From Patescibacteria group bacterium (lineage in GTDB: Bacteria; Patescibacteriota; Patescibacteriia; Patescibacteriales; WJLG01): 64,000 nt of DNA. Under the pieces are notes generated by a model, which saw nothing but the letters and a program-made list of their open reading frames with translations, was not told the origin of the DNA and made no database searches. A program made the translations under genes and the position numbers. Location of the stretch: assembly GCA_041652555.1 (NCBI GenBank), contig JBAZHE010000004.1, forward strand, positions 657 to 64,656. Reading direction: 5' to 3'. The first letter of the stretch is position 1. Every line of letters begins with the position of its first letter. Of this stretch, positions 1 through 64,000 are shown piece after piece.

Positions 1-2986
1 TACGAGGGAGATAAAAGGTATTGTTATATATTTTTGTACCAGAGCTGGTCCATGCAACACTTACGGCAAAATAACTATGGGGGTTAATAAATACATTATT
101 TCTTATAATCGTGTCATCGGCGTAAGACAAAAATACTTGAGCCGTTCCCCCAACATCGCTAAAAGAATAATTATTATAAAATAAATTACCATCAATTATC
201 ACGCCAGACGGCCTTGTACCAGACCCTTTTCTAATAAAAACAAAATCTAAATGAGGACCTTCAACGTCTGGACCAGTATAGAAGTCATGTTGATATATAT
301 TATAAATCGTATTGCCGATTATAGTAACATTGACAGTCGGGCCGCTGTCTCCTACCACATCTACTCCCCACATAACATAATCGTGTATTTCGTTATTTGA
401 GATAACGGTGTTTCGAGGACCATTTACACCTATGCCACCCCCTCCTGTTCTTGTAATTTCATTATTAGATATCAAACAGTTGGTTGGCAAGTTTAATGAC
501 ATACCACCGCTAGCACATGCATTAGCATACCCATTAACTGTCGTGCTACAATCAGTATTCCAATATCCTACATTATGTATATAATTATCTTGGATAATGA
601 TATTATCATTGGTCGCCTCAAATCTTATGCCATTTGTTTTCCAAGGCTCACTACCTACTGCTAATTGTGCTTGATTTATGATTTCAAAATTTCTAATAGT
701 TATATAATTCCTAGAAGCTGTCGCAAGAAATCCTTGATAATTCGGTACAGAATTATTACCATCAATAATTGCTTTTCCTGTCCCCCAAGAACCAGAAGAG
801 TTACCATCATAAACAATAGAACTTCCAATACTTCCAGACCAATTAAGCCTAATTAAACCTATATAAGAAACGCCTCCTTTAAAAACAAGATTAGCTCCTC
901 CTGTTAAAATAGCTGAAGAAGGATTGTTAGTAGCATTAGAATCTCCCGGGCAATGCTTCCAAGGTGTAGATGTTGTCAGTCCGTTATTAGTGTCTAAACC
1001 GTTTTCATAATCTATATAATAAGTTACTAGAGTTATTAAAACTTGATCACTTAAACTACTGGAAATATTTCCTGAACTATCTTTCGCCCAAGCATAAAGG
1101 GTTTTTAATCCTTCAGTAGAAAATGTATAAGTAGTAGTTGCACTTGTTTCCCAATGAGGATCAGAAAGAGCTGGAATAGAAGCCGATTCATTTACAAGGT
1201 AACCAGCTAATCCAGAGCCTCCCGTGTCAGAAGCGGTAAATGAAGTAATATTAACAGTTAAAGAAGAAGAGGTGGCGGGAATAGCAAACAAATCAACCGT
1301 AGGAGCTATACTATCAATAGAACTATCAGTAGTAAATGTTAAGCCAGAAGAAGTGGCAATTGTGCTAGAAGCGTTAGCAGAGCTAACATAAAAATGATAT
1401 TGTGTGCTCTCGGAAAGATTATGTAACACTATAGAATGATTAGTATCCAAAGCCGAGGAAGAAGATGCTAGATTATAACCTTGGTTGGCGTCGTAATATG
1501 CTTGAGTGGCATAATAAACCATAGAGGTAGCGGCTTGATCGGTTGTCCAAGTAACAGTGGTAGTGGTAGCAGTGGTAGAGGTAGCGACACTTGTTATATT
1601 TGGAGGAATAGCTCCAGAAAAAGCTAGATCAAATGTTCCAATAGACCATGAACTTTCTGGTCTATTTATTCCAGCAATATCTTTGTTTCCCCTTGGGTTT
1701 ATCCATCTAGAGTCCAATGAAAGATTGGTGCCACTCCACTTCAACGCAGAAGCTGAACTAATATTTAAATTCTCTGAACCGGCCGTCACGTTAGAAAAAT
1801 AAGCGCCAGTACTAGTGCTGTATGCGACTTGAGCTGTTCCTAGGCTACCATCACTCGAAGCAGAGGTGGTTGTCGCTATATTGCCATGTGCCCCTCTGTA
1901 AAAATTAGCTATAGTATTATTTCCAGCATAAGAATTTTTTATAACAAATGTTTTATAATCTGCCACAGAAAATCCATAATTACTATTATTAACAGCAGAA
2001 CAATTATAACAATACACGTTATTATTGCCTACGTTTGTTACCTCAAAACCAATTTTAGAATCAAAAGCTATTACGTTATTAAACACAACCAATGGACCTC
2101 TGGTTACACTAAAAGCAGTAATAGCTCCATTATTGTTAAACGAAATAGTGTCAACAAATCTAATGTCTGTCGAGGCGCCAAGAGTATTAACGATTGCCGC
2201 AGTTCCATTACTGGCCGTATTTCTAATCTGTAGCCCCTCAATTCTTATATAGTCAACTGCAACAACTAAAGCTGCATTATAATTTGCAGAAACACTCAAG
2301 AGATATTTAGTTAAGTTCCTAACCCCAATATGTCTTTGACTAAAATTTGCCTCAGTAGAAGTGCTTATTGGTGTATATATTCTAATATAATTATTCGCAC
2401 TAGTTGTCCAATCATAAATATTAGCAGCAGTGCTATCGACTCCAGAATCATAGTAACAAGGGATATTCAAAATATAATTACCAGCAACAGTAGTTGTGGC
2501 ATTTAAATGATTAGCATTAGAGGCTCCTGGATTATCTCCGCCAACTGCAGCATTTAGACTTCTAAAAGCATGAGCTATTTTTAAAACAGTAGCTGTAGTG
2601 GTAGCTGTTGGTTGAGCGCCGAGCCTAGTAATAACATTCCAGGTAGTTGATGATACTTTGGCGGAGATATAGACGGTGGTTGTAGCACTGGCGTTGCCGT
2701 AGGATATTTGGTCACCAACACCTATATTAGTAGCGGTTTGAGCAACAGAAAATGTAGCAGTATTACCAGAAATGGTTATAGTTGGACTTCCGGTTTTGTG
2801 ATCGTTAGTGTTTTGACCGACTGAATAATAAATATTAACCTCGCCGGCAGCTTCAACATCTTTGGTTTGCCAGAGATTGTTGATGTGAGGATAGATAATT
2901 ACAGCGACAGCGAACAATGACAATCCTAGGAGTGATAGGAGGAGTGTTCGAGGTTTGAATGAGAGAGATTTTTTGATTTTGAACAT
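1..2986 (-). CDS. Secreted or anchored right-handed parallel beta-helix repeat protein with Fn3-like module; 3' end runs off the window
   Basis: Absent from the ORF track because no stop lies inside the window. Manual minus-strand translation from ATG (2986-2984) gives MFKIKKSLSFKPRTLLLSLLGLSLFAVAVIIYPH (signal/anchor), then an open frame to position 2. It contains TTVTWTTDQAATSMVYY (Fn3-like) and beta-helix turns (ISNNEITRTGGGGIGV, VISNNEIHDYVMWGVDV). Plus-strand ORFs 665-2252 are antisense shadows. Confidence 0.7.
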   Translation of the reverse strand, partial: MFKIKKSLSFKPRTLLLSLLGLSLFAVAVIIYPHINNLWQTKDVEAAGEVNIYYSVGQNTNDHKTGSPTITISGNTATFSVAQTATNIGVGDQISYGNASATTTVYISAKVSSTTWNVITRLGAQPTATTTATVLKIAHAFRSLNAAVGGDNPGASNANHLNATTTVAGNYILNIPCYYDSGVDSTAANIYDWTTSANNYIRIYTPISTSTEANFSQRHIGVRNLTKYLLSVSANYNAALVVAVDYIRIEGLQIRNTASNGTAAIVNTLGASTDIRFVDTISFNNNGAITAFSVTRGPLVVFNNVIAFDSKIGFEVTNVGNNNVYCYNCSAVNNSNYGFSVADYKTFVIKNSYAGNNTIANFYRGAHGNIATTTSASSDGSLGTAQVAYSTSTGAYFSNVTAGSENLNISSASALKWSGTNLSLDSRWINPRGNKDIAGINRPESSWSIGTFDLAFSGAIPPNITSVATSTTATTTTVTWTTDQAATSMVYYATQAYYDANQGYNLASSSSALDTNHSIVLHNLSESTQYHFYVSSANASSTIATSSGLTFTTDSSIDSIAPTVDLFAIPATSSSLTVNITSFTASDTGGSGLAGYLVNESASIPALSDPHWETSATTTYTFSTEGLKTLYAWAKDSSGNISSSLSDQVLITLVTYYIDYENGLDTNNGLTTSTPWKHCPGDSNATNNPSSAILTGGANLVFKGGVSYIGLIRLNWSGSIGSSIVYDGNSSGSWGTGKAIIDGNNSVPNYQGFLATASRNYITIRNFEIINQAQLAVGSEPWKTNGIRFEATNDNIIIQDNYIHNVGYWNTDCSTTVNGYANACASGGMSLNLPTNCLISNNEITRTGGGGIGVNGPRNTVISNNEIHDYVMWGVDVVGDSGPTVNVTIIGNTIYNIYQHDFYTGPDVEGPHLDFVFIRKGSGTRPSGVIIDGNLFYNNYSFSDVGGTAQVFLSYADDTIIRNNVFINPHSYFAVSVAWTSSGTKIYNNTFYLPR

Positions 2987-3047
2987 ATTTTTTAAAATTA
3001 TTTTATTGGTTTATTTTTGATTTAACTTATTCTATGCCCCGAGCTTT

Positions 3048-3097
3048 ACACACCCCGTCTCGGAGTACCGAGCCACCCCTCTTACTAGAGGGGATTT
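3048..3097. repeat. Palindromic ~50-nt element, intergenic copy (second copy lies inside ligA)
   Basis: Blocks ACACACCCCGTCTCG (3048-3062), GCCACCCCTCTT (3072-3083) and CTAGAGGGGATTT (3085-3097) recur in the same order at 33737-33785. Contains the hairpin CCCCTCT-tact-AGAGGGG. Confidence 0.7.
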
Positions 3098-3195
3098 AAA
3101 ACAACAAAAAAACATCGTTTTAAAAAACAATGTCATTGTTAGGTGATAATGATGATGGGTGGGAATTAGAAAATTCTGAGGAAGAGTTTTTAGTG

Positions 3196-3204
3196 CCCCC
3201 CCCC
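3196..3204. repeat. Homopolymeric C9 tract (G9 on minus strand) about 210 nt upstream of the beta-helix protein gene
   Basis: tagtgCCCCCCCCCtggaat read directly; unusual in this AT-rich sequence. Confidence 0.9.
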
Positions 3205-3302
3205 TGGAATTATTTCAATAATATTCAAGTGGGATGCTTTCATTATTATATCTTTTTTTATTTTATTTTTTTATTCTTTGTTATATTATAGCACAAAAAA
3301 AA

Positions 3303-3833
3303 TTATTTGCTAATTTTTTTATTTTTTCTGACTATTGACAAAAAATTTTCTTTATTTACTATCTTTTTACCAGTTTTTTGCTCCAATTCCAAGCGCGCAT
3401 TCTTAGCAATTTTTCCGCCCTTTTTTGCTGGAATTTTATTTTCTATTAAACCTTTAGCTTGCATCGTTTCGGCAATCTGACGAGTTGAAAGTTCTGCCAA
3501 GGCGGTAAAAACTAATTCGGCGTCAGACATATGGTCACGCAAATTTTCTGTTTTCAAACTTTTTAAATCTTTATGCTCTTAAACCGTTAAATCGCTCCAT
3601 TCTTGATGAATAATATTCGTCAAAATAGCATATTCATCTTCTTCTTTTACTTCATTATCTTTCCAGTAATCTGTCAGCTTATTCCAATACTTTCTTGCTG
3701 TCTGAAAATCTTTTTGGTCGGTTAAAACAGCGATAATATCCACCACGCTAAAATACCACTTTTCCTGTTTTTCATCCCAAGAACGGCGCACCGGTTGATC
3801 TTCAAAAATTGCCATTTGTTTTTCGTTGGTCAT
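3303..3833 (-). pseudogene. Bro-N / DinD-like (DNA-damage-inducible protein D family) gene interrupted by an in-frame TAA
   Basis: ORFs 3579-3833 and 3303-3557 share one frame and are separated only by TAA at 3579-3581: ...IIHQEWSDLTV*EHKDLKSLKTENLRDHMSDAELVF. The N-terminal part (FEDQPVRRSWDEKQEKWYFSVVDIIAVLT) and C-terminal part (NLRDHM..ELVFT..AKKGGKIAKNARLELEQKTGKK) match my memory of this family. Total length looks shorter than typical members. Confidence 0.55.
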
Positions 3834-3964
3834 AAATTTTGATTATTATTATCTAAAATATTACCTTCCCGAAATTTTTATCCTTATTTTTTTATTATAA
3901 TATTGCTTGAAAAAAAACAAAAATCAGGTAGACTACCTGATTTTAAATTATGTCTTGTATTTTA

Positions 3965-5338
3965 TTAGAAACCTTTCCAGCCAGTTGAACTATGAGAAGC
4001 TGGGCGGCGAGAAAATGATCGCCCCCTGGACTGCGGAGCTGCTGAAGATCGAGGGCCGAATTTTTTTTCTTTATTAACCCGTGTCGGGCGTTCAGCTTGA
4101 TTATCGCGGCGAGTAAATTTCTTCTCTGAACGAAAAGACGAATTTGATCTGCCAAAACTTCTTCCCGTTACCCTTCTTTGTCCAAAACTTTTTTGGCCGA
4201 AAGAAACAGCGTGTAGAGGAGAAATCTCTCTTAATGGTATGACTTTTTTTACTAATCTTTCAATTTCTTTAATTTCGCGCGCCTGCATTGGGTCAGCGAA
4301 AGAAATCGCTTTACCAGATTTTCCGGCGCGAGCGGTGCGGCCGATGCGATGAACATAATCATTAGCATCATCAGGCAAATCATAATTAACAACCAATTCA
4401 ATTCCGGAAACATCAATGCCGCGCGCGGCAATATCAGTCGCAATCAAAACGCGATAACGGCCGGCGCGAAAACCATCCAAGGCTTTACGACGCTGAATTT
4501 GCGAACGATTGGAATGAATTTCCGTGGCTTGATAACCCATTAAAGAAATTTTTCCGGTTAAATTAGCAACGCTGTGTTTAGTGCGACAAAAAATCAATAC
4601 TGCCCCGGAATATTCATGCAAAAGAATTTCTAGTTGCGCCAGCTTGGAATTTTTTTCCACAATAAAAATTTCCTGATCAATATTAGTCGCTGTCGTACCA
4701 GACGCCGCTACCTCCACCCGCAAAGGTGAAGCCATATATTTATTAGCCAGCTTAATGATTTCTGTCGGCATAGTCGCAGAAAAAAGCATAGTCTGCCGTT
4801 CCTTGGGAATATTTTCTAAAATTCTTTCAATTTGTGGCATAAAGCCCATATCTAACATCATATCCGCTTCGTCCAAAACTAAAATTTTTACATCATTTAG
4901 CTTAACCGTATGACGCTCTAAATGATCATTTAAACGGCCAGGGGTGGCCACAATAATATGTGGTAAACGACGTAATTCACTGATCTGGCGATTAATATTT
5001 TCTCCACCAATTAAAACTGCCGTGCGCAAACCAAGCGCCGCGCCATATTTGCGAAGACTTTCATCAACCTGTACAGCTAATTCACGTGTCGGCAAAAGCA
5101 CTAAGCCGCGGCCTTTATACAAAGCCAAGCGCTGTAACATTGGGATAGCAAAAGCCAATGTCTTCCCGGTCCCTGTTTGGGCGACACCGAGTAAGTCCTT
5201 GCCCAAAATAGCCACCGGGATAGATTCACGCTGGATTGGTGTTGGATTTTTTAAACCAGCCTTAGCGATTGCTTGCAAAAGCTTTTCTGCAATGCCTAAA
5301 CCGTCGAAACCGGAGTTTTCTTGTTTTTTTTCTGTCAT
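3965..5338 (-). CDS. DEAD-box ATP-dependent RNA helicase with Arg/Ser-rich C-terminal tail
   Basis: Q motif TPIQ, Walker A AQTGTGKT, VLDEADMMLD, SAT, HRIGRTARAG. The track start at 5491 is a non-ATG upstream extension. ATG at 5338 (MTEKKQENSGF) sits just before the Q motif. Confidence 0.9.
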   Translation of the reverse strand: MTEKKQENSGFDGLGIAEKLLQAIAKAGLKNPTPIQRESIPVAILGKDLLGVAQTGTGKTLAFAIPMLQRLALYKGRGLVLLPTRELAVQVDESLRKYGAALGLRTAVLIGGENINRQISELRRLPHIIVATPGRLNDHLERHTVKLNDVKILVLDEADMMLDMGFMPQIERILENIPKERQTMLFSATMPTEIIKLANKYMASPLRVEVAASGTTATNIDQEIFIVEKNSKLAQLEILLHEYSGAVLIFCRTKHSVANLTGKISLMGYQATEIHSNRSQIQRRKALDGFRAGRYRVLIATDIAARGIDVSGIELVVNYDLPDDANDYVHRIGRTARAGKSGKAISFADPMQAREIKEIERLVKKVIPLREISPLHAVSFGQKSFGQRRVTGRSFGRSNSSFRSEKKFTRRDNQAERPTRVNKEKKFGPRSSAAPQSRGRSFSRRPASHSSTGWKGF

Positions 5339-5559
5339 AAATTTTGTAAAATTTTTGAGGTTTATAAACCAATAATAGGCAATAAACTCAAAAAGTGACC
5401 CGATTCTCGAAAATTGCCTATTGAGTGGCAGATAATCAGCAAGGTCACTTACAAAAATGTTATGACGATGAGAGATTCGAATCTTAGCCAATAAAATCAG
5501 CTAAATTAATAATAGCGTTATACTAGCACAAAAAAATTATTATGTCAAACGGTCATTTT

Positions 5560-7713
5560 CTAACCGTTAATCAAAACCCTAACCAGCCTTATTCTGTCAT
5601 AAGAATATTCTCCGTTAAATTTTTCAAAAATCGGCTTAAGTTTTTCATCACCAAGCTCAACAAAGGATTCTTTTATTTTATTATAACTATCCAGCGGCAA
5701 CTTTAAATATTCTAAATCCAATCGCTCACCGGCGTCTATCATTTTCTCTATATGGTTAACAACTGTCGGAACTTTAACATCTTGATGCTTGGCGATTCTT
5801 TCTATAGGTATTTTTTTAATCAAAAGTTCTCTGGTCTTGGCGTAGAATTGCGGATTTCCTATCAGCATTTTTATAATTCTTTCTTCTCTTATTGTTTTAT
5901 CCTTCACCGACACTTCCGCCTTTGAAATATTATGGCTCTTCATAAAATTTCCAATGCGCGCTAAAAATATTTCACCGTATTGCTCAAGTTTTTTCGCTCC
6001 AACTCCGCTAATACTTAAAAACTCTTCCTCGCTTAGGGGAAAATAGTAAGCCATTTCCTGCAAAGATGCGTCGCCAAAAATAATAAACGGCGGAACATCA
6101 GCCTTGTTAGCGAATTCTTTACGCAAAGCCCGGAGCTCGTCAAACAATTCTTGATTATAATCAACCTCGCCTTGCTTAACTTTTTTCGCCGTCACCATAT
6201 CAGCTCGGGGTTTTGCCAATTCCAACTCCTCATTATTTTTTAAAAAAATAAGCCCTTGGCGCGCAACGCGAAGAGTCGGATACTCCCCTTCATTTTTTAA
6301 CAAATATCCCTGATTAACCAGCTGATTAATAATTTGCGCCAAGCCGTTCTCGGAAAAATCTTTTACTATTCCAAACACTGACAACTCATGATGATTATTT
6401 CTTTTCACTTTTTGAGTGGCCTTGCCCAACAAAACATCAACAATATAATTTTTCCCAAAACGATTTTCAGTTCTTAAAATGGCGGAAATAATTTTTTGCG
6501 CCACTATTTTGGCCGAGAATTTTTCTTTTGGAGTTAAGCAAACATCACAGCCACCGCAATTATCATTTTTCAATTCTTCTCCAAAATATTTAAGCAAATA
6601 TTTTTTACGACAAGTATCAAGATCGCCATAATTTAAAACCTCGGCTAATTTTTCTTCAGCCATTCTCCGCAAATTATTATCTTCTATTTGATTGATAAAA
6701 AACTGATGCTTGCGCGTATCGGCGTAAGTATAAAACATCACGCATTCGCTTGGAAGCCCGTCGCGTCCGGCGCGACCGATTTCTTGATAATAGCCCTCTA
6801 GCGTTTTTGGAAAAGTATAATGCACCACCAAACGAACATCTGATTTATCTATTCCCATACCAAAAGCAATCGTCGCCACGATAATATCCACTTTATCTTT
6901 TATAAAAAGGTCTTGGGTTATTTTTCTTTCCCGATTATCAAGTCCGGCATGATAGGCGCGAGCGCTAAAATTATTTAGCTTTAAATTTTTCACCAAATCT
7001 TCAGTCTCTTTTCTGGAAAAACAATAAATAATCACCGATTCATTTTTATATTGATCCAATAATTTAACCAACTTAGGGAAAGCTTCTTTTTTTTCAATAA
7101 CACTAATTTTTAAATTCTCCCGGTTAAAACTGGAAATAAAAACCTTGGCCTTGGCCAAATTCAACTGCTTTAAAATATCCGCACGGACTCTCTCGGTAGC
7201 CGTAGCGGTTAAAGCAATAATCGGCACACCGGCAAAGACTTTTTTAAGCGCTCCTAAACTGCGATAATCAGGACGAAAATCATGCCCCCACTCGGAAATA
7301 CAATGAGCCTCATCAACCGCAACTAAACTAATCTCTAGACTTTTTAAAAATTCCTGAAAAGAAGACAGGGCGAATCTTTCCGGCGCAATATAAAGTAATT
7401 TTACACTCCCCTGTTTTATTTTTCTATAAACACTATTAATTTCATCCGATGTTAAGCTGGAATTAATAAACTCTGCCCCGATTCCGCACTCCCGCATAGA
7501 ATCAACCTGGTCTTTCATTAAGGCTATCAGAGGAGAAATAACTAAAGTAACGCCATAAAGTTTCAAAGCTGGCAACTGAAAACAAAGCGACTTACCGCCA
7601 CCGGTTGGCATCAAAACAAAACTATCACTCCCGGCTAGAACATTATTAATAATCTCCTCCTGTAAAGGACGAAATTCATCATGACCGAAATATTGTTTCA
7701 ATAATTTTTTCAT
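5560..7713 (-). CDS. recQ: ATP-dependent DNA helicase RecQ
   Basis: FGHDEFRPLQEEII, MPTGGGKSLCFQLPA, DEAHCISEWGHDFRPDY, a Cys cluster (CGGCDVC) and an HRDC-like segment (LFDELRALRKEFANKADVPPFIIFGDASLQEMA). Confidence 0.92.
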   Translation of the reverse strand: MKKLLKQYFGHDEFRPLQEEIINNVLAGSDSFVLMPTGGGKSLCFQLPALKLYGVTLVISPLIALMKDQVDSMRECGIGAEFINSSLTSDEINSVYRKIKQGSVKLLYIAPERFALSSFQEFLKSLEISLVAVDEAHCISEWGHDFRPDYRSLGALKKVFAGVPIIALTATATERVRADILKQLNLAKAKVFISSFNRENLKISVIEKKEAFPKLVKLLDQYKNESVIIYCFSRKETEDLVKNLKLNNFSARAYHAGLDNRERKITQDLFIKDKVDIIVATIAFGMGIDKSDVRLVVHYTFPKTLEGYYQEIGRAGRDGLPSECVMFYTYADTRKHQFFINQIEDNNLRRMAEEKLAEVLNYGDLDTCRKKYLLKYFGEELKNDNCGGCDVCLTPKEKFSAKIVAQKIISAILRTENRFGKNYIVDVLLGKATQKVKRNNHHELSVFGIVKDFSENGLAQIINQLVNQGYLLKNEGEYPTLRVARQGLIFLKNNEELELAKPRADMVTAKKVKQGEVDYNQELFDELRALRKEFANKADVPPFIIFGDASLQEMAYYFPLSEEEFLSISGVGAKKLEQYGEIFLARIGNFMKSHNISKAEVSVKDKTIREERIIKMLIGNPQFYAKTRELLIKKIPIERIAKHQDVKVPTVVNHIEKMIDAGERLDLEYLKLPLDSYNKIKESFVELGDEKLKPIFEKFNGEYSYDRIRLVRVLING

Positions 7714-7783
7714 TTATTCAAGCTAATTTAAAACATTAACAGTATATCAAAAATCTCAACATAATTTAAGTCCAAAATTATCA

Positions 7784-7814
7784 GCAAAAAACAACCGTTA
7801 CTACGGTTGCTTTT
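7784..7814 (-). terminator. Rho-independent terminator downstream of the MscS-type gene (possibly bidirectional)
   Basis: Stem CAACCGT / ACGGTTG (7792-7798 / 7803-7809), loop tact, A-run on the plus side (T-run on minus) and tttt after it. Confidence 0.6.
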
Positions 7815-7904
7815 ACGAAGAGTGTGGTATGGAGTTGGAATGATTTTACCTGTCTATTCTAAACTTAAAAAGTTTTAATTCCAAGCCTAACCAAAAAACA
7901 AAAA

Positions 7905-8762
7905 TTAATTTTTCGCCTGATGATTAACCTGTTGCGGGAAAGGAATCTCTATCCCTTCTTTATCAAAAGCAATCTTTAATCTTTTTCTTAATTCTCCAGC
8001 AACATCCCATTGTTTAATCGGCTGAGTATCACCAAGAATTTTAATAATAATCGCTGAATCGCCAAAATCATCAACCCGCAAAAATTGCGGCGCCTTAATA
8101 ATAGATTCTTTCCAAGCCAGATCGTCAGCTAAATCCTGACCAACTTTATTCACCACAGAAATAACCTGCTCAAGATTAGAACTATAAGAAACACCAATAT
8201 TTAAATTTACCCGGGAATAAAACTTAGAAAGATTGGAAACTTTTTTTATTTCTCCATGCGGAACATGATGAACCGTGCCGTCTAAATCGCGAAGAGTGGT
8301 CATTCGCAAGCTTATATCTTCAACTTGTCCGCAAGTGCCGTCAAAACAAACAACATCGCCAACTCGATATTGATTTTCTAAAACAATAAACAACCCACTA
8401 ATTACATCACGAATAAGATATTGACCTCCAAAACCAAGGGCTAAACCAGCAATTCCGGCAGCGGCTAAAAGCGGGCCAATTGCCAAACCAAATTCCTGGA
8501 GAATCATTAAAATAGCAATAATAAAAACAACTATATTTGAAGTGGCTGAAAAAATTCTAATTAAAGTGTCTTCGCGCTTTTTTTCCGCCTCTTTAGTTAA
8601 AAAATGATCAGCAATAACAACTTTTCTAATAAGCTTTTCAATAAAAATTTTGCCAAACCTGCTAAAAAGCCAAGCGGCTAAAAAAATAGATAAAATTTTA
8701 AAACCATGTTCCAAAAGCCATGGGGTGATATTTTGCATAATTGTTTGAATTAACTTTTCCAT
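7905..8762 (-). CDS. Small-conductance mechanosensitive channel (MscS family)
   Basis: N-terminal TM helices followed by GDVVCFDGTCGQVEDISLRMTTLRDLDGTVHHVPHGEI, the typical MscS beta-domain signature. Confidence 0.8.
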   Translation of the reverse strand: MEKLIQTIMQNITPWLLEHGFKILSIFLAAWLFSRFGKIFIEKLIRKVVIADHFLTKEAEKKREDTLIRIFSATSNIVVFIIAILMILQEFGLAIGPLLAAAGIAGLALGFGGQYLIRDVISGLFIVLENQYRVGDVVCFDGTCGQVEDISLRMTTLRDLDGTVHHVPHGEIKKVSNLSKFYSRVNLNIGVSYSSNLEQVISVVNKVGQDLADDLAWKESIIKAPQFLRVDDFGDSAIIIKILGDTQPIKQWDVAGELRKRLKIAFDKEGIEIPFPQQVNHQAKN

Positions 8763-8892
8763 ATATTTTATCTTGAATTTTATAAAAATTAAGTATTCTA
8801 CTCCTTTTTGTTTATTATCTTACTAATCGATGAATAATGCAAGCCTAAATATTTAGATATAAAGGCTAAGTATATTCATCCCAATAAAAATT

Positions 8893-8901
8893 TGCTATAA
8901 T
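8893..8901 (+). promoter_or_regulatory. Extended -10 promoter element (TGcTATAAT) upstream of the 781-aa surface protein gene
   Basis: tttGCTATAAT read directly, about 45 nt upstream of the start region. No clear -35. Confidence 0.35.
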
Positions 8902-8945
8902 AAATAATGGTTAGTGTTTAATAAATTTAGTGTCTAATAAGCAAG

Positions 8946-11291
8946 GTGATGGAGGAACCAATCTTTTTTAAAAACGCCCTAAAAAAGCGATCCCAAAAAA
9001 CAAGGATAGCTTGGTTGGTCGCGGTTTTATTTTTGTTTATTATTCCTTTAACGACTCAAGCGACTATTTATCAGCCTGGCGCAACTTTAAATCCTGATTG
9101 TCCGCCTTCGGACGACCCGTCCACTTGTGGCGTAATTGCGCCGGCCACAGCCGGATCAAATTCTAATATCACTTCACTTAACGGTTTGACAACTCCCCTT
9201 TCCGTTGACCAAGGTGGCACCGGTTTGGTAGATGTTGGATCCGACGGGCAAGCGCTAATATCTTCTGGCGGAGCTTTAGCCTGGACTGCGCTGGATACTT
9301 CAGTTGTTTCAGAAAACGGCGCTTTTTATTTTACCAACGCCCGAGCTCGTTTGGCTATTTCCTCAACAATTACCGGCCTTTCTTATGCTTCCACTACCGG
9401 TATTTTTTCAATAAATTCCGGTTACGAAACAACCTTGGTAGCTTCGTCCACGCAATGGAATAATTTATATCACAATCCTTCCTTGATTTACGGCGCCTCA
9501 GATAATTTAATTTGGACTGATAATTCTATCGGAGTGGCATCAGGTTATTCAATTCCACTCACGGCTTCTTCAACGCAATGGAACAATTTTTTTCATACTT
9601 CAACTACATCACCTTCCTTTAGCTCCACTGGAAATTTCCTTGGCACTTGGGATGGCTATGCTACCAATACTTTACCTTACTTAGCTGATACCACTGTTTT
9701 GGAACCTTTATGGCGGGCAGCTTCCACTACTGTGTTAACCACGGACACCGAACTTGAACCATTGTGGCGAGCGGCTTCATCTACTGTATTAACTACCGCT
9801 ACTGAACTTGAACCGTTATGGCGGGCAGCTTCATCATCTTTAACTATTGCTTCATCTACTCAGTGGAATAAATTTTTTCATGCTTCCACCACATTGCCAT
9901 ATTTAGCTGATACCACTATTTTGGAACCGTTATGGCGAGCGGCTTCTTCATCTTTGACTGTGGCTTCTTCCACACAATGGAATAATTTATATCACAATCC
10001 TTCCTTAATTTACGGCGCTTCGGACAATTTAAGTTGGACCGGTAATTCCATCGGCGTAGCCACCGGTTATTCAATTCCGCTCACTGCTTCTTCTTCGCAG
10101 TGGAATAAATTTTTTCATGCTTCAACCACTTTGCCATATCTAGCTAATACCACCGTCTTAGAACCGTTGTGGTGGGCGGCTTCCACTACCGTATTAACTA
10201 CCGCTACCGAGCTTGAACCTTTATGGCGAGCCGCTTCTTCATCTTTAACTATTGCTTCATCTACGCAGTGGGATAAGTTCTTTCATGCCTCAACCACATT
10301 GCCATATTTAACTGATACTACCGTCTTGGAACCTTTATGGCGCGCCGCTTCTACTACTGTATTAACTACCGCCACCGAACTTGAACCGTTGTGGCGAGCC
10401 GCTTCTTCATCATTGACAGTGGCTTCGTCCACACAATGGAATAATCTATATCACAATCCTTCCTTAATTTATGGTGCCTCGGACAATTTAACTTGGACTG
10501 GCAATTCCATCGGTGTAGCCACAAATTATTCAATTCCGCTCACAGCTTCTTCTACGCAATGGAACGGATTCTTTCATGCTTCTTCATCATTCTTTAAACT
10601 TGACCAAACTACTCCTCAATCAGTAATCAACGGCGTTCCTTACATTGTAAACGGAATTAAAACTCCAAAGATTTATCCAAATGCCGACAGCACAACCGCT
10701 ATTCAGTTTAACAAAGCAGACGGCACTACTAATGTATTGAACGTTGATACTACGAATGGAAGGGTTGGAATTGGAACAATTACGCCACAAACCCCTCTCG
10801 ATGTAGTAGTAAGTCCTGGTGTTAGTATGCTTATAGATTATTATGCTGCAGGACGTTCTCCAAGATTTAGTAGTTCTGGTGGTTTTGGGTATTTATATTT
10901 TAAACCAGCCAGCCAATACACCATTTTTGATGGTATAGGTAATAATAATTCGACATTACAAATACAATCTTATAGCACAGGCGTTGCCGAGCTTAAATTT
11001 TTCAATACTAATGGTGGTAGTACAAGCTATAACAAAATTACTACTTCTAATTATGGTGGTGGTAACGCTAATTTATCAATAGTTCCAGATGGTGGAAAAG
11101 TTGGGATTGGTCTTTTAGCACCAACAGCAGTATTACACCTTAAAGCCTCTACAGCTACTGCTAATACTGCCAGTTTAAAGATTGACGCTGGTGTTGTCGC
11201 TACTACGCCAGTAAGCGGAAATATAGAAAGCGATGGAACGCACTTATGGTGGACTGATAGCGGAGGAACACGTCATCAATTAGATAATTAA
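8946..11291 (+). CDS. Repeat-rich secreted or anchored surface protein with tail-fibre-like C-terminal region
   Basis: N-terminal anchor (IAWLVAVLFLFIIPL). Nested repeats LEPLWRAASS.VLTTATE and SSTQWNN(L/F).H...SIPLTASSTQWN. C-terminal GRVGIGTITPQTPLDVV motif shared with ORFs 40171-42624 and 46702-48354. Confidence 0.7.
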   Translation: MMEEPIFFKNALKKRSQKTRIAWLVAVLFLFIIPLTTQATIYQPGATLNPDCPPSDDPSTCGVIAPATAGSNSNITSLNGLTTPLSVDQGGTGLVDVGSDGQALISSGGALAWTALDTSVVSENGAFYFTNARARLAISSTITGLSYASTTGIFSINSGYETTLVASSTQWNNLYHNPSLIYGASDNLIWTDNSIGVASGYSIPLTASSTQWNNFFHTSTTSPSFSSTGNFLGTWDGYATNTLPYLADTTVLEPLWRAASTTVLTTDTELEPLWRAASSTVLTTATELEPLWRAASSSLTIASSTQWNKFFHASTTLPYLADTTILEPLWRAASSSLTVASSTQWNNLYHNPSLIYGASDNLSWTGNSIGVATGYSIPLTASSSQWNKFFHASTTLPYLANTTVLEPLWWAASTTVLTTATELEPLWRAASSSLTIASSTQWDKFFHASTTLPYLTDTTVLEPLWRAASTTVLTTATELEPLWRAASSSLTVASSTQWNNLYHNPSLIYGASDNLTWTGNSIGVATNYSIPLTASSTQWNGFFHASSSFFKLDQTTPQSVINGVPYIVNGIKTPKIYPNADSTTAIQFNKADGTTNVLNVDTTNGRVGIGTITPQTPLDVVVSPGVSMLIDYYAAGRSPRFSSSGGFGYLYFKPASQYTIFDGIGNNNSTLQIQSYSTGVAELKFFNTNGGSTSYNKITTSNYGGGNANLSIVPDGGKVGIGLLAPTAVLHLKASTATANTASLKIDAGVVATTPVSGNIESDGTHLWWTDSGGTRHQLDN
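9400..10590 (+). repeat. Intragenic nested tandem repeats (about 42-nt LEPLWRAAS units embedded in longer ~300-nt units)
   Basis: Near-identical DNA and protein blocks recur at least 3 times (long unit) and about 9 times (short unit) within the 781-aa ORF. Confidence 0.8.
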
Positions 11292-11349
11292 ATTAAACTA
11301 CTAAAATTAATAAACTTTAAAAATTAACTCCAAATAAATAATTAAAACT

Positions 11350-12297
11350 ATGCTTAAAAAAACAAATATCCTAATTTTTCTGCTGGCGCTGATTTTAATC
11401 ATCACCAGTTGCGGAGCGTATTATTTTTACAGTCGCGCTCATAAAGCCGAACAAGATCCGAGCATTCTCGCCCAACAAGAAGTCGCCAGTGTCGTCGCCA
11501 TCGTTGGCCAATTAATGGTTCTTCCCCCCGATGAAACTCCGTTTTTAGCAACTGTGATGAACAAAGAAAATCTCCAAGACCAGCCGTTTTTTGCCGATGC
11601 GGAAGATGGAGATAAGCTCCTGATTTACGCCCAAGAAATGAAAGCGATTCTTTATCGGCCAAGTACGAACAAAGTTATTAATGTAGAACCAATTGTCTTA
11701 AATGCCCCGCAAAAAGCCTTAAAAATAGCTTATTATAACGGCACTGAAACAGCCTGGATAACCGACAGCGTGGAAGAAAAAATCCAAACCACTTTTGGCG
11801 CTTTAACGCAAACCGCCAGCAAAGGTGAGGCTATTAAAAAAGATTATCAAGACACAATAGTTGTGGATTTAACCGGAAAAAATTCCACCAGCACCCAAGT
11901 AATCGCCGCTTTTATGGGCGGTAAAATGGGATCATTGCCCGAGGGAGAAGTCGCGCCGACCGGAGCTGACGCTCTGATTATTTTAGGCAAAAACATCATT
12001 GCCCAAGTCTCGGAAAAACAACTCTTAAAAGTCGCTTATTATAACGGCTCTGAAACAGTCGGAATAACCGCCGGCATGGAAGAAAAAATCCAAGCCACTT
12101 TTGGCGCTTTAACGCAAACTGCCAGCAAAGACAATGCTATTAAAAAAGATTATCAAGGCATTTTAGTCGTAGATTTGACCGGAAGAAACGCCACCAGCAC
12201 CCAAGTAATCGCCTCTTTTATAGACGGTAAAGTGGGGTCGTTGCCCGCGGAAGAAACTAAACCGGAAGCTGATATTCTAATTCTTCTAGGCAACTAA
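11350..12297 (+). CDS. Membrane-anchored protein with two tandem LytR_C-like domains
   Basis: N-terminal TM (ILIFLLALILIITSC). Two ~90-aa repeats: LK(I/V)AYYNG(T/S)ET..IT...EEKIQ.TFGALTQTASK..AIKKDYQ...VVDLTG.N.TSTQVIA.F..GK.GSLP. Confidence 0.55.
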   Translation: MLKKTNILIFLLALILIITSCGAYYFYSRAHKAEQDPSILAQQEVASVVAIVGQLMVLPPDETPFLATVMNKENLQDQPFFADAEDGDKLLIYAQEMKAILYRPSTNKVINVEPIVLNAPQKALKIAYYNGTETAWITDSVEEKIQTTFGALTQTASKGEAIKKDYQDTIVVDLTGKNSTSTQVIAAFMGGKMGSLPEGEVAPTGADALIILGKNIIAQVSEKQLLKVAYYNGSETVGITAGMEEKIQATFGALTQTASKDNAIKKDYQGILVVDLTGRNATSTQVIASFIDGKVGSLPAEETKPEADILILLGN

Positions 12298-12351
12298 ACA
12301 CCAATTTAAAATTAAGCTACGCAAAAAAATAGTTATTCCTACCAATCTTAA

Positions 12352-13719
12352 ATGAATCTATCTAAAAGTAAAATTTTTATAATTATCGCTTTCTTTCTTC
12401 TTGTACCCGCGACAATTTTGGCGTCCGAATCAGACGGGACAATTCTTTCCGGCCATGAATACGGCTGGGGAGACCAGAGTGGCTGGGTGAATTTTGGTAC
12501 GACACTGGGCAATGTTCATGTTACTGATACCGGCCTTACTGGTTATGCTTGGGCGGCCAATCATGGCTGGATTAACCTTAATCCATCCCTGGGCGGAGTA
12601 CATAACGACAGTGCTGGCAATCTTTCCGGTTCGGCTTGGGGCGAACAATTGGGCTGGATAAGCTTTGCTAATGTTGGAATAGATGCTCAAGGAAATTTTA
12701 ATGGCACAGCGACTGGCACTTTAGCCGGCACAATTACCTTTGACTGCGCTTATTGCGATACTCGCACTGATTGGCGTCCAGCTTCTGCCCGCATCGTCTG
12801 TGGCAATGGAATTATTGAAACCGACGAACAATGCGATGGCGGAGATTTTGGAGGAAAAACTTGCGCCAGTTTGGGTTATTCTTCCGGATCGTTAAGCTGT
12901 CGGGCTGATTGCAGTCTTAATACTTCTGGTTGCTCTTCCGGAGACAGTGGAGGCGGAGGAGGAGGTGGCGTGGCTCCGGCTACCACTGTTATTTTTTCCG
13001 GCTGGGCTTATCCGAAAAGCATAATAACTCTTTTGAAAGACGCCCAAGTTGCGGCTACCGGCGTTGCTGGAACCAACGATGCTAGTTTTCAAATAACACT
13101 CACCGGTTTATCCGGTGGCAATTATACTTTTAGCGCCTATTCCGAAGATAGCCGAGGCAACCGCTCTTCTTTATTAACTTTTTCAGTGAGCGTTACTGCT
13201 GGCGTCACCACCAATGTCAACGGAGTTTTTATTGCCCCGACCATTTCTGTTGATAAAAAAGAAGTGGCACAAGGCGACGACATCACGATTTTCGGGCAAA
13301 GCGCTCCTGACAATGAAATTACCATTACGGTTAATTCAGAAGAGGCTCATTATGCCAAAACAATTTCTGACAAAAATGGCATTTATCTATATAATTTTGA
13401 TACTGCTCCGCTGGAATTAGGACAACATTTTACTAAATCAAAAGCAGCCGTAGAAGACAACATCAGCACTTTTAGCAAAACAATAGACTTTTTGGTCAGT
13501 ACCAAAACCATTATTTCCCCGCCAGCCCCAAAATGCCTACTCAAAGCCGATTTAAACGACGATTGCAAAATAAATTTAATCGATTTTTCCATTGCCGCTT
13601 ATTGGTATAAACGACCTTTAAACGCTGACATTAAAATCCTAGAAACGGAAAAACTAAACAACGATGGCAAAATTGATTTGGTTGATTTCAGTATTATGGC
13701 TTTCTACTGGACTGGTTAG
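12352..13719 (+). CDS. Secreted protein: GW(I/V)(N/S)F repeats, Cys-rich repeat, Ig-like region, C-terminal dockerin-like pair
   Basis: Signal peptide. GWVNFG / GYAWAANHGWINL / GWISFANVG. CGNGIIETDEQCDGGDFGGKTCASLGYSSGSLSCRADC. C-terminal DLNDDCKINLIDFSIAAYW and LNNDGKIDLVDFSIMAFYW (EF-hand-like dockerin repeats). Confidence 0.6.
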   Translation: MNLSKSKIFIIIAFFLLVPATILASESDGTILSGHEYGWGDQSGWVNFGTTLGNVHVTDTGLTGYAWAANHGWINLNPSLGGVHNDSAGNLSGSAWGEQLGWISFANVGIDAQGNFNGTATGTLAGTITFDCAYCDTRTDWRPASARIVCGNGIIETDEQCDGGDFGGKTCASLGYSSGSLSCRADCSLNTSGCSSGDSGGGGGGGVAPATTVIFSGWAYPKSIITLLKDAQVAATGVAGTNDASFQITLTGLSGGNYTFSAYSEDSRGNRSSLLTFSVSVTAGVTTNVNGVFIAPTISVDKKEVAQGDDITIFGQSAPDNEITITVNSEEAHYAKTISDKNGIYLYNFDTAPLELGQHFTKSKAAVEDNISTFSKTIDFLVSTKTIISPPAPKCLLKADLNDDCKINLIDFSIAAYWYKRPLNADIKILETEKLNNDGKIDLVDFSIMAFYWTG

Positions 13720-13773
13720 TAAAGTTAATTAGGCATAAAGACGAGTAAACCCTTAAACACTAATAAAATACCA

Positions 13774-14751
13774 ATGAATATTAACGTTCAAAATACACAA
13801 AAAAATATAAGCACTAAAGAAAAAATTACGAAAATTTTGTGTTTATTTGTATTTTTATTCGTGTTATTTAGTGTTTTGCCCGGCGTTGCGCAAGGAGCAG
13901 AACTCTATATAAATTCTACTAGCACAACAAATGGAGAATACGGCCTAAACCAGTCCTGGGAAACCAAAGTATTTTTAAACAGCGACGGCGAGGGCATCAA
14001 CGCGGTGGAGGGGAAATTTTTATTCCCATCCGATCTTTTGGAAGCCAAAACAATATCCGACGGAAACTCTGTTGTTAATTTATGGGTGGAAAAACCGCAA
14101 TTAGAATCCGATGGCCAAATCGTCTTTTCCGGCATTACCCCGGGAGGATACAATGGCGAGCAAGGATTAATTTTCTCGGTTATTTTTTCGTCCAAAAAAG
14201 AAGGCGATGGCGTGCTGGGATTAAGCCAGGCAAGGGCGCTTTTAAATGACGGCCAAGGCACGGTCGCGCCACTTTTAATTTCCAACTGGCAATTTTTGAT
14301 TTCCCCCGCATTTCCTTCTCCCACCTTGCCAATAGTTGAAGACATTTATCCGCCAGAGGAGTTTCTGCCTCAAATCACCCACTCCACAACGCTTTTCAAT
14401 AACCAATGGTTTTTAATCTTCGCCACTCAGGACAAAAATTCAGGGATAGACCGCTATGAAGTTAAAGAAAGTAAAAACGCAAAATCCGGTCGCTGGCTGG
14501 TGGCAGAAAGCCCTTATCTCCTTCAAGATCAGCAATTAAAAAGCTATATTTACGTTAAAGCGATTGATCAGACCGGCAATGAACGGATTGAAATACTCCA
14601 GCCACGAACACCAATATCAGATTACCAAAACATTATTAATATTATCACCCGCAACACCATCGCTTTAATAGTGCTAATTATCGTGCTAGCCCTGATTATT
14701 ATCGGTTATTTTACTAGAAATCTATGGAGAAAAAAACAAAGAAAACGCTAA
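13774..14751 (+). CDS. Cohesin-like domain protein with C-terminal TM anchor
   Basis: Signal peptide. ELYINSTS...INAVEGKFLFPSDLLEAKTISDGNSVVNLWVEKPQ...GQIVFSGITPGGYNG pattern, which I recall from CPR proteins annotated as cohesin-domain. C-terminal TM IALIVLIIVLALIIIGYF plus a basic tail. Confidence 0.5.
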   Translation: MNINVQNTQKNISTKEKITKILCLFVFLFVLFSVLPGVAQGAELYINSTSTTNGEYGLNQSWETKVFLNSDGEGINAVEGKFLFPSDLLEAKTISDGNSVVNLWVEKPQLESDGQIVFSGITPGGYNGEQGLIFSVIFSSKKEGDGVLGLSQARALLNDGQGTVAPLLISNWQFLISPAFPSPTLPIVEDIYPPEEFLPQITHSTTLFNNQWFLIFATQDKNSGIDRYEVKESKNAKSGRWLVAESPYLLQDQQLKSYIYVKAIDQTGNERIEILQPRTPISDYQNIINIITRNTIALIVLIIVLALIIIGYFTRNLWRKKQRKR

Positions 14752-16397
14752 TTTCAAAGCGGAACATCATTAATTTTTTAGCCATTGTCGGTTTTATTAT
14801 CGCGTCTTTTAATTTTGGCCAAGTCGCCAAAGCCGCCTCGCTTTATTTTTCTCCGACTTCTGGATCCTACGCCGTGGACAAAAATTTTTCCGTCAGCATC
14901 TATATTTCCAGCGCCGATCAGGCAATGAACACAGCTTCAAGCATAATTTTATTTCCTAAGGATAAATTAAAAATTATTTCAATTTCTAAAACAGGATCGA
15001 TTTTTAATTTTTGGGTCAAAGAGCCCGCTTTTGATAACGAAGCGGGAACGATAACTTTTGAAGGGATTGTACTAAACCCCGGCTTTATGGATAAAAACGG
15101 AAAAATTATCACTCTTACTTTTGGTGTCAAAACCGTCGGAACCGCCTCGCTAAATTTTTCTTCCGGCTTAGTCTTAGCCAATGACGGCAACGGCACCAAT
15201 ATTCCGTCAAGCTGGGGCAAAGCGAATTATTCGCTTACCGCAGCTACTCCGGCGCCACCGGTTATTGAACCAGTTCCAACTCCAGTCACCGGAAATCCTC
15301 TCTCCCCCTCAATTTTTTCTCTTACTCACCCCAACGTTCTTCCTTGGTATAACAATAATAATCCTCAATTTACCTGGACTATCTCTTCGGACATTACGTC
15401 TAGCCGAGCACTCACCGACAGGCTTCCTAATTCACGCCCAACAACTACTTACAGCCCGCCTTTTGCCGAAGAAAAAGTCAATAATCTAGAAGATGGCGTT
15501 TGGTATCTTCATGTGCAATTAAAAAATAAAGACGGCTGGGGCGACATCACTCATTTCCGTTTTCAAATTGACACCAAATCACCAGAACAATTCACTGTAA
15601 CCTTTGTTGATGGCAAAGAAACCGACAATCCGTACCCGAAAATCCTCTTAAGAGCAGTTGACGCTTCGTCAGGAATAGATTTTTATCAAATAAAAATCGA
15701 TGATGGCGAAATTATAACCATCCCAGCTGAAGCCGGAGAAAGTACTACTTACACTTTGCCACTGCAAAAACTGGGCGAACACAGCCTTACTGCCCAAGCC
15801 TTTGACCGAGCTGGAAATTACGCCACCGCCACCGCCGAAAAATTTACCATTGAATCCATTCTGCCACCGGTTTTCACCGATTATTCTTCCGCCATATTAA
15901 ACAACGAAATTTTAATAGCTAAAGGAATGACTTATCCCAACAACAGCCTAATTATCTGGTTGCAAAAAAGATCAGAAAATCCGCAAAGTTTTCAGATAGA
16001 AAGTGATAAAAACGGCGTCTTTGTCTTTACTTATAGCAAAAAATTAAAAAACGGCGCTTACCAACTTTGGGCGGAAACGGTTGATCCTCACGGCGCCAAA
16101 AGCGACCCTTCGAAAAAATTAACTATTACCGCCAAACAGCCACTAATTTGGAAAATCGGCCCCTGGACCATAGATTTCCCAAACATAATGGTTCTCTTCC
16201 TAGTATTGATTATTTTCTTAGCCGTCTTACTCCGATATTTGCGCAAACAAAAAAGTTACCAGCTTCTCAAAGAAGATGTTCGTCAACAGATAAAATTTCT
16301 TGAAAAAACCCGAACAAAAAGGTCGCTTACCAGTGAAGAGAAAAAAGCTATCATACATCTTAGAAAAAGTTTAAGCGAAAAAAATAATCGATTATAA
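14724..16397 (+). CDS. Cohesin-like plus Ig-like domain surface protein with C-terminal TM anchor
   Basis: LYFSPTSGSYAVDKNFSVSIYISSADQAMNTASSIILFPKDKLKIISISKTGSIFNFWVKEPAFDNEAGTITFEGIVLNPGF is paralogous to the previous ORF. C-terminal TM MVLFLVLIIFLAVLL. Confidence 0.5.
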   Translation: MEKKTKKTLISKRNIINFLAIVGFIIASFNFGQVAKAASLYFSPTSGSYAVDKNFSVSIYISSADQAMNTASSIILFPKDKLKIISISKTGSIFNFWVKEPAFDNEAGTITFEGIVLNPGFMDKNGKIITLTFGVKTVGTASLNFSSGLVLANDGNGTNIPSSWGKANYSLTAATPAPPVIEPVPTPVTGNPLSPSIFSLTHPNVLPWYNNNNPQFTWTISSDITSSRALTDRLPNSRPTTTYSPPFAEEKVNNLEDGVWYLHVQLKNKDGWGDITHFRFQIDTKSPEQFTVTFVDGKETDNPYPKILLRAVDASSGIDFYQIKIDDGEIITIPAEAGESTTYTLPLQKLGEHSLTAQAFDRAGNYATATAEKFTIESILPPVFTDYSSAILNNEILIAKGMTYPNNSLIIWLQKRSENPQSFQIESDKNGVFVFTYSKKLKNGAYQLWAETVDPHGAKSDPSKKLTITAKQPLIWKIGPWTIDFPNIMVLFLVLIIFLAVLLRYLRKQKSYQLLKEDVRQQIKFLEKTRTKRSLTSEEKKAIIHLRKSLSEKNNRL

Positions 16398-16424
16398 TTC
16401 GTCGCCAAATTCATAGAATAAAAA

Positions 16425-16453
16425 ATGAAACACTAAAAAGGTGTTTCATTTTT
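16425..16453 (+). terminator. Rho-independent terminator immediately before the island boundary
   Basis: ATGAAACAC-taaaaag-GTGTTTCAT followed by TTTTT. Confidence 0.75.
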
Positions 16454-16457
16454 ACTG

Positions 16458-16478
16458 GCGGAGAGTGAGGGATTTGAA
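16458..16478. repeat. attL: displaced copy of the tRNA-Ser 3' end
   Basis: Exact 21/21 match to 28834-28854. Confidence 0.85.
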
Positions 16479-16597
16479 AATGAAAAACGATTTTTAGAAT
16501 AAGCCTTTAAAATCAAGATTATTCAATGAATATGGGCTGAAAATAACTTTTTCAGTTTACCAACATTTACCATTTTTCATCATCTTTTATCGTTTTT

Positions 16598-16618
16598 TGG
16601 GCACAGGGTGGGCACAAA
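16598..16618. promoter_or_regulatory. 21-bp motif TGGGCACA-GGG-TGGGCACA-AA; candidate integrase arm-type site (left arm)
   Basis: Exact 21/21 match to 28708-28728. Internal 8-mer direct repeat with 11-bp register. Lies about 120 nt inside attL. Confidence 0.4.
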
Positions 16619-16664
16619 CTCACCGGCACAATACAGGGAAAACGATAAAATGATGATATTTCTA

Positions 16665-17009
16665 TTATTTAATCTTTTTGCTTTTTGTAAAAATCGCATT
16701 AAACAAATAATAAAGCAAGCAGGATAAAAAATAATAATAGAGGATGTTTAAAGTAAAGCTTAAAACCGAAATTAAAGAATTAATAGCTAGAAAAAATGAG
16801 CTATCGTAAGATGAATTGATTACAAGCCCTAAAGTTTTATTTATTAAGCTTATTATGAAGTTTATAGGTAAATCAAGGATAAAAATATTTGGAGTATCAC
16901 CTGGATTTTTCATTCTCAAAACAGACAAAGAATTAAAAAACCCCGATATATAAACAAATAGGATTGTGATCCAAAATTTAAAGCTGTTTAATTTAAAAAA
17001 AGGTTTCAT
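16665..17009 (-). CDS. Small polytopic membrane protein, unknown function (last gene of the rSAM operon)
   Basis: ORF-track protein with 3-4 hydrophobic segments (WITILFVYISGFF, FIISLINKTLGLVI, LISVLSFTLNILYYYFLSCLLYYLF). Confidence 0.45.
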   Translation of the reverse strand: MKPFFKLNSFKFWITILFVYISGFFNSLSVLRMKNPGDTPNIFILDLPINFIISLINKTLGLVINSSYDSSFFLAINSLISVLSFTLNILYYYFLSCLLYYLFNAIFTKSKKIK

Positions 17010-17022
17010 ATATTAATATCAA

Positions 17023-17202
17023 TTAAAAAAAAATCTTTCCAATTAAAAATAACGGCCAACCAATCATTACTATAATTACACTACTTATTCTTTCGTAAAG
17101 AGAAATATTTCTAGTTTCTCCGCCAATAAAATAAATAATTAACCCGACCAATAGATAAATAAAAATAACACTAAATACAATAATTATTTTTTTATTTTTC
17201 AT
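17023..17202 (-). CDS. 59-aa two-TM membrane protein (below the ORF-track size cutoff)
   Basis: Manual translation: MKNKKIIIVFSVIFIYLLVGLIIYFIGGETRNISLYERISSVIIVMIGWPLFLIGKIFF*. Confidence 0.35.
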   Translation of the reverse strand: MKNKKIIIVFSVIFIYLLVGLIIYFIGGETRNISLYERISSVIIVMIGWPLFLIGKIFF

Positions 17203-17233
17203 AGACCTTAATTATATCATTACAACTAAAAAC

Positions 17234-17497
17234 TTATCTTTTTGTGTTTATTTTTCTAAAAATAAAAAAGGATACTACAATACCAACGGCAGCACCAAGT
17301 AACGCTCCGAAGTCGCCACAAGATTCATAACCGCGCAAGCCGAACATATGACAGCAAAAACAGCTACAGTCATGACCTGTCACATCACAATCGCTCGCCC
17401 CTATCCCCATCATAGAAAACAAACCGAAGACGGCCAAAAGCAAAGTAAAAAATATCGCCCCGATCAGAAATAATATTTTTTTAATCATCTTATTCAT
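17234..17497 (-). CDS. 87-aa membrane protein with a 7-Cys loop between two TM helices
   Basis: ILFLIGAIFFTLLLAVFGLF...SDCDVTGHDCSCFCCHMFGLRGYESCGDFG...LLGAAVGIVVSFFIF. Its start abuts the stop of the upstream gene (17497/17498). Confidence 0.55.
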   Translation of the reverse strand: MNKMIKKILFLIGAIFFTLLLAVFGLFSMMGIGASDCDVTGHDCSCFCCHMFGLRGYESCGDFGALLGAAVGIVVSFFIFRKINTKR

Positions 17498-18247
17498 TTA
17501 CATTTTTTGCACCTCTTCCACTATTTTTAAAATTAAATCCTTTATATCTTCTTTTCCGTTTAAAACGAAACTTTTATTTATCTTTTTTACAATCTTATCG
17601 TGCTCCGGATAGCTCATAGTTGGTACGCCAAAAACTTTCAACCAGCTTGGAGAATTTTGCACTATAACATTGAATATTTCCGAGACATTCCAGACAAAAA
17701 AATTATATTTTTCTGGGCGATATTTTTTAAAAAGAGAATAAAAATATTCATAGAATATGAAATGAAGCATTTCGTGAGCAATGATAACATTGATATATTT
17801 GCGCGACCGAAATTTGTAAGGAACTTGGAAGGTTTTATCTTCTAAAAATCTCGGGTACATACTCCAGATTGTAAAATAAGCTGTGTACTCGCCTTTTGGC
17901 CAAGAAAAATCTCCAAACAAATCATTGATCAAATTAAAAAAATTCGGCTCAATCTTTTTCCAATTGGTTGCAAATATTTTTAAATTCTTATTCATCAATT
18001 CAGAATTAATAAAATATTGCTTCTTGATAAATTTCACAAGAGCATCATTGTTAGAAATTTTATTATCGGAAAAATATTTTTTTAATTGAGAATAATGCTT
18101 AAATACAGCCCACAACAAATTACGCCCATCGTCAAAAGCGGCATCAGCGGTAAAGGCTTGCAACGTTTTTATGTCTTTTTTGTAATCTATTTTAAATTTA
18201 ACTTTTGGATGCATAAAATTAAATGGAGGTATTATTAATACCTCCAT
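17498..18247 (-). CDS. HExxH-motif protein (putative zinc metallopeptidase), paralogous in motif context to 18604-19134
   Basis: YINVIIAHEMLHFIFYEYF. No other recognisable domain. Confidence 0.45.
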   Translation of the reverse strand: MEVLIIPPFNFMHPKVKFKIDYKKDIKTLQAFTADAAFDDGRNLLWAVFKHYSQLKKYFSDNKISNNDALVKFIKKQYFINSELMNKNLKIFATNWKKIEPNFFNLINDLFGDFSWPKGEYTAYFTIWSMYPRFLEDKTFQVPYKFRSRKYINVIIAHEMLHFIFYEYFYSLFKKYRPEKYNFFVWNVSEIFNVIVQNSPSWLKVFGVPTMSYPEHDKIVKKINKSFVLNGKEDIKDLILKIVEEVQKM

Positions 18248-18408
18248 TCTATCATTCTAACCTTAATTATTCAATTGAGACTAGTATTTTTATTTATGCT
18301 CCCCGAATTATGGATGATATTCAAACCAGCATACTATTTTAATCAGCACAAATAAAAAAGGGCTGTTATTAAACAACCCACAAATTTAAAATATGCTCGC
18401 TATTCAAC

Positions 18409-18579
18409 TTAAATTTTTCTAAATTTCTTCTTTTTCAACAAAGAAAAAAAATGTTTTACGACATTAAAAAAACGAGTCACAGAAAAAGAATCTTCATTTA
18501 CTCTGCTCCTATTTTTTTGTTGTGATTTTTTTAAAGAAGCCTCTCCTAAATATTTTTCCCTCATCCCAGGATACAGCAT
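18409..18579 (-). CDS. 56-aa basic protein with strong SD (not in ORF track)
   Basis: GAAGGAGGAtaatATG. MLYPGMREKYLGEASLKKSQQKNRSRVNEDSFSVTRFFNVVKHFFSLLKKKKFRKI*. Followed on the minus strand by hairpin GGGTTGTT/AACAGCCC plus a T-run (about 18360-18385). Confidence 0.4.
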   Translation of the reverse strand: MLYPGMREKYLGEASLKKSQQKNRSRVNEDSFSVTRFFNVVKHFFSLLKKKKFRKI

Positions 18580-18603
18580 ATTATCCTCCTTCTTTGTAAT
18601 AAA

Positions 18604-19134
18604 CTATTGAACCAAATAATCTTTAAATATTTTTTTTAGTCCTGATTCAACAAAAATACAATCCACCTCTTGTTCGTTCTCCTTGCTGTAATCACTATTT
18701 TTTTGTAAATCTTCAATCAATAGATGTATCATTTCGTGAATTATTGTCTCAGCTATATATTCTGCCTTATGGCGAAGATTAACAACTATCGTATCCGGAA
18801 AATAATAATAGCCATCGCAACCGTAATAATTTAAAAAAACTTTAAACTGTTTGTTTATTAAAAATTTATCATTGTATCTCTCTAAAAGAGATTTTATTTC
18901 ATCTTCATTTATTTTTAAAAAATCATCAACCTCCTTGAGTATCTGATCTGGATTGTTTTCTATTTTATCTTTTTCCAATTGCGAAACAATCACCTCTTCC
19001 GTTATATTTTTATCCTCAAAAGGAAAATATATTCTAATGTTATTTTTTTTAAAAAAATCCAGAGATTCTACGACTTCAGTCATCTCTTTAATTATGATTT
19101 TTTCATCATATTTAATATCAAAATATTTACTCAT
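18604..19134 (-). CDS. HExxH-motif protein (putative zinc metallopeptidase)
   Basis: AETIIHEMIHLLIEDL. The track start at 19176 lies inside a hairpin (GAGGGG...CCCCTC); ATG at 19134 (MSKYFDIKYDEK) is more plausible. Confidence 0.45.
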   Translation of the reverse strand: MSKYFDIKYDEKIIIKEMTEVVESLDFFKKNNIRIYFPFEDKNITEEVIVSQLEKDKIENNPDQILKEVDDFLKINEDEIKSLLERYNDKFLINKQFKVFLNYYGCDGYYYFPDTIVVNLRHKAEYIAETIIHEMIHLLIEDLQKNSDYSKENEQEVDCIFVESGLKKIFKDYLVQ

Positions 19135-19201
19135 AATAAATTTTAATGAGGGGAAAGCAACTAGCGAACCCCTCATTTATTAGTAATCATAAAACTGTCC
19201 T
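19131..19201. repeat. ~70-nt intergenic element, copy X (copy Y at 45943-46012)
   Basis: 29-nt core TCATTTATTAGTAATCATAAAACTGTCCT matches 45984-46012 at 26/29, with weaker similarity across the adjacent ~40 nt including a hairpin. Confidence 0.6.
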
Positions 19202-20500
19202 GGCAAAACTCTCGACCTCCTCTATAGAGCAATTCAACGCCAGACCTATATCTTCTAAGGAATTTTTACCATTCATTAGTTTTATGGCATCTACGCCAAA
19301 CTGATCTAAAATTAACATACCCTTACCATCAAACAACCCAACATAACAATTTTCCGACTCTTTTCTTATTTTGTATTGTTTGTTTAACACTGGATAGTTA
19401 TCAATCTTTTTGTTTTTAAAACCGTTTGGGGTTGTCGTTACTTGAAATATCCATTTTTTAAAATAATTTTTCAAAGTAATAAAAATTGATTCTAAAAAAT
19501 TTTCTTCTACTGGCAACTTGATAAATTCATCGGCGATAAAATTATTCTTCATCGTCCTAGAAGCAATACAACCGCCACCACAAAAAGTTGGACATAGCCT
19601 GCAAGATAACGGTAAGTGTTTAAAAGTTCGAAAATCAGCTAATTTTTTCTCCCAAATAACTGATAAATCATCCTCAAAAATATTACCTATACCAACGCTC
19701 AAGCTTGCACAATTTTTAACCTCCCCTAAATAATTTATTTGACCAAAAGCTATTCCCTGAGCGCAATACAGTAGATACTTCCAATATTTAACCGGCACTT
19801 TGCATCTCGGAAATGAGTCTATTAAATTAACGGGAAATCCATAATTAATTCTTATTCTATGTATCATCTCGAGAATTTTCAAATAATCACCCATTGTTAA
19901 CTCACCATAGCTTCCATCTCCTTTATAGAGTCGATTCATGCAAACATTTTTTATTCCGTATTCTTTGTTAACTGAAACGATAAACTCTTCAAAAGTTTCA
20001 AGATTGATTTTGTTAGGAGTAAACAATATCGCAACTTCGACTCCAATGTTTTGCAATTTTTGAATTGAATTAACTGCTAAATCAAAACTTCCATCAACCC
20101 CTGTAACCTTATCATGCACATCTTTTAAGCCGTGGAGCGAAACACCACACTCTATCATGCCAATACTTTTAATAAAATCGATGTCTTCGCTTGAAAATAA
20201 TGTACCATTTGAAACGAAAGAGATAAAAAACCCTAATCTTTTCGCCTCACTCATTATTTCCTTCCACTCCTTAATAAGAGAAAACTCTCCGCCAAAAAAT
20301 CTAACCTCTAAAACACCGCTCTTTTTAAGAAGGTGTAATATTTTAATAAGATTATCAAATCTTTTTTGACTAGGAATGCTTACATATCTTTTTTGATAAG
20401 GTTCAGTGGGGCAAAAACAAAAAAAACATCTTAAATTACAATCTGCTGTCAACTCTAAGTTAACGGAAATTGGTGCAGACAGTTTTGTTCCAGTATTCAC
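19187..20500 (-). CDS. Radical SAM / SPASM-domain peptide-modifying enzyme with C-terminal PqqD-like (RRE-like) extension
   Basis: CNLRCFFC (CX3CX2C). SPASM-like CAQGIAFGQINYLGEVKNC ... CRLCPTFCGGGC. C-terminal GMLILDQFGVDAIKLMNGKNSLEDIGLALNCSIEEVESFARTVL resembles PqqD. The track start (TTG at 20542) lies inside a terminator hairpin; GTG at 20500 follows AAGGAG with a 6-nt spacer. Confidence 0.8.
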   Translation of the reverse strand: MNTGTKLSAPISVNLELTADCNLRCFFCFCPTEPYQKRYVSIPSQKRFDNLIKILHLLKKSGVLEVRFFGGEFSLIKEWKEIMSEAKRLGFFISFVSNGTLFSSEDIDFIKSIGMIECGVSLHGLKDVHDKVTGVDGSFDLAVNSIQKLQNIGVEVAILFTPNKINLETFEEFIVSVNKEYGIKNVCMNRLYKGDGSYGELTMGDYLKILEMIHRIRINYGFPVNLIDSFPRCKVPVKYWKYLLYCAQGIAFGQINYLGEVKNCASLSVGIGNIFEDDLSVIWEKKLADFRTFKHLPLSCRLCPTFCGGGCIASRTMKNNFIADEFIKLPVEENFLESIFITLKNYFKKWIFQVTTTPNGFKNKKIDNYPVLNKQYKIRKESENCYVGLFDGKGMLILDQFGVDAIKLMNGKNSLEDIGLALNCSIEEVESFARTVL

Positions 20501-20529
20501 GTCTTGCTCCTTTTTTTTAAAAAAACAGC

Positions 20530-20565
20530 CAACCCTTCCCAATTTTTTATCACAAGAAAGGGTTG
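20530..20565 (-). terminator. Terminator/attenuator-like hairpin between the precursor peptide gene and the rSAM gene
   Basis: Minus-strand CAACCCTTTC-(16-nt loop)-GGAAGGGTTG followed by gcTGTTTTTTT, then the rSAM SD. Confidence 0.55.
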
Positions 20566-20575
20566 ACTTCCTTTA

Positions 20576-20701
20576 TTAATACGCGCATCTACACTGTCCA
20601 GCGCATTGACTTGATTGCATTTTCAAATCAATACTTTTACTTGTGGACAACCCAAGCTTTTTAACGTGTCTTTTAATAAAAAGACGCTTTAATGCTTTCA
20701 C
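20576..20701 (-). CDS. 41-aa Cys-rich putative RiPP precursor peptide (unannotated, GTG start)
   Basis: Manual reverse complement: AAAGGAGGTGataaGTG aaa gca ... tat TAA TAA gives (M)KALKRLFIKRHVKKLGLSTSKSIDLKMQSSQCAGQCRCAY. Sits directly upstream of and co-oriented with the rSAM/SPASM gene. Confidence 0.6.
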   Translation of the reverse strand: MKALKRLFIKRHVKKLGLSTSKSIDLKMQSSQCAGQCRCAY

Positions 20702-20750
20702 TTATCACCTCCTTTCTGTTTTTTGTAAAGATCAAATTTCACCTGCAAGA

Positions 20751-20779
20751 ATAATAACCTTAAAATAATAAAATGTCAA
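20751..20779 (-). promoter_or_regulatory. Candidate sigma-70-type promoter of the peptide/rSAM operon
   Basis: Minus strand TTGACA-17 nt-TATTAT. A second overlapping TTGACA lies 9 nt upstream. Confidence 0.4.
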
Positions 20780-20836
20780 CATTGTCAATATTTCAGTTAC
20801 CAATATAGTAAAAATAACGCCAATTTTAGCGTTATC

Positions 20837-20859
20837 TTTACTAGCGGAGGGCGTGGAAC
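20837..20859. repeat. Degenerate att-like copy inside the island
   Basis: TTTACTAGCGGAGGGCGTGGAAC versus attL context TTTACTGGCGGAGAGTGAGGGAT (16451-16473). The shared TTTACT prefix is not present at the tRNA copy. A degenerate TGGGTACAAAT follows at 20901-20911. Confidence 0.4.
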
Positions 20860-20979
20860 AAAGTTAGAACTATTATATCTAATTATTTTCTAGATTCTAA
20901 TGGGTACAAATCATAAGCGACTTCTTCACATGGATGAACTTCCTTCATGGCAGTAATACTACAGTAAAGAAGAAAAAAA

Positions 20980-21885
20980 TTATTTTATATTTTTTTCAAT
21001 TTCAGAAAATGCTCTATCTTTCTCTAAATCAACCTTTTCCATTCCATCTGGACTTGCCTCATAATCCCCATCTTCTTCAAGTTTAAAATCAATTATATAA
21101 TGTTGTCCTCTAAAATCGACTTGATATTTATAGACAAACCCTTCATGGTTTTTTGGATCAATAGGCAAATTAGACATATAAGTTGGCCTCTTTCTCAGTT
21201 CCTTGGACAATTCTTCCCAAGAAGAAACTACTGGATATTTATTATTGTCATTAAAATATAATTCTAATGCTGTTTGCACTTGTTTAACATCAGCTATTCT
21301 TCTAGCATCTCTAGATTTTCTTCTAGCATTATTTAAAGCAACAACAGAGAGAGTAGATAAAATAACTAAAAATACAAAAGATGAAATTATTATAACAACC
21401 ACTGAAATATTTATTGATCTTAAGAATGGAAAGATTCTATATACTAAGGCTATAAAATTAATAAAAACTATCCAACTGATCAAAGAATAAAATGCTCTAA
21501 AAGGGCTCTTATTTACTTTATATTCATTTTTTATAGATCCATGAAGAAAAAATTCACTTACTTGATTTCTAGTATGCTCCAATCCTTCATATTCTATAAG
21601 TAGCTTTTTAAAAGTAAAGTGAACGACCCAACCAAAACAAAATAATGGGAGTAACAAAAACAAAGTAATAAGACTGTCTACGTCTTCATATATTTTATAA
21701 TTAACAAGGGCTATTATAACTGTAGAAAGAGAAAAAACGGTTGTAAAATAAAACTTAACTAACCCAAGCTGTATATCATCAATCTTGTGCATTTTATCAT
21801 CGCTTTGTTTTAATTCTTCTAAAAAATAAGTTTTTACATCATCCATATTTTTATTTTTTCCAATCTTCAATTGTAATTTTATCAC
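20980..21885 (-). CDS. Polytopic membrane protein with C-terminal type IV pilin/pseudopilin-like globular domain
   Basis: At least 4 hydrophobic segments, then NNARRKSRDARRIADVKQVQTALELYFNDNNKYP (typical post-helix region of CPR pilins). No G/FTLIE prepilin cleavage motif. Confidence 0.5.
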   Translation of the reverse strand: MIKLQLKIGKNKNMDDVKTYFLEELKQSDDKMHKIDDIQLGLVKFYFTTVFSLSTVIIALVNYKIYEDVDSLITLFLLLPLFCFGWVVHFTFKKLLIEYEGLEHTRNQVSEFFLHGSIKNEYKVNKSPFRAFYSLISWIVFINFIALVYRIFPFLRSINISVVVIIISSFVFLVILSTLSVVALNNARRKSRDARRIADVKQVQTALELYFNDNNKYPVVSSWEELSKELRKRPTYMSNLPIDPKNHEGFVYKYQVDFRGQHYIIDFKLEEDGDYEASPDGMEKVDLEKDRAFSEIEKNIK

Positions 21886-21907
21886 CCCTCTTTTCTATTT
21901 TCTCTTT

Positions 21908-22115
21908 TCAAAATTTTTTATTCGTTGTCGGCAATTTGTAGTGTTTTTTGCAACCGTGCCAAAAGCACAAATCGATAAAAATAACCGTTTGATATTTTTT
22001 TCAAAACCAAATCAGGTTTTCCGAAATAATGAGTGGAATTTTTTCTATAACGAAAGCTCTCTTTCCAAAGGTCTCTTCTAAAACTAATTTCAATCTTACC
22101 GTCTTTACTTCTCAC
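21908..22115 (-). pseudogene. vsr: Decayed very-short-patch repair endonuclease (vsr) remnant
   Basis: Frame 1: RSKDGKIEISFRRDLWKESFRYRKNSTHYFGKPDLVLKK. After a frameshift, frame 2: KKYQTVIFIDLCFWHGCKKHYKLPTTNKKF then TGA where Vsr has Trp. The tail overlaps the next gene's start. Confidence 0.6.
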
Positions 22116-22164
22116 TTTACTTATTATTTCGCTTCTCTTTTTTTTAAAACTGTATCATCCATAA

Positions 22165-22920
22165 TTATTTATCAAATAACTCAACAGGATTGATTTTAAA
22201 TTGTAACATTTTAGCAGAATCTCTACCTCCGTCACCACCCTTTCTTTGCATTCCTATTTTTCCAATTTTCAGACTACCCTGGTCCGTTATTCTTATATCG
22301 CCTTGTCCAAAAACATTCATTGCCTCGTTAATAGATTTTAAAACCCAATCGTTATCACCATTCGCTTTTAAAATAACTAATACCCAATCAGCAGAAAATT
22401 CTCCCCTGCCTTTCAGTAAATCGGAAATAACAAGAATTCTGTTTTTATCAAAAAATTTAATAATCTTTTTTTGATCTTTCTTTTTCATTTCTGTTAAAAG
22501 CATTCTTCGAGGATCTTTTAAGTTTTTTTCTTTTGGCTCTATCTCACCAGTAAAAAGTTTTAAAATTTTAACAATATCTTTTGGAATTTTCCAAAGCTCG
22601 GTATATTTATCAACCCACCTTTTGTCAATTTGATTAAATCCCTGCGGGTTGCTAACCAATTTAACTTGCAAATTTTGCAAATCTTCTTGAGATTTTAATT
22701 TAATAACAATCCTAATCCTAACTTGAACGTCGGCCTTATATTGCCCTCTAACTTTTTCCGCTTTGACATATTCAATATTATCAAAATCATACCCCATTTC
22801 AGAAAGCCAAGCTTGAGCAATTTCACTCGCTCTCCAGTTATTAAATGTTTTTATTACATCTTTTTCGTTTTTGAACCCTCCCTTTGCGGTTTTAGAACCG
22901 AGTTTCACCAAATTTACCAT
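22165..22920 (-). CDS. Type II restriction endonuclease (specificity unknown; C-terminus reminiscent of the MspI/HpaII group)
   Basis: Immediately downstream of the C5-MTase. Candidate catalytic D...Q-V-K (KADVQV...LQVKLVSN). C-terminal KMLQFK resembles my memory of the R.MspI C-terminus. Weak. Confidence 0.5.
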   Translation of the reverse strand: MVNLVKLGSKTAKGGFKNEKDVIKTFNNWRASEIAQAWLSEMGYDFDNIEYVKAEKVRGQYKADVQVRIRIVIKLKSQEDLQNLQVKLVSNPQGFNQIDKRWVDKYTELWKIPKDIVKILKLFTGEIEPKEKNLKDPRRMLLTEMKKKDQKKIIKFFDKNRILVISDLLKGRGEFSADWVLVILKANGDNDWVLKSINEAMNVFGQGDIRITDQGSLKIGKIGMQRKGGDGGRDSAKMLQFKINPVELFDK

Positions 22921-22928
22921 ACAAATAT

Positions 22929-23912
22929 TTAAATTATGCTTATTAAATTTTGAGCCAATCTTTCTATCACATTAACAGTCATAGCATTTCCAGCTTGAGA
23001 TAAAAGATTTGTATTATTAATTTTTCCTATTGTTTTTTCCGCTATGTCTTTTGGGAAACCTTGCAACAACAAAGATTCAAATCCGGACAATCTCCTTAAT
23101 TTTCCATTTTTAACATAAAGAATTCCATGTCTGCCAGTTCTCAACGTTGGAACCTTATTTTTATAAATTCTTAAATCCGATTGTCTAGTGTCTAAAACAA
23201 TATAGTCTTTTTTAAGCAAATCTTCTAAATTATGTTTCCCTTTATTATACTTATTATTTAAGTAATTTAAAAAAGTTTTATACCCCGAGCTGTTTTCGTC
23301 AAATTCAAGCTCTTTGCCGCCATCAATTAAATATTCGGATAATTTAGGACTATCAGGAAGATCAATAAATCCTAAGTCATTATTTTTTACTAAGTCTTTT
23401 CTTATTCCAACGAAATAAATTCTTTCTCTCATTTGAGGAACTCCATAATGTTCGCTATTTAAAACCTCATTAAAAATAACTTTATATCCAGCCTTATCTA
23501 GTTCGTTTAAAATTACCCGCAAAGTTTTCCCCTCATCATGGTTAACTAATCCTTTAACATTTTCCAAAATAAAATATTTCAAATTCTTTTCAAGCATTAT
23601 TTTAATTAGGCCAAAAATTATTTGCCCTCTATCATCAGCCATTCCTTTTCTTTGCCCAACTATAGAAAATGATTGGCAAGGAAAACCGGCAATCATTAAA
23701 TCGAAGTCTGGCATTTGTTTTGGATCGGCTTTCATTAAATCGCCAAAGTTTTGCTCTTTATGTCCAAAAAATTCTCTGTATGTCTTCTCGGAACTTTTAT
23801 TTATTTCGGAAAAGCCGACACAACGCATTCCATTTTTTTCTAGACCGAGTCTGCCAGCCCCAATGCCGGCGCAGAAATCCATGAATTTTATTTTCTGTTT
23901 TGTTTTTTGCAT
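22929..23912 (-). CDS. DNA (cytosine-5)-methyltransferase
   Basis: Motif I FCAGIGAG, motif IV GFPCQSFS, ENVKGL, QMRERIYFVG, GNAMTVNV. The track start at 23969 is a GTG extension overlapping the lexA promoter; ATG at 23912 (MQKTKQKIKFMDF) is preferred. Confidence 0.9.
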   Translation of the reverse strand: MQKTKQKIKFMDFCAGIGAGRLGLEKNGMRCVGFSEINKSSEKTYREFFGHKEQNFGDLMKADPKQMPDFDLMIAGFPCQSFSIVGQRKGMADDRGQIIFGLIKIMLEKNLKYFILENVKGLVNHDEGKTLRVILNELDKAGYKVIFNEVLNSEHYGVPQMRERIYFVGIRKDLVKNNDLGFIDLPDSPKLSEYLIDGGKELEFDENSSGYKTFLNYLNNKYNKGKHNLEDLLKKDYIVLDTRQSDLRIYKNKVPTLRTGRHGILYVKNGKLRRLSGFESLLLQGFPKDIAEKTIGKINNTNLLSQAGNAMTVNVIERLAQNLISII

Positions 23913-23931
23913 ATTTATGTTTGTTATTAAT

Positions 23932-23960
23932 ATTTTACTCTTTTTACAAATACTTGTCCA
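23932..23960 (-). promoter_or_regulatory. Candidate promoter of the methyltransferase operon
   Basis: Minus strand TGGACA-17 nt-TAAAAT. Its -35 lies 3 bp from the divergent lexA -35. Confidence 0.35.
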
Positions 23961-23963
23961 CGG

Positions 23964-23992
23964 TTGCACTTCGGTCTATCTTCGGGTATAAT
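23964..23992 (+). promoter_or_regulatory. Candidate promoter of lexA
   Basis: TTGCAC-17 nt-TATAAT read directly. Confidence 0.5.
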
Positions 23993-24005
23993 GTTAATAT
24001 AACAT
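23991..24005. promoter_or_regulatory. Imperfect palindrome ATGTTA-ata-TAACAT between the lexA -10 and its ATG; candidate operator
   Basis: 6-bp arms, 3-bp spacer; overlaps the end of the -10 and abuts the start codon. Confidence 0.3.
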
Positions 24006-24605
24006 ATGAATCCATTAACGAAAAGACAAAAAGAAATTTTAGAATATATCTCTTTATATATAGAGAAAAAACAATATTCCCCCACTTACGACGAAATCAA
24101 AAATAATTTCGGATTATCAGCCTTGTCAACTGTTCACGAACATATAACAGAATTGGTTAATAAGGGATATATCAAAAGAGGTGACAAAAATCCTCGTGGA
24201 ATTTCACTTACTCCAAAGAAAAAACAATACATGGAAATACCTCTTTCCGGAGTTATTCGAGCAGGAAGTCCAATTGAAGCCTTGGAAACAACTGACGAAT
24301 TTGTAAATGTTGTTCGCGAACCATCTTTAAAAGGATCTCTTTACGCCTTGAAAGTTAAGAGTAATTCTATGATTGGTGAGGGAATATTTAATGACGACAT
24401 TATAATTGCCAAAAAACAATCCACCGCCGAAAACGGCGATACAGTAGTCGCCGTTATAGATGACAACGAAGCAACTTTAAAAAAATTCTTCAAAGAGAAA
24501 GGAATGATAAAACTACAACCAGCCAACCCGACATATCGTCCGATATACAGAAAAAATGTTGAAATAAGAGGTGTGGTTGTAAAAATAATAAGAAATTTAA
24601 AATAA
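24006..24605 (+). CDS. lexA: LexA-type repressor (wHTH plus S24 autopeptidase)
   Basis: LTKRQKEILEYI...YSPTYDEI...LSALSTVHEHITELVNKGYIKR. Ala-Gly site (VIRAGSPIEA). Ser nucleophile (KSNSMIGEGI) and Lys (ATLKKF). Confidence 0.85.
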   Translation: MNPLTKRQKEILEYISLYIEKKQYSPTYDEIKNNFGLSALSTVHEHITELVNKGYIKRGDKNPRGISLTPKKKQYMEIPLSGVIRAGSPIEALETTDEFVNVVREPSLKGSLYALKVKSNSMIGEGIFNDDIIIAKKQSTAENGDTVVAVIDDNEATLKKFFKEKGMIKLQPANPTYRPIYRKNVEIRGVVVKIIRNLK

Positions 24606-24633
24606 CCATTATTAACCCTTTTTATTAAGTTAC

Positions 24634-25530
24634 ATGAAAAAAACTTCAAGTATTGCAATAGCAAAAAAAGGAGCTCTAAAAAAGATAACAGATAACATAG
24701 AAAAAATCTATGACGATTTTATAGTCAATGAAAAAATATATCAGCTTAGAATTGTTTGTCATTCTAAACCCGGTTTATACGAAAAGAACGAAGAAGCTGT
24801 CTCAAAAATAAAAGACATTGAAGAGCTTGTAAATTTTTTAGATGACCGGAGAATTGAACAATTTGATGAAGACGATAAAAATGAAGCGAAAGACGAAAAC
24901 ATAGCAAAAGTTAGAGCTTTATTGGCGTTGGAAGAAAAAGAATGGGCTGAAAAAAATAAAAGACCTTGGCCACCAGAAGAAGAGTCCAAATTTGAGAGAG
25001 AAGACTATATAAAAAATGAAGCCAAAAGAATTATGAAAGGCTCGACGGCTATTTTTCTTTTTAACCGAATCAATATTAATCCGGATTTATGGCGAAGTGT
25101 AATTGCGGCGATGTTTTTGCGTGTTCCGATAGAAAAAGTTTTGGAATGTAAAGAATCAATTTTAACTAAATATTTTTTACCGACAATTGATAATGATTGT
25201 TTAATAGTGCGTATCAATGAAATGACAAAGCCGGCAGATTTCGAACTAATTATAGATCTTTTAGGAACTAAGCAAAATGATTACGCAAAAAAATACGGAT
25301 ACATAAATAGTACGAGCACTACGGGATACCCAAGCCGCAAAGCGGACAAAATAATAACCGAATGCTATTTCAAAAGAATGGACATTAATCAAATTCACGA
25401 CGAATTAAAAAATCAAGGAATTACTAAAAAATATTCTGAGGCTAAAATTAAAGAAAGAATCAAAGAGTACTTGACACAGACTCGGCAAACGGAAAAATTA
25501 TCAGAAAAAATAAAAATTACCTGTGCATAG
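24634..25530 (+). CDS. Hypothetical protein (298 aa), probably co-transcribed with lexA
   Basis: Long ORF 28 nt after lexA; acidic/Lys-rich; no motif recognised. Confidence 0.5.
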   Translation: MKKTSSIAIAKKGALKKITDNIEKIYDDFIVNEKIYQLRIVCHSKPGLYEKNEEAVSKIKDIEELVNFLDDRRIEQFDEDDKNEAKDENIAKVRALLALEEKEWAEKNKRPWPPEEESKFEREDYIKNEAKRIMKGSTAIFLFNRININPDLWRSVIAAMFLRVPIEKVLECKESILTKYFLPTIDNDCLIVRINEMTKPADFELIIDLLGTKQNDYAKKYGYINSTSTTGYPSRKADKIITECYFKRMDINQIHDELKNQGITKKYSEAKIKERIKEYLTQTRQTEKLSEKIKITCA

Positions 25531-25598
25531 AGTTTTTTTCTCTACATAAAACTCATATCCTAATTTAACTCTAGTTAGCTAAAATAAATAACTGCATC

Positions 25599-25632
25599 AA
25601 AGATTTTAATTTAACAATTAAAATCTTTTTTT
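25599..25632. repeat. 34-nt perfect hairpin repeat, copy 1 (AAAGATTTTAATT-taac-AATTAAAATCTTTTTTT)
   Basis: Near-identical to 25766-25799 (one loop difference). Could act as a terminator after ORF 24634-25530 or as an operator/origin element. Confidence 0.7.
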
Positions 25633-25765
25633 ATTACAAAAAATCAGCGAAAAAAAGAAAATCACAAAAAACAGAAAAAACTGAGAGATGTGGATAAATT
25701 TTTGCTCACGAAAATATTTTCTCAACACCAAGACCATTATCACTTTTAAAAAAAGATGTTATCCG

Positions 25766-25799
25766 AAAGATTTTAATTTGACAATTAAAATCTTTTTTT
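25766..25799. repeat. 34-nt perfect hairpin repeat, copy 2
   Basis: AAAGATTTTAATT-tgac-AATTAAAATCTTTTTTT, 167 nt after copy 1. A perfect DnaA-box 9-mer (TGTGGATAA, 25689-25697) lies between the copies. Confidence 0.7.
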
Positions 25800-25891
25800 A
25801 ATCAAATGTAAGCTAAATTTCTAACAACCCAAAATGCTATGATAATAATTAAAGAAACACTTTTAAAAAATAATTTTAATTTAATACAACG

Positions 25892-26401
25892 ATGGAAAAT
25901 GAAACTAAAAACTCAAACGACAAAGAAAGATTCCTTAAATTAAGATACGGATTATATGATTGGTTTATGTCAAACCGCTTTAGAGAACCAAAGTCTAAGG
26001 TTTTTTTTGCGATTGTCAGGCTTACGGACGGCTGGAATAAATCGGAGGCAATAATAAACGAAAGGCAACTGGCAAAAATAACAAAAATTAATTCAAGAAA
26101 CGTAGGAAGATACTTAAAATATATGCTTAACAAAAGAATCTTATTTAGACGTGATAGTGGAAAGAAAAAATATGGCAAAACAATGTATTTTTACAAGATA
26201 AACAGTCACATACGCCATCCAAAAGATGGCAGTGAAGAAAACCACCATTCAGAAGATGGCAATACAGCCATACCGCTTACGGCAAAAACCGCCATAAGCG
26301 AGATGGCTATTAAAGATATAAAAGAAATTAAAAATAAAGCTGTGCAAGAATCTATGGATAAACTTAAAAACTACAAAAAGGGCTACCTAGACGAACAGTA
26401 G
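25892..26401 (+). CDS. Phage replication protein O-like / DnaD-like wHTH replication initiator
   Basis: KVFFAIVRLTDGWNKSEAIINERQLAKITKINSRNVGRYLKYMLNKRIL matches my memory of the phage_rep_O N-terminal domain pattern (R.T.G..K....IS..Q.A..TG.....V.R....L....I). Confidence 0.55.
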   Translation: MENETKNSNDKERFLKLRYGLYDWFMSNRFREPKSKVFFAIVRLTDGWNKSEAIINERQLAKITKINSRNVGRYLKYMLNKRILFRRDSGKKKYGKTMYFYKINSHIRHPKDGSEENHHSEDGNTAIPLTAKTAISEMAIKDIKEIKNKAVQESMDKLKNYKKGYLDEQ

Positions 26402-26439
26402 AAAAAAGAAAACGAAAGAAAAAAGAAAAAATTGCGGAA

Positions 26440-27460
26440 GTAAAGGAACCTCCCCCTTTCTTTGTAAAAATTTCAAAAGAGACTTCCCCTTTTAAAAGAC
26501 TTTTGATTTTAAGATAGCTTGTAGATTTTCCGCCCGAAAAAATTAGCCCTCCCCTTTCATTACAACCTAATGGCCGGAGCAAGGACTTTGCAAGAGCCTC
26601 GCGGTAATTTCCGGCCGTAACTTAGATTGAACTTCGGTAAATGGTTTTTCCACAAAAAGATAGGCAGGGGTGAGAAAGAGAAAAAGAAAAAGATAAGCTC
26701 CTTTAAAAAACAGAATGAATAAGCGCCCCAAGCTCCCATATTAAATTATTAAAAAAAGATTGGGGCAATTATTCTTTCTGTTTTTCAGAAAATAATTTTT
26801 TCTTTTTCTCTTTCTCACCTCTGCCGAATTATATTCTATCCGACTACAAAAAAGTTTTCACAACCGAACGAAATGACTGATAAACATTTAGAAAGCCAAA
26901 CGCGATGAAAGAAGTTTTTTAAAAGCAAAAACATCCTCCCAAAAAAATATTATTTTTTGCTTTTAAAAAACTTCTTTGGTCGCGACAATGTTGCAAGATT
27001 GACTTTTAGAACGCAACCGCCGGAGCAATGACACAGGCAGAACACAAAACTTTTTCCCGGCGGAACTTAGATGAATTTCGCGAGAGCAACCGAAGCCAAC
27101 CACGACAGAATATTTTTCACTTGTCTCCGTTGCCTTACTTCGCATAACGCATATTCTCGCGAAGTAAGTTGAGAACGTTCTTTCTCCCCTATCTTAATTT
27201 AATTCGCGCGCGATTACCTTTGCTTGACCGAGATGTTTAAACGCGTCTACTTCCGCGAAATATTCGTTATGCGAAGTAAGGGTGCGAGAACGAAAGCTTT
27301 ACCTGTGTCTCCGACTATTTTCCACGCGAGCCAAGACGAATATAATCTAGTGACGAACTTTCGCGAGCGAAGCCTCAAAAACACCAAGACATCCATCTTA
27401 AAAAATGGTACAATACAAGAGTGCTTAAGGTGATAAAATCACCCCCTGTATTGTACCTTA
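26440..27460. other. About 1 kb ORF-free, relatively GC-richer, hairpin- and repeat-dense segment (candidate origin/iteron region or structured ncRNA)
   Basis: TCCCCTTT-type repeats (26450-26558). Long hairpin 26664-26824. Perfect 24-bp-stem hairpin 26901-26985. Two ~60-nt related units (26574-26637 and 27020-27080). 16-nt perfect inverted repeat 27133-27148 / 27266-27281. Hairpin 27407-27457. Confidence 0.6.
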
Positions 27461-27469
27461 ACAATTAAA

Positions 27470-27685
27470 ATGATTGGTTCCCACGCCAACAAAAAATTGA
27501 TAAACACCGCTGAATTAGCGGAATACCTAAGGTTATCAAAAACCTCTGTTTATCGTTTGATAGAGAAAAGATCCATTCGCTTTTACAAAGCCGGCGGACA
27601 CATTCTCTTTGATATTTATGATGTCGATGAATATCTAAAAAATAGATGCGTGGAACCGATAGAAAGAAAATATGGCAACATATAA
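27470..27685 (+). CDS. xis: Excisionase-family HTH DNA-binding protein
   Basis: LINTAELAEYLRLSKTSVYRLIEKRSIRFYKAGGHILFDIYDVDEYL (HTH_17 / excisionase pattern). Overlaps the integrase start by 14 nt. Confidence 0.75.
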   Translation: MIGSHANKKLINTAELAEYLRLSKTSVYRLIEKRSIRFYKAGGHILFDIYDVDEYLKNRCVEPIERKYGNI

Positions 27686-28771
27686 AAGAGGAAAGGTTTG
27701 GTATGTGCGTTTTCGTTACGGACGAGAAAGATGCGTTAAAAAATCTCCGGACAATTCTCCGTCTGGGGCCAAGGCTTTTGAAGCCAATTTAAGAAACCGA
27801 CTTGCTCGAGGAGAAAACATCAACTGCGAAGAAGAAAAAAAGACGGATATTTCTTTTGCCGATTTTTCCAAAAAGTTTTTTGATATTTATGTTAAGAATA
27901 ACAATAAGCTATCAGAGCAAATGCAAAAGAATTATGTTTTCAAAGCAAGGCTAATTCCTTTCTTTGGCAAAACTAAAATGTCTGAAATATCCAGTTTGCA
28001 AATAGAAGAATTTAAGGCTCACGTGCTTGGCACGGGAATTAAAAGAAAGACAGCTAATAATATTTTAACCATGTTAGCGAAATGTCTTAGAACTGCCGAA
28101 GAATGGGAAGTCATTGAAAAAATTCCCCGAATAAAAAAATTCAAAGTTGAGCCATGCGGTTTTGATTTCTTAACTGAAAAAGATATTGAAGATTTAATTG
28201 GGGCGGCTAAGGGAATTTGGAAAGACATGATTAAATTCGCGATTGATACTGGGCTAAGGCTCGGGGAAATAAGCGCGCTTGATTGGACTTGTGTTGATTT
28301 AAACAAGAAAACAATCACGGTAAGAAGATCTTACACAAAAGGTCAAATGTCATCGCCCAAGAGTAATAAGGAAAGACACATTCCAATGACCAGTCGAGTT
28401 TTTGAACTTCTGCAAAATCGTCCGGGAAGAATAGGATTAATTTTTTCTTTAGAGAATGGCAAACCGATAGAACAAAATCGATGCCGAAATCATATGCTGG
28501 CAATCTGTCAAAGAGCCAATCTGAGGCCTTTAAAATGGCACACGCTGCGTCATACCTTTGCAACTAGACTAATTAGCAATGGTGCCTCCATAAAAGCCAT
28601 ACAAGAGCTTTTAGGCCATTCGGAAAAGCCGTTACCATGAGATACGCTCATCTTGAGCCCAACGTTTTAAAAGACACTGTGGAAATTTTAGACAGTTTAG
28701 AGATTAGTGGGCACAGGGTGGGCACAAATGCCAAAATTTGCCTCCCGATAGAGGCAATAAAGCAATTTTAA
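27672..28771 (+). pseudogene. int: Tyrosine integrase, frameshifted just upstream of the catalytic Tyr
   Basis: Frame 1 ends ...HTLRHTFATRLISNGASIKAIQELLGHSEKPLP* (28640). A shifted frame continues MRYAHLEPNVLKDTV... to 28771. Restoring one A in GAAAAG (28623-28628) gives GHSEKAVTMRYAHL, the canonical box II. Confidence 0.8.
28708..28728. promoter_or_regulatory. 21-bp TGGGCACA-GGG-TGGGCACA-AA motif, right copy (candidate arm-type site)
   Basis: Exact match to 16598-16618. About 105 nt inside attR, within the frameshifted integrase tail. Confidence 0.4.
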
Positions 28772-28833
28772 AAATCAATTTTTACCCTTTAAATACAACA
28801 AAAAAAGGCCATTAAGCCTTTTTAAAATGAGGT

Positions 28834-28854
28834 GCGGAGAGTGAGGGATTTGAA
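28834..28854. repeat. attR core within the tRNA-Ser 3' end
   Basis: Exact 21/21 match to 16458-16478. Confidence 0.85.
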
Positions 28855-28919
28855 CCCTCGATGCCTTTCGACATGCACGCTTTCCAAGCGTGTGCACTAG
28901 ACCACTATGCGAACTCTCC
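28835..28919 (-). tRNA. tRNA-Ser (anticodon GGA), class II with long variable arm
   Basis: Manual fold of the 85-nt reverse complement. Acceptor GGAGAGT/ACTCTCC, discriminator G. D stem GCAT/GTGC. Anticodon stem CACGC/GCGTG with loop TTGGAAA. Variable arm ATGTC-GAAA-GGCAT. T arm GAGGG-TTCAAAT-CCCTC. No encoded CCA. Confidence 0.9.
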
Positions 28920-29008
28920 GATTCGAGTCTTCAATAAAAACCTAGCCTATTTTTAGCCAGGTATTTATTATATTATATTAAAACAAAAAATATTTCAACC
29001 CCTTAAAT

Positions 29009-30451
29009 TTACGGTTTTTTCTCGTGCCAATCAGTTATCTGTTCAAAATTATGGGCAATTTTAAAAATCTTATCCTCCCCAAAACGCGGACCGATTAATT
29101 GCATTCCTAAAGGCAAGCCACTATCAAAACCGCACGGTACAGATATTGCAGGTAAACCAGCTAAAGAAGCTGGAATAACAAAAATATCTTCCAAGTACAT
29201 TTGCAAAGGATTAGCGGAGTATGAACCAATTTTGTAAGCCCCCGTCGGTTGTGTCGGAGTTAAAATAATATCCACTTCTTTTAAAGCAGAATCTAATTCT
29301 TCTTTTATTTTTGTACGCACTTTCTGCGCCTGCAAATAATAAGCGTCTCGATAGCCGGCCGACAAGGCATAGGTGCCAAGCATTATTCTTCTCTTTGCTT
29401 CACGACCAAAACCTTGACCGCGTGACTTGGTATAAACTTCTAGCAAATCTTTACCCTTAACTGATAATCCGTATCTTATTCCATCAAAACGCGCCAGATT
29501 AGAAGATATTTCCGAAGGAGTGATAATATAATAAACTGGTACGGCATACTTTGAATGCGGTAAACTAATTTCTTTAAATTCAGCGCCTAGCTCGGTGAAT
29601 TTCTCTTTTGCTTCGTCAATGGATTTGCGGACAGATTCTGACAATCCTTCTCCATAATATTCAATTGGCAAGCCAATTTTAATTCCCTTTAAATTTTCTT
29701 TGTTAAGAGAATTTATTTTAACCAGTTCCTCTGGCGTTGAAGCGTCATACCTGTCATGCCCGGCAATTACTTGCAAAACTAAAGATGCATCCTCGACGGT
29801 TTTTGTTAAAGGGCCTGGAACATCAGTAGATGAAGTCATAGACATTAAACCAAAACGCGAAGAACGGCCGTAAGTAGGCTTTAAGCCAACAATACCGCAA
29901 AAAGACGCAGGGCAACGAACAGAACCACCTGTATCAGTTCCTAGGGCAAATAAACACATATCAGAGGCCACGGCCGCTCCGGAACCGCCGGAAGACCCTC
30001 CAGGAACGCAATCTAAATTCCAAGGGTTATGTGTTGGGCCAAAAGCACTATTTTCCGTAGAACCGCCATGAGCAAATTCATCCAAGTTAGATTTTCCAAG
30101 GAGCACTGCTCCGGCTTCGCGTAATTTTTTAATTATTGTCGCATCAAAAGGCGCGATATAGTTTTCCAAAATTTTTGAGGCAGCAGTTGTTTTGACTCCC
30201 TTGGTTAAAATATTATCTTTAGCAATATAAGGAATACCCAAAAGCCCGCCCTTCTCCCCGCTAGCTCGGCGTTCATCAGCCTTTTTTGCTTCTTCCATCG
30301 CCTCATTCTCGCAAACCGTCAAAAGCGCTTTTATTTTATCGTCAACTTCTTTTATTCTATCAAGACAAGCGCGAGTCAAATCAACCGAAGTTATTTCTCC
30401 AGCATTCAATTTGTCCAGTGCTTGTTTTATTGTCAGTTGATTTAAAAACAT
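29009..30451 (-). CDS. gatA: Glu-tRNA(Gln)/Asp-tRNA(Asn) amidotransferase subunit A
   Basis: Amidase signature GGSSGGSGAAVA. Typical N-terminus (LTIKQALDKLNAGEITSVDLT). 480 aa. Confidence 0.9.
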   Translation of the reverse strand: MFLNQLTIKQALDKLNAGEITSVDLTRACLDRIKEVDDKIKALLTVCENEAMEEAKKADERRASGEKGGLLGIPYIAKDNILTKGVKTTAASKILENYIAPFDATIIKKLREAGAVLLGKSNLDEFAHGGSTENSAFGPTHNPWNLDCVPGGSSGGSGAAVASDMCLFALGTDTGGSVRCPASFCGIVGLKPTYGRSSRFGLMSMTSSTDVPGPLTKTVEDASLVLQVIAGHDRYDASTPEELVKINSLNKENLKGIKIGLPIEYYGEGLSESVRKSIDEAKEKFTELGAEFKEISLPHSKYAVPVYYIITPSEISSNLARFDGIRYGLSVKGKDLLEVYTKSRGQGFGREAKRRIMLGTYALSAGYRDAYYLQAQKVRTKIKEELDSALKEVDIILTPTQPTGAYKIGSYSANPLQMYLEDIFVIPASLAGLPAISVPCGFDSGLPLGMQLIGPRFGEDKIFKIAHNFEQITDWHEKKP

Positions 30452-30462
30452 ATTTTATAAAT

Positions 30463-32955
30463 TTAATTTGTATTTTCAAGAATTAAAGCTATCTCCATTA
30501 AACTATCAAAATAATAAACTTCTTTTCCAGCTGGTTCATTTAAAATCTCACCTCGACAAAAAACGCATTTCAACCCAGCGTCAAGAGCTGATTTTATACC
30601 ACGAGGTGAATCTTCAACGGCCACACAAAACTTTGGATCAATGGCTAATTTATCAACTGCTTTGCTGTAAGGATGTGGAAATGGTTTAGTAAATTCAGTA
30701 TCCTCTCGAAAAATACAAACATCAAAAATATCTTCAACATTGTATTCCTTTAAAATAATGTCTATAAATTCCTTTTTAGAAGAAGATACAAGCCCGATTT
30801 TATAACCCATTTCTCTTATTTTTTTTATAGCAAACATATTTACGGCCAACAAATCACTAAAAGAATATTTTTTAAGAGTCTCTCTATAATCATCATAAAC
30901 TAAATTCATAAAATCCTCTTTATTAGAAAAACTAGACAGCTCCGCAATGTCAAAAAGTTTATCATATTCTTTAAGTTCATTTTCAACATAATCAACCAGG
31001 CTAATTTCTTTGCCAGAAAGTTCTTTAACAACTTTAGAAAAAGATGAGAAAAAAATATGTTCCGTTTTGGCAATTGTTCCATCAAAATCAAATAAAAAAA
31101 CTTTAGCATTTTTCTTATTTAACACATTTTCAGATAAATAATCAGCTACGTAATCGCGGTAAGGCTTATCAGCTCTCTCTAGATTATTTATTCCAGTATT
31201 GCTTATTAATTTAAACAATATTTTAGTCAGCTCATCTTTCTTTAAAATCCACTCAGGCGAATTTGCTAATATTTCAAACTCAACAAATAAACCTATGCCT
31301 CGCAAATTATCAATACATATATTTTCAAAATAACTACCAAGATTTCTACTGAAAACAATTCTTTCTTTTTCAACAGTATTATATTTAAAATACCCCAATG
31401 ATGGTAAAAAAAATTTAATACTATTTGCTGACTCTGGCGACATCGGAGCATTATGTTCCACTTTTGAATAAAAACCAGAGAGAGAAGATGATTTGCCTTT
31501 AAAAGTAAGTTCAGAATATTTTCCTGATGATCTTAATCTTAAACAGGTTCTATTTTTAATAAACTCACCTTTTACATCAGAAAAATATTCATCTTTTTCC
31601 ACGTTTAAATCAGATCTAGAAAAACCATTTTTTTCACAAAATTCAATTAAAGAATTCTTATCTTTCAAAAAGAACTTATCTTCAACCTCTATATAATTTT
31701 TTAAAACCCCTTTCTTGTGTTTTTTGTTTATCGTAGCAATTAAATATTTACCTTGAATATTTTTAAACTCTTTAAAATCGACCTCAGCATTGTCTTTAAA
31801 AAATTCTTTAATAACGGATTGAAAATTTTCTTTATTAAAATATGAGCCTCCAACATCTTTTAAAAATCCTGAATACCAATATTTATTTAATAACATCGGA
31901 AATAGGCCAGTTTTTCTCGGGTCTTCTATTTCAATAATAACTATTTTATCAGCGACCCTAAAACAATTAGCAAATAATCCAAAAAGTTCTTCCCTGCTAG
32001 ATATGTGATGAAGAGTATTAGAACACACCGCCACATCAAAAGACGTATCACTGAAAGACAAATAGGAGGCATTGTGATTTGTAAAAAGAATCCTTTTGCC
32101 TTCTCTTTGTCTTGTATTTATTTGACTCCAACTAACATCATTAGCTACTGCATAATTAAGATTTTTTCTGTTATAAATCTCACTAATTAAACGACTATCA
32201 CCACAAGAAACATCAATCAGCGACTTACAATCGCCAATTTCATTATTAATAACTTCTAAAAATTTCCTTTTTCTCTTGAGGGTGGGGGTTAAAATAAACC
32301 TTTTTACCAAAACATCGTGAATAAAATATCTCCATTTAACTTTTTCGTTGGTAGAAATCTCTTTCTCTAACGGGCGAGACTTAAATTTTTTAATATATTC
32401 CGAACATATTCTCACAACCTCTCTATTGGCATATCTATTAATGTTTTTTAACTCTTCTTGATTTATTTTTACAAACCTGCCTTTAGCCTCGTAAAAATTA
32501 AAATCTTTTTTGTTTCTTATTCTAGCAGAAAACGCCAACCCAAAATGACAACAAGTATTGCCATTAAAAATAAATTCATTATGAACAAACGCGATAGGCT
32601 CTATCTCGCCAAGCATCATGTCTATATTATTATCTTCGCTGATTTCTTTTAAAATTCTCTTTACTGCGGTGTGAATATCTTCATTTTTTTGAATACTGCC
32701 TCCGGGCAAAGACCAAAAAAGTTGTTCTTGGATATTTCTTTCAAGATAAACATCTCCATCTTCATCATAAACGGTTAAGAGTATAAAATATTTTCTTTTT
32801 AGACAATATTCGAAAAGTTCTTCAGATACATTGCCATGATATTTTATAACTGATAAATTGTAAATCTTTTTGTAAATATCAAAAGCAAAACCAATATAAT
32901 CAGTTTTTTCTTTGAACACCTTATCTAGATAAAAATTTTCACAATTACTTTCCAT
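30463..32955 (-). CDS. 830-aa four-domain fusion: Nudix-like, class I SAM methyltransferase, CYTH (triphosphate tunnel), HAD phosphatase
   Basis: Nudix-box-like GGSIQKNEDIHTAVKRILKEISE (RE/EE positions degenerate). MTase LIDVSCGDSRL ... VAVCSNTLHHIS. CYTH ExExK in YIEVEDKFFL. HAD VFLFDFDGTIAKTE ... VEDSPRGIKSALDAG. Confidence 0.7.
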   Translation of the reverse strand: MESNCENFYLDKVFKEKTDYIGFAFDIYKKIYNLSVIKYHGNVSEELFEYCLKRKYFILLTVYDEDGDVYLERNIQEQLFWSLPGGSIQKNEDIHTAVKRILKEISEDNNIDMMLGEIEPIAFVHNEFIFNGNTCCHFGLAFSARIRNKKDFNFYEAKGRFVKINQEELKNINRYANREVVRICSEYIKKFKSRPLEKEISTNEKVKWRYFIHDVLVKRFILTPTLKRKRKFLEVINNEIGDCKSLIDVSCGDSRLISEIYNRKNLNYAVANDVSWSQINTRQREGKRILFTNHNASYLSFSDTSFDVAVCSNTLHHISSREELFGLFANCFRVADKIVIIEIEDPRKTGLFPMLLNKYWYSGFLKDVGGSYFNKENFQSVIKEFFKDNAEVDFKEFKNIQGKYLIATINKKHKKGVLKNYIEVEDKFFLKDKNSLIEFCEKNGFSRSDLNVEKDEYFSDVKGEFIKNRTCLRLRSSGKYSELTFKGKSSSLSGFYSKVEHNAPMSPESANSIKFFLPSLGYFKYNTVEKERIVFSRNLGSYFENICIDNLRGIGLFVEFEILANSPEWILKKDELTKILFKLISNTGINNLERADKPYRDYVADYLSENVLNKKNAKVFLFDFDGTIAKTEHIFFSSFSKVVKELSGKEISLVDYVENELKEYDKLFDIAELSSFSNKEDFMNLVYDDYRETLKKYSFSDLLAVNMFAIKKIREMGYKIGLVSSSKKEFIDIILKEYNVEDIFDVCIFREDTEFTKPFPHPYSKAVDKLAIDPKFCVAVEDSPRGIKSALDAGLKCVFCRGEILNEPAGKEVYYFDSLMEIALILENTN

Positions 32956-32959
32956 AAAA

Positions 32960-33258
32960 TTAATCTTGTTCTAGAACTTTTTTCACTTTAATTTGATTCC
33001 CTAAAAGGCCGTTTGGAGATTGGGCAAACGCAGCTTCGCGTTCGTCTTTTGACCACTCCTCTACTTCATCGGCGCGCCAAACATCGAACAGGCCAGTAAC
33101 TTGCGCAGTTGGCTGAACATTAGTAGTATCAACTTCTTTTAATTGATCAATAAAATTTAAAATATTAGAAAGCTGAGGCGTTAGCACGTCGATTTCTTCC
33201 TCGGAAATTCCAGACGGGCAAGCGCCGCGACTTTTTTAACTTCATCTTTAGATAACAT
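32960..33258 (-). pseudogene. gatC: gatC with a 1-nt frameshift (or homopolymer sequencing error)
   Basis: ATG at 33258: MLSKDEVKKVAALARLEFPRKKSTC*. The other frame continues (V)LTPQLSNILNFIDQLKEVDTTNV.... Adding 1 nt near GGAATTTCC (about 33203-33211) gives ...LARLE(I/F)SEEEIDVLTPQLSNIL. The span is 299 nt, one short of 100 codons. Confidence 0.75.
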
Positions 33259-33305
33259 AAAATTAAATATTCTAGATTCCCGTTTTCACGGAAATAACAC
33301 GCTGT

Positions 33306-35432
33306 TTATTTTATCATTTTAATAAACTCTTCTTCGTTCAAAACTTTAACACCAAGCTTCTGCGCTTTATCAAATTTACTTCCCGCTTCGGCGCCGGTGA
33401 CAACAAAAGAGGTTTTTTTGCTGACGGATTCTGAGACTTCTCCCCCTAATTTTCTTATATTATCTTTTGCTTCGTCCCTTGTCAAACCGGACAAAGAACC
33501 GGTTAAAACAAAGGATTTGCCTGATAATTTTCCGCCACCGGATAAACGTTCTTCGTTTTTAAGCGATACCCTATTTTTTTCCAATTTTTCCAAAATCGCT
33601 AAATTTTTCTCATTATGCCACCAAGAAAAAACACTCTCCGCCACTATCGGGCCAATATCTTTCATATTCTCAATTTCTTCTAGAGATAGGTTGGAAAAAA
33701 AACATAAAACATCTTTAATTTTAAATACGCCAAGCGACACACCCCGTCTCGCTCCGCTCGCCACCCCTCTTTCTAGAGGGGATTTTAAAAATTCTTTGGA
33801 AATTGTGATCGCTGTTTCTTCGCCAACGTGACGAATGCCAAGACCAAAAATAAATCTAGAAATATCAATTTCACGATGAGCATTAATTGATTCAATAATA
33901 TTTTGTGCCTTTTTTTCCGCAAAACGTTCTAAAGGCTTTAAGTCGCCCTCGGTTAAAAAATAAAAATCAGCCACGTCAGACACTAAGCCTTCTTTAAATA
34001 ATTGCTCCACGATTTTTTTGCCCAAACCTTCAATATCTACGGCGTTTTTAGAAGTCCAATGAGTTAAATTGCGCAAACGAACGGCAAAACAATTACGATT
34101 CAAACAACGATAAGCAACTTCTTCACCAACACGCTCCACGTCTCCGCCACAAATCTGACAAGTTTTAGGAACGGATATTTTTTTTTCAATACCAGTGCGT
34201 AATTTCGGTAAAACTTGGACGACTTTTGGAATTACATCGCCAGCACGCTCAATAATTACCGTATCGCCAATCTTCAAATCCAAACGTTCAATCTCATTCA
34301 TATTATGCAAAGTAGCATGTGTTACGGTGATACCTGAAACGTCCACCGGCTCCAACTCCGCCACTGGTGTTAAAATTCCAGTGCGACCAACTTGCCAATT
34401 AACCTTTTTCACTACTGTCGTTGTTTGAATGGCTGGAAATTTAAAAGCCATTATATAGCGCGGACCTTTACCAATAATACCCAAAATATTCCAATCAGCC
34501 AAATAATTTATTTTTACTACTGTACCATCTATTTCAAAAGGTAATTTTTCCCGCGCTTCGCCGATTTCGCGATAAAAAGAAAAGGCCTCTTCTAAATTTT
34601 TACAAACTCGATTTTCTTTAATCGTCTTTAAGCCTAAAAGATTTAAAATTTCTCTTTTCTGACTATGTTTTTCCAGCCCAAAATCACCAATAACTTCATA
34701 AGCATAAAAATCTAATTCTCGTTCGGCCGTAATTTTTGAATCTAGCTGGCGGATTGACCCGGCGGCACCGTTACGTGGGTTAGCCAAGGGCGGTTTGCCT
34801 TCTTTTTGGTATTTTTTATTCAACTTGACAAAAACTTTTTTTGTCATCACTACTTCGCCACGGACAAAAATTTCTTTGGATAAAGATTGAATTATTTTTT
34901 TTGCTTGTTCTGAAGATAAACCAATTTTTTTCAAATCATTTTCTGAAATTTTATTTAATGACAAAGGAATCGCTTCGATAGTTTTTAAATTTTTTGTAAC
35001 ATTTTCACCGATTTGACCGTCACCGCGTGTCGCCCCTTGAACAAAAAGACCATTCTTATATTTTAAACTCATCGCCAATCCATCAGCTTTTAACTCCACA
35101 AAATATTCATATTTTTTATTGAGAATATTGTTATTTCTTTTTTCCCAGTTGCGCATATCCTGTTCATTAAAAGAATCAAAAAGAGAAATCATCGGCACCG
35201 TATGGCGAACTTTTTCAAATTTATCCAAAGGCACCCCACCCACTCTCTGAGTTGGCGAATCAGACGTAACTAATTCCGGATTCTCTTGTTCTAATTTCTG
35301 CAATTCATTTTTCAAGGAATCTAAAGCCGCATCGGGAATCTCCGATTTGTCCAAAACATGATAAGCATAACGATAACGGTTGATTTCCGCACGAAGATTT
35401 TCTATACGCAATTGAATTTGCTGTTTATTCAT
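33306..35432 (-). CDS. ligA: NAD-dependent DNA ligase LigA (with about 20-aa in-frame repeat-derived insertion)
   Basis: Adenylation motif ELKADGLA. OB fold. Zn finger (CQICGGDVERVGEEVAYRCLNRNC). HhH region. BRCT (GKSFVLTGSLSGLTRDEAKDNIRKLGGEVS). Confidence 0.92.
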   Translation of the reverse strand: MNKQQIQLRIENLRAEINRYRYAYHVLDKSEIPDAALDSLKNELQKLEQENPELVTSDSPTQRVGGVPLDKFEKVRHTVPMISLFDSFNEQDMRNWEKRNNNILNKKYEYFVELKADGLAMSLKYKNGLFVQGATRGDGQIGENVTKNLKTIEAIPLSLNKISENDLKKIGLSSEQAKKIIQSLSKEIFVRGEVVMTKKVFVKLNKKYQKEGKPPLANPRNGAAGSIRQLDSKITAERELDFYAYEVIGDFGLEKHSQKREILNLLGLKTIKENRVCKNLEEAFSFYREIGEAREKLPFEIDGTVVKINYLADWNILGIIGKGPRYIMAFKFPAIQTTTVVKKVNWQVGRTGILTPVAELEPVDVSGITVTHATLHNMNEIERLDLKIGDTVIIERAGDVIPKVVQVLPKLRTGIEKKISVPKTCQICGGDVERVGEEVAYRCLNRNCFAVRLRNLTHWTSKNAVDIEGLGKKIVEQLFKEGLVSDVADFYFLTEGDLKPLERFAEKKAQNIIESINAHREIDISRFIFGLGIRHVGEETAITISKEFLKSPLERGVASGARRGVSLGVFKIKDVLCFFSNLSLEEIENMKDIGPIVAESVFSWWHNEKNLAILEKLEKNRVSLKNEERLSGGGKLSGKSFVLTGSLSGLTRDEAKDNIRKLGGEVSESVSKKTSFVVTGAEAGSKFDKAQKLGVKVLNEEEFIKMIK
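33737..33785. repeat. Palindromic ~50-nt element, copy inside the ligA coding sequence
   Basis: Same three blocks as 3048-3097, with hairpin CCCCTCT-ttct-AGAGGGG. Translated in frame as KSPLERGVASGARRGVSLG. Confidence 0.7.
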
Positions 35433-35497
35433 ACCTATATTTTACCAAAAAACCGCCAGAATTTCCAGCGGCTTTTAACTTAACAAAGTTTTAAATA

Positions 35498-35797
35498 CTA
35501 CTTTTTGACTGGAGTTTGCTCTGTGGCAGAGTTATTTTGAGCTTCTTGAGCCTGTTTTAAGCATTCCACACTCACAATACTCATAGTCTTGTTTTCACCT
35601 AGATTAAGGGGCACTTCCTGACATTTCTCAGCCTGAGCGCCAACATCCAAAATAGCTTGAGAATAGCCGCTCCTAGCTGCGTTATTAAGTTGATTAACCT
35701 TAAAATCACTCCAAATGTCCCAGCCGATATAACCTAAGGAAAAAATTACCCAAAGAATCGCTACCGCGAGAATAACTAACTTCTTACTAATCTTCAT
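35498..35797 (-). CDS. Small N-terminally anchored hypothetical protein
   Basis: ORF track; TM LVILAVAILWVIFSLGYIGW. Confidence 0.5.
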   Translation of the reverse strand: MKISKKLVILAVAILWVIFSLGYIGWDIWSDFKVNQLNNAARSGYSQAILDVGAQAEKCQEVPLNLGENKTMSIVSVECLKQAQEAQNNSATEQTPVKK

Positions 35798-35861
35798 AGA
35801 TTTTTTGTTAATATTATTAATATATTTAAATTATACAACACTCTTTTAAAAAAATCAACCC

Positions 35862-36239
35862 TTAAAAATCCAGTTGAATTTCAACCGTCCTTTTTAGATT
35901 TTCATATTCGCCGGTTGATCTTAAAATAACCACTGGACTAATCGCCCGATCAACGCGATAAAATGAGCTGTTGAGCAAGCTACCGGAAAAAAGATTAATC
36001 GTGCCAGAAGGTGGCGCTGTAATATCCCAACCGTTTTTACGCCATTCCCATAAAGTCCTCTCTATGCCGGACTCGGCGGCAAAATAGGCTTTAGTTGATC
36101 TAGCTTGCGTGCCGCTCATTTTTACACCGGAAACTATTATTTTAGCAGACGCCAAAGAAATCATAATGACAATACTTAAAATCAAAAGTGTCATTAGCAA
36201 AGCGGTGCCTGACTGGCAATATTTAATATTTTTATTCAT
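35862..36239 (-). CDS. PilX-like minor pilin
   Basis: QSGTALLMTLLILSIVIMISL then STKAYFAAESGIERTLWEW (PilX_N-like). Confidence 0.55.
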   Translation of the reverse strand: MNKNIKYCQSGTALLMTLLILSIVIMISLASAKIIVSGVKMSGTQARSTKAYFAAESGIERTLWEWRKNGWDITAPPSGTINLFSGSLLNSSFYRVDRAISPVVILRSTGEYENLKRTVEIQLDF

Positions 36240-36765
36240 AAAAACGGGAAGATAAACTTGTTTGCACGATCATTGTTTGCGTTTGACCGCCCTTGGCGGT
36301 TATCATCATCTGAAAACGTAATAAAACTCGCGGTTGAGATCCGGCAACGGCACCATCTAAACGATATTTTAAGCCGGAAATATTTAAATTGGGTGGGGTT
36401 ATATACTGCGCCGCACCAGAATCCTCTTGACGAGACAAGCGACCAGAAGAAATAAAATAACGCACGCATCGGCCATGATAATTATAAAAAGTAAGTTCAT
36501 CTTTGGCAGCGTTAAGCTTATAAATTTTCCCAGCATCAACACAAAGGCCGGTATTATCTCTCATTGCCATACGCACCTCCTTAGACATTTTATCAAAAGT
36601 ATAGCGGATACTTTCCTGCATATCCTGCGAAGCGATTGTTAAGCGCTGACTATTTATAACCATCTGAAAAATTTGAGTGGTTACCAAAAGGATGATCACG
36701 AATATCGTCACCGAAACCATCAGCTCTATAAGAGTAACGCCAGATTGAAATTTTGAATTTCTCAT
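36232..36765 (-). CDS. Type IV pilin-like / pseudopilin protein
   Basis: Class III signal: KFQSGVTLIELMVSVTIFVIILL. Confidence 0.65.
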   Translation of the reverse strand: MRNSKFQSGVTLIELMVSVTIFVIILLVTTQIFQMVINSQRLTIASQDMQESIRYTFDKMSKEVRMAMRDNTGLCVDAGKIYKLNAAKDELTFYNYHGRCVRYFISSGRLSRQEDSGAAQYITPPNLNISGLKYRLDGAVAGSQPRVLLRFQMMITAKGGQTQTMIVQTSLSSRFYE

Positions 36766-36782
36766 TTTATTATAAACATATT

Positions 36783-37307
36783 TTATCTCCAGTCATACAA
36801 AACCGTCTGGGTAATAAAATGATGGATATTTTGACCAGTCTGCCATTGCACTGCGCACTCCAAAGTAGTGGAAGCGGCGGTTTCAGTCTTGACAGTTATG
36901 GTTCTGGAAAAAGCTGTGGTTATAGCTGTTCCTGGAGTCACTAAATGGCGATAAAAACTATTGCTGTCAATATAAAGTTTAGCTAAAGGATCGTTTATAT
37001 TCGTAACATTGGTTATCCCCATATAATCAATAGCGTAAGTTCCATCCTGAATAATATTAGTAGCAGAGTTAATGCCAGTTTTCCAATTATTTCCAGCTAG
37101 CCAATTATTATCGCGAATATTTCGGCAAAGTTCCAAAGATTCTTGGCAAAGCTGGGAAGCGATAATATTATTGTGATTAATATAGCCGACTTGAACATTC
37201 TGATTAACTAAGGACATCACCCCCAAGAGGCCGAAAGAAATAATAAAAATTACCGCCAAAACTTCCATAATAGTAAACCCTTGCTGAAATTTTAAATTTT
37301 TTATCAT
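36783..37307 (-). CDS. Type IV pilin-like / pseudopilin protein
   Basis: MIKNLKFQQGFTIMEVLAVIFIISFGLLG. ATG at 37307 is preferred over the track start at 37325. Confidence 0.65.
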   Translation of the reverse strand: MIKNLKFQQGFTIMEVLAVIFIISFGLLGVMSLVNQNVQVGYINHNNIIASQLCQESLELCRNIRDNNWLAGNNWKTGINSATNIIQDGTYAIDYMGITNVTNINDPLAKLYIDSNSFYRHLVTPGTAITTAFSRTITVKTETAASTTLECAVQWQTGQNIHHFITQTVLYDWR

Positions 37308-37345
37308 AAATATTTTAATACCCACTTCCTAATTAATACTCACTG

Positions 37346-37915
37346 CTATTGCACCTCTATCAAACCAAAAGAATTGACTTTGATTGTACTAATTGAATTA
37401 TCAGTTGACTCACGCAAAACAATAGACCCAAACGTCGTCGTAGCTGGAGAAAAGGAAGAACTATAAATATTGGTTGTCGGATCCGGCGGAACAAAAGTTA
37501 TATTCAAACGATTTGTTGTGCTTACATTAAATTTTAAATCACTAATAGAAATATTAATCGGCAAATCTACTGTTGACCCCCCATATCCAGTTATTGCCTC
37601 GCCGGCATCATAGATTTTATTATTATTAAGATCGGCAAAAACCAAATATCTTTTATCATTAACGCTTCTATCAAAATAAACTCCCCAGCCACCCGCCGGA
37701 ACCGAATTATTATATTCCGCCGACCCCAGGCCTTTACTTTGTGCCAACCTAATATCACTAGCCATTTTCTGCGCCGCCAAAGACAATTCCAGCTGACGCG
37801 AACCGCCACGATAATTAGTAATAAAAATGCTCATTAAAAAAGCAATAATGCTCACACTAACCAGCAATTCTATCATGGTAAAGCCCTTTTGAAATTTAAA
37901 AAAATTAACAATCAT
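37346..37915 (-). CDS. Type IV pilin-like / pseudopilin protein
   Basis: MIVNFFKFQKGFTMIELLVSVSIIAFLMSI. ATG at 37915 is preferred over the track start at 37945. Confidence 0.65.
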   Translation of the reverse strand: MIVNFFKFQKGFTMIELLVSVSIIAFLMSIFITNYRGGSRQLELSLAAQKMASDIRLAQSKGLGSAEYNNSVPAGGWGVYFDRSVNDKRYLVFADLNNNKIYDAGEAITGYGGSTVDLPINISISDLKFNVSTTNRLNITFVPPDPTTNIYSSSFSPATTTFGSIVLRESTDNSISTIKVNSFGLIEVQ

Positions 37916-37920
37916 AATTT

Positions 37921-39294
37921 TTATTCCGGTTTTGCTTCCCGCCAAGTCGGCAAAATATCAACAAAAAAATTATTAGTGGAAGTGCAATTATACCCACTAG
38001 GACCAGTAACATTAAGACTGGCAGAATTATTACCATATTGAAAAACTATTCCGGTTAATGACGAAATGGGAGTATAAATAATTTTATCTCCAACGGCACT
38101 CCAGTGCCAAGAACATAAAGCTTCGGTACAAGCGACGGGCGTAGATGGCGCAGAAGAGCGATAAATAAAAGAGGCGTCAGTAAATGTCGCAACCTCATTG
38201 GCTAATGGTTCAAGCGGTAACCAGGCAAAAGAAACATCGGGAAATTCATTACTATAAGTAGTAAAAGTATAAAGTGGTTCTGGAGAAAGAGTCGCATTGC
38301 TCGCGATATTATCGGTTAAAGTACTAGAGCCAGTGCCAGTATAAAATTGGTACCAATCCGAAGAAAAACCGAAAGAATCCCAAACCTTCACCCACCAATA
38401 ATACGAAGTGGCATAATTAAACAACGAGCTAGTAGTAGCATATTGTTCGGCGGAAGACATTCTTTTCCCCGTATCAATAAGCGGACTAACGCGAGTATTA
38501 GAAGTATTAATGACTACTTGATAGGCGGTTTGCGCGTCTAGCGGTTCGTCGGCATCTTCCATATCCCAAGATAAAACAGCACCATTAGTAACAACACAAG
38601 CGTCTTCATAATTCCAATTTGGCGCCGCCAGATTGTCTACTGCTGGAAAATGCACGCCGTTCAACGCGACAGCATAAGAAGCTGTTCCGCAGGAAGAATT
38701 ATTAGCACAATTAAAGCTTATCCAGCCAATACCAGAACCATCGGAATTTCCATTCCAAGCCCAGCCCTTAAATTCACCGTTAGTGGAAAAGATGTCGACG
38801 TAAACCCCATAAGCCGGAGAAAAAGTTTCATCGCGTAATTTTATCCAACCATCATTGCCAAGCGACAAAATTTTCGCCCAACCCCAAATTTTTCCGGTTT
38901 CCGGATCAAGACAGGCAGTACAATGAGCGAATGAATCGCAGAGTCCAGAACAGTTAGCGGCAAAAGCATAAGCATCCGGTGGCGCATCGGTTTCTTCAAA
39001 ACTTATCCAACCAACATTAGAATTCCAAGCATAACCGGAAAAATTTTTATTGGCTGGGGAAGTATTTACATCAACCCCGTAGTCAGCCGTAGCGCAGGAA
39101 GAATTATTAATACAATTAAAACTAGTCCAGCCAACTGAAGAACTCCAAGTCCAACCGGTTGTCTTATCGGCCGAGCCAGCTGAAATTGGAGAACCGCCAC
39201 GAAAAAACAAAAAACTGACAATAATGGCAATGAAAAATACCAAAATAAGTCTAGATCTTTTCGCCCTATAGTTTAGAGATAAAAATTTAGTCAT
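37921..39294 (-). CDS. Anchored GW(I/T)SF-repeat protein heading the pseudopilin operon
   Basis: TM LILVFFIAIIVSFLFF. GWTWSSSVGWTSFNC, GYAWNSNVGWISFEE, GWAWNGNSDGSGIGWISFNC: the same repeat type as ORF 12352-13719. Confidence 0.55.
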   Translation of the reverse strand: MTKFLSLNYRAKRSRLILVFFIAIIVSFLFFRGGSPISAGSADKTTGWTWSSSVGWTSFNCINNSSCATADYGVDVNTSPANKNFSGYAWNSNVGWISFEETDAPPDAYAFAANCSGLCDSFAHCTACLDPETGKIWGWAKILSLGNDGWIKLRDETFSPAYGVYVDIFSTNGEFKGWAWNGNSDGSGIGWISFNCANNSSCGTASYAVALNGVHFPAVDNLAAPNWNYEDACVVTNGAVLSWDMEDADEPLDAQTAYQVVINTSNTRVSPLIDTGKRMSSAEQYATTSSLFNYATSYYWWVKVWDSFGFSSDWYQFYTGTGSSTLTDNIASNATLSPEPLYTFTTYSNEFPDVSFAWLPLEPLANEVATFTDASFIYRSSAPSTPVACTEALCSWHWSAVGDKIIYTPISSLTGIVFQYGNNSASLNVTGPSGYNCTSTNNFFVDILPTWREAKPE

Positions 39295-39407
39295 TTCGTT
39301 AATACTCTACATTTAAATTATAACACAATAATGGCAATAAAAAAAACGGCTGGCATATATCCGCCAAAACCGTTTTTTTTCTTGCGTTAAATTTATGTCA
39401 GCAATAA

Positions 39408-40151
39408 TTACTCCACAACGGTCGGCGCCACTTCAGCAGAATTAGCTTCTTCAGCCATTTCTGTTAATTCTATTTTTATAGCATTGAATTTACTTTTTTC
39501 GGAAATATCTTCATCAGCCCAGGCCGTAATTTTTATCTTGCCTTTTAAATCAGCAATTTTTCCAGTAAAAATAATTGTTTGACCCATTTTTTCTTTATAA
39601 ATTTTAGGAATCTCTACCGTTAATCTTTCTAATTCGGCCTTGGCTTCAAAACAAATGCTTTCTTTTATTTCTTCTGGACTACAAAGGGAGATATTTTTTT
39701 TAAGATCAGCCGCTCTTTTTTCTAAAGGCTCAAGCAAGATGCTACCTTCTTGATTATCTTTTTTAAGTTCTTCTCTGTTTTTTTCTTTTTTAAGAACAAT
39801 TTCTGTCTCATCCGTAATCACCGCCGTTCTAACTTTAAGACCATCTGAAAGAAGTGGATTTGGCAGAGGGGCGGTAAAAATAATTTCTTGGCCACTTATT
39901 TTAATCGCTTCTCCGGACAAAAATTTAATTTCTTCTTTACCTAAAAGTCCAGAAGCGATTAATTTATTTTTTGCTTCAGCCATAAATTTTTCGGAAGAGG
40001 CACATGACAAAGAACAAACTGCTTTATTTTTTAAAGTTGAAATTAAGACCACGCCAAGAGCAAAACCAACAATCAAAGAAGCTATAATGATAATAACAAT
40101 TATAAGCGGTGAACCGCCATAACAATTGCTTATTTTATTTTTTTTAAGCAT
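39408..40151 (-). CDS. N-terminally anchored hypothetical protein
   Basis: ORF track; TM LIIVIIIIASLIVGFALGVVLI. Confidence 0.5.
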   Translation of the reverse strand: MLKKNKISNCYGGSPLIIVIIIIASLIVGFALGVVLISTLKNKAVCSLSCASSEKFMAEAKNKLIASGLLGKEEIKFLSGEAIKISGQEIIFTAPLPNPLLSDGLKVRTAVITDETEIVLKKEKNREELKKDNQEGSILLEPLEKRAADLKKNISLCSPEEIKESICFEAKAELERLTVEIPKIYKEKMGQTIIFTGKIADLKGKIKITAWADEDISEKSKFNAIKIELTEMAEEANSAEVAPTVVE

Positions 40152-40170
40152 ATTTTTATTTTTTAATTAC

Positions 40171-42624
40171 TTATTTACATTGATTAGCCTCCAGCACTTC
40201 TACCCTGGCCTTTAATTCTTTAATCGCTTCTATTAAGTAAGCATTAAAATCAGCTGGAAAACCAATGCTATAAGCCTTGCCGTTGGCATCAACCAAGTCT
40301 TTATCTTTACCAGAAGCGTCTATCTCTGTCACCCATTGCGGAAACACCTCTTTAAGATTTTGCGCCATAACACTAGCCCGCACACCAGTTTCACCGGCAT
40401 GCTCTTCGGGATTTATCCAATGATAAGTCATGCCGTTTAATTGACTTAATTTTTCCAAGGCTTCTTTCCCGTTTATCTGGCCTATATCGGTCTTTAAACG
40501 CTGATCTGAAGTATTTGACCAAGATCCACCATTTGGTTTACCAGCAGAGTCGCTTCCAAGTTGCAGTTGATAGCTCGGGCTTGACACGCCAATACCAACA
40601 TAACCACTATAATATGGATAGCTTTTCATAAAAACAAATTCTTTACCCCAAAAAGCCATACGATCGTCGCTACTCTCTTCTCCAATAGTACAGAAGTCGC
40701 CATCTCCAAATTGGATAGTGGAATTACTAGACCATGGTGTATTTGGACCAACCTTAATTGTAGTATTTCCACTGCTAGAAACATGAAGTTTTGCGACAGG
40801 ATTATCTGTTCCAATGCCGACACTGCCATCTGTTTTTATATACATCTTCCCTCCATTTGCAGTACCAATATAAAGAGGGTGGTTTGTTATAGTACCAATC
40901 CATCCATATGTAAGTTCTGACAAAACCACCGTTTCAACAGCACTACTAGTTCCTCCTGTAACTTTTAACTGAGTGGGGCCAGAATTATAAATCTCAATTT
41001 TTGAATCAGGATTATTAGTTCCTACGCCGACATTGCCGGCAAAATAACTTTTTGGACCTTTACCGTAAAAATCATAACCAGTATCAGAAGTTGCTTCTAC
41101 TCCTTTGCCACCATTTGAGGCATACCCTTGTACTCCGGCGCCACTGGATTCAATAGAAGAGGCTTGAATACCATAAAGGCGACCAACAGCCGTAATCGCA
41201 TCAGCCGATGACCCTGCTTCAACTTGCACTTTAGTACACGTAGAACAAATAGATGCTGTCCCGATTCCGACACTGCCTGAAGTATTAATATTTAAACCCT
41301 GAGCCGAGCCACCATTATAAGCAATGCGAAAGAGATTTGAAGCACCATTATCAACTAAAATATTCCACCTATTAGAGCCATCATTACTATAAAGATTTAA
41401 TTGATCTTCCCAACCACTCCCTTGAGCAACAATTTTAGTTGCTCCTCGTACATCCAATTTTGCATTAGGACCAGTCGTCCCGATACCAATATTACCATTT
41501 GTTCCTATATACATCTTTCCATTATAGTTAGCACCAATATAAAGAGGATGATTTGTTTGAGTCCCAATCCATCCATAGGCATTTTCTGATAAAACTACCG
41601 TTTCAACGGCGCTACTACTCCCTCCTGTAACTTTTAATTGAGTAGCACCTGTACCATACACCTCAACTTTAGAATCTGGACTAGCAGTTCCGATACCGAC
41701 GTTGCCAGTGTTGTAATATATAGAAGTTCCATTTACACCAAATACATTATGAGCAATAATACTCTGATCAGATCCATTGCCAGTAGCAGTTGTTGAACCA
41801 CTAAGAACGGAACAGGTTCCTTTTAACTGCTCAACGCTGGTTATATTTATATTTCTACCTGTAGAATATAAAACTTTTTCCATCCAAACATCTCCATTGG
41901 AGTCTGCTGAAAAGGAAACATCATAAGAATGTTCGTGGATTTTCACACCATCTCTTGTGATTAACGGTATTGTAGTCAATTTCCTGGATACATATAATTC
42001 AGTCGGTTGAAAATAACTATTTTCCGAGCTAGACATTACCACTTTACACAAAGAATTCTGTGCTATATTTAAAAACGCAACTTTAGTCCCCTGAGCAGGT
42101 AAAGTTAGTGTTACTGAATTAACTGCGATAATTTTCTTGCCCGTTCCACCAATTGTTATATCTCCATTTACTCTAAAATCACCATTTACATCAAATTTTT
42201 TTCCTGGTGTCGCTGTCCCAATGCCGACGTTGCCGTTGTTGTTATAAATATTCTGGCTGACCGCCCAAGAGGTTCCATCGGAATATAAGGTGCTTCCAGC
42301 CGCACCGACAGCTGGCATACTACCGCCCGGAGCAATGCAATTCGCGCCATTGATGTCGCAAAAAGAGCTGGCGGAATAAACTTTACCGTTTTGATCAACG
42401 CGAAATTTGTCAATTCCAAGTCTTTGAAGAAGCATTAAGCTACCTAATGGAGGATTAGTCGGTCCGGCATTGCCATAATAAATATTCTGACTAACCGCGT
42501 CCTTTATATCGGCATTAACAACTATGCCAACATTTTGAGCCAAGACTGGCGACAGCGGCATTACAGCCGTGACTAAGAGAATGGCAAAAAATAAAAAATT
42601 TCGCCCAAGATTTCTTTTTTTCAT
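40171..42624 (-). CDS. Tail-fibre-like surface protein with C-terminal S74-type intramolecular chaperone autoprocessing domain
   Basis: Signal peptide. Repeated GNVGIGTA(T/S)P..K..V motifs. An ~85-aa internal duplication. C-terminal SDQRLKTDIGQINGKEALEKLSQLNGMTYHW (SD.RLK signature of the endosialidase / tail-spike chaperone domain). Confidence 0.7.
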   Translation of the reverse strand: MKKRNLGRNFLFFAILLVTAVMPLSPVLAQNVGIVVNADIKDAVSQNIYYGNAGPTNPPLGSLMLLQRLGIDKFRVDQNGKVYSASSFCDINGANCIAPGGSMPAVGAAGSTLYSDGTSWAVSQNIYNNNGNVGIGTATPGKKFDVNGDFRVNGDITIGGTGKKIIAVNSVTLTLPAQGTKVAFLNIAQNSLCKVVMSSSENSYFQPTELYVSRKLTTIPLITRDGVKIHEHSYDVSFSADSNGDVWMEKVLYSTGRNINITSVEQLKGTCSVLSGSTTATGNGSDQSIIAHNVFGVNGTSIYYNTGNVGIGTASPDSKVEVYGTGATQLKVTGGSSSAVETVVLSENAYGWIGTQTNHPLYIGANYNGKMYIGTNGNIGIGTTGPNAKLDVRGATKIVAQGSGWEDQLNLYSNDGSNRWNILVDNGASNLFRIAYNGGSAQGLNINTSGSVGIGTASICSTCTKVQVEAGSSADAITAVGRLYGIQASSIESSGAGVQGYASNGGKGVEATSDTGYDFYGKGPKSYFAGNVGVGTNNPDSKIEIYNSGPTQLKVTGGTSSAVETVVLSELTYGWIGTITNHPLYIGTANGGKMYIKTDGSVGIGTDNPVAKLHVSSSGNTTIKVGPNTPWSSNSTIQFGDGDFCTIGEESSDDRMAFWGKEFVFMKSYPYYSGYVGIGVSSPSYQLQLGSDSAGKPNGGSWSNTSDQRLKTDIGQINGKEALEKLSQLNGMTYHWINPEEHAGETGVRASVMAQNLKEVFPQWVTEIDASGKDKDLVDANGKAYSIGFPADFNAYLIEAIKELKARVEVLEANQCK

Positions 42625-42670
42625 AAAAAATAAAAAATTAATTTTTCTTTAAAAAATGATAAGATACTTT

Positions 42671-42728
42671 ATATCTCTTTTTTAACATATTAAAATTATA
42701 CATCTTTTTAAAAAAACAGGCAAATAAA
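42671..42728 (-). promoter_or_regulatory. Duplicated promoter module (left copy) upstream of the tail-fibre-like gene
   Basis: 31-nt perfect identity (42671-42701 = 45111-45141), with similarity extending to about 58 nt. Minus strand TTGCCT-17-TATAAT, then ATG 6 nt later opening a 16-codon mini-ORF MLKKRYKVSYHFLKKN*. Confidence 0.55.
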
Positions 42729-42818
42729 AAAACGGTTAGCGACATGCCAACCGTTTAATGTACTATCACGACAATTGAAAAATTCTGCAACAAAATTCTC
42801 AAGTGCCGAAAATAAAGA

Positions 42819-43625
42819 TCAAAGAATGTTTCCAGGAGTAACTGTTATACCCAAATCTCCTGCCGGCTCCAGGTTAAATACCGCATTAACAACAACACCA
42901 TTGCCGTCGTGACCAGTTAAAACCAGAGGGAGAGTGTAATCCTTGGAACTTTCCAAGGTCGGTGTAACAATAGAACCCGAGTAAAAAAGATTACCACTAC
43001 ATCCGACGTCAACACCAATATTCCAGAAATAGCCAACAGTCAAGTAACCTGTCTCCTTTATAATATTAACACTACCAGGAAGAAAATTCTTTTTAAACTC
43101 TTTTCTGACAGACGGAGAACTGTTCCAGTCCCAGCAAATCATCGTACTGCAAGCATTGGCAAAAGCTGGATTGTTTTTCAAATCAATTGTCACAATAACT
43201 TTTGTGACTCTAGCTTTGCAATTAACGATAACCGGAAATGTATCAACATCATCTGGGACAGTAAAAAGAAGCATTCCACTATTAAGACAATTTTGACGTA
43301 AGCTATCAAGCCTACTCGCCCCGATAAAATAAGAAGCTCCTTTCTTGAGATTATTAAACCTCACTTTAGAACCGATGCAAACATTTTCTTCACTAATTAT
43401 CTTTCCAGATTGATAATCTTCACCATATCCTATGGAAACAATTAAGGTATCTTCGGCTGAAGCTAATGTTTTAGCTATGCCGCCAATTTTTTCCTGTGGC
43501 AAAGAAACCTCTACAACTGCATTTTCATTTCCGGAAGAAACCAGACCAACACCTGTCCCAAGATTGGAACAGCCGACAAAAGAAATTAGTGCCGCAAGAA
43601 CGGCAAAAACAAATATCCGTTTCAT
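42819..43625 (-). CDS. Lipoprotein, unknown function
   Basis: MKRIFVFAVLAALISFVGCSN (lipobox FVGC). SD AAAGGAG upstream. Confidence 0.6.
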   Translation of the reverse strand: MKRIFVFAVLAALISFVGCSNLGTGVGLVSSGNENAVVEVSLPQEKIGGIAKTLASAEDTLIVSIGYGEDYQSGKIISEENVCIGSKVRFNNLKKGASYFIGASRLDSLRQNCLNSGMLLFTVPDDVDTFPVIVNCKARVTKVIVTIDLKNNPAFANACSTMICWDWNSSPSVRKEFKKNFLPGSVNIIKETGYLTVGYFWNIGVDVGCSGNLFYSGSIVTPTLESSKDYTLPLVLTGHDGNGVVVNAVFNLEPAGDLGITVTPGNIL

Positions 43626-43662
43626 GGTAACTCCTTTTAAATTTCGAATTACGGGTTATGGG

Positions 43663-44292
43663 TTACGGGTTGAACACTACACCAGTATCCGACGGAATGA
43701 TTGTTGGAATAATAACCATTAACCCTAAACTGTCTATGTTAATACCAACTTCAACAACAACTTCTTCGGGAGATAAAAGCACCTCCCCTAAATTTCCACC
43801 TTGAACAACTCTCGTGACAGTTTGGTAACCATCATGAGAAAAAATTACAGGAACTGAAACTGATGCTGTTTTAGCCATCCCCGTTACTTCAGCCGCTTGA
43901 CTAATCGTTGGCAAAATCAAACGATTAGAGATGCTTAACGCTTTTTCAGCCACCTGACCTAATACGGCTACATAACCTCCAAACGGTAATCTTTTTACGG
44001 ATTGCTTATTAGAAATTACTTTACCGTTTAAACTGAAAATTATTCTTTCGTTTTGTGAAATTATAATTTTCTTAGGCTGAAAAATTAAATTCGTTGTCGG
44101 AACAAAAAGTTCAAAATTCCCATTACTCGTGGAAAAAGTGGAGCATTCTGGTGAAGCCAAGTAAATTTTTACTCCACCGACAGGTAAACTCGTTACCGAG
44201 TCTACTGTTTTTCCATTAATCGTTTCTGCGAAACTTACCGGAAACCACATGATCCCCGGCACCAACAAGATAATCAAAGTTTTAATGAACAC
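43663..44292 (-). CDS. Secreted protein with carboxypeptidase-regulatory-like (CarboxypepD_reg) domain
   Basis: Signal peptide; INGKTVDSVTSLPVGGVKIYLASPECSTFSTSNGNFELFV. Confidence 0.5.
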   Translation of the reverse strand: MFIKTLIILLVPGIMWFPVSFAETINGKTVDSVTSLPVGGVKIYLASPECSTFSTSNGNFELFVPTTNLIFQPKKIIISQNERIIFSLNGKVISNKQSVKRLPFGGYVAVLGQVAEKALSISNRLILPTISQAAEVTGMAKTASVSVPVIFSHDGYQTVTRVVQGGNLGEVLLSPEEVVVEVGINIDSLGLMVIIPTIIPSDTGVVFNP

Positions 44293-44460
44293 GAGACACT
44301 CCTTTGTTTTTTTCGTTTTTGTTTTTTATTTGATAGTTGCTTAAATACAACCATCATTAATGTGCTATTAGTATACCAAAAAATAGACAAAAAGTCAAGA
44401 GATAAACAATAAATAATCTATTATTAGCCAAAAAATATGTTTAAGGATTATTTTTTATAG

Positions 44461-44853
44461 TTAATTTTTCTCTAAAAAATGATAAAGCGTGCGGATTAAA
44501 AAATAATGTTTTTTTATAATTTTTTGATAGAGTTCTTCCGCAAATTTATCATTATAAGTATGAATTATTTCATTGCGATCGTCAGCCATCTCTAAAAATT
44601 TTTCCGCCTCAACGTCGGAAATCAGTTTATTCTTTTTTAGCTCCCTAAAACATTCTTTAGGAGAAAAAACATTGATACCAAAATTATTTAACAAAAACAG
44701 CTTAGCTGTTTTCCAAGCCAATTCAAAACAATATTCAAATCTTTTTATAGAGGCATCCCTGATAAATTTATTTTTTCTTTTCTTAACCGCCTCTTCTAAT
44801 GTTAAAAGAGCTTTATTAAAATCCTTTAACTTTAATTTTAACGTTTTATCCAT
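44461..44853 (-). CDS. HEPN-domain protein (HI0074-type nucleotidyltransferase substrate-binding family); putative toxin of a HEPN/MNT pair
   Basis: IRDASIKRFEYCFELAWKTAKLFL and the R-x4-H motif (DDRNEIIHTYN). Confidence 0.75.
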   Translation of the reverse strand: MDKTLKLKLKDFNKALLTLEEAVKKRKNKFIRDASIKRFEYCFELAWKTAKLFLLNNFGINVFSPKECFRELKKNKLISDVEAEKFLEMADDRNEIIHTYNDKFAEELYQKIIKKHYFLIRTLYHFLEKN

Positions 44854-45128
44854 AGCACTTTATTGCTAAAAACATTTTCTTTAAATTCTTTGGAAACTTT
44901 ATTAAAATTAACAATATCTATAAAATACGGGATAGTAGAATCGGCGAAGTTTTCTTTTAATTCGGCAACGGCGCGATAATTAACTTTCCCCAAAATTCCC
45001 AAATCAACATCACCGAAATTTTTTTGCGATAAAGAAGAGCCAAAAATAAAAATTTTAACGCCAGTGTTTTTTTTGGCGAACCGCACAGCTTCGGATTTAA
45101 TTCGTTCTAAATATCTCTTTTTTAACAT
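44838..45128 (-). CDS. Minimal nucleotidyltransferase (MNT); putative antitoxin
   Basis: IFIFGSSLSQKNFGDVDLGILG (GS...DxD). ATG at 45128 lies 6 nt after a TATAAT, suggesting a leaderless transcript. The track start at 45188 is an upstream extension. 16-nt overlap with the HEPN gene. Confidence 0.75.
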   Translation of the reverse strand: MLKKRYLERIKSEAVRFAKKNTGVKIFIFGSSLSQKNFGDVDLGILGKVNYRAVAELKENFADSTIPYFIDIVNFNKVSKEFKENVFSNKVLWIKR

Positions 45129-45168
45129 ATTAAAATTATACCTCTTTTCCGAAAAATGGGCAAATAAA
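45111..45168 (-). promoter_or_regulatory. Promoter module (right copy) of the MNT-HEPN operon
   Basis: Minus strand TTGCCC-17-TATAAT (45163-45158 / 45140-45135). Identical 31 nt to 42671-42701, including the first 6 MNT codons. Confidence 0.55.
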
Positions 45169-45186
45169 ACGCGCTGTACCAATAGC

Positions 45187-45227
45187 AAAAAATAAAAAGC
45201 TACCGTTTGAAATTATCTGGCGGTAGC
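45187..45227 (-). terminator. Rho-independent terminator after the lysS remnant
   Basis: Minus strand GCTACCG-(15-nt loop)-CGGTAGC followed by TTTTTATTTTTT. Confidence 0.6.
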
Positions 45228-45244
45228 CTGGTAAAAAATCAATC

Positions 45245-45895
45245 TCACCTCATTAGAGGAAAAAATACGACATCTGTAAGGTTTCTCTGATTGGTCAGGA
45301 TTGCTGTAAATCGATCAATCCCTAAACCAACTCCTGAACATGGGGGCATTCCGTATTCAAGCGATTTAACGAAAGCATCATCAAAAAACATTGCTTCGCT
45401 ATCGCCACTCTTACGCAAAGAAGCCTGTTCGTTCAAAAGGTTAGCCTGTAAAACAGGATCGGCCAACTCAGAATACGCCTTGACCATTTCCCAACCATTA
45501 ACCAAAACTTGAAAAGAATCGACGACTAACGGATTTTGATCATTCCTTCTTGCTAGGGGTATAAGAATTGATGGGTGATGAACAAGAAAAGTCGGCTGAG
45601 TAAGCTTTGGTCGAGAAACCTTCTTATACAGCTTATCGATCAACCCGCCCAAAGAAATATCCTTAGCAACTTCACCAAGATTAATTCCACTCCTGCCTAT
45701 TTCTGCAAGCAAATCATCCTTTTCTAAATAAGCAAGAACATCAATCCCGCAATCATTAAGAACCAAATCCCGATAATCAACGACTCGCCACTCGCCGGAA
45801 AAATCCAGCACACTGCTCTGATAATCAAATTTGCATAGTAAAACATTAACAAAAAAATGGATTTTAAGCAATATTTTACCAATAGTTGGATTCAA
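45245..45895 (-). pseudogene. lysS: 5'-truncated class II lysyl-tRNA synthetase (C-terminal ~210 aa only)
   Basis: FLVHHPSILIPLARRN, VLVNGWEMVKAYSELADP (motif 2 region), EYGMPPCSGVGLGIDRFTAILT (motif 3). No anticodon-binding domain or motif 1. Only about 120 nt of non-coding sequence lies upstream. Confidence 0.7.
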
Positions 45896-45942
45896 ACCGA
45901 TATTCCCCTATGTTTTCACCAACTATTTTTGACCATTAAACT

Positions 45943-46012
45943 TCATAACAAATTTAAAAAGAGGCGAGCAATTAGCACACCCATCATTTACTAGTAATCA
46001 TATAACAGTCCT
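45943..46012. repeat. ~70-nt intergenic element, copy Y (copy X at 19131-19201)
   Basis: See copy X. Lies between the cupredoxin-like gene stop and the lysS remnant. Confidence 0.6.
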
Positions 46013-46014
46013 AC

Positions 46015-46695
46015 TTATTCAACTATCATTTTCCCGGTAATCTCTTTACGACCGGGAATATCTGAATAAAAAACATATTCGCCTTTTTTTTCAGGGGCGT
46101 TAAAAGTTATTATGCGAGTGTCTCCTTTCATTAAGCCAATAGCGATAGCCGATAAAGACGAATCTTGAAATTTAAAAACTTCCATAAAATCCACAGCCGT
46201 AACCGACAAAGAAACTACCTGTCCGGCTTTGACCTTAAAATTATCAGGAGAAGATCCCGTGGAAGTAAAAGTTAATTTAATAACAGAATCCGGTAATTTA
46301 TCAGGATCAACCGCCACGGACTGCACGGGTGCTCCTTCTCGGCTATCAGAGCCGGAATTATCAGCTTCACTTCCACCGTTCCGAGATAAAACTTTGCCAG
46401 TTTCTATATCTATCGGATTACTGCCTTCGGCCACTATCACTGTTTTAATAATTTTTTCTTCAGTAGAGCTACCGTTTTGTACTGTCCTTTTAAAATTTAC
46501 GGTTTGGGAAGTGCTATCTTCTTGACCGGCATTTTTTTCCGCATCCTTTATTAAGTCGCCAGTTGTTTTCTCAATTTTTATATTTTGAGAAGGGGGAAGG
46601 CCTTTCCAAATTAAAAACCCAACGACAAAAATAAAAATTATTATGCCGACTATTATACCAATGATTGTTAAAATTCTTTTTAATTGATAGCTCAT
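46015..46695 (-). CDS. N-terminally anchored protein with C-terminal cupredoxin-like fold (copper ligands not evident)
   Basis: TM ILTIIGIIVGIIIFIFVVGFLIW. C-terminus FKVKAGQVVSLSVTA...GEYVFYSDIPGRKEITGKMIVE resembles the blue-copper C-terminus, but with Ser/Arg where Cys/His would be. Confidence 0.4.
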   Translation of the reverse strand: MSYQLKRILTIIGIIVGIIIFIFVVGFLIWKGLPPSQNIKIEKTTGDLIKDAEKNAGQEDSTSQTVNFKRTVQNGSSTEEKIIKTVIVAEGSNPIDIETGKVLSRNGGSEADNSGSDSREGAPVQSVAVDPDKLPDSVIKLTFTSTGSSPDNFKVKAGQVVSLSVTAVDFMEVFKFQDSSLSAIAIGLMKGDTRIITFNAPEKKGEYVFYSDIPGRKEITGKMIVE

Positions 46696-46701
46696 ATTTT
46701 T

Positions 46702-48354
46702 TTATTGCAAATTTATTAACACCTGTATTTCAGAATGACCAGGAGTGGCATCTTCCAGTGCCTTGCCGATAATGGTGCCGATTTTAAGATCAACAGCACG
46801 CATTGCCTCACCAGTTGTCGCCGAAGTCGTGAGTAAATCGCCTTTTTTAATCCGCCCAGAAGAATCATTAACTTTTACTGGCACAACACCGACTAAGGCA
46901 ATTACCACTTTTTTATCTGAATCAACTTTACCCATTACGACAGAGGCTTGATCAGAAACTACGCCAACTACGCCGGAATCATATTTTTCAAAGCAAGCAG
47001 TAACATTTTTAAACCCACCATCGTTCATTACTAAAACTGTACCAGCTGGATAATTTTCATCAGCAATAAATTCTTCAGCCGCGTCACCACCGCCTAAATT
47101 AATTTGTCCATCGACCGACAAATCTCCAGAAAATTTTCCATTTCCGACTACATCCAATTTTTCAGTCGGATTTGTCGTCCCGATACCGACGTTACCAATG
47201 TTAAAATAACTATCGCCCATTGAATTTATAAGAGTATTAACTGTTGAACCATTATTAGCATAACCTGATATACTGCCACTTGACGGCGTTGCATTTATTA
47301 TCCATCTATTATATCTCGTTGGGATTGCATTTGCCCAATTAACATAAACCGAACTATTTAGAGTTCCCGACGTACTCCCTTTTGGTCCTAAATAAACCGA
47401 ACTATGACCGTAACTATCGGTCCCAATATGCATTCCGTGACCACTAAATCCTATCCATTTATCAACATCAGCTCCAGCGAGATGGAACAAGGTTTTATCT
47501 TCTGTATTATTACTAATTACTAAAGTATCAGAGAATATACCATTACCAGCAACGTTTAGTTTATAACTACCAGGATTCGTCGTCCCAATGCCGACGTTGG
47601 TACCGTCGTTATAAAGAAGGTTATTGGAGACCCAATTAGTACCATTAGATCGCAAAGTATAACCGCTTACGCCAGAGGCGGAAGGAATGGAACTGCCAAC
47701 AAGAGAATCAACATAAGCCTTGGAAGCGGCTTCGTCGCCACTAGTTGGAGGGGAAGATAATCCCTTAATGCGCCCGTCACCCAAAGCTATGCGCGCTCCG
47801 TACACCGCGCCATCAACGGACAAAGGATAGAGTGGTGAGGTGGAAGCAATTCCAACATTACCAGTATTAGAAATTCTCATTCTTTCATTTAAATATGGTG
47901 CCACTGAATTGTCTGCCGTGTAAAATGCTAAACCTGCCAGAGCGCCATTACTATATTCGGCAATTGAGGCTATTTTCCCGGCCATATCATTAGTCGCAAG
48001 AATAGACGTATCCGCTGATCTGAATTGCAATGAAGAAAATTCTTGACCAACCGCTGTAATATTTGTATTTCCCCCCGAAACAGTTAAAACCCCGGAATTA
48101 CCTGAAGTTCCTTTAACTTCTAAATTAGTTAATGGTGCTACTACTCCAATGCCAACACTACCGGAAATATTAAGCCCGCCGACCTTAGTCTGTGTGGCAG
48201 AGCCGACATTAATCGGAGTATCAAGATTATTTGCTGGCGGAACAGTGCCGTTGGCCGGATTCTGCCAAGCGGCCAAGACGGGAAAAGCAAAAACGATTGC
48301 CAAAATAATAAAAGCAATGGCGTAAAATAAATTTTTGTTTTTATTTAAAAACAT
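46702..48354 (-). CDS. Tail-fibre-like surface protein (GNVGIGTTNP repeats)
   Basis: Signal peptide. GSVGIGVVAPLTNLEV, GNVGIASTSPLYPLSV, TNVGIGTTNPGSYKLNV, GNVGIGTTNPTEKLDV. Conserved C-terminal ...GTIIGKALEDATPGHSEIQVLINLQ. Confidence 0.65.
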   Translation of the reverse strand: MFLNKNKNLFYAIAFIILAIVFAFPVLAAWQNPANGTVPPANNLDTPINVGSATQTKVGGLNISGSVGIGVVAPLTNLEVKGTSGNSGVLTVSGGNTNITAVGQEFSSLQFRSADTSILATNDMAGKIASIAEYSNGALAGLAFYTADNSVAPYLNERMRISNTGNVGIASTSPLYPLSVDGAVYGARIALGDGRIKGLSSPPTSGDEAASKAYVDSLVGSSIPSASGVSGYTLRSNGTNWVSNNLLYNDGTNVGIGTTNPGSYKLNVAGNGIFSDTLVISNNTEDKTLFHLAGADVDKWIGFSGHGMHIGTDSYGHSSVYLGPKGSTSGTLNSSVYVNWANAIPTRYNRWIINATPSSGSISGYANNGSTVNTLINSMGDSYFNIGNVGIGTTNPTEKLDVVGNGKFSGDLSVDGQINLGGGDAAEEFIADENYPAGTVLVMNDGGFKNVTACFEKYDSGVVGVVSDQASVVMGKVDSDKKVVIALVGVVPVKVNDSSGRIKKGDLLTTSATTGEAMRAVDLKIGTIIGKALEDATPGHSEIQVLINLQ

Positions 48355-48414
48355 ATCTTAACAAGTTCCAATAACTATTATAAGTATAGCAACAATCAGC
48401 TCTATTTGTAAATC

Positions 48415-48813
48415 TTATTTTTCACAAAAAAATTCTTCTCCCAATTCAATCATTTTTAATCGGTCTTTTTCAGTTTCATCATTATAGCCGGCCAGATGCA
48501 AAAGGCCGTGTACGAAAATAAATAATAATTCTTTTTTGAAAGAAGTTTTTAATTCGGCGGCCTGGCGCTTGATTTGGGCGGGGCTGATTACTATTTCACC
48601 GAAAAAATCCCCTTCGCCGGTAAAAGATAAAATATCGGTGGCTTTATTTTTTTTACGATAAATAAAATTTAATTTTTTAATCGCACCGTCGGAAATAAAA
48701 GCCACTGAAATATTTTTATTTTTTATTTTGCGCATCCGAAAAAATTTTTCCGCGACAGCAATTAGTTCTTTCTTGTTTATCTTGAATTTAGTAGTATTAT
48801 TTATTTCAATCAT
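48415..48813 (-). CDS. ybeY: rRNA maturation endoribonuclease YbeY
   Basis: FVHGLLHLAGYNDETEKDRLKM (H-x3-H-x5 motif region). 132 aa. Confidence 0.8.
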   Translation of the reverse strand: MIEINNTTKFKINKKELIAVAEKFFRMRKIKNKNISVAFISDGAIKKLNFIYRKKNKATDILSFTGEGDFFGEIVISPAQIKRQAAELKTSFKKELLFIFVHGLLHLAGYNDETEKDRLKMIELGEEFFCEK

Positions 48814-49889
48814 TTTAAAATAAAATTATTCACAAGGACTTGAAAAATATTTTTATAAGGCTCCTTAGCTGAATCGGATGGCACATAAGAGAGTGAGTAA
48901 ATATCATTTTTACCATCATCGGTTAAATAAAAAATATTTTTGTTGGTTGAATAGATTCCCTGCCAACCGTTTTTAAAGACAACCTTATCGGCCGAAGCCG
49001 GCTCGTCGGAAAATTGGCTGTTATACCAAGATAAAATATCTTTTTTTAGAGAATTAAGATCGCCCGTTATTTGAAAGAATGAATTATCTGGCGCCGAAAA
49101 AATCACTGATTCGCCTTGACCGGTTTCTTTTATACTCCAAGCAGTTGGAATTAGAGCGGAATAACCAATACTCCCGCTTTTATACACGCTCAAAGCGAAA
49201 TTAGCCGATAAATCTCCCGCACCGGCCGGATTATAGCCATTAATTAATTCAGAAAGGTCGCCATAAGTATCACCGTCGGAGTCCGCTTTTAAAGGATTAG
49301 TCCCTAAAATCGTTTCTTCAGCATCAGTTAAACCATCGGAGTCGGCATCAACGCCGGAAACAGTTTGTTTTTCAGCCAAAGTTGAAGACGCAACAGCCGG
49401 GGTGGACGAAGAATTTTCGGCCATAGCAGTAGAAGTGGCTGAAGAAACCCAATCTTCTTTTTCTTCCGAGACCGCCGGAGCTGATAATTCCTCTTCTGGC
49501 TTTGGTAATATTTCTTCTTCCAGCTCAGTATTCAACTCTTCTTTTTCTACTTGCGCCTCAGTAATACTTTGTTCACTTTCCGACAAAGAAATTTTTTTAG
49601 GATTTATAAAAAAGATGTAGCCAAGATAAATCGCCGCAATCATAACTAAGATTCCAACAATGATAATTGCCGCTCCAACTGCCCTACTTGATTTAGTGGA
49701 ATCGCCATTACTCAATTTGAATTTCCGTGGCATTACGCGGATTAAAAGATTTTTTTCAATCTCTTTCTCAATATTTTTGTAATCAGGATCTTTTTCTTCC
49801 AAATCCAAATCTTCGCTTAATTCATTAATTTTGCCGGTTAGCCGGCTGTTTTTCTCTGCCATAAAAATAATATTATTTAATGAGTTCAC
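48810..49889 (-). CDS. Anchored protein with thrombospondin-type-3-like Ca-binding repeats
   Basis: TM AIIIVGILVMIAAIYLGYIFF. DADSDGLTDAEETILGTNPLKADSDGDTYGDLSELINGYNP. Confidence 0.55.
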   Translation of the reverse strand: MNSLNNIIFMAEKNSRLTGKINELSEDLDLEEKDPDYKNIEKEIEKNLLIRVMPRKFKLSNGDSTKSSRAVGAAIIIVGILVMIAAIYLGYIFFINPKKISLSESEQSITEAQVEKEELNTELEEEILPKPEEELSAPAVSEEKEDWVSSATSTAMAENSSSTPAVASSTLAEKQTVSGVDADSDGLTDAEETILGTNPLKADSDGDTYGDLSELINGYNPAGAGDLSANFALSVYKSGSIGYSALIPTAWSIKETGQGESVIFSAPDNSFFQITGDLNSLKKDILSWYNSQFSDEPASADKVVFKNGWQGIYSTNKNIFYLTDDGKNDIYSLSYVPSDSAKEPYKNIFQVLVNNFILK

Positions 49890-50691
49890 CCGGCCCCTTA
49901 GGATTATATCCAGCCGTTACTTCATTGCCATCAAGGTAAGTATCGGCATCAGTGTCCGGATTATTGGGATCAGTCAAATAAACTTTAACTTCATCATAGT
50001 CGGATAAATTATCATCGTCAGTGTCGGGTTTTAAGGGGCTCGTATTAAAAATATTAACTTCATCACCGTCAGACAGGCCGTCACCGTCAGTATCAACTTT
50101 AGCTGGATCAGTTCCAGCCAAACTCTCATCAAGATCAGAAAGACCATCTTTATCAATATCAATTGGTACCGCCACAATATCTGTTGAATCTGTTGAAGTG
50201 GCGAAAGTCGTTGATGCAATGTTTTCCGCAATCGGAGCTTCATATATACCATCCGAAACAGTTTGAGTTTCATTTTGCGAAGCAGTCAGCTCTTCAATAT
50301 TATTTTCTTTGGACGTAACATCTTTAATCTCAATGCTAGACTGTTCTCCAATATTCTCTTGATTTTCATTATTAATTATAATCTCTTGTCCAGAAGAAGG
50401 AAAAAATTCATCTTTCAATTGGCTTAAGCCGGTAAACCCTAAAAAATTAGAAGCTAAAACCAAACCGGCCGCGATAACAATCAAAAGAATCAAAATAGCG
50501 ACTAAAATATTTACTAAATTGCTTGGTTTATTTTTCCTGGACGAAGAAGAATTTCCAGCCCCTTGGTCATTTGCAACGTCGAGAACTGATTCTTTAAGGC
50601 CGTTAAAAATATCTTCGGTCGGCGCCGGAGGATTAGTAAAACTTTGCGGAGTAGAGCCGGTGTCCGGCTTTTTGTCTAAATTTTCAAACAT
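49873..50691 (-). CDS. Anchored protein with thrombospondin-type-3-like Ca-binding repeats
   Basis: TM ILVAILILLIVIAAGLVLA. DIDKDGLSDLDESLAGTDPAKVDTDGDGLSDGDEVNIFNTSPLKPDTDDDNLSDYDEV. Confidence 0.55.
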   Translation of the reverse strand: MFENLDKKPDTGSTPQSFTNPPAPTEDIFNGLKESVLDVANDQGAGNSSSSRKNKPSNLVNILVAILILLIVIAAGLVLASNFLGFTGLSQLKDEFFPSSGQEIIINNENQENIGEQSSIEIKDVTSKENNIEELTASQNETQTVSDGIYEAPIAENIASTTFATSTDSTDIVAVPIDIDKDGLSDLDESLAGTDPAKVDTDGDGLSDGDEVNIFNTSPLKPDTDDDNLSDYDEVKVYLTDPNNPDTDADTYLDGNEVTAGYNPKGPGELIK

Positions 50692-50709
50692 AGTTATTGA
50701 AATTAATTA

Positions 50710-53700
50710 TTAATTTTGATCAAAGAAGTAAGATTCTTTCAAGATACCATTACCAGAGCCGCGCGTTGTACCGGCAGACACGGCCGGTAAATCATCGCCA
50801 GTATTACCAGTCTCACCACTATCACGACAATAATATAATTTATAACCGGTATTATGACAAGTTCCAGTGGCTGGCAAACAATTCATTCCCTCTGGATTAT
50901 CGCGCCAAGGATACCAAGTAAAATCAGCGGCGATATCAGATGGCCAAGGATTGGTACAGGCAAAAACTTGCAAATCGGCCAGTGCCGTTAAACCATTTCC
51001 AATATTAGAATCATCTCTATTTGTAATATTAACAGTGGCGGTTAAGCCTGTTTGAGCGTCAATAATATCACTCCGCGCTCGCACCAATTGCGTTTCGGCA
51101 TTAACAGCAAATGGTGTTGGGTTAATAGTCTCAGCGACATCACCATTGGCAACTGCCCAATTCCAATTCCAAGCATAACCAGTGACCGGATAAAGCTTCT
51201 GGCCGTCGGACGAATAAGCGCTGGCGACAAAAACTTTATCAGCATCTTTAGTTTTATCAAAGGAATCAGCGCCGGAATCAGTATCGTTTTCATTTAAATC
51301 ATTTTCAACTTTATTAAAAAGATACGATGGCGGCTTAATGTCAACTTTTTCAATATCGCACAATCCTTTGTTTCCATTATCTCTAGTGGTAAACGACCAA
51401 ATAAAAGCCGGATGATATACAATATTATTAACAGTATTGGTAAAAGTAATACTGCCGAAAGTGGCTGTATTATCAACAGGACTATTGTCCGCATACATAC
51501 CGACGCCATAAGAACTTCGCACACCATTAGAATTATCTAGTTTATCATCACCTTTAATAATAACAAAATATTTAACATTAACATCTAAAATTCCCACCGG
51601 CTTAAAAATTAAACGCGTGGAATCCACTCCAACCTGCTCTGCGCTGGTCGCGCCGGAAATAGCACAATATTTCATTGCCGGATTCGGTCCGGGGCTAGCC
51701 TTGGCATCACGACCAAAAATATTATGTAAAAAACTTATAGCTTTAGTAAAAATGGTTAAATTTTTATTTTCTCCAAACGATAATAAAACGGAATTAGGCG
51801 GACAGGCGCCACTATATTCTCCAACCACTAAAACATTACCCTTAAAACTGGCAGTTGACATTATTTGATTGAAATCAACATAAATCGCGGCATTCGTACA
51901 AGCATCATCAGAGCCATCAGCCGGAGATGGCGACGTTGTTATAACGCTGGGGCGAGCGCGACAGCAAGAATCAACACCGCAACCGACACCAAGTGGACTA
52001 TTGCCACCGGCCACACATTCAGAATTAGATGAACAACCGCAACATAAACCACGGTCTGCGCCTCCGCAAGGAGAAACATTCGGCTGGCATTTTAAATTAT
52101 TATTTAAAACTGAGCACTGATCATTATTCGGGTCGCAACAACAATAACCGCAACCACCTTCAAGACCAGCCTGGCAAGCAAAAGGATTTTGGCAAATGCT
52201 TTGATCACAAGCATTGGTCGCTTTATTTTCACAAGAAAGCCCTAAATTCACTGTGCCACCGGCACATTTAACATCACAATCAGCCGCGGATTTAAAAGTT
52301 TTTGCCGCACCCGGGAAAGCCGTCGGATTGGAAGCGGAACAGCCACCATTAACATCACAAACATGATAACCGCAATAAGCTAAACCAGCTTGCGTAACTA
52401 AGTCAAATAAATTTCCGGCGCCTCGGGCAAACTGACGGCCGGCGCAAGAATTACTTTTAGTTCCATCCACACAGCAAGTACTGCTGTGATTAGTACAAGA
52501 AGCTGGGTCCAAAGAAGCGCAATCGCCACAAGCGCCTTCCGGCTGTCCATCGCCGTTTGGATCGGCGTTAACATCGCAATATTTAGAATAAGAAGAACCT
52601 TCACAATTGCAAGCCGCATCAGAGCTTGCTTGGTCGACAACTCCGCCAATTTCTATACGGCAACCAGAACAAACACCGTAAGTATTGGTATTATTATTTC
52701 TATCAACGCCACAAGTCCCTTCACAAATTAAACCAGTACAGCAATCATTATTATTGTTAGCTTTGCGACAGCAACATTCACAACTAGCGCCGTCAGCCGA
52801 ACAATCGCCCGGAGAATTAAAACAAGTGCCAAAAGGACAACTATTAGTAAATTTGCTTCGCTCGGAACAACTTTGATTTATCGGATCATTACTGCCCAAA
52901 TCAAACTTAGTGGAAAAATCCCACTCAAAAACACTGGACGGAATATTAATAGCACAATCACTAGCCGCATCAACACAACGTCCGGCGGCATAAGTTCCAG
53001 TTGGACAACAAACTTGCGCGCCACAAACCACATTTGGGTCTGACGCTTTCAAACAACTACCAATTTCTAAATTCAAACCATTACCGATTTCTTCCGGAGA
53101 ATTTTTTACTATTCTAGCCGGACCGGTAATCACCCCTTCCGGAACCATCGCCTTAACACGGAAAGCCTTAGCTAAACCTCTACCCTCTTCATCCCAAAAA
53201 GATATTTTTCCCGAGCCGAAAACATCACGATTATTATAGAATCTAACCTTACTTAAAGAAGTATCAAAATCACCGAAATACTCACCCCAAAATTCAACTA
53301 CCTGCCCAACCTGCGCCAACACCGGCTTAATTTTACAAAGCGATGGGAAGAGGGACAAAGTAGAATTAGCGCCAAAAAAATTCGGGCTTAAATTTTCCGT
53401 ATTAACTTCTCTATTATTAACAACTACAGTTAAAATATAATTTCCATTCACCAAGCTTTCTGGAACTTTTACTAAAATTTGCTTATCACTCCAAACACTA
53501 TCGGCGCAAATATCGGGGAAAAAATAATTAGCCTCGGAACCAGTTTGAGCGTTGCCGAAATAAACCGTGCTTGCTCCTTGAGTGGAACCGAAGCCGGAAC
53601 CGTAAATCGTAACATATTGCTTTGGAGCACCAACAACCGGCTCAAAAGAAATAATTCTCGGACCATTAGTCGCTTCCACTGTTTTAGAAAATTTTAAATA

Positions 53701-55098
53701 ATTACTCGGAACACCAGAAACAGTCGAAACAAAAGTTGTTGTATATCCGGTTTTAATGTTTGGCACCAAAGCCGAACCGTTAATCGAACCAAAACTGGAA
53801 TTTCTTCCGGCTATAGCCGCGTTAAGACGACCAAATTCAGAAATAGAATTATTCAAATTCAAACCATAATAAGAAATTTCCTCATCAAATGCACCACTCT
53901 CCGGTTCTATTTTACATAAACCGGGGCGTTGAATGTCATTAATAATAAAATCTGGCAAAATTTCACCAACAGCATCGTTAGTATCTTCATTTTTTGCATC
54001 AGCTGTAATTATTCTAATCGGACCGTTTTGGACGCCGGCCGGAACAACAACTATTATCTGATCGTCAGACCAATTAGAATCACAGCGCGGGTTATTCGGA
54101 AAAGAAGCTTCCACAGAAAAATCCGTTCCATTCCAAAAACGAACATGACCGACAGCTGTGCCAAAATAACGGCCACTAATAACTATAATATTTCCTGACG
54201 CGCCATTGGGCGCTTCAGTATTGCAAGTGGAGGCAGGGCAATCCGCGTCAGTAACACAAAAATTATTGACATTATTGGCGCAAAAACCACCAACCGGACT
54301 AACATCTTCTATAACCGGAAAGGCTAAGCAAGTACAGGTGGAGCTGGCACCAAAAGAATCGCAAGTCAAACCGCGGGAGCAAGCATTTTGATTAACCTGA
54401 CAGCCAGCGGCCTCCAAATCCAAATCGCAGGGTTCGCCGACACCGCCACCTTCTTCACAGGTGCAAGAAGATTCTTCACAATATAAGTTGGCACCGCACA
54501 TTATGCCACTAGCTTGGCAACTAGCCAAAGCCTCGTCGCCATCACAAGATTCACCAGCGCCAGCTAATCGCCGACAAGTACAATTATTGGAGCGGCAATA
54601 ATAACCATTGGAACACAAACTATCGGAAGCATCGCATTCCAGCGTAAGCGTATTTTCATCGCAAGCGGAACCCTCGCCTCCACCTGACGGAATCACACCG
54701 CCGCCACCCCCCCCACCACCTCCACCCGGAGCACCGGTAATATTTGCCATGCGATTTATTACAAAAGTAGCAACAATAAAGGCTGAAAAAATAATCACTA
54801 AGCCGATAACGGCGCTAATAATTATTTTTTTGGCCGTTTCCACTCTTTTTTCATCACCGGCCGAAGTCATCCAGACAAAACCGCCATAAACAATCAGCCC
54901 AACCGCCAAAAGACCCAAAAATCCCAAGATAATTTGGATAATGCGGACAACAATCACTCTTGGCTCGGTTGCGCCGAGATTCAAGTTATTTCCAGCGTCC
55001 AAACCGAAATTTGATTGCGCCCAAACCAAACCTCCAGCCACAAAGAAGGCTGCCAGAATTGAAAAAAATATTACAAATTTTAATTTTTTAGGAAACAT
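50710..55098 (-). CDS. Giant (1462-aa) surface protein: signal peptide, T4SS-pilin (TrbC/VirB2)-like TM hairpin, poly-Gly linker, Cys-rich and IPT/TIG-like ectodomain
   Basis: IIQIILGFLGLLAVGLIVYGGFVWMTSAGDEKRVETAKKIIISAVIGLVIIFSAFIVATFVI (two-TM pilin-like hairpin). GAPGGGGGGGGGGVIPSGGGEGS. Many CxxxC / CCxC clusters. IPT-like segments (GNIIVISGRYFG, QYVTIYGSGFG). Confidence 0.65.
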   Translation of the reverse strand: MFPKKLKFVIFFSILAAFFVAGGLVWAQSNFGLDAGNNLNLGATEPRVIVVRIIQIILGFLGLLAVGLIVYGGFVWMTSAGDEKRVETAKKIIISAVIGLVIIFSAFIVATFVINRMANITGAPGGGGGGGGGGVIPSGGGEGSACDENTLTLECDASDSLCSNGYYCRSNNCTCRRLAGAGESCDGDEALASCQASGIMCGANLYCEESSCTCEEGGGVGEPCDLDLEAAGCQVNQNACSRGLTCDSFGASSTCTCLAFPVIEDVSPVGGFCANNVNNFCVTDADCPASTCNTEAPNGASGNIIVISGRYFGTAVGHVRFWNGTDFSVEASFPNNPRCDSNWSDDQIIVVVPAGVQNGPIRIITADAKNEDTNDAVGEILPDFIINDIQRPGLCKIEPESGAFDEEISYYGLNLNNSISEFGRLNAAIAGRNSSFGSINGSALVPNIKTGYTTTFVSTVSGVPSNYLKFSKTVEATNGPRIISFEPVVGAPKQYVTIYGSGFGSTQGASTVYFGNAQTGSEANYFFPDICADSVWSDKQILVKVPESLVNGNYILTVVVNNREVNTENLSPNFFGANSTLSLFPSLCKIKPVLAQVGQVVEFWGEYFGDFDTSLSKVRFYNNRDVFGSGKISFWDEEGRGLAKAFRVKAMVPEGVITGPARIVKNSPEEIGNGLNLEIGSCLKASDPNVVCGAQVCCPTGTYAAGRCVDAASDCAINIPSSVFEWDFSTKFDLGSNDPINQSCSERSKFTNSCPFGTCFNSPGDCSADGASCECCCRKANNNNDCCTGLICEGTCGVDRNNNTNTYGVCSGCRIEIGGVVDQASSDAACNCEGSSYSKYCDVNADPNGDGQPEGACGDCASLDPASCTNHSSTCCVDGTKSNSCAGRQFARGAGNLFDLVTQAGLAYCGYHVCDVNGGCSASNPTAFPGAAKTFKSAADCDVKCAGGTVNLGLSCENKATNACDQSICQNPFACQAGLEGGCGYCCCDPNNDQCSVLNNNLKCQPNVSPCGGADRGLCCGCSSNSECVAGGNSPLGVGCGVDSCCRARPSVITTSPSPADGSDDACTNAAIYVDFNQIMSTASFKGNVLVVGEYSGACPPNSVLLSFGENKNLTIFTKAISFLHNIFGRDAKASPGPNPAMKYCAISGATSAEQVGVDSTRLIFKPVGILDVNVKYFVIIKGDDKLDNSNGVRSSYGVGMYADNSPVDNTATFGSITFTNTVNNIVYHPAFIWSFTTRDNGNKGLCDIEKVDIKPPSYLFNKVENDLNENDTDSGADSFDKTKDADKVFVASAYSSDGQKLYPVTGYAWNWNWAVANGDVAETINPTPFAVNAETQLVRARSDIIDAQTGLTATVNITNRDDSNIGNGLTALADLQVFACTNPWPSDIAADFTWYPWRDNPEGMNCLPATGTCHNTGYKLYYCRDSGETGNTGDDLPAVSAGTTRGSGNGILKESYFFDQN
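54707..54714. repeat. C8 (coding-strand G8) homopolymer inside the poly-Gly linker of the giant protein
   Basis: ccgccaCCCCCCCCaccacc read directly. Confidence 0.9.
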
Positions 55099-55110
55099 TA
55101 TTTTAAAATA

Positions 55111-56433
55111 TTAAAATCTTAGCTGATTATTCAGGTCCATTACCGCTTCAAATTCTTCACGAGTAAGATAATTTAGATTCTTGATTTTACGGTCGGCGAT
55201 AACAGCATCTATATCTTTGCCTTCAGTAATTGATTCCTGTCCGATGGAAAGATAGGTTCTGTTTACCGGACTGCGGCGCCAGGCTTGGATGCCGGCCAGT
55301 TGCTTATTAATCCCCTCCCTAGCTAAAAGATCAACGACACTTTTTATTTTCTTGCCAATATTTTGCGGGCTATTTCCTAAGCGACGAAAATTTATCAAAT
55401 CCATATAAGCTAATTCGTCAATCGGGCTCATCACTTGCGGCGGACCAATATCATCCATTTTTTTCTTATTCCCCGGTGTCGCTAAAGCGCGTATTGCTTC
55501 TTTATTTTCCGGCACCTTATCCGTTAAAATTTCTTTTGCTTTTTCTTGTTCAGCAGCGGAAAATTCGTTCAAATCAATTCTCTCTTTCGCGACGGAAGCA
55601 ATAGGGATAATTGTTTCTTCGGGAGCGCTGGGAATTTTTTCAGTTGTCACAACCTCTTTCTTTTTTAACTCCGCGGCTAAATCATATTCAGCCCCATCTC
55701 CGCTAAAGCTACGATGGGTAAATTTATCTTGCGGAAGCTGTGGTGAAATAACCTCACTTTTCTGAAATTTTACGCCAAACTCTTTTTTATTCTGCGCGGC
55801 CGCCAAAACTCGATCAGCTTCCGCCTCTTCCAAAGATAAACCGCCAGACAAAACGCTTTTCAACAATCCTTCTCGCGCTTCAGCCTTAGTTCTTATTCCT
55901 TTTAGATAAGTTAAAATAATCTTACGCAAACGACCGGCCAATTCAGAGCTGGCAAAGGTTATGCCGGAAGAATGTGAAATTTCTTCAGCCACGGCATCCA
56001 AATCTAAAACTTTCGACGGCAAAGAAGCGGCTTGTTCGGTAAAGGAAGACTTTCCTTCATTCGATTCTATTTTTTCTCCTTCACTCATCAACCTGTCTTC
56101 CAGCTTATCCTCTGTCGCTTTAGTGAAAGGGGAAGCTTCAATAAGAGGTGATTCTGCTAACGCTAAATATTCCTGAGCATCTTTAAAAACGCGAGCGCGC
56201 AATTCCGCTTCCAGTGTCGCCGCTCGGACTCGGTCGAGCTTGAATTCTTTTTCCAAAATCACTGCTAATTCAACAAAAGGGAAATCCTTAATCATCGCAC
56301 GGACGACCAAATTAGCCAATGGCAAACTATACCGGCTTTCCAGATCTTCTATCGCCTCCAAAACTTCAGCACTAGAAACTTTTTTCTTAATGTTGTCTGA
56401 CAGGCTATTATATTTTTGTAAAAATTCCAACAT
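55111..56433 (-). CDS. Hypothetical cytoplasmic protein (440 aa)
   Basis: ORF track; tightly packed in the operon (3-nt gap to the upstream gene). Confidence 0.5.
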   Translation of the reverse strand: MLEFLQKYNSLSDNIKKKVSSAEVLEAIEDLESRYSLPLANLVVRAMIKDFPFVELAVILEKEFKLDRVRAATLEAELRARVFKDAQEYLALAESPLIEASPFTKATEDKLEDRLMSEGEKIESNEGKSSFTEQAASLPSKVLDLDAVAEEISHSSGITFASSELAGRLRKIILTYLKGIRTKAEAREGLLKSVLSGGLSLEEAEADRVLAAAQNKKEFGVKFQKSEVISPQLPQDKFTHRSFSGDGAEYDLAAELKKKEVVTTEKIPSAPEETIIPIASVAKERIDLNEFSAAEQEKAKEILTDKVPENKEAIRALATPGNKKKMDDIGPPQVMSPIDELAYMDLINFRRLGNSPQNIGKKIKSVVDLLAREGINKQLAGIQAWRRSPVNRTYLSIGQESITEGKDIDAVIADRKIKNLNYLTREEFEAVMDLNNQLRF

Positions 56434-56435
56434 TT

Positions 56436-57569
56436 TTATTCTAATTTTTTTATTTCTTCTTCAATCATTTTGCGTTCCAGACCACGAGAGTCGTAACGGT
56501 CGGCCTCGGTTTTTAATTCAGCAATTTTCTTAGCACGCTCCACAGCCGGCTGATTAATTATTTCTTTTTCTTTTTCCAAACGAGCTTTGGCTTCAGATAA
56601 GTCTCCAGTTTCTTCTTCTTTTTCAAAAGGAATTATCTGCCAATCAACACCATCCTCGTTTGGCATACTATCCGGAAAAAATTTAAGATTCCGATAAAGA
56701 ATTAATAATTTTTTCACTAATTCGCGATCCTCATCATTTAATTTTTTAGCATTGACTGATTTTAATAAAAAATCTCCTAAAACTATATTATCAAAAATTC
56801 CACTACCTTTTTGCTCTATAAAATCTTTTAGCCAATTACCAATTGTACCAAACGCTGATTTCTTTTCTAATACAAATGGTGCGGTTGTAATTTTTTCCTC
56901 ATTAGAAAGCAAAGCACGAAAAAGCTGATCACGATAAGCAAAACCTTTATCACCGGCAAGTATTTCTAATAAGACATTATTAACAGTATTAATAATATAA
57001 GGAGATTCGGTTGATAAAAAACCTGCAATATTAGAATTAAATATTTCATCACAATCCCTCTTTTCTTTTTTAGGGTCAACATCTTGAATAATATCATTTT
57101 CTGCAACTTCAATCTTCTGTTTTGCCTCCGCTAATAATTCAACTTCATATTTTTTATTAGCCGTTTCCTCCGCCAACCATTCTTCTTTTTCTTTTTTAAC
57201 TGACGCTATTTCTTCGTTAGTATTTTTTTCATAATCAGCCGAATTACCACCTAATGAACGCATATAATCATCTATTCCTCCGATCCAATCCTTAACAACC
57301 ATAAGACGTAAACCAACAATATCAAGAGCTAAGGTTTTAGCTTTTACATCATCAAAAGAAAATAATTCTTTTATTTTGGGAATTAACTCAGTTAAAAGAA
57401 CATTCTTGCGAAACAAATCAGAAATTAAACTGGCCATTTTAGTACTGTCATTTCCTGTTAAACCGTTTTTTTCACTAATAAAAACATTGTTTTCAACGGC
57501 TTTAGCTGAATTTCTATAATCCTCAACAATTTCAGGAATATCTTTTTTGTTTTTTTTATCAATAGTCAT
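56436..57569 (-). CDS. Hypothetical acidic protein (377 aa)
   Basis: ORF track; operon context. Confidence 0.5.
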   Translation of the reverse strand: MTIDKKNKKDIPEIVEDYRNSAKAVENNVFISEKNGLTGNDSTKMASLISDLFRKNVLLTELIPKIKELFSFDDVKAKTLALDIVGLRLMVVKDWIGGIDDYMRSLGGNSADYEKNTNEEIASVKKEKEEWLAEETANKKYEVELLAEAKQKIEVAENDIIQDVDPKKEKRDCDEIFNSNIAGFLSTESPYIINTVNNVLLEILAGDKGFAYRDQLFRALLSNEEKITTAPFVLEKKSAFGTIGNWLKDFIEQKGSGIFDNIVLGDFLLKSVNAKKLNDEDRELVKKLLILYRNLKFFPDSMPNEDGVDWQIIPFEKEEETGDLSEAKARLEKEKEIINQPAVERAKKIAELKTEADRYDSRGLERKMIEEEIKKLE

Positions 57570-57574
57570 AAAAA

Positions 57575-60049
57575 TTATGCAACTGCTGTTGATATATCAT
57601 CATCATTATCTATTCTAGTAGAATCACGATGACCCGCAGCTTTCATCATATCTCTTAACTTAACTACTAGTGCCATATTCTCTCCTTGTTTATTTAAAGC
57701 CTTAAGTTTATTATAACTCATTGATTCAACCACTGCTCTCTCAGCCGCAGCACCATGATTATTTAAGAATTTACCCAAGCTTTCCATATTTAAACCATTA
57801 ATATCCACAGCCTTGGAACGCTGAAAAAATGCTTTTAGATTTTCTTCATTGAAACCATTAGTAGCATCAGCATCTTCAAAGGAGTTTTCTATATTACCAG
57901 TAAGCTCAACATGTAAAATAGAAGATTTTGCCGCCGCATCTTCGTACTCCTTAGCTTTAGTTGCATCTCCAGCTCTCAAAGACTCTTCTGCCTTTCCGAC
58001 AAAAGTATCGCGCATTGCTGGTAAAAGTTTAGAAATATTATCTCGACCATCACGACCGGATTTCTTAAATGCCGATTCAATAGCTTTTTTAAATTCTCCT
58101 GATTCCATATTATCTTTAGCAGCCAAAAACATTGCAGTATTGTCAGCCTTATAAAGAGGTGTTGGCAAGTTAGTAAGATCAATTTTCCCTTTCTCCAGTC
58201 TCTTTTTAAATCTATCAACGTCTCCTTCATTTGACATATCATAATTATAAGCAGTCTGTTTTTTATCGATAGAGTCTTCTACTTTTTCAAATATTGGTTT
58301 TAGACCAGAAGTAATTTTCTTAGCCAAATCAGCGTCTTTCTTGTTACGCAAATTACCGCCTTCAGACAACACATTAGCAGCAGCTATTCTATCTATATCG
58401 TTAGCCCCACTATTTTCCATTATTGCCAACTGCTGACCAGCATCCAAATTTTTAAATTCTTTTGATTTAGATTCAACTTTTTCTTCTTTAACTTTATCAG
58501 AAACTGCTCTAACCTTATTAACCGAAGAACTAACAGATTGATGAATTGCAGCTTCGAAAGAGTCCATTTTTTTAACACTCTTCTTGCCATTTTTCAAAAC
58601 TTCAGCATTATTTTTCTCATTAACAAAAACTTTTTGTGAATCATCCCACATCCACTTCTTATCATTCAAACTTAATTTAGCATTCTTATCACCTCCCTGA
58701 ACCTTCATAAACTGCTCATGTCTAGCACGATTCAAATCACGATCTCCCAATACTTTATTTTTTAACTTCTCTATAGCTCTACCAGGTTGTTTTATTCCAG
58801 CCATTGCTAAAGAAGAAATTCCAGACATAGCCGTAGCTTTTAATTTATTGTCCGGCTTCATGGTAGCGGCAATACCTGCGCCTGCCAAACGATCTAATGT
58901 TCCAAGGCCAATCTTCCCGGTTGCCACTCCCGCACCAACAACCGCCGCGCCACCAGCCACGGCCGCGCCAGTAACTTTTTTCTTCGTCCACCCCGCACCA
59001 GCGTTAATTTTCGCTAAGCCGGCACCGGCGATTTTGCCGACACCGCCGGCCATTGATTGTGAAATCATTAGGCCGCCAATTAACATACCGATAGATACGG
59101 CAAACTTAGCTAAAGGTTCAAATTTAGAAATCGCAGTTAATCCTTCCGGCCCAACCAAGTCAGTCGGCAAACCTTCTAATTGGCTGGAACTGCCGACCGA
59201 AACAAAGGCTAGCCACAAGAAAAAAGCTAAGACCGGACCGATAATAACATTCTCAGTAAAATCACTCCACCATTTTTTTGCATAACTTGCGCCTTGCGGA
59301 AAAGTGGAAAGGAAATAAGCCAAAGGAGAAAGCACGACATAAATCCAAAGCATCACGATTCTCATCGTCAGAACTCCGATAAAAACTACCAGCACTACAG
59401 CGGAAATAAGCACCATTATTAAAGCTAGCGCATAAGAAGAAAAGACTGTAAAAGCATTGGCTCCTGTCCCCGTTGTAGAATCATTAAACATTTCTAGCTT
59501 TGGGATAGCAAACATTTCAGAAAAACTGCCGGCGGCCACATCTTTAATTTGCGACAAAAAGGCCAGCATTACTATCTGCGCAACATCAATAATTAATCCG
59601 CAAATAGTTTTGGAAAAATTTATCAAAACCGCCATTATCAAAAGCTTGGGTAAAGTTTCCTTTATACTGTATCCGCCAACGCGCAAAATAGTAGAAAAAG
59701 CGATCACTAAGAGAATGATGATAAAAAATAAATTACAAATATCGCGAACAATCACCCAACCACTTACCACTGCTGCCGCCGTAGTGAACCCGCTATATCT
59801 GGCCAAACCGATAACCATAGCTATTAATAAACCAAGAAGCCATAAAATAAAATTATAAAAAGCGGATACAATACTACTTAATATATTAGAAACCCAACCA
59901 TCTCCAGCCGCTAGCGCAATATTACCGGCAGAAAAAGAGACAACCACCAAGGCCAAAACCAAAACAACCATTGGCCAATTTTTCTTTTGACTGAAAATTT
60001 TATCTTTAATTTTTTTTAAAAAATTTTTCATTTTTAAATTAAGCTCCAA
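57575..60049 (-). CDS. 824-aa polytopic membrane protein (N-terminal ~400 aa multi-TM; possibly TrbL/VirB6-like) with a large soluble C-terminal half
   Basis: At least 8 hydrophobic helices (e.g. LLGLLIAMVIGLARY, LFFIIILLVIAFSTIL, ICGLIIDVAQIVMLAFL). The VirB6 assignment rests on context with the pilin-like protein only. Confidence 0.45.
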   Translation of the reverse strand: MELNLKMKNFLKKIKDKIFSQKKNWPMVVLVLALVVVSFSAGNIALAAGDGWVSNILSSIVSAFYNFILWLLGLLIAMVIGLARYSGFTTAAAVVSGWVIVRDICNLFFIIILLVIAFSTILRVGGYSIKETLPKLLIMAVLINFSKTICGLIIDVAQIVMLAFLSQIKDVAAGSFSEMFAIPKLEMFNDSTTGTGANAFTVFSSYALALIMVLISAVVLVVFIGVLTMRIVMLWIYVVLSPLAYFLSTFPQGASYAKKWWSDFTENVIIGPVLAFFLWLAFVSVGSSSQLEGLPTDLVGPEGLTAISKFEPLAKFAVSIGMLIGGLMISQSMAGGVGKIAGAGLAKINAGAGWTKKKVTGAAVAGGAAVVGAGVATGKIGLGTLDRLAGAGIAATMKPDNKLKATAMSGISSLAMAGIKQPGRAIEKLKNKVLGDRDLNRARHEQFMKVQGGDKNAKLSLNDKKWMWDDSQKVFVNEKNNAEVLKNGKKSVKKMDSFEAAIHQSVSSSVNKVRAVSDKVKEEKVESKSKEFKNLDAGQQLAIMENSGANDIDRIAAANVLSEGGNLRNKKDADLAKKITSGLKPIFEKVEDSIDKKQTAYNYDMSNEGDVDRFKKRLEKGKIDLTNLPTPLYKADNTAMFLAAKDNMESGEFKKAIESAFKKSGRDGRDNISKLLPAMRDTFVGKAEESLRAGDATKAKEYEDAAAKSSILHVELTGNIENSFEDADATNGFNEENLKAFFQRSKAVDINGLNMESLGKFLNNHGAAAERAVVESMSYNKLKALNKQGENMALVVKLRDMMKAAGHRDSTRIDNDDDISTAVA

Positions 60050-60653
60050 AGGTTGATTTTACCCAAGAAGTTATCGCCTCCCAGCCAGCTTCCATGACTG
60101 TTTGCCCGGCATTGCTCATCATTACTAAGAAAAAAATTATTGCCAATAAAACAAAGAGTATTATCACATCTATTAAACCTATTAGTACTTTTTCCCCCAA
60201 ACCAATCATTTTCGCTTTGTCTTTTAGGATCTCCGCTCCAGGAGCTTTTCCGCTCTTAGCCAAACCCCATTCTTCACCCAAATCACAAAAAAATTTCTTG
60301 CCAAAAATAGCATTTCCCAACCAATGAGCATTTATATAATAAAAACCAAGAATAAAACCGACTACGGTAGCAGCCGAAAACCAAGATTTTTTTAAAAGCG
60401 ACGCGGTGGCAATAGCGGCCGGATTGATTGAACTGGGAATTTCACCGACAATTTTTTCTGCCGCGGATTCTTTATTCTTTAAAGCTTGAGCGCGCACCTG
60501 ATTAAAAGTACTGATGTTTTCTTCGCCGGCCTTCTCTTCTATTATTGGCTGACGCGCACTTACTTGTTTGCGCCACAAATTTCGAGCGACAGAAATTTGT
60601 TCCGGCCCAGATAATGTTTTTAAAGATAACAATTTTTCATCAACGCTCGGCAT
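60039..60653 (-). CDS. Membrane protein (two C-terminal TM segments), first gene of the long operon
   Basis: ATG at 60653 (MPSVDEKLL) is preferred over the track start at 60692. TMs ATVVGFILGFYYINAHW and LIDVIILFVLLAIIFFLVMM. Confidence 0.5.
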   Translation of the reverse strand: MPSVDEKLLSLKTLSGPEQISVARNLWRKQVSARQPIIEEKAGEENISTFNQVRAQALKNKESAAEKIVGEIPSSINPAAIATASLLKKSWFSAATVVGFILGFYYINAHWLGNAIFGKKFFCDLGEEWGLAKSGKAPGAEILKDKAKMIGLGEKVLIGLIDVIILFVLLAIIFFLVMMSNAGQTVMEAGWEAITSWVKSTFGA

Positions 60654-60838
60654 TTTTTCTTTAAAATATCGGCAAATTTTCCCCTTGCACACAAGGAAAA
60701 AATCAACCTATTTCTTCATTGTTAATTATAACATAAAACAGGAGAGAAGGACAAGAAAAATTTTCCCAAAAATAAAAAGCCCGCGAGTTGAAAGTTATCA
60801 ACAACGCGGGCTCATATCTTGAAAGTGCACAATCAGTT

Positions 60839-62002
60839 TTACCTGATCGACGACACCTTACTAACGAACGTTTTTCCGGTTACTCCCCGATATTGGGCGA
60901 GGTAAGTGCCGGAAGCACTTAAGAAATTGGTTTTATTCACGATTCTTCGCCCCATAAGGTCGAACGAACCGACAACTGAAAAACTTTCGCGAACAATACG
61001 ACTAGCTGGAACAAAACGGACGGGACTGGCACTAGTACCGAAATCAAAGACTTTACCTTTAAAAACAAGCAAAAAATCATCCTTGAAATTCAAACCTATT
61101 GGTGTCAGATTGTCCTTTGACGAGCCAACGTCAGCGAAAGAAAAATTATTAGCAACCAAGTCGGTTTTTGACAAATCGACGGTGCAAAAATTTTTTCTTC
61201 CCTGATACAACATGACATTATTTCTATTAATACTCATAGAAAATGCCACATCCCCGCCCTTTATTGGTAAGACTGTCCATTTCCCAGTGGAACGAGTCCA
61301 CTTAAAAATAGAGTCATCCCCAATATAAACATTTCCTTCGGCGTCAACTGCGGAACCGTTTGCGACTCCGGAGTGCCAATAAGAGATGTCATTAGTAACC
61401 CATTCCTTAGTGATGTCACTCCAAAAATAAACGAAAGACGACACCACAACAACTTCGTTTGACCAAAAGAAAATATTCGGCCAACCGACACCTCTCATGT
61501 AAGCAATATTGGGAAAATCCTGCCAACCATCAATCTCTCCGGAAGCAAAAAGATTAACAAAGCAGACTCCTGCGTCGCTTACGCAAACAATTCTGTTTTT
61601 CACTGAATCAAACTTTACAGAGCGTACAATCCCATTCAACGCCTTAGCCTGAAGTGAATCATACACCACATACGTGGTGTCAGATACTTTTAATCGAAGA
61701 AGTTTCTTTTCTCCTCCGACCCAAAAATATCCTTTATCATCAAAACAGCATGTCCAAGTAGATCCAAGACTGAATTTTTTAACAGTTCTTCCAAAAGGAT
61801 TAACGACTTCGCGATCATACGACTCCACTCCTTCGCAGTTAACTCCCCAAATTTCAGACATCTTTTGAGGATTCTCTGCCACACAAATATAGCTAAGAGG
61901 TTCGTACACCCTGCAAACCATGCCGAGTATCGTATCGGCGGACGATGACACTGATGGGAAAATTATCCCAAGCGCAAGAATGAAAACAAAACACTTTTTC
62001 AT
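60839..62002 (-). CDS. Secreted protein with a C-terminal beta-sandwich sorting-like tail (Por/T9SS-CTD or FlgD-Ig-like pattern)
   Basis: Signal peptide MKKCFVFILALGIIFPSVSSSA. C-terminus FDLMGRRIVNKTNFLSASGTYLAQYRGVTGKTFVSKVSSIR. Locally GC-richer by eye. Confidence 0.45.
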   Translation of the reverse strand: MKKCFVFILALGIIFPSVSSSADTILGMVCRVYEPLSYICVAENPQKMSEIWGVNCEGVESYDREVVNPFGRTVKKFSLGSTWTCCFDDKGYFWVGGEKKLLRLKVSDTTYVVYDSLQAKALNGIVRSVKFDSVKNRIVCVSDAGVCFVNLFASGEIDGWQDFPNIAYMRGVGWPNIFFWSNEVVVVSSFVYFWSDITKEWVTNDISYWHSGVANGSAVDAEGNVYIGDDSIFKWTRSTGKWTVLPIKGGDVAFSMSINRNNVMLYQGRKNFCTVDLSKTDLVANNFSFADVGSSKDNLTPIGLNFKDDFLLVFKGKVFDFGTSASPVRFVPASRIVRESFSVVGSFDLMGRRIVNKTNFLSASGTYLAQYRGVTGKTFVSKVSSIR

Positions 62003-62218
62003 TATAGACTCCTTTTTTTAAAATAAGCGGTACAAAAACCAATTCCTTAAAATTTTTAAAGTACAGCCCCCCAAAAGGGGCAAGAAATACTATCTAAGAT
62101 AATAGCATACAATTACTAGAAAATCAAGACTCTGTCAAATATTTATAGATAAATAAACTAATATTAGCGAAAAATGTGAATAATTATTTATCCCCCACAC
62201 TCCAGACTAAATAATATT

Positions 62219-64000
62219 TTATTTTTCATAAACTGTAATCACGCCTGGAAATTCATAAAAACCATCACTACAAATTGGAAAAGCTGGGCCACACTCATCG
62301 TAGTAATTGTAAGAAGAATTGTAATTACTATGACAAGTATCACTAGTATTTACTGCTCTACTACTATTCATACAAACCCCGGAAGACGGGCAAGTATTGC
62401 CGGCACCACTATGGCCTTCAGTACACCACCCCCAATTATCGCGAATTTTAATACGAGGCTTCACTATGCAATAATCTGTATCCTCTGGACAATTTAATGT
62501 TGGCATTTCAGAATTAAGAGCAACATTTCCATCTTTAGTTTTCAAGTCCCAATACTCATAAGAATGAAAAGCAGAATGAGGATTCTTTTCATCCGGCCTG
62601 TCACCATCTTGCAGACCGGAGACAACTAACTTTTCTCCATCACCCCAATCAATCTCATAAGCAGTTAGTGGCAACTGTTCGCTGTCAATGCGGGAATTAA
62701 AAGTAAGATTCAAAAAACCGCGACGATAAATGATAGGATTAAGCATATTATTGCCTTTGATACTAAAAACATCCGGTGCCACCGCACAGCCTTGGCCATT
62801 GGCGCGAACATTACCTGGGCACCAAGCTGCTGGCGAATTCCAATTTAAGCTATCATCGGCCAGATAAGTTTTTAAATTTTCATCCCATTTCCAAGTACCA
62901 TAACTTTGAAAAAATAGATACGACAAACTATTGACGTCATAGAGTTGACCCATGTGGCCACCGCCAGTCGGATAAGGTGCTGTGGCTGTGGTGCCGTTAG
63001 TGGTTGAGGCATAGGGCAAAGGCATAGGACTGGTCGTCAATTCGCCCATGGCCGAGCTCCACTGAATCGGATCAGCCTTAAAACTGTCGGTGACCCCGTT
63101 TTCCTGTTCAGGAATAGTAATTGACCCAAAAGGCAAAGTATAATATTTATCAGCCAAGAAAGTATCACTACTGGCGCAAGCAAATGGATCGGAATTTAGC
63201 TCATCAGCTTTTTTCACATAAGTGCCATAGGCAGAGCTAATTGGCATTTGCTGATTACACTTAGCGGTAAAGCCGGTAGTAGCTTTGACACGGCTGGCCC
63301 AAGCCTTATTCTCACCACTCGGAGTAACAACTTGCGCTATTTTAGTACAGGACAAATCAGGAATATAAAAAGTATAGGACATGGTTATCCTATTATCACC
63401 TCCGTCACAAAGACGCCCGTTTTCACATTTATCTCCCGCTCCAGATGTTTCTCTATTAATAATATAAAGTCTGCCATCATCAGGACAATCCGATGTCGTA
63501 TTGGCATAATCAACTCCGATTTTGTTGTCATTAGCTGAATTGCCACACTCAAAGACGACACCAAAAACACTGCCGTCGGGATAAACTTCAGAAACATGAT
63601 ATCCTAAATTATTGAGAACACTAGTACTTTCTCCTTGAACATCTCTATACAAATCAACAAAATCAATCATTCCAACGGTTGGCTCACCTTCCTTGCCAAG
63701 AAAATGATAAGATCCATCTAGTCGCATAAACGTCTGGCCAGTAGATTCAGTTGCTTCAAAGATAACCTTTATAGTGTTTGTTCCATACTCCAAGGGTATA
63801 TAATCTCCAACGATCCCATTCAAAGATCCGCCAGACCTATGATTTCCAACGTCTAAAACTTTATTTTCATTAACATACACTTCTAAACTTTCTTCTTCAA
63901 GATATTCAAATTCTGTTCTTAGTATATAAGGATAATTTATTCTTTCCCCATTTCCGGACGTAAAAAAATCTGTATTTGCTCCCATACAATAATATAGCGG
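62219..64000 (-). CDS. Large secreted Cys-containing hypothetical protein; 5' end may extend beyond the window
   Basis: ORF track from 63985. The frame stays open upstream to position 64000 (PLYYC-MGAN...). Confidence 0.5.
   Translation of the reverse strand, partial: PLYYCMGANTDFFTSGNGERINYPYILRTEFEYLEEESLEVYVNENKVLDVGNHRSGGSLNGIVGDYIPLEYGTNTIKVIFEATESTGQTFMRLDGSYHFLGKEGEPTVGMIDFVDLYRDVQGESTSVLNNLGYHVSEVYPDGSVFGVVFECGNSANDNKIGVDYANTTSDCPDDGRLYIINRETSGAGDKCENGRLCDGGDNRITMSYTFYIPDLSCTKIAQVVTPSGENKAWASRVKATTGFTAKCNQQMPISSAYGTYVKKADELNSDPFACASSDTFLADKYYTLPFGSITIPEQENGVTDSFKADPIQWSSAMGELTTSPMPLPYASTTNGTTATAPYPTGGGHMGQLYDVNSLSYLFFQSYGTWKWDENLKTYLADDSLNWNSPAAWCPGNVRANGQGCAVAPDVFSIKGNNMLNPIIYRRGFLNLTFNSRIDSEQLPLTAYEIDWGDGEKLVVSGLQDGDRPDEKNPHSAFHSYEYWDLKTKDGNVALNSEMPTLNCPEDTDYCIVKPRIKIRDNWGWCTEGHSGAGNTCPSSGVCMNSSRAVNTSDTCHSNYNSSYNYYDECGPAFPICSDGFYEFPGVITVYEK

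Follow-up and report, generated by a model that had tools for sequence, protein, structure and literature searches.

Can a conjugation-type pilin carry a very large surface protein on its own membrane hairpin? This question is raised by one gene in a 64,000-nucleotide stretch of a Patescibacteria contig (the window), in which an earlier note had recognized a signal peptide, a TrbC/VirB2-type hairpin, and a Gly10 linker leading into a huge cysteine-rich region, and had proposed that a large adhesin is displayed directly from a pilin-type membrane anchor. Based on the analysis described here, we consider it fairly probable that the gene product is a modular pilin of the VirB2 type, in which a conjugation-pilin hairpin carries an adhesin-like ectodomain of ~1,340 residues. 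Its function is most likely the display of this ectodomain outside the cell from the VirB2-type module, with a T4SS filament as a possible mount.

The gene is a single intact ORF of 1,462 codons with an ATG start (ORF list and translation). Its translation contains no internal stop or frameshift and is identical to the database entry 'IPT/TIG domain-containing protein [Patescibacteria group bacterium]'. It can be divided as follows:

50710..55098, minus strand: pilin-hairpin megaprotein, whole gene (ORF list, translation; stop codon counted in the coordinates)
55018..55098, minus strand: Sec-type signal peptide, residues 1-27, MFPKKLKFVIFFSILAAFFVAGGLVWA followed by Q (hydrophobic segment, V-W-A site)
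54736..55017, minus strand: mature N-tail and VirB2-like two-helix hairpin, residues 28-121 (PF18895, AlphaFold2, conservation)
54670..54735, minus strand: Gly-rich flexible linker with the Gly10 run, residues 122-143 (Gly run, low pLDDT)
54322..54669, minus strand: three ~38-aa modules in tandem with six cysteines each, residues 144-259 (18 Cys)
53059..54321, minus strand: four IPT/TIG-like beta-sandwich domains, residues 260-680 (Pfam TIG, AlphaFold2, Foldseek)
51979..53058, minus strand: dense Cys-rich region, residues 681-1040 (Cys count, invariant motifs)
51394..51978, minus strand: Ig-like (Big_5-like) domain(s) and a low-confidence helical insert, residues 1041-1235 (weak Big_5, AlphaFold2)
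50713..51393, minus strand: C-terminal beta-rich, family-defining domain, residues 1236-1462 (invariant alignment columns)

Hydrophobic segments are confined to residues 2-29, 45-81, and 86-120, and the glycine run is exactly 10 residues long (positions 125-134), in agreement with the signal peptide, hairpin, and linker described earlier; the hairpin string quoted at the time corresponds to residues 68-104. Cleavage of the signal peptide is predicted between LVWA and QS, where an A-x-A-like V-W-A is legible, and the N-terminus aligns with the signal peptides of stand-alone pilins.

Integrity and distribution of the gene

A trivial explanation would be that assembly or gene calling has joined a small pilin gene to a separate surface-protein gene, given that the contig is metagenomic and that its junction with an upstream T4SS half-cluster is unique to it. 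We regard this as extremely unlikely, and a fusion was rejected for the ORF itself. The 120 best long homologues range from 1,134 to 2,536 aa, and 117 of them begin with the hairpin; they come from many independent contigs and assemblies (NCBI, JGI, ENA, and Logan) and cover the query over its whole length. The same hairpin-fused architecture was present in 74 of 80 species-representative loci, the remaining loci being truncated, and tetranucleotide composition is continuous across the region of the window.

More than 100 protein clusters share the conserved hairpin–ectodomain fusion. The family, apparently close to single-copy and widely conserved, is present in at least 177 species-representative genomes of Falkowbacteria/ABY1-type Patescibacteria, which were retrieved by two peptide patterns from the C-terminal domain. 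The rarity that had been implied for a pilin-anchored megaprotein was thus overstated; a search for a published description of the architecture found none. Its occurrence in this many species suggests that host-dependent, ultrasmall Patescibacteria use a pilin module to present a large adhesin-like arm.

The N-terminal hairpin as a pilin module

The Pfam profile for T4SS_pilin (PF18895) matched residues 52-113 of the full megaprotein with 35.1 bits (E 1.4e-8) and the isolated N-terminus with 40.7 bits, above the curated gathering cut-off of 26.6 bits. A lack of profile similarity to T4SS pilins, which the earlier note had named as fatal to its reading, is therefore not what was found. A profile built from 33 stand-alone Patescibacteria pilins of ~120 aa matched the megaprotein with an E value of 4.6e-41 and had no other convincing match in the window. 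The hairpin aligns with these pilins from end to end, the common motif being GGFxWMTSAGNEEKVxxAKxI...AVIGLxI. The hairpin is a member of the family that includes the ~120-aa T4SS pilins of Patescibacteria.

The closest curated hairpin profile outside the Patescibacteria is that of the Mycoplasma ICE 'Mbov_0395 family pilin-like conjugal transfer protein' (NF045849), which gave 31.4-38.8 bits, slightly below its cut-off of 40 (38.8 bits for residues 53-115 of the isolated hairpin), and which matched 34 of 34 close relatives. Mycoplasma and Patescibacteria are wall-less or monoderm lineages with MPF-FATA-type T4SSs in both, yet the Mycoplasma proteins measure ~80 aa and have no ectodomain. Classical pilins (VirB2/TrbC, PF04956; F-pilin TraA) and the Gram-positive PrgF share the hairpin topology, the lumen-facing charged loop, and the outward termini. 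PF04956 was also matched by 14 of the 34 relatives, and the VirB2 major-pilin model by one. The megaprotein itself, in contrast, reached a negligible 7.9 bits on PF04956, and a hairpin profile search among solved structures detected neither VirB2 nor TraA. We know of no described classical pilin that bears a large folded ectodomain.

AlphaFold2 predicted a hairpin of helices 46-78 and 83-121 (pLDDT 80-91) and, after it, a disordered linker (pLDDT below 50 for residues 121-138), giving the layout TM1 (~46-78), short charged loop TSAGDEKRVETAKK, and TM2 (~83-121). The disordered, Gly-rich, and poorly conserved linker would also suit a precursor, in which proteolysis in or near this segment yields a short pilin and a released or separately attached Cys-rich protein. 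Stand-alone pilins stop ~10-20 residues past TM2, exactly where the linker starts, and such processing would resemble the trimming of TrbC and VirB2 prepilins at their C-termini, a step established for TrbC-type prepilins in RP4. We nonetheless judge a precursor quite improbable: the linker alignments show no conserved cleavage motif, the operon contains no conserved dedicated peptidase gene, and making a 120-aa pilin from a precursor of 1,462-2,500 aa would be costly for a ~1 Mb genome.

A more serious alternative, possible if doubtful in our estimation, is that a VirB2-like hairpin has been co-opted as a passive N-out/C-out anchor of an envelope or S-layer-like protein, with neither T4SS interaction nor polymerization. 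The hairpin superfamily comprises 96,617 clusters and is fused to a wide variety of extensions; many members have a long C-terminal extension or tandem hairpins. Within this superfamily, the premise that pilins are normally about 100 aa long does not hold, and the diversity would fit a general-purpose module; the apparently near-single-copy, widespread conservation is likewise expected of a core envelope component. For an anchor, however, hydrophobicity would suffice, yet mean pairwise identity reaches its family maximum in the hairpin (57%) and is 53% in the loop, compared to 38-46% in the ectodomain regions and a minimum of 29% in the linker, and the hairpin retains the motif of the stand-alone pilins. 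The most conserved part of the protein therefore includes a loop that would be cytoplasmic in a resting membrane protein, which argues against passive anchoring and for a hairpin that is more than an anchor.

The ectodomain

Of the 86 cysteines in the megaprotein, none lies within the first 140 residues; 18 fall in the three six-cysteine modules, 8 in the TIG region, 51 between residues 681 and 1045, and 9 in the C-terminal part, bearing out the earlier impression of dozens of clustered cysteines. Those of the six-cysteine modules, which are small beta-hairpin units in the AlphaFold2 model, are nearly invariant across the family, and the motifs CC, CCC, and CGC of the dense Cys-rich region are invariant in its alignment; residues 681-1040 had no match among Pfam and PDB sequences. 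Pfam TIG matched two stretches (E 2e-11), and four beta-sandwich domains were modeled within residues 261-680 with pLDDT mostly above 90, so that the count of at least three IPT/TIG-like modules was correct. Foldseek related this region to plexin IPT domains, Ig receptors, and the CGTase E domain.

Model confidence was higher for the part from the hairpin through the linker, Cys modules, and four beta-sandwiches (pLDDT 85.8) than for the C-terminal half (77.7). In the latter, Big_5 matched residues 1049-1099 weakly (15.9 bits, below cut-off); relatives carry PF13205. The C-terminal domain is marked by invariant columns (SYLF, NDLNENDxD...FDxxxDxDK, CxNPWP, WxPWxD, YYCRDxG...DDLP, and LKESYFF), and structure comparison of residues 1236-1462 returned no specific fold match. 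Foldseek matches of the modeled C-terminal half include the S-layer protein SbsC and AgI/II adhesins. Over the entire ectodomain, the fold matches are to IPT/plexin domains, Ig receptors, S-layer SbsC and EA1, AgI/II adhesins, and phage tail/Ig proteins, the S-layer matches being compatible with a passively anchored envelope protein.

The ectodomain accordingly consists of disulfide-rich modules and Ig/IPT-like beta-sandwiches in series, and no enzyme fold is recognizable in it. A search for a ligand or binding domain identified none, the matches being to generic Ig-like, IPT, S-layer, and adhesin folds, and the word adhesin is suggested by fold class and architecture. Of the proposal that a large adhesin sits on a pilin-type membrane anchor, the hairpin, the fusion, and the topology are supported, and the adhesin role is what we infer from generic folds.

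Gene neighborhood and proposed role

Three sets of neighboring features are relevant:

55111..60692, minus strand: four packed genes upstream of the megaprotein gene (217 aa; 824-aa VirB6-like polytopic protein; 377 aa; 440 aa), assigned by full-length orthologues
49873..50691, minus strand: 272-aa single-pass membrane protein with TSP3_bac (Ca-binding) repeats, downstream (TSP3_bac E 2.2e-12)
48810..49889, minus strand: 359-aa single-pass membrane protein with TSP3 repeat, second downstream partner (TSP3_bac 25.3 bits)

The usual operon of the family consists of a hairpin-fused partner of ~890 aa, the megaprotein, and two TSP3-repeat membrane proteins. The partner gene lies directly upstream in 57 loci (median gap 29 bp), and orthologues of the 272-aa and 359-aa proteins follow the megaprotein in 69 and 70 of 80 loci, respectively; these two conserved proteins are probably part of the same surface complex. 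Genes for VirB4, PrgI, TraC-like, or VirB6-like proteins occurred near the megaprotein in 0 of 80 loci (1.44 Mb), where its usual neighbors are RelA/SpoT (63 of 80) and housekeeping genes. Gene neighborhood does not generally tie the family to a T4SS, as would be expected of a passive anchor. Against such an anchor, the hairpin of the ~890-aa partner is closely related to that of the megaprotein (138.8 bits against the partner profile), which suggests hairpin–hairpin or hairpin–machine interactions.

The window departs from this arrangement. Its four upstream genes constitute the first half of the T4SS cluster that is canonical in Patescibacteria, their orthologues preceding PrgI-TraC-VirB4 in 15 of 15 other loci. 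Among relatives of the 824-aa protein, matches to TrbL/VirB6 are weak and PF19590 is present. The megaprotein gene occupies the usual PrgI-TraC-VirB4 position, three genes downstream of the VirB6-like gene in a tightly spaced, co-directional run and separated from the half-cluster by 12 nt, a junction seen in this one metagenome contig and confirmed by no independent assembly. No short pilin gene was found within the T4SS clusters of the lineage (16 loci, 177 kb).

For the modular pilin that we favor, a simple model can be proposed. Once the signal peptide is cleaved, the hairpin would insert N-out/C-out, a topology that follows from a signal peptide plus two TM helices and is consistent with 86 extracellular-type cysteines; the Gly10 linker and the entire Cys-rich ectodomain would therefore lie outside the monoderm cell. 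The ectodomain would extend as a rod of tens of nanometres and contact the host cell or a substrate. The hairpin would most likely dock onto, or co-assemble with, a VirB6-type platform of the T4SS or other hairpin proteins such as the ~890-aa partner. Its bulky C-terminal extension might be incompatible with polymerization, and because of this bulk the protein would be expected at a tip or the base, or as a sparsely incorporated subunit, and not as a homopolymer. To our knowledge, polymerization has been shown experimentally for no PF18895 protein. The solved conjugative pili have the loop on the lumen side and both termini outside, and assembly on a VirB6 pentamer has been proposed (bioRxiv 10.64898/2025.12.18.695078); with the termini outward in all of them, a C-terminal arm is geometrically allowed. 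A T4SS pilus in Patescibacteria is treated in the literature as a possibility only (PMC12857230).

Among known systems, the VirB2-like pilins of the same phylum (PF18895) share the N-terminal module of signal peptide, two TM helices, and conserved charged loop. They measure ~100-150 aa, are often arrayed and often near virB4, and include the essential pilin array of Southlakia epibionticum (PMC12102498, PMC10633639). The megaprotein differs in its additional ~1,340 residues and in its operon, which is separate, includes another hairpin-fused protein, and is normally unlinked to virB4.

Modular or bulky pilins and two-domain tip adhesins of other pilus systems include the modular type IV pilins S. 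sanguinis PilB/PilC, the minor pilins CofB/TcpB, the chaperone–usher adhesins FimH/PapG, and VirB5 at T-pilus tips. By analogy, the design may be shared, in that a receptor-binding module is fused to, or caps, a module for polymerization or anchoring, whereas these systems have unrelated pilin folds and assembly machines; the megaprotein has neither a prepilin-peptidase (class III) signal nor a donor-strand pilin domain. PrgB-type aggregation substances and LPXTG adhesins of MPF-FATA systems are likewise large, extracellular, rich in Ig-like domains, and in principle associated with monoderm T4SSs. A 2025 survey found no PrgB-type adhesin or homologues in Patescibacteria (PMC12102498). In place of an LPXTG sorting signal or PrgB adhesin domain, the megaprotein has an N-terminal pilin hairpin as its anchor, and AgI/II-family adhesin folds are among those that Foldseek returned for it.

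Architecture of the hairpin-fused megaprotein

The megaprotein is encoded by one gene of the window:

50710..55098, minus strand: megaprotein ORF, 1,462 aa, ATG start, single and uninterrupted

Hydropathy identifies hydrophobic segments at residues 2-29, 45-81, and 86-120 only. The first of these ends in LVWA/QS (the slash marks the site), which, as read from the sequence, fits a Sec type I signal-peptidase site under the A-x-A rule and suggests cleavage at VWA/Q. Structure prediction, a check proposed in the earlier note, yielded an AlphaFold2 model of residues 1-720 (62 aligned sequences, mean pLDDT 85.8) that comprises the hairpin, with helices at 46-78 and 83-121 joined by the short charged loop TSAGDEKRVETAKK, a disordered linker (residues 121-138), three small Cys modules (residues 144-260), and four beta-sandwich domains (residues 261-680, pLDDT mostly above 90). 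The hairpin string quoted in the earlier note lies at residues 68-104, and its Gly10 linker is a glycine run of exactly ten residues (125-134). About 1,340 residues follow TM2. They end in ...LKESYFFDQN, with neither a C-terminal TM segment nor an LPXTG motif. None of the 86 cysteines falls in the first 140 residues; 18 belong to three six-Cys modules of ~38 residues, 8 to the TIG region, 51 to residues 681-1045, and 9 to the remainder.

In the model of residues 700-1462 (mean pLDDT 77.7, pTM 0.65), the Cys-rich region leads into Ig-like beta domains and then into a C-terminal domain rich in beta structure. In Foldseek searches of the PDB, both halves retrieved only strings of Ig-like domains, including PirB, contactin, plexin IPT3-6, the CGTase E domain, Bacteroides SGBPs, the S-layer proteins SbsC and EA1, AgI/II adhesins, and integrins; in a viral library, the C-terminal half matched SbsA-Ig-like and tail-protein Ig domains. 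The models and these matches point to an ectodomain predicted to form an elongated, disulfide-rich rod of the adhesin or S-layer type. The search for an enzymatic or specific binding function gave no candidate: a phmmer search of the PDB with the C-terminal half gave no match, the Foldseek matches were generic Ig-like strings, and no enzyme fold or ligand-binding domain was recognised by Foldseek (PDB for both halves, viral library for the C-terminal half) or phmmer. The pilin-type hairpin and Cys-rich ectodomain described in the earlier note are thus confirmed. Of its further proposal, that a large adhesin is displayed from a pilin-type anchor, the architecture and topology are supported, but the adhesin function we only infer, no ligand-binding domain having been recognised.

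Kinship of the hairpin and reach of the family

The Pfam search suggested in the earlier note returned T4SS_pilin (PF18895) for residues 52-113 of the megaprotein at 35.1 bits (E 1.4e-8; profile positions 11-71 of 71), above the curated gathering cut-off of 26.6 bits, and the N-terminus taken alone scored 40.7 bits. The NCBIfam model for the "Mbov_0395 family pilin-like conjugal transfer protein" of Mycoplasma ICEs matched residues 53-115 with 31.4-38.8 bits, just short of its cut-off of 40. With residues 1-126 as the query, 33 stand-alone proteins of 96-221 aa were recovered, each carrying PF18895 and, where a source name is given, labelled Patescibacteria. They align to the megaprotein from the signal peptide to ~10-20 residues beyond TM2, share with it the motif GGFxWMTSAGNEEKVxxAKxI...AVIGLxI, and end at the start of its Gly linker. 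Among 34 hairpin sequences, all match the Mycoplasma ICE pilin-like family, 14 match classical TrbC/VirB2 (PF04956) at E <= 0.01 (best E 3.6e-9), one matches the VirB2 major-pilin model, and one a pLS20 conjugation protein; the megaprotein itself scores 7.9 bits for PF04956, below the gathering score of 27.9. Collectively, these profile matches indicate that the hairpin module is a PF18895 member whose relation to VirB2/TrbC holds at the superfamily level only. Searched by sequence with the hairpin profile, the PDB gave spurious matches only (E > 0.5) and no solved conjugative pilin. In Foldseek, the hairpin was compared only as part of the 720-aa model, whose output is dominated by the Ig domains.

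The fusion is not peculiar to this contig. The full-length query retrieved 181 significant homologues, of which the best 120 (1,134-2,536 aa; from NCBI, JGI, ENA, and Logan assemblies) almost all combine PF18895 with TIG, Big_5, or fn3; NCBI and JGI list the query itself under the name [quoted passage not shown]. The homologues cover the query end to end. By a short-pilin profile, the hairpin begins at residues 1-31 in 117 of these 120, the three exceptions being N-terminally truncated, and it stands at the ORF start in 74 of 80 fetched loci of relatives (median length 1,944 aa), the other six being fragmented or cut by a contig end. The possibility that separate genes had been fused in assembly, raised in the earlier note, is ruled out by these two counts and by the whole-length coverage; the ORF is not a fusion artefact.

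When one genome per species was scanned with two peptide patterns from the C-terminal domain, 177 species-representative genomes were retrieved, one of them a complete 977-kb Falkowbacteria chromosome. Those with names are mostly Candidatus Falkowbacteria, Parcubacteria, or "Patescibacteria group"; the title "uncultured Gammaproteobacteria" of many TPA MAG records is taken, from gene content, to be a placeholder label. Falkowbacteria belong to GTDB class ABY1 (PMC12102498, Table S1). The family architecture comprises the hairpin, Cys modules, IPT/TIG, the Cys-rich region, Big_5, and a C-terminal NPWP/YYCRD domain with the motifs CxNPWP, WxPWxD, YYCRDxG, and DDLP, and every invariant column of the trimmed alignment of that last domain is present in the query. 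The query and its two closest relatives (65% and 63% identity over the full length) are short variants of 1,458-1,462 aa, compared with a family median of ~1,940 aa, and the consensus of relatives runs past the C-terminus of the query.

The survey of sizes among proteins sharing this N-terminus, also envisaged in the earlier note, covered 1.84 billion representatives and placed 96,617 clusters in the hairpin superfamily at E <= 1e-3, 44,734 at E <= 1e-10, and 1,265 at E <= 1e-30. The best 150 matches, a score-ranked list and therefore biased in length distribution, are dominated by proteins with 2-17 tandem hairpins. One such protein (P0278) has 17 hairpin stretches in 1,775 aa. These may be true poly-pilins or gene calls that read through pilin arrays, for example under a wrong genetic code. 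About half of the single-hairpin proteins in the list measure 125-262 aa (e.g. 125, 131, 132, 135, and 146 aa), and six are long, at 613, 650, 998, 1,079, 1,134, and 1,832 aa. Long extensions are thus frequent in the superfamily. The closest short pilin (P0005; 117 aa, 57% identical) is encoded among housekeeping genes away from any T4SS, immediately downstream of a gene for an 850-aa FG-GAP/Big_5 surface protein (L101, 6768-10354). This pair resembles the fusion architecture in "unfused" form.

A VirB2-like pilin module joined to a giant ectodomain thus defines a widespread family that is undescribed in the literature searched. Long PF18895/T4SS_pilin fusions are not discussed in the literature found, most subscription journals lying outside the search, so that an earlier description is possible; the combination of PF18895 with TIG/Big_5/fn3 is already visible in precomputed Pfam annotations. 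A Patescibacteria survey lists PF18895 matches as "VirB2" with profile coverage and without protein length (PMC12102498, Table S3), and megaproteins were therefore probably counted there as pilins. Where surveys count PF18895 matches as "VirB2 pilins", they take in proteins over ten times as large as a pilin.

Gene neighbourhoods in relatives and in the window

In three individually examined relatives, a divergent RelA/SpoT gene is followed by a T4SS_pilin + Big_5 protein of 870-901 aa, the megaprotein, and TSP3_bac membrane proteins, sometimes with further giant proteins after the megaprotein and, in the closest relative, YbeY at the end; virB4 is absent from these three loci. Across 80 species-representative loci, a second hairpin ORF occurs in 65, and in 57 this ORF, of 780-1,010 aa, lies directly upstream on the same strand (median gap 29 bp). 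Orthologues of the window's two TSP3 proteins (272 and 359 aa) are found in 69 and 70 of the 80, RelA/SpoT in 63, and YbeY in 23. No VirB4, PrgI, TraC-like, or VirB6-like gene occurs within about 10 kb of the megaprotein in any of the 80 loci (1.44 Mb). Some relatives carry genes for further giant secreted proteins (1,052-1,663 aa; Beta_helix, DUF4215) between the megaprotein and TSP3 genes (L003, 15830-20821; L004, 15444-21927), and large surface proteins seem to have a hotspot in this operon.

In the window, the downstream TSP3 pair is present and RelA is absent. The ectodomain of the ~890-aa partner is absent from all 64 kb when searched with the partner profile, the hairpin part of which matches the megaprotein at 138.8 bits, and the hairpin profile finds no hairpin gene besides the megaprotein. 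The place of the partner is taken by T4SS genes:

Genes upstream of the megaprotein gene
55111-56433, minus strand: 440-aa gene, the upstream neighbour, 12-nt spacer to the megaprotein gene
56436-57569, minus strand: 377-aa gene, 2-nt spacer to the 440-aa gene
57575-60049, minus strand: gene for an 824-aa VirB6-like polytopic membrane protein, 5-nt spacer to the 377-aa gene
60039-60692, minus strand: 217-aa gene, spacer of -11 nt (overlap) to the 824-aa gene
Within 55111-64000, minus strand: C-terminal end of a giant gene followed by a 387-aa gene, both preceding the 217-aa gene

Pfam and NCBIfam gave nothing useful on these neighbours even at E <= 10, and they were identified solely from synteny with virB4 clusters. 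Over 750 Patescibacteria proteins are homologous to the 824-aa protein, some with PF19590, one named TrbL/VirB6 by JGI, and two with weak TrbL matches (16-19 bits). The canonical T4SS order, observed in 15 of 15 loci with orthologues of these neighbours, is a giant protein, proteins of ~390-445 and ~190-330 aa, the VirB6-like protein, and proteins of ~370-390 and ~470-520 aa, followed by PrgI (VirB3), a TraC-like protein, the VirB4 ATPase, a ~210-aa protein, (DsbA), and RadA. The six genes of the window are full-length orthologues of the first six in this order; the window lacks PrgI, TraC-like, and VirB4 genes, whose products show 75-92% identity between relatives. The T4SS cluster gives way to the megaprotein operon inside the 12-nt spacer TATTTTAAAATA, exactly where PrgI normally follows.

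All 11 loci with relatives of the 440-aa protein continue canonically into PrgI-TraC-VirB4. The junction was not found in independent assemblies: exact look-ups of the two flanking proteins (440-aa protein, megaprotein) gave no match, nor did an exact 39-nt junction scan of the metagenome collection. Tetranucleotide composition is continuous over the junction (r = 0.975 versus the rest of the contig, similar to other segments) and lends no support to an inter-organism chimera. It marks either a true rearrangement specific to the lineage or a misjoin within the genome, and in both cases the megaprotein ORF itself is unaffected. A consensus promoter/terminator scan is compatible with, and not evidence for, a single transcription unit that begins at the 217-aa gene, takes in the megaprotein gene, and reaches ybeY. 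Across 16 loci (177 kb), no short hairpin gene was detected in the T4SS clusters of this lineage, and the positive control was recovered. In relatives, a DsbA/thioredoxin gene follows VirB4 and the ~210-aa gene of the T4SS cluster (L085, 19297-20151; L086, 18822-19553); its product could serve the oxidative folding of Cys-rich hairpin-fused surface proteins, such as the one described here with its 86 cysteines.

Membrane anchor or pilus subunit

PF18895 pilins share with the megaprotein a signal peptide and two hydrophobic helices joined by a short charged loop, but they are small, the hairpin making up roughly the whole mature polypeptide (~100-150 aa), in contrast to 1,462 aa. They often lie near virB4; the megaprotein gene adjoins a VirB6-like half-cluster in the window, lacking PrgI, TraC, and VirB4, and none of 80 related loci has a T4SS gene within about 10 kb. 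Small VirB2-like pilins of Patescibacteria often form arrays of 2-11, often near virB4, and many pilin genes in the group are also unlinked to virB4 (PMC12102498). Type IV modular pilins carry a class III signal and a G/FTLxE N-terminus, whereas the megaprotein has a Sec type I signal and a two-helix hairpin, and no T4P pilin Pfam domain is found in it. Unlike LPXTG/PrgB-type adhesins of Gram-positive bacteria, it has neither a C-terminal LPXTG nor a PrgB-type domain (sequence, Pfam); the Patescibacteria survey reports "no adhesins, such as PrgB" (PMC12102498).

In the best-supported reading, the megaprotein would be exported by Sec and inserted N-out/C-out through its VirB2-type hairpin, presenting a long, disulfide-stabilised, Ig-rich, adhesin-like arm outside the monoderm cell, probably in complex with the ~890-aa hairpin partner (missing from the window) and the two TSP3-repeat membrane proteins. 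In one version, the hairpin would stay in the membrane as a specialised anchor, consistent with the lack of T4SS linkage in all 80 loci. However, the hairpin is the most conserved region of the family, with a mean pairwise identity of 57% (TM1 59%, loop 53%, TM2 58%) against 38-46% for ectodomain regions, 29% for the linker, and 28% for the signal peptide, and its loop, which in a resting membrane protein would face the cytoplasm, is conserved as strongly as in stand-alone pilins. Because a passive anchor would be expected to preserve hydrophobicity only, this conservation favours more than an anchor. In all solved conjugative pili, the lumen is lined by the charged loop and the two termini lie on the outer face, so that a C-terminal extension would project outward; assembly is proposed to run from a membrane pool onto a VirB6 pentamer, and the VirB2-like PrgF was recently reported to be essential in a Gram-positive T4SS (bioRxiv 10.64898/2025.12.18.695078).

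Hairpin conservation, this pilus geometry, and the adjacency to a VirB6-like gene, unique to the window, lead us to prefer, while holding it doubtful, a reading that has the hairpin leave the membrane and become mounted on a T4SS filament or VirB6 platform. Against it stand the absence of T4SS linkage in relatives and the fact that PF18895 filaments are undemonstrated; polymerisation of PF18895 proteins, short pilins included, into a T4SS-dependent filament is a possibility. Cleavage of a precursor that separates hairpin from ectodomain is possible but unsupported. An extension of the T4SS-mounted reading, which we consider unlikely, is that ABY1/Falkowbacteria-type bacteria have a T4SS filament or channel that consists of, or is capped with, giant modular pilins of the VirB2 type (the ~890-aa partner and the 1,460-2,500-aa megaprotein), with the host-recognition adhesin part of the pilin. 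If so, the T4SS, which is known to be essential in cultivated Saccharibacteria, would serve these lineages as the organelle of host attachment, the conjugation-type adhesin "missing" from Patescibacteria would be supplied, and the megaprotein would be the first modular pilin in the T4SS/VirB2 class.

More generally, Patescibacteria account for much of the bacterial diversity still uncultivated, and their cells live attached to hosts. The T4SS and VirB2-like pilins are essential in the one genetically tractable member. A conserved family with a pilin module covalently joined to a disulfide-rich Ig-like arm of 1,300-2,400 residues is a testable candidate for the means by which hosts are reached and held. 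It raises the question of whether VirB2-type subunits may carry large cargo on an outward C-terminus, as modular or tip pilins do in type IV and chaperone-usher pili. PF18895 may instead serve generally as a module for surface display and not be a pilus subunit. In Southlakia epibionticum, a pilin array and the T4SS are essential (PMC10633639), and a 2025 review calls a Patescibacteria T4SS pilus an intriguing possibility (PMC12857230).

Other features of the window lie outside the megaprotein operon:

40171-42624 and 46702-48354, minus strand: two secreted proteins with repeated GNVGIGT-type motifs and similar segments in common
44461-45188, minus strand: overlapping genes for a HEPN-type protein (NTase_sub_bind/HepT-like, 130 aa) and a minimal nucleotidyltransferase (Polbeta, 116 aa)
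45245-45895, minus strand: 216-aa ORF matching only positions 185-307 of 308 of PF00152 (class II aminoacyl-tRNA synthetase core)

The overlapping genes are a typical HEPN-MNT toxin-antitoxin pair, and the 216-aa ORF beside them looks like a truncated Lys/Asp/Asn-tRNA synthetase fragment. The 817-aa GNVGIGT-motif protein ends in Peptidase_S74 (endosialidase intramolecular chaperone), as in phage tail fibres. The G+C content falls to 0.29-0.31 at ~16000-26000 and 30000-32000, compared with 0.37-0.44 elsewhere; this region, which may be an island, holds a radical SAM/SPASM gene (19187-20542) and a C-5 cytosine DNA methylase gene (22929-23969).
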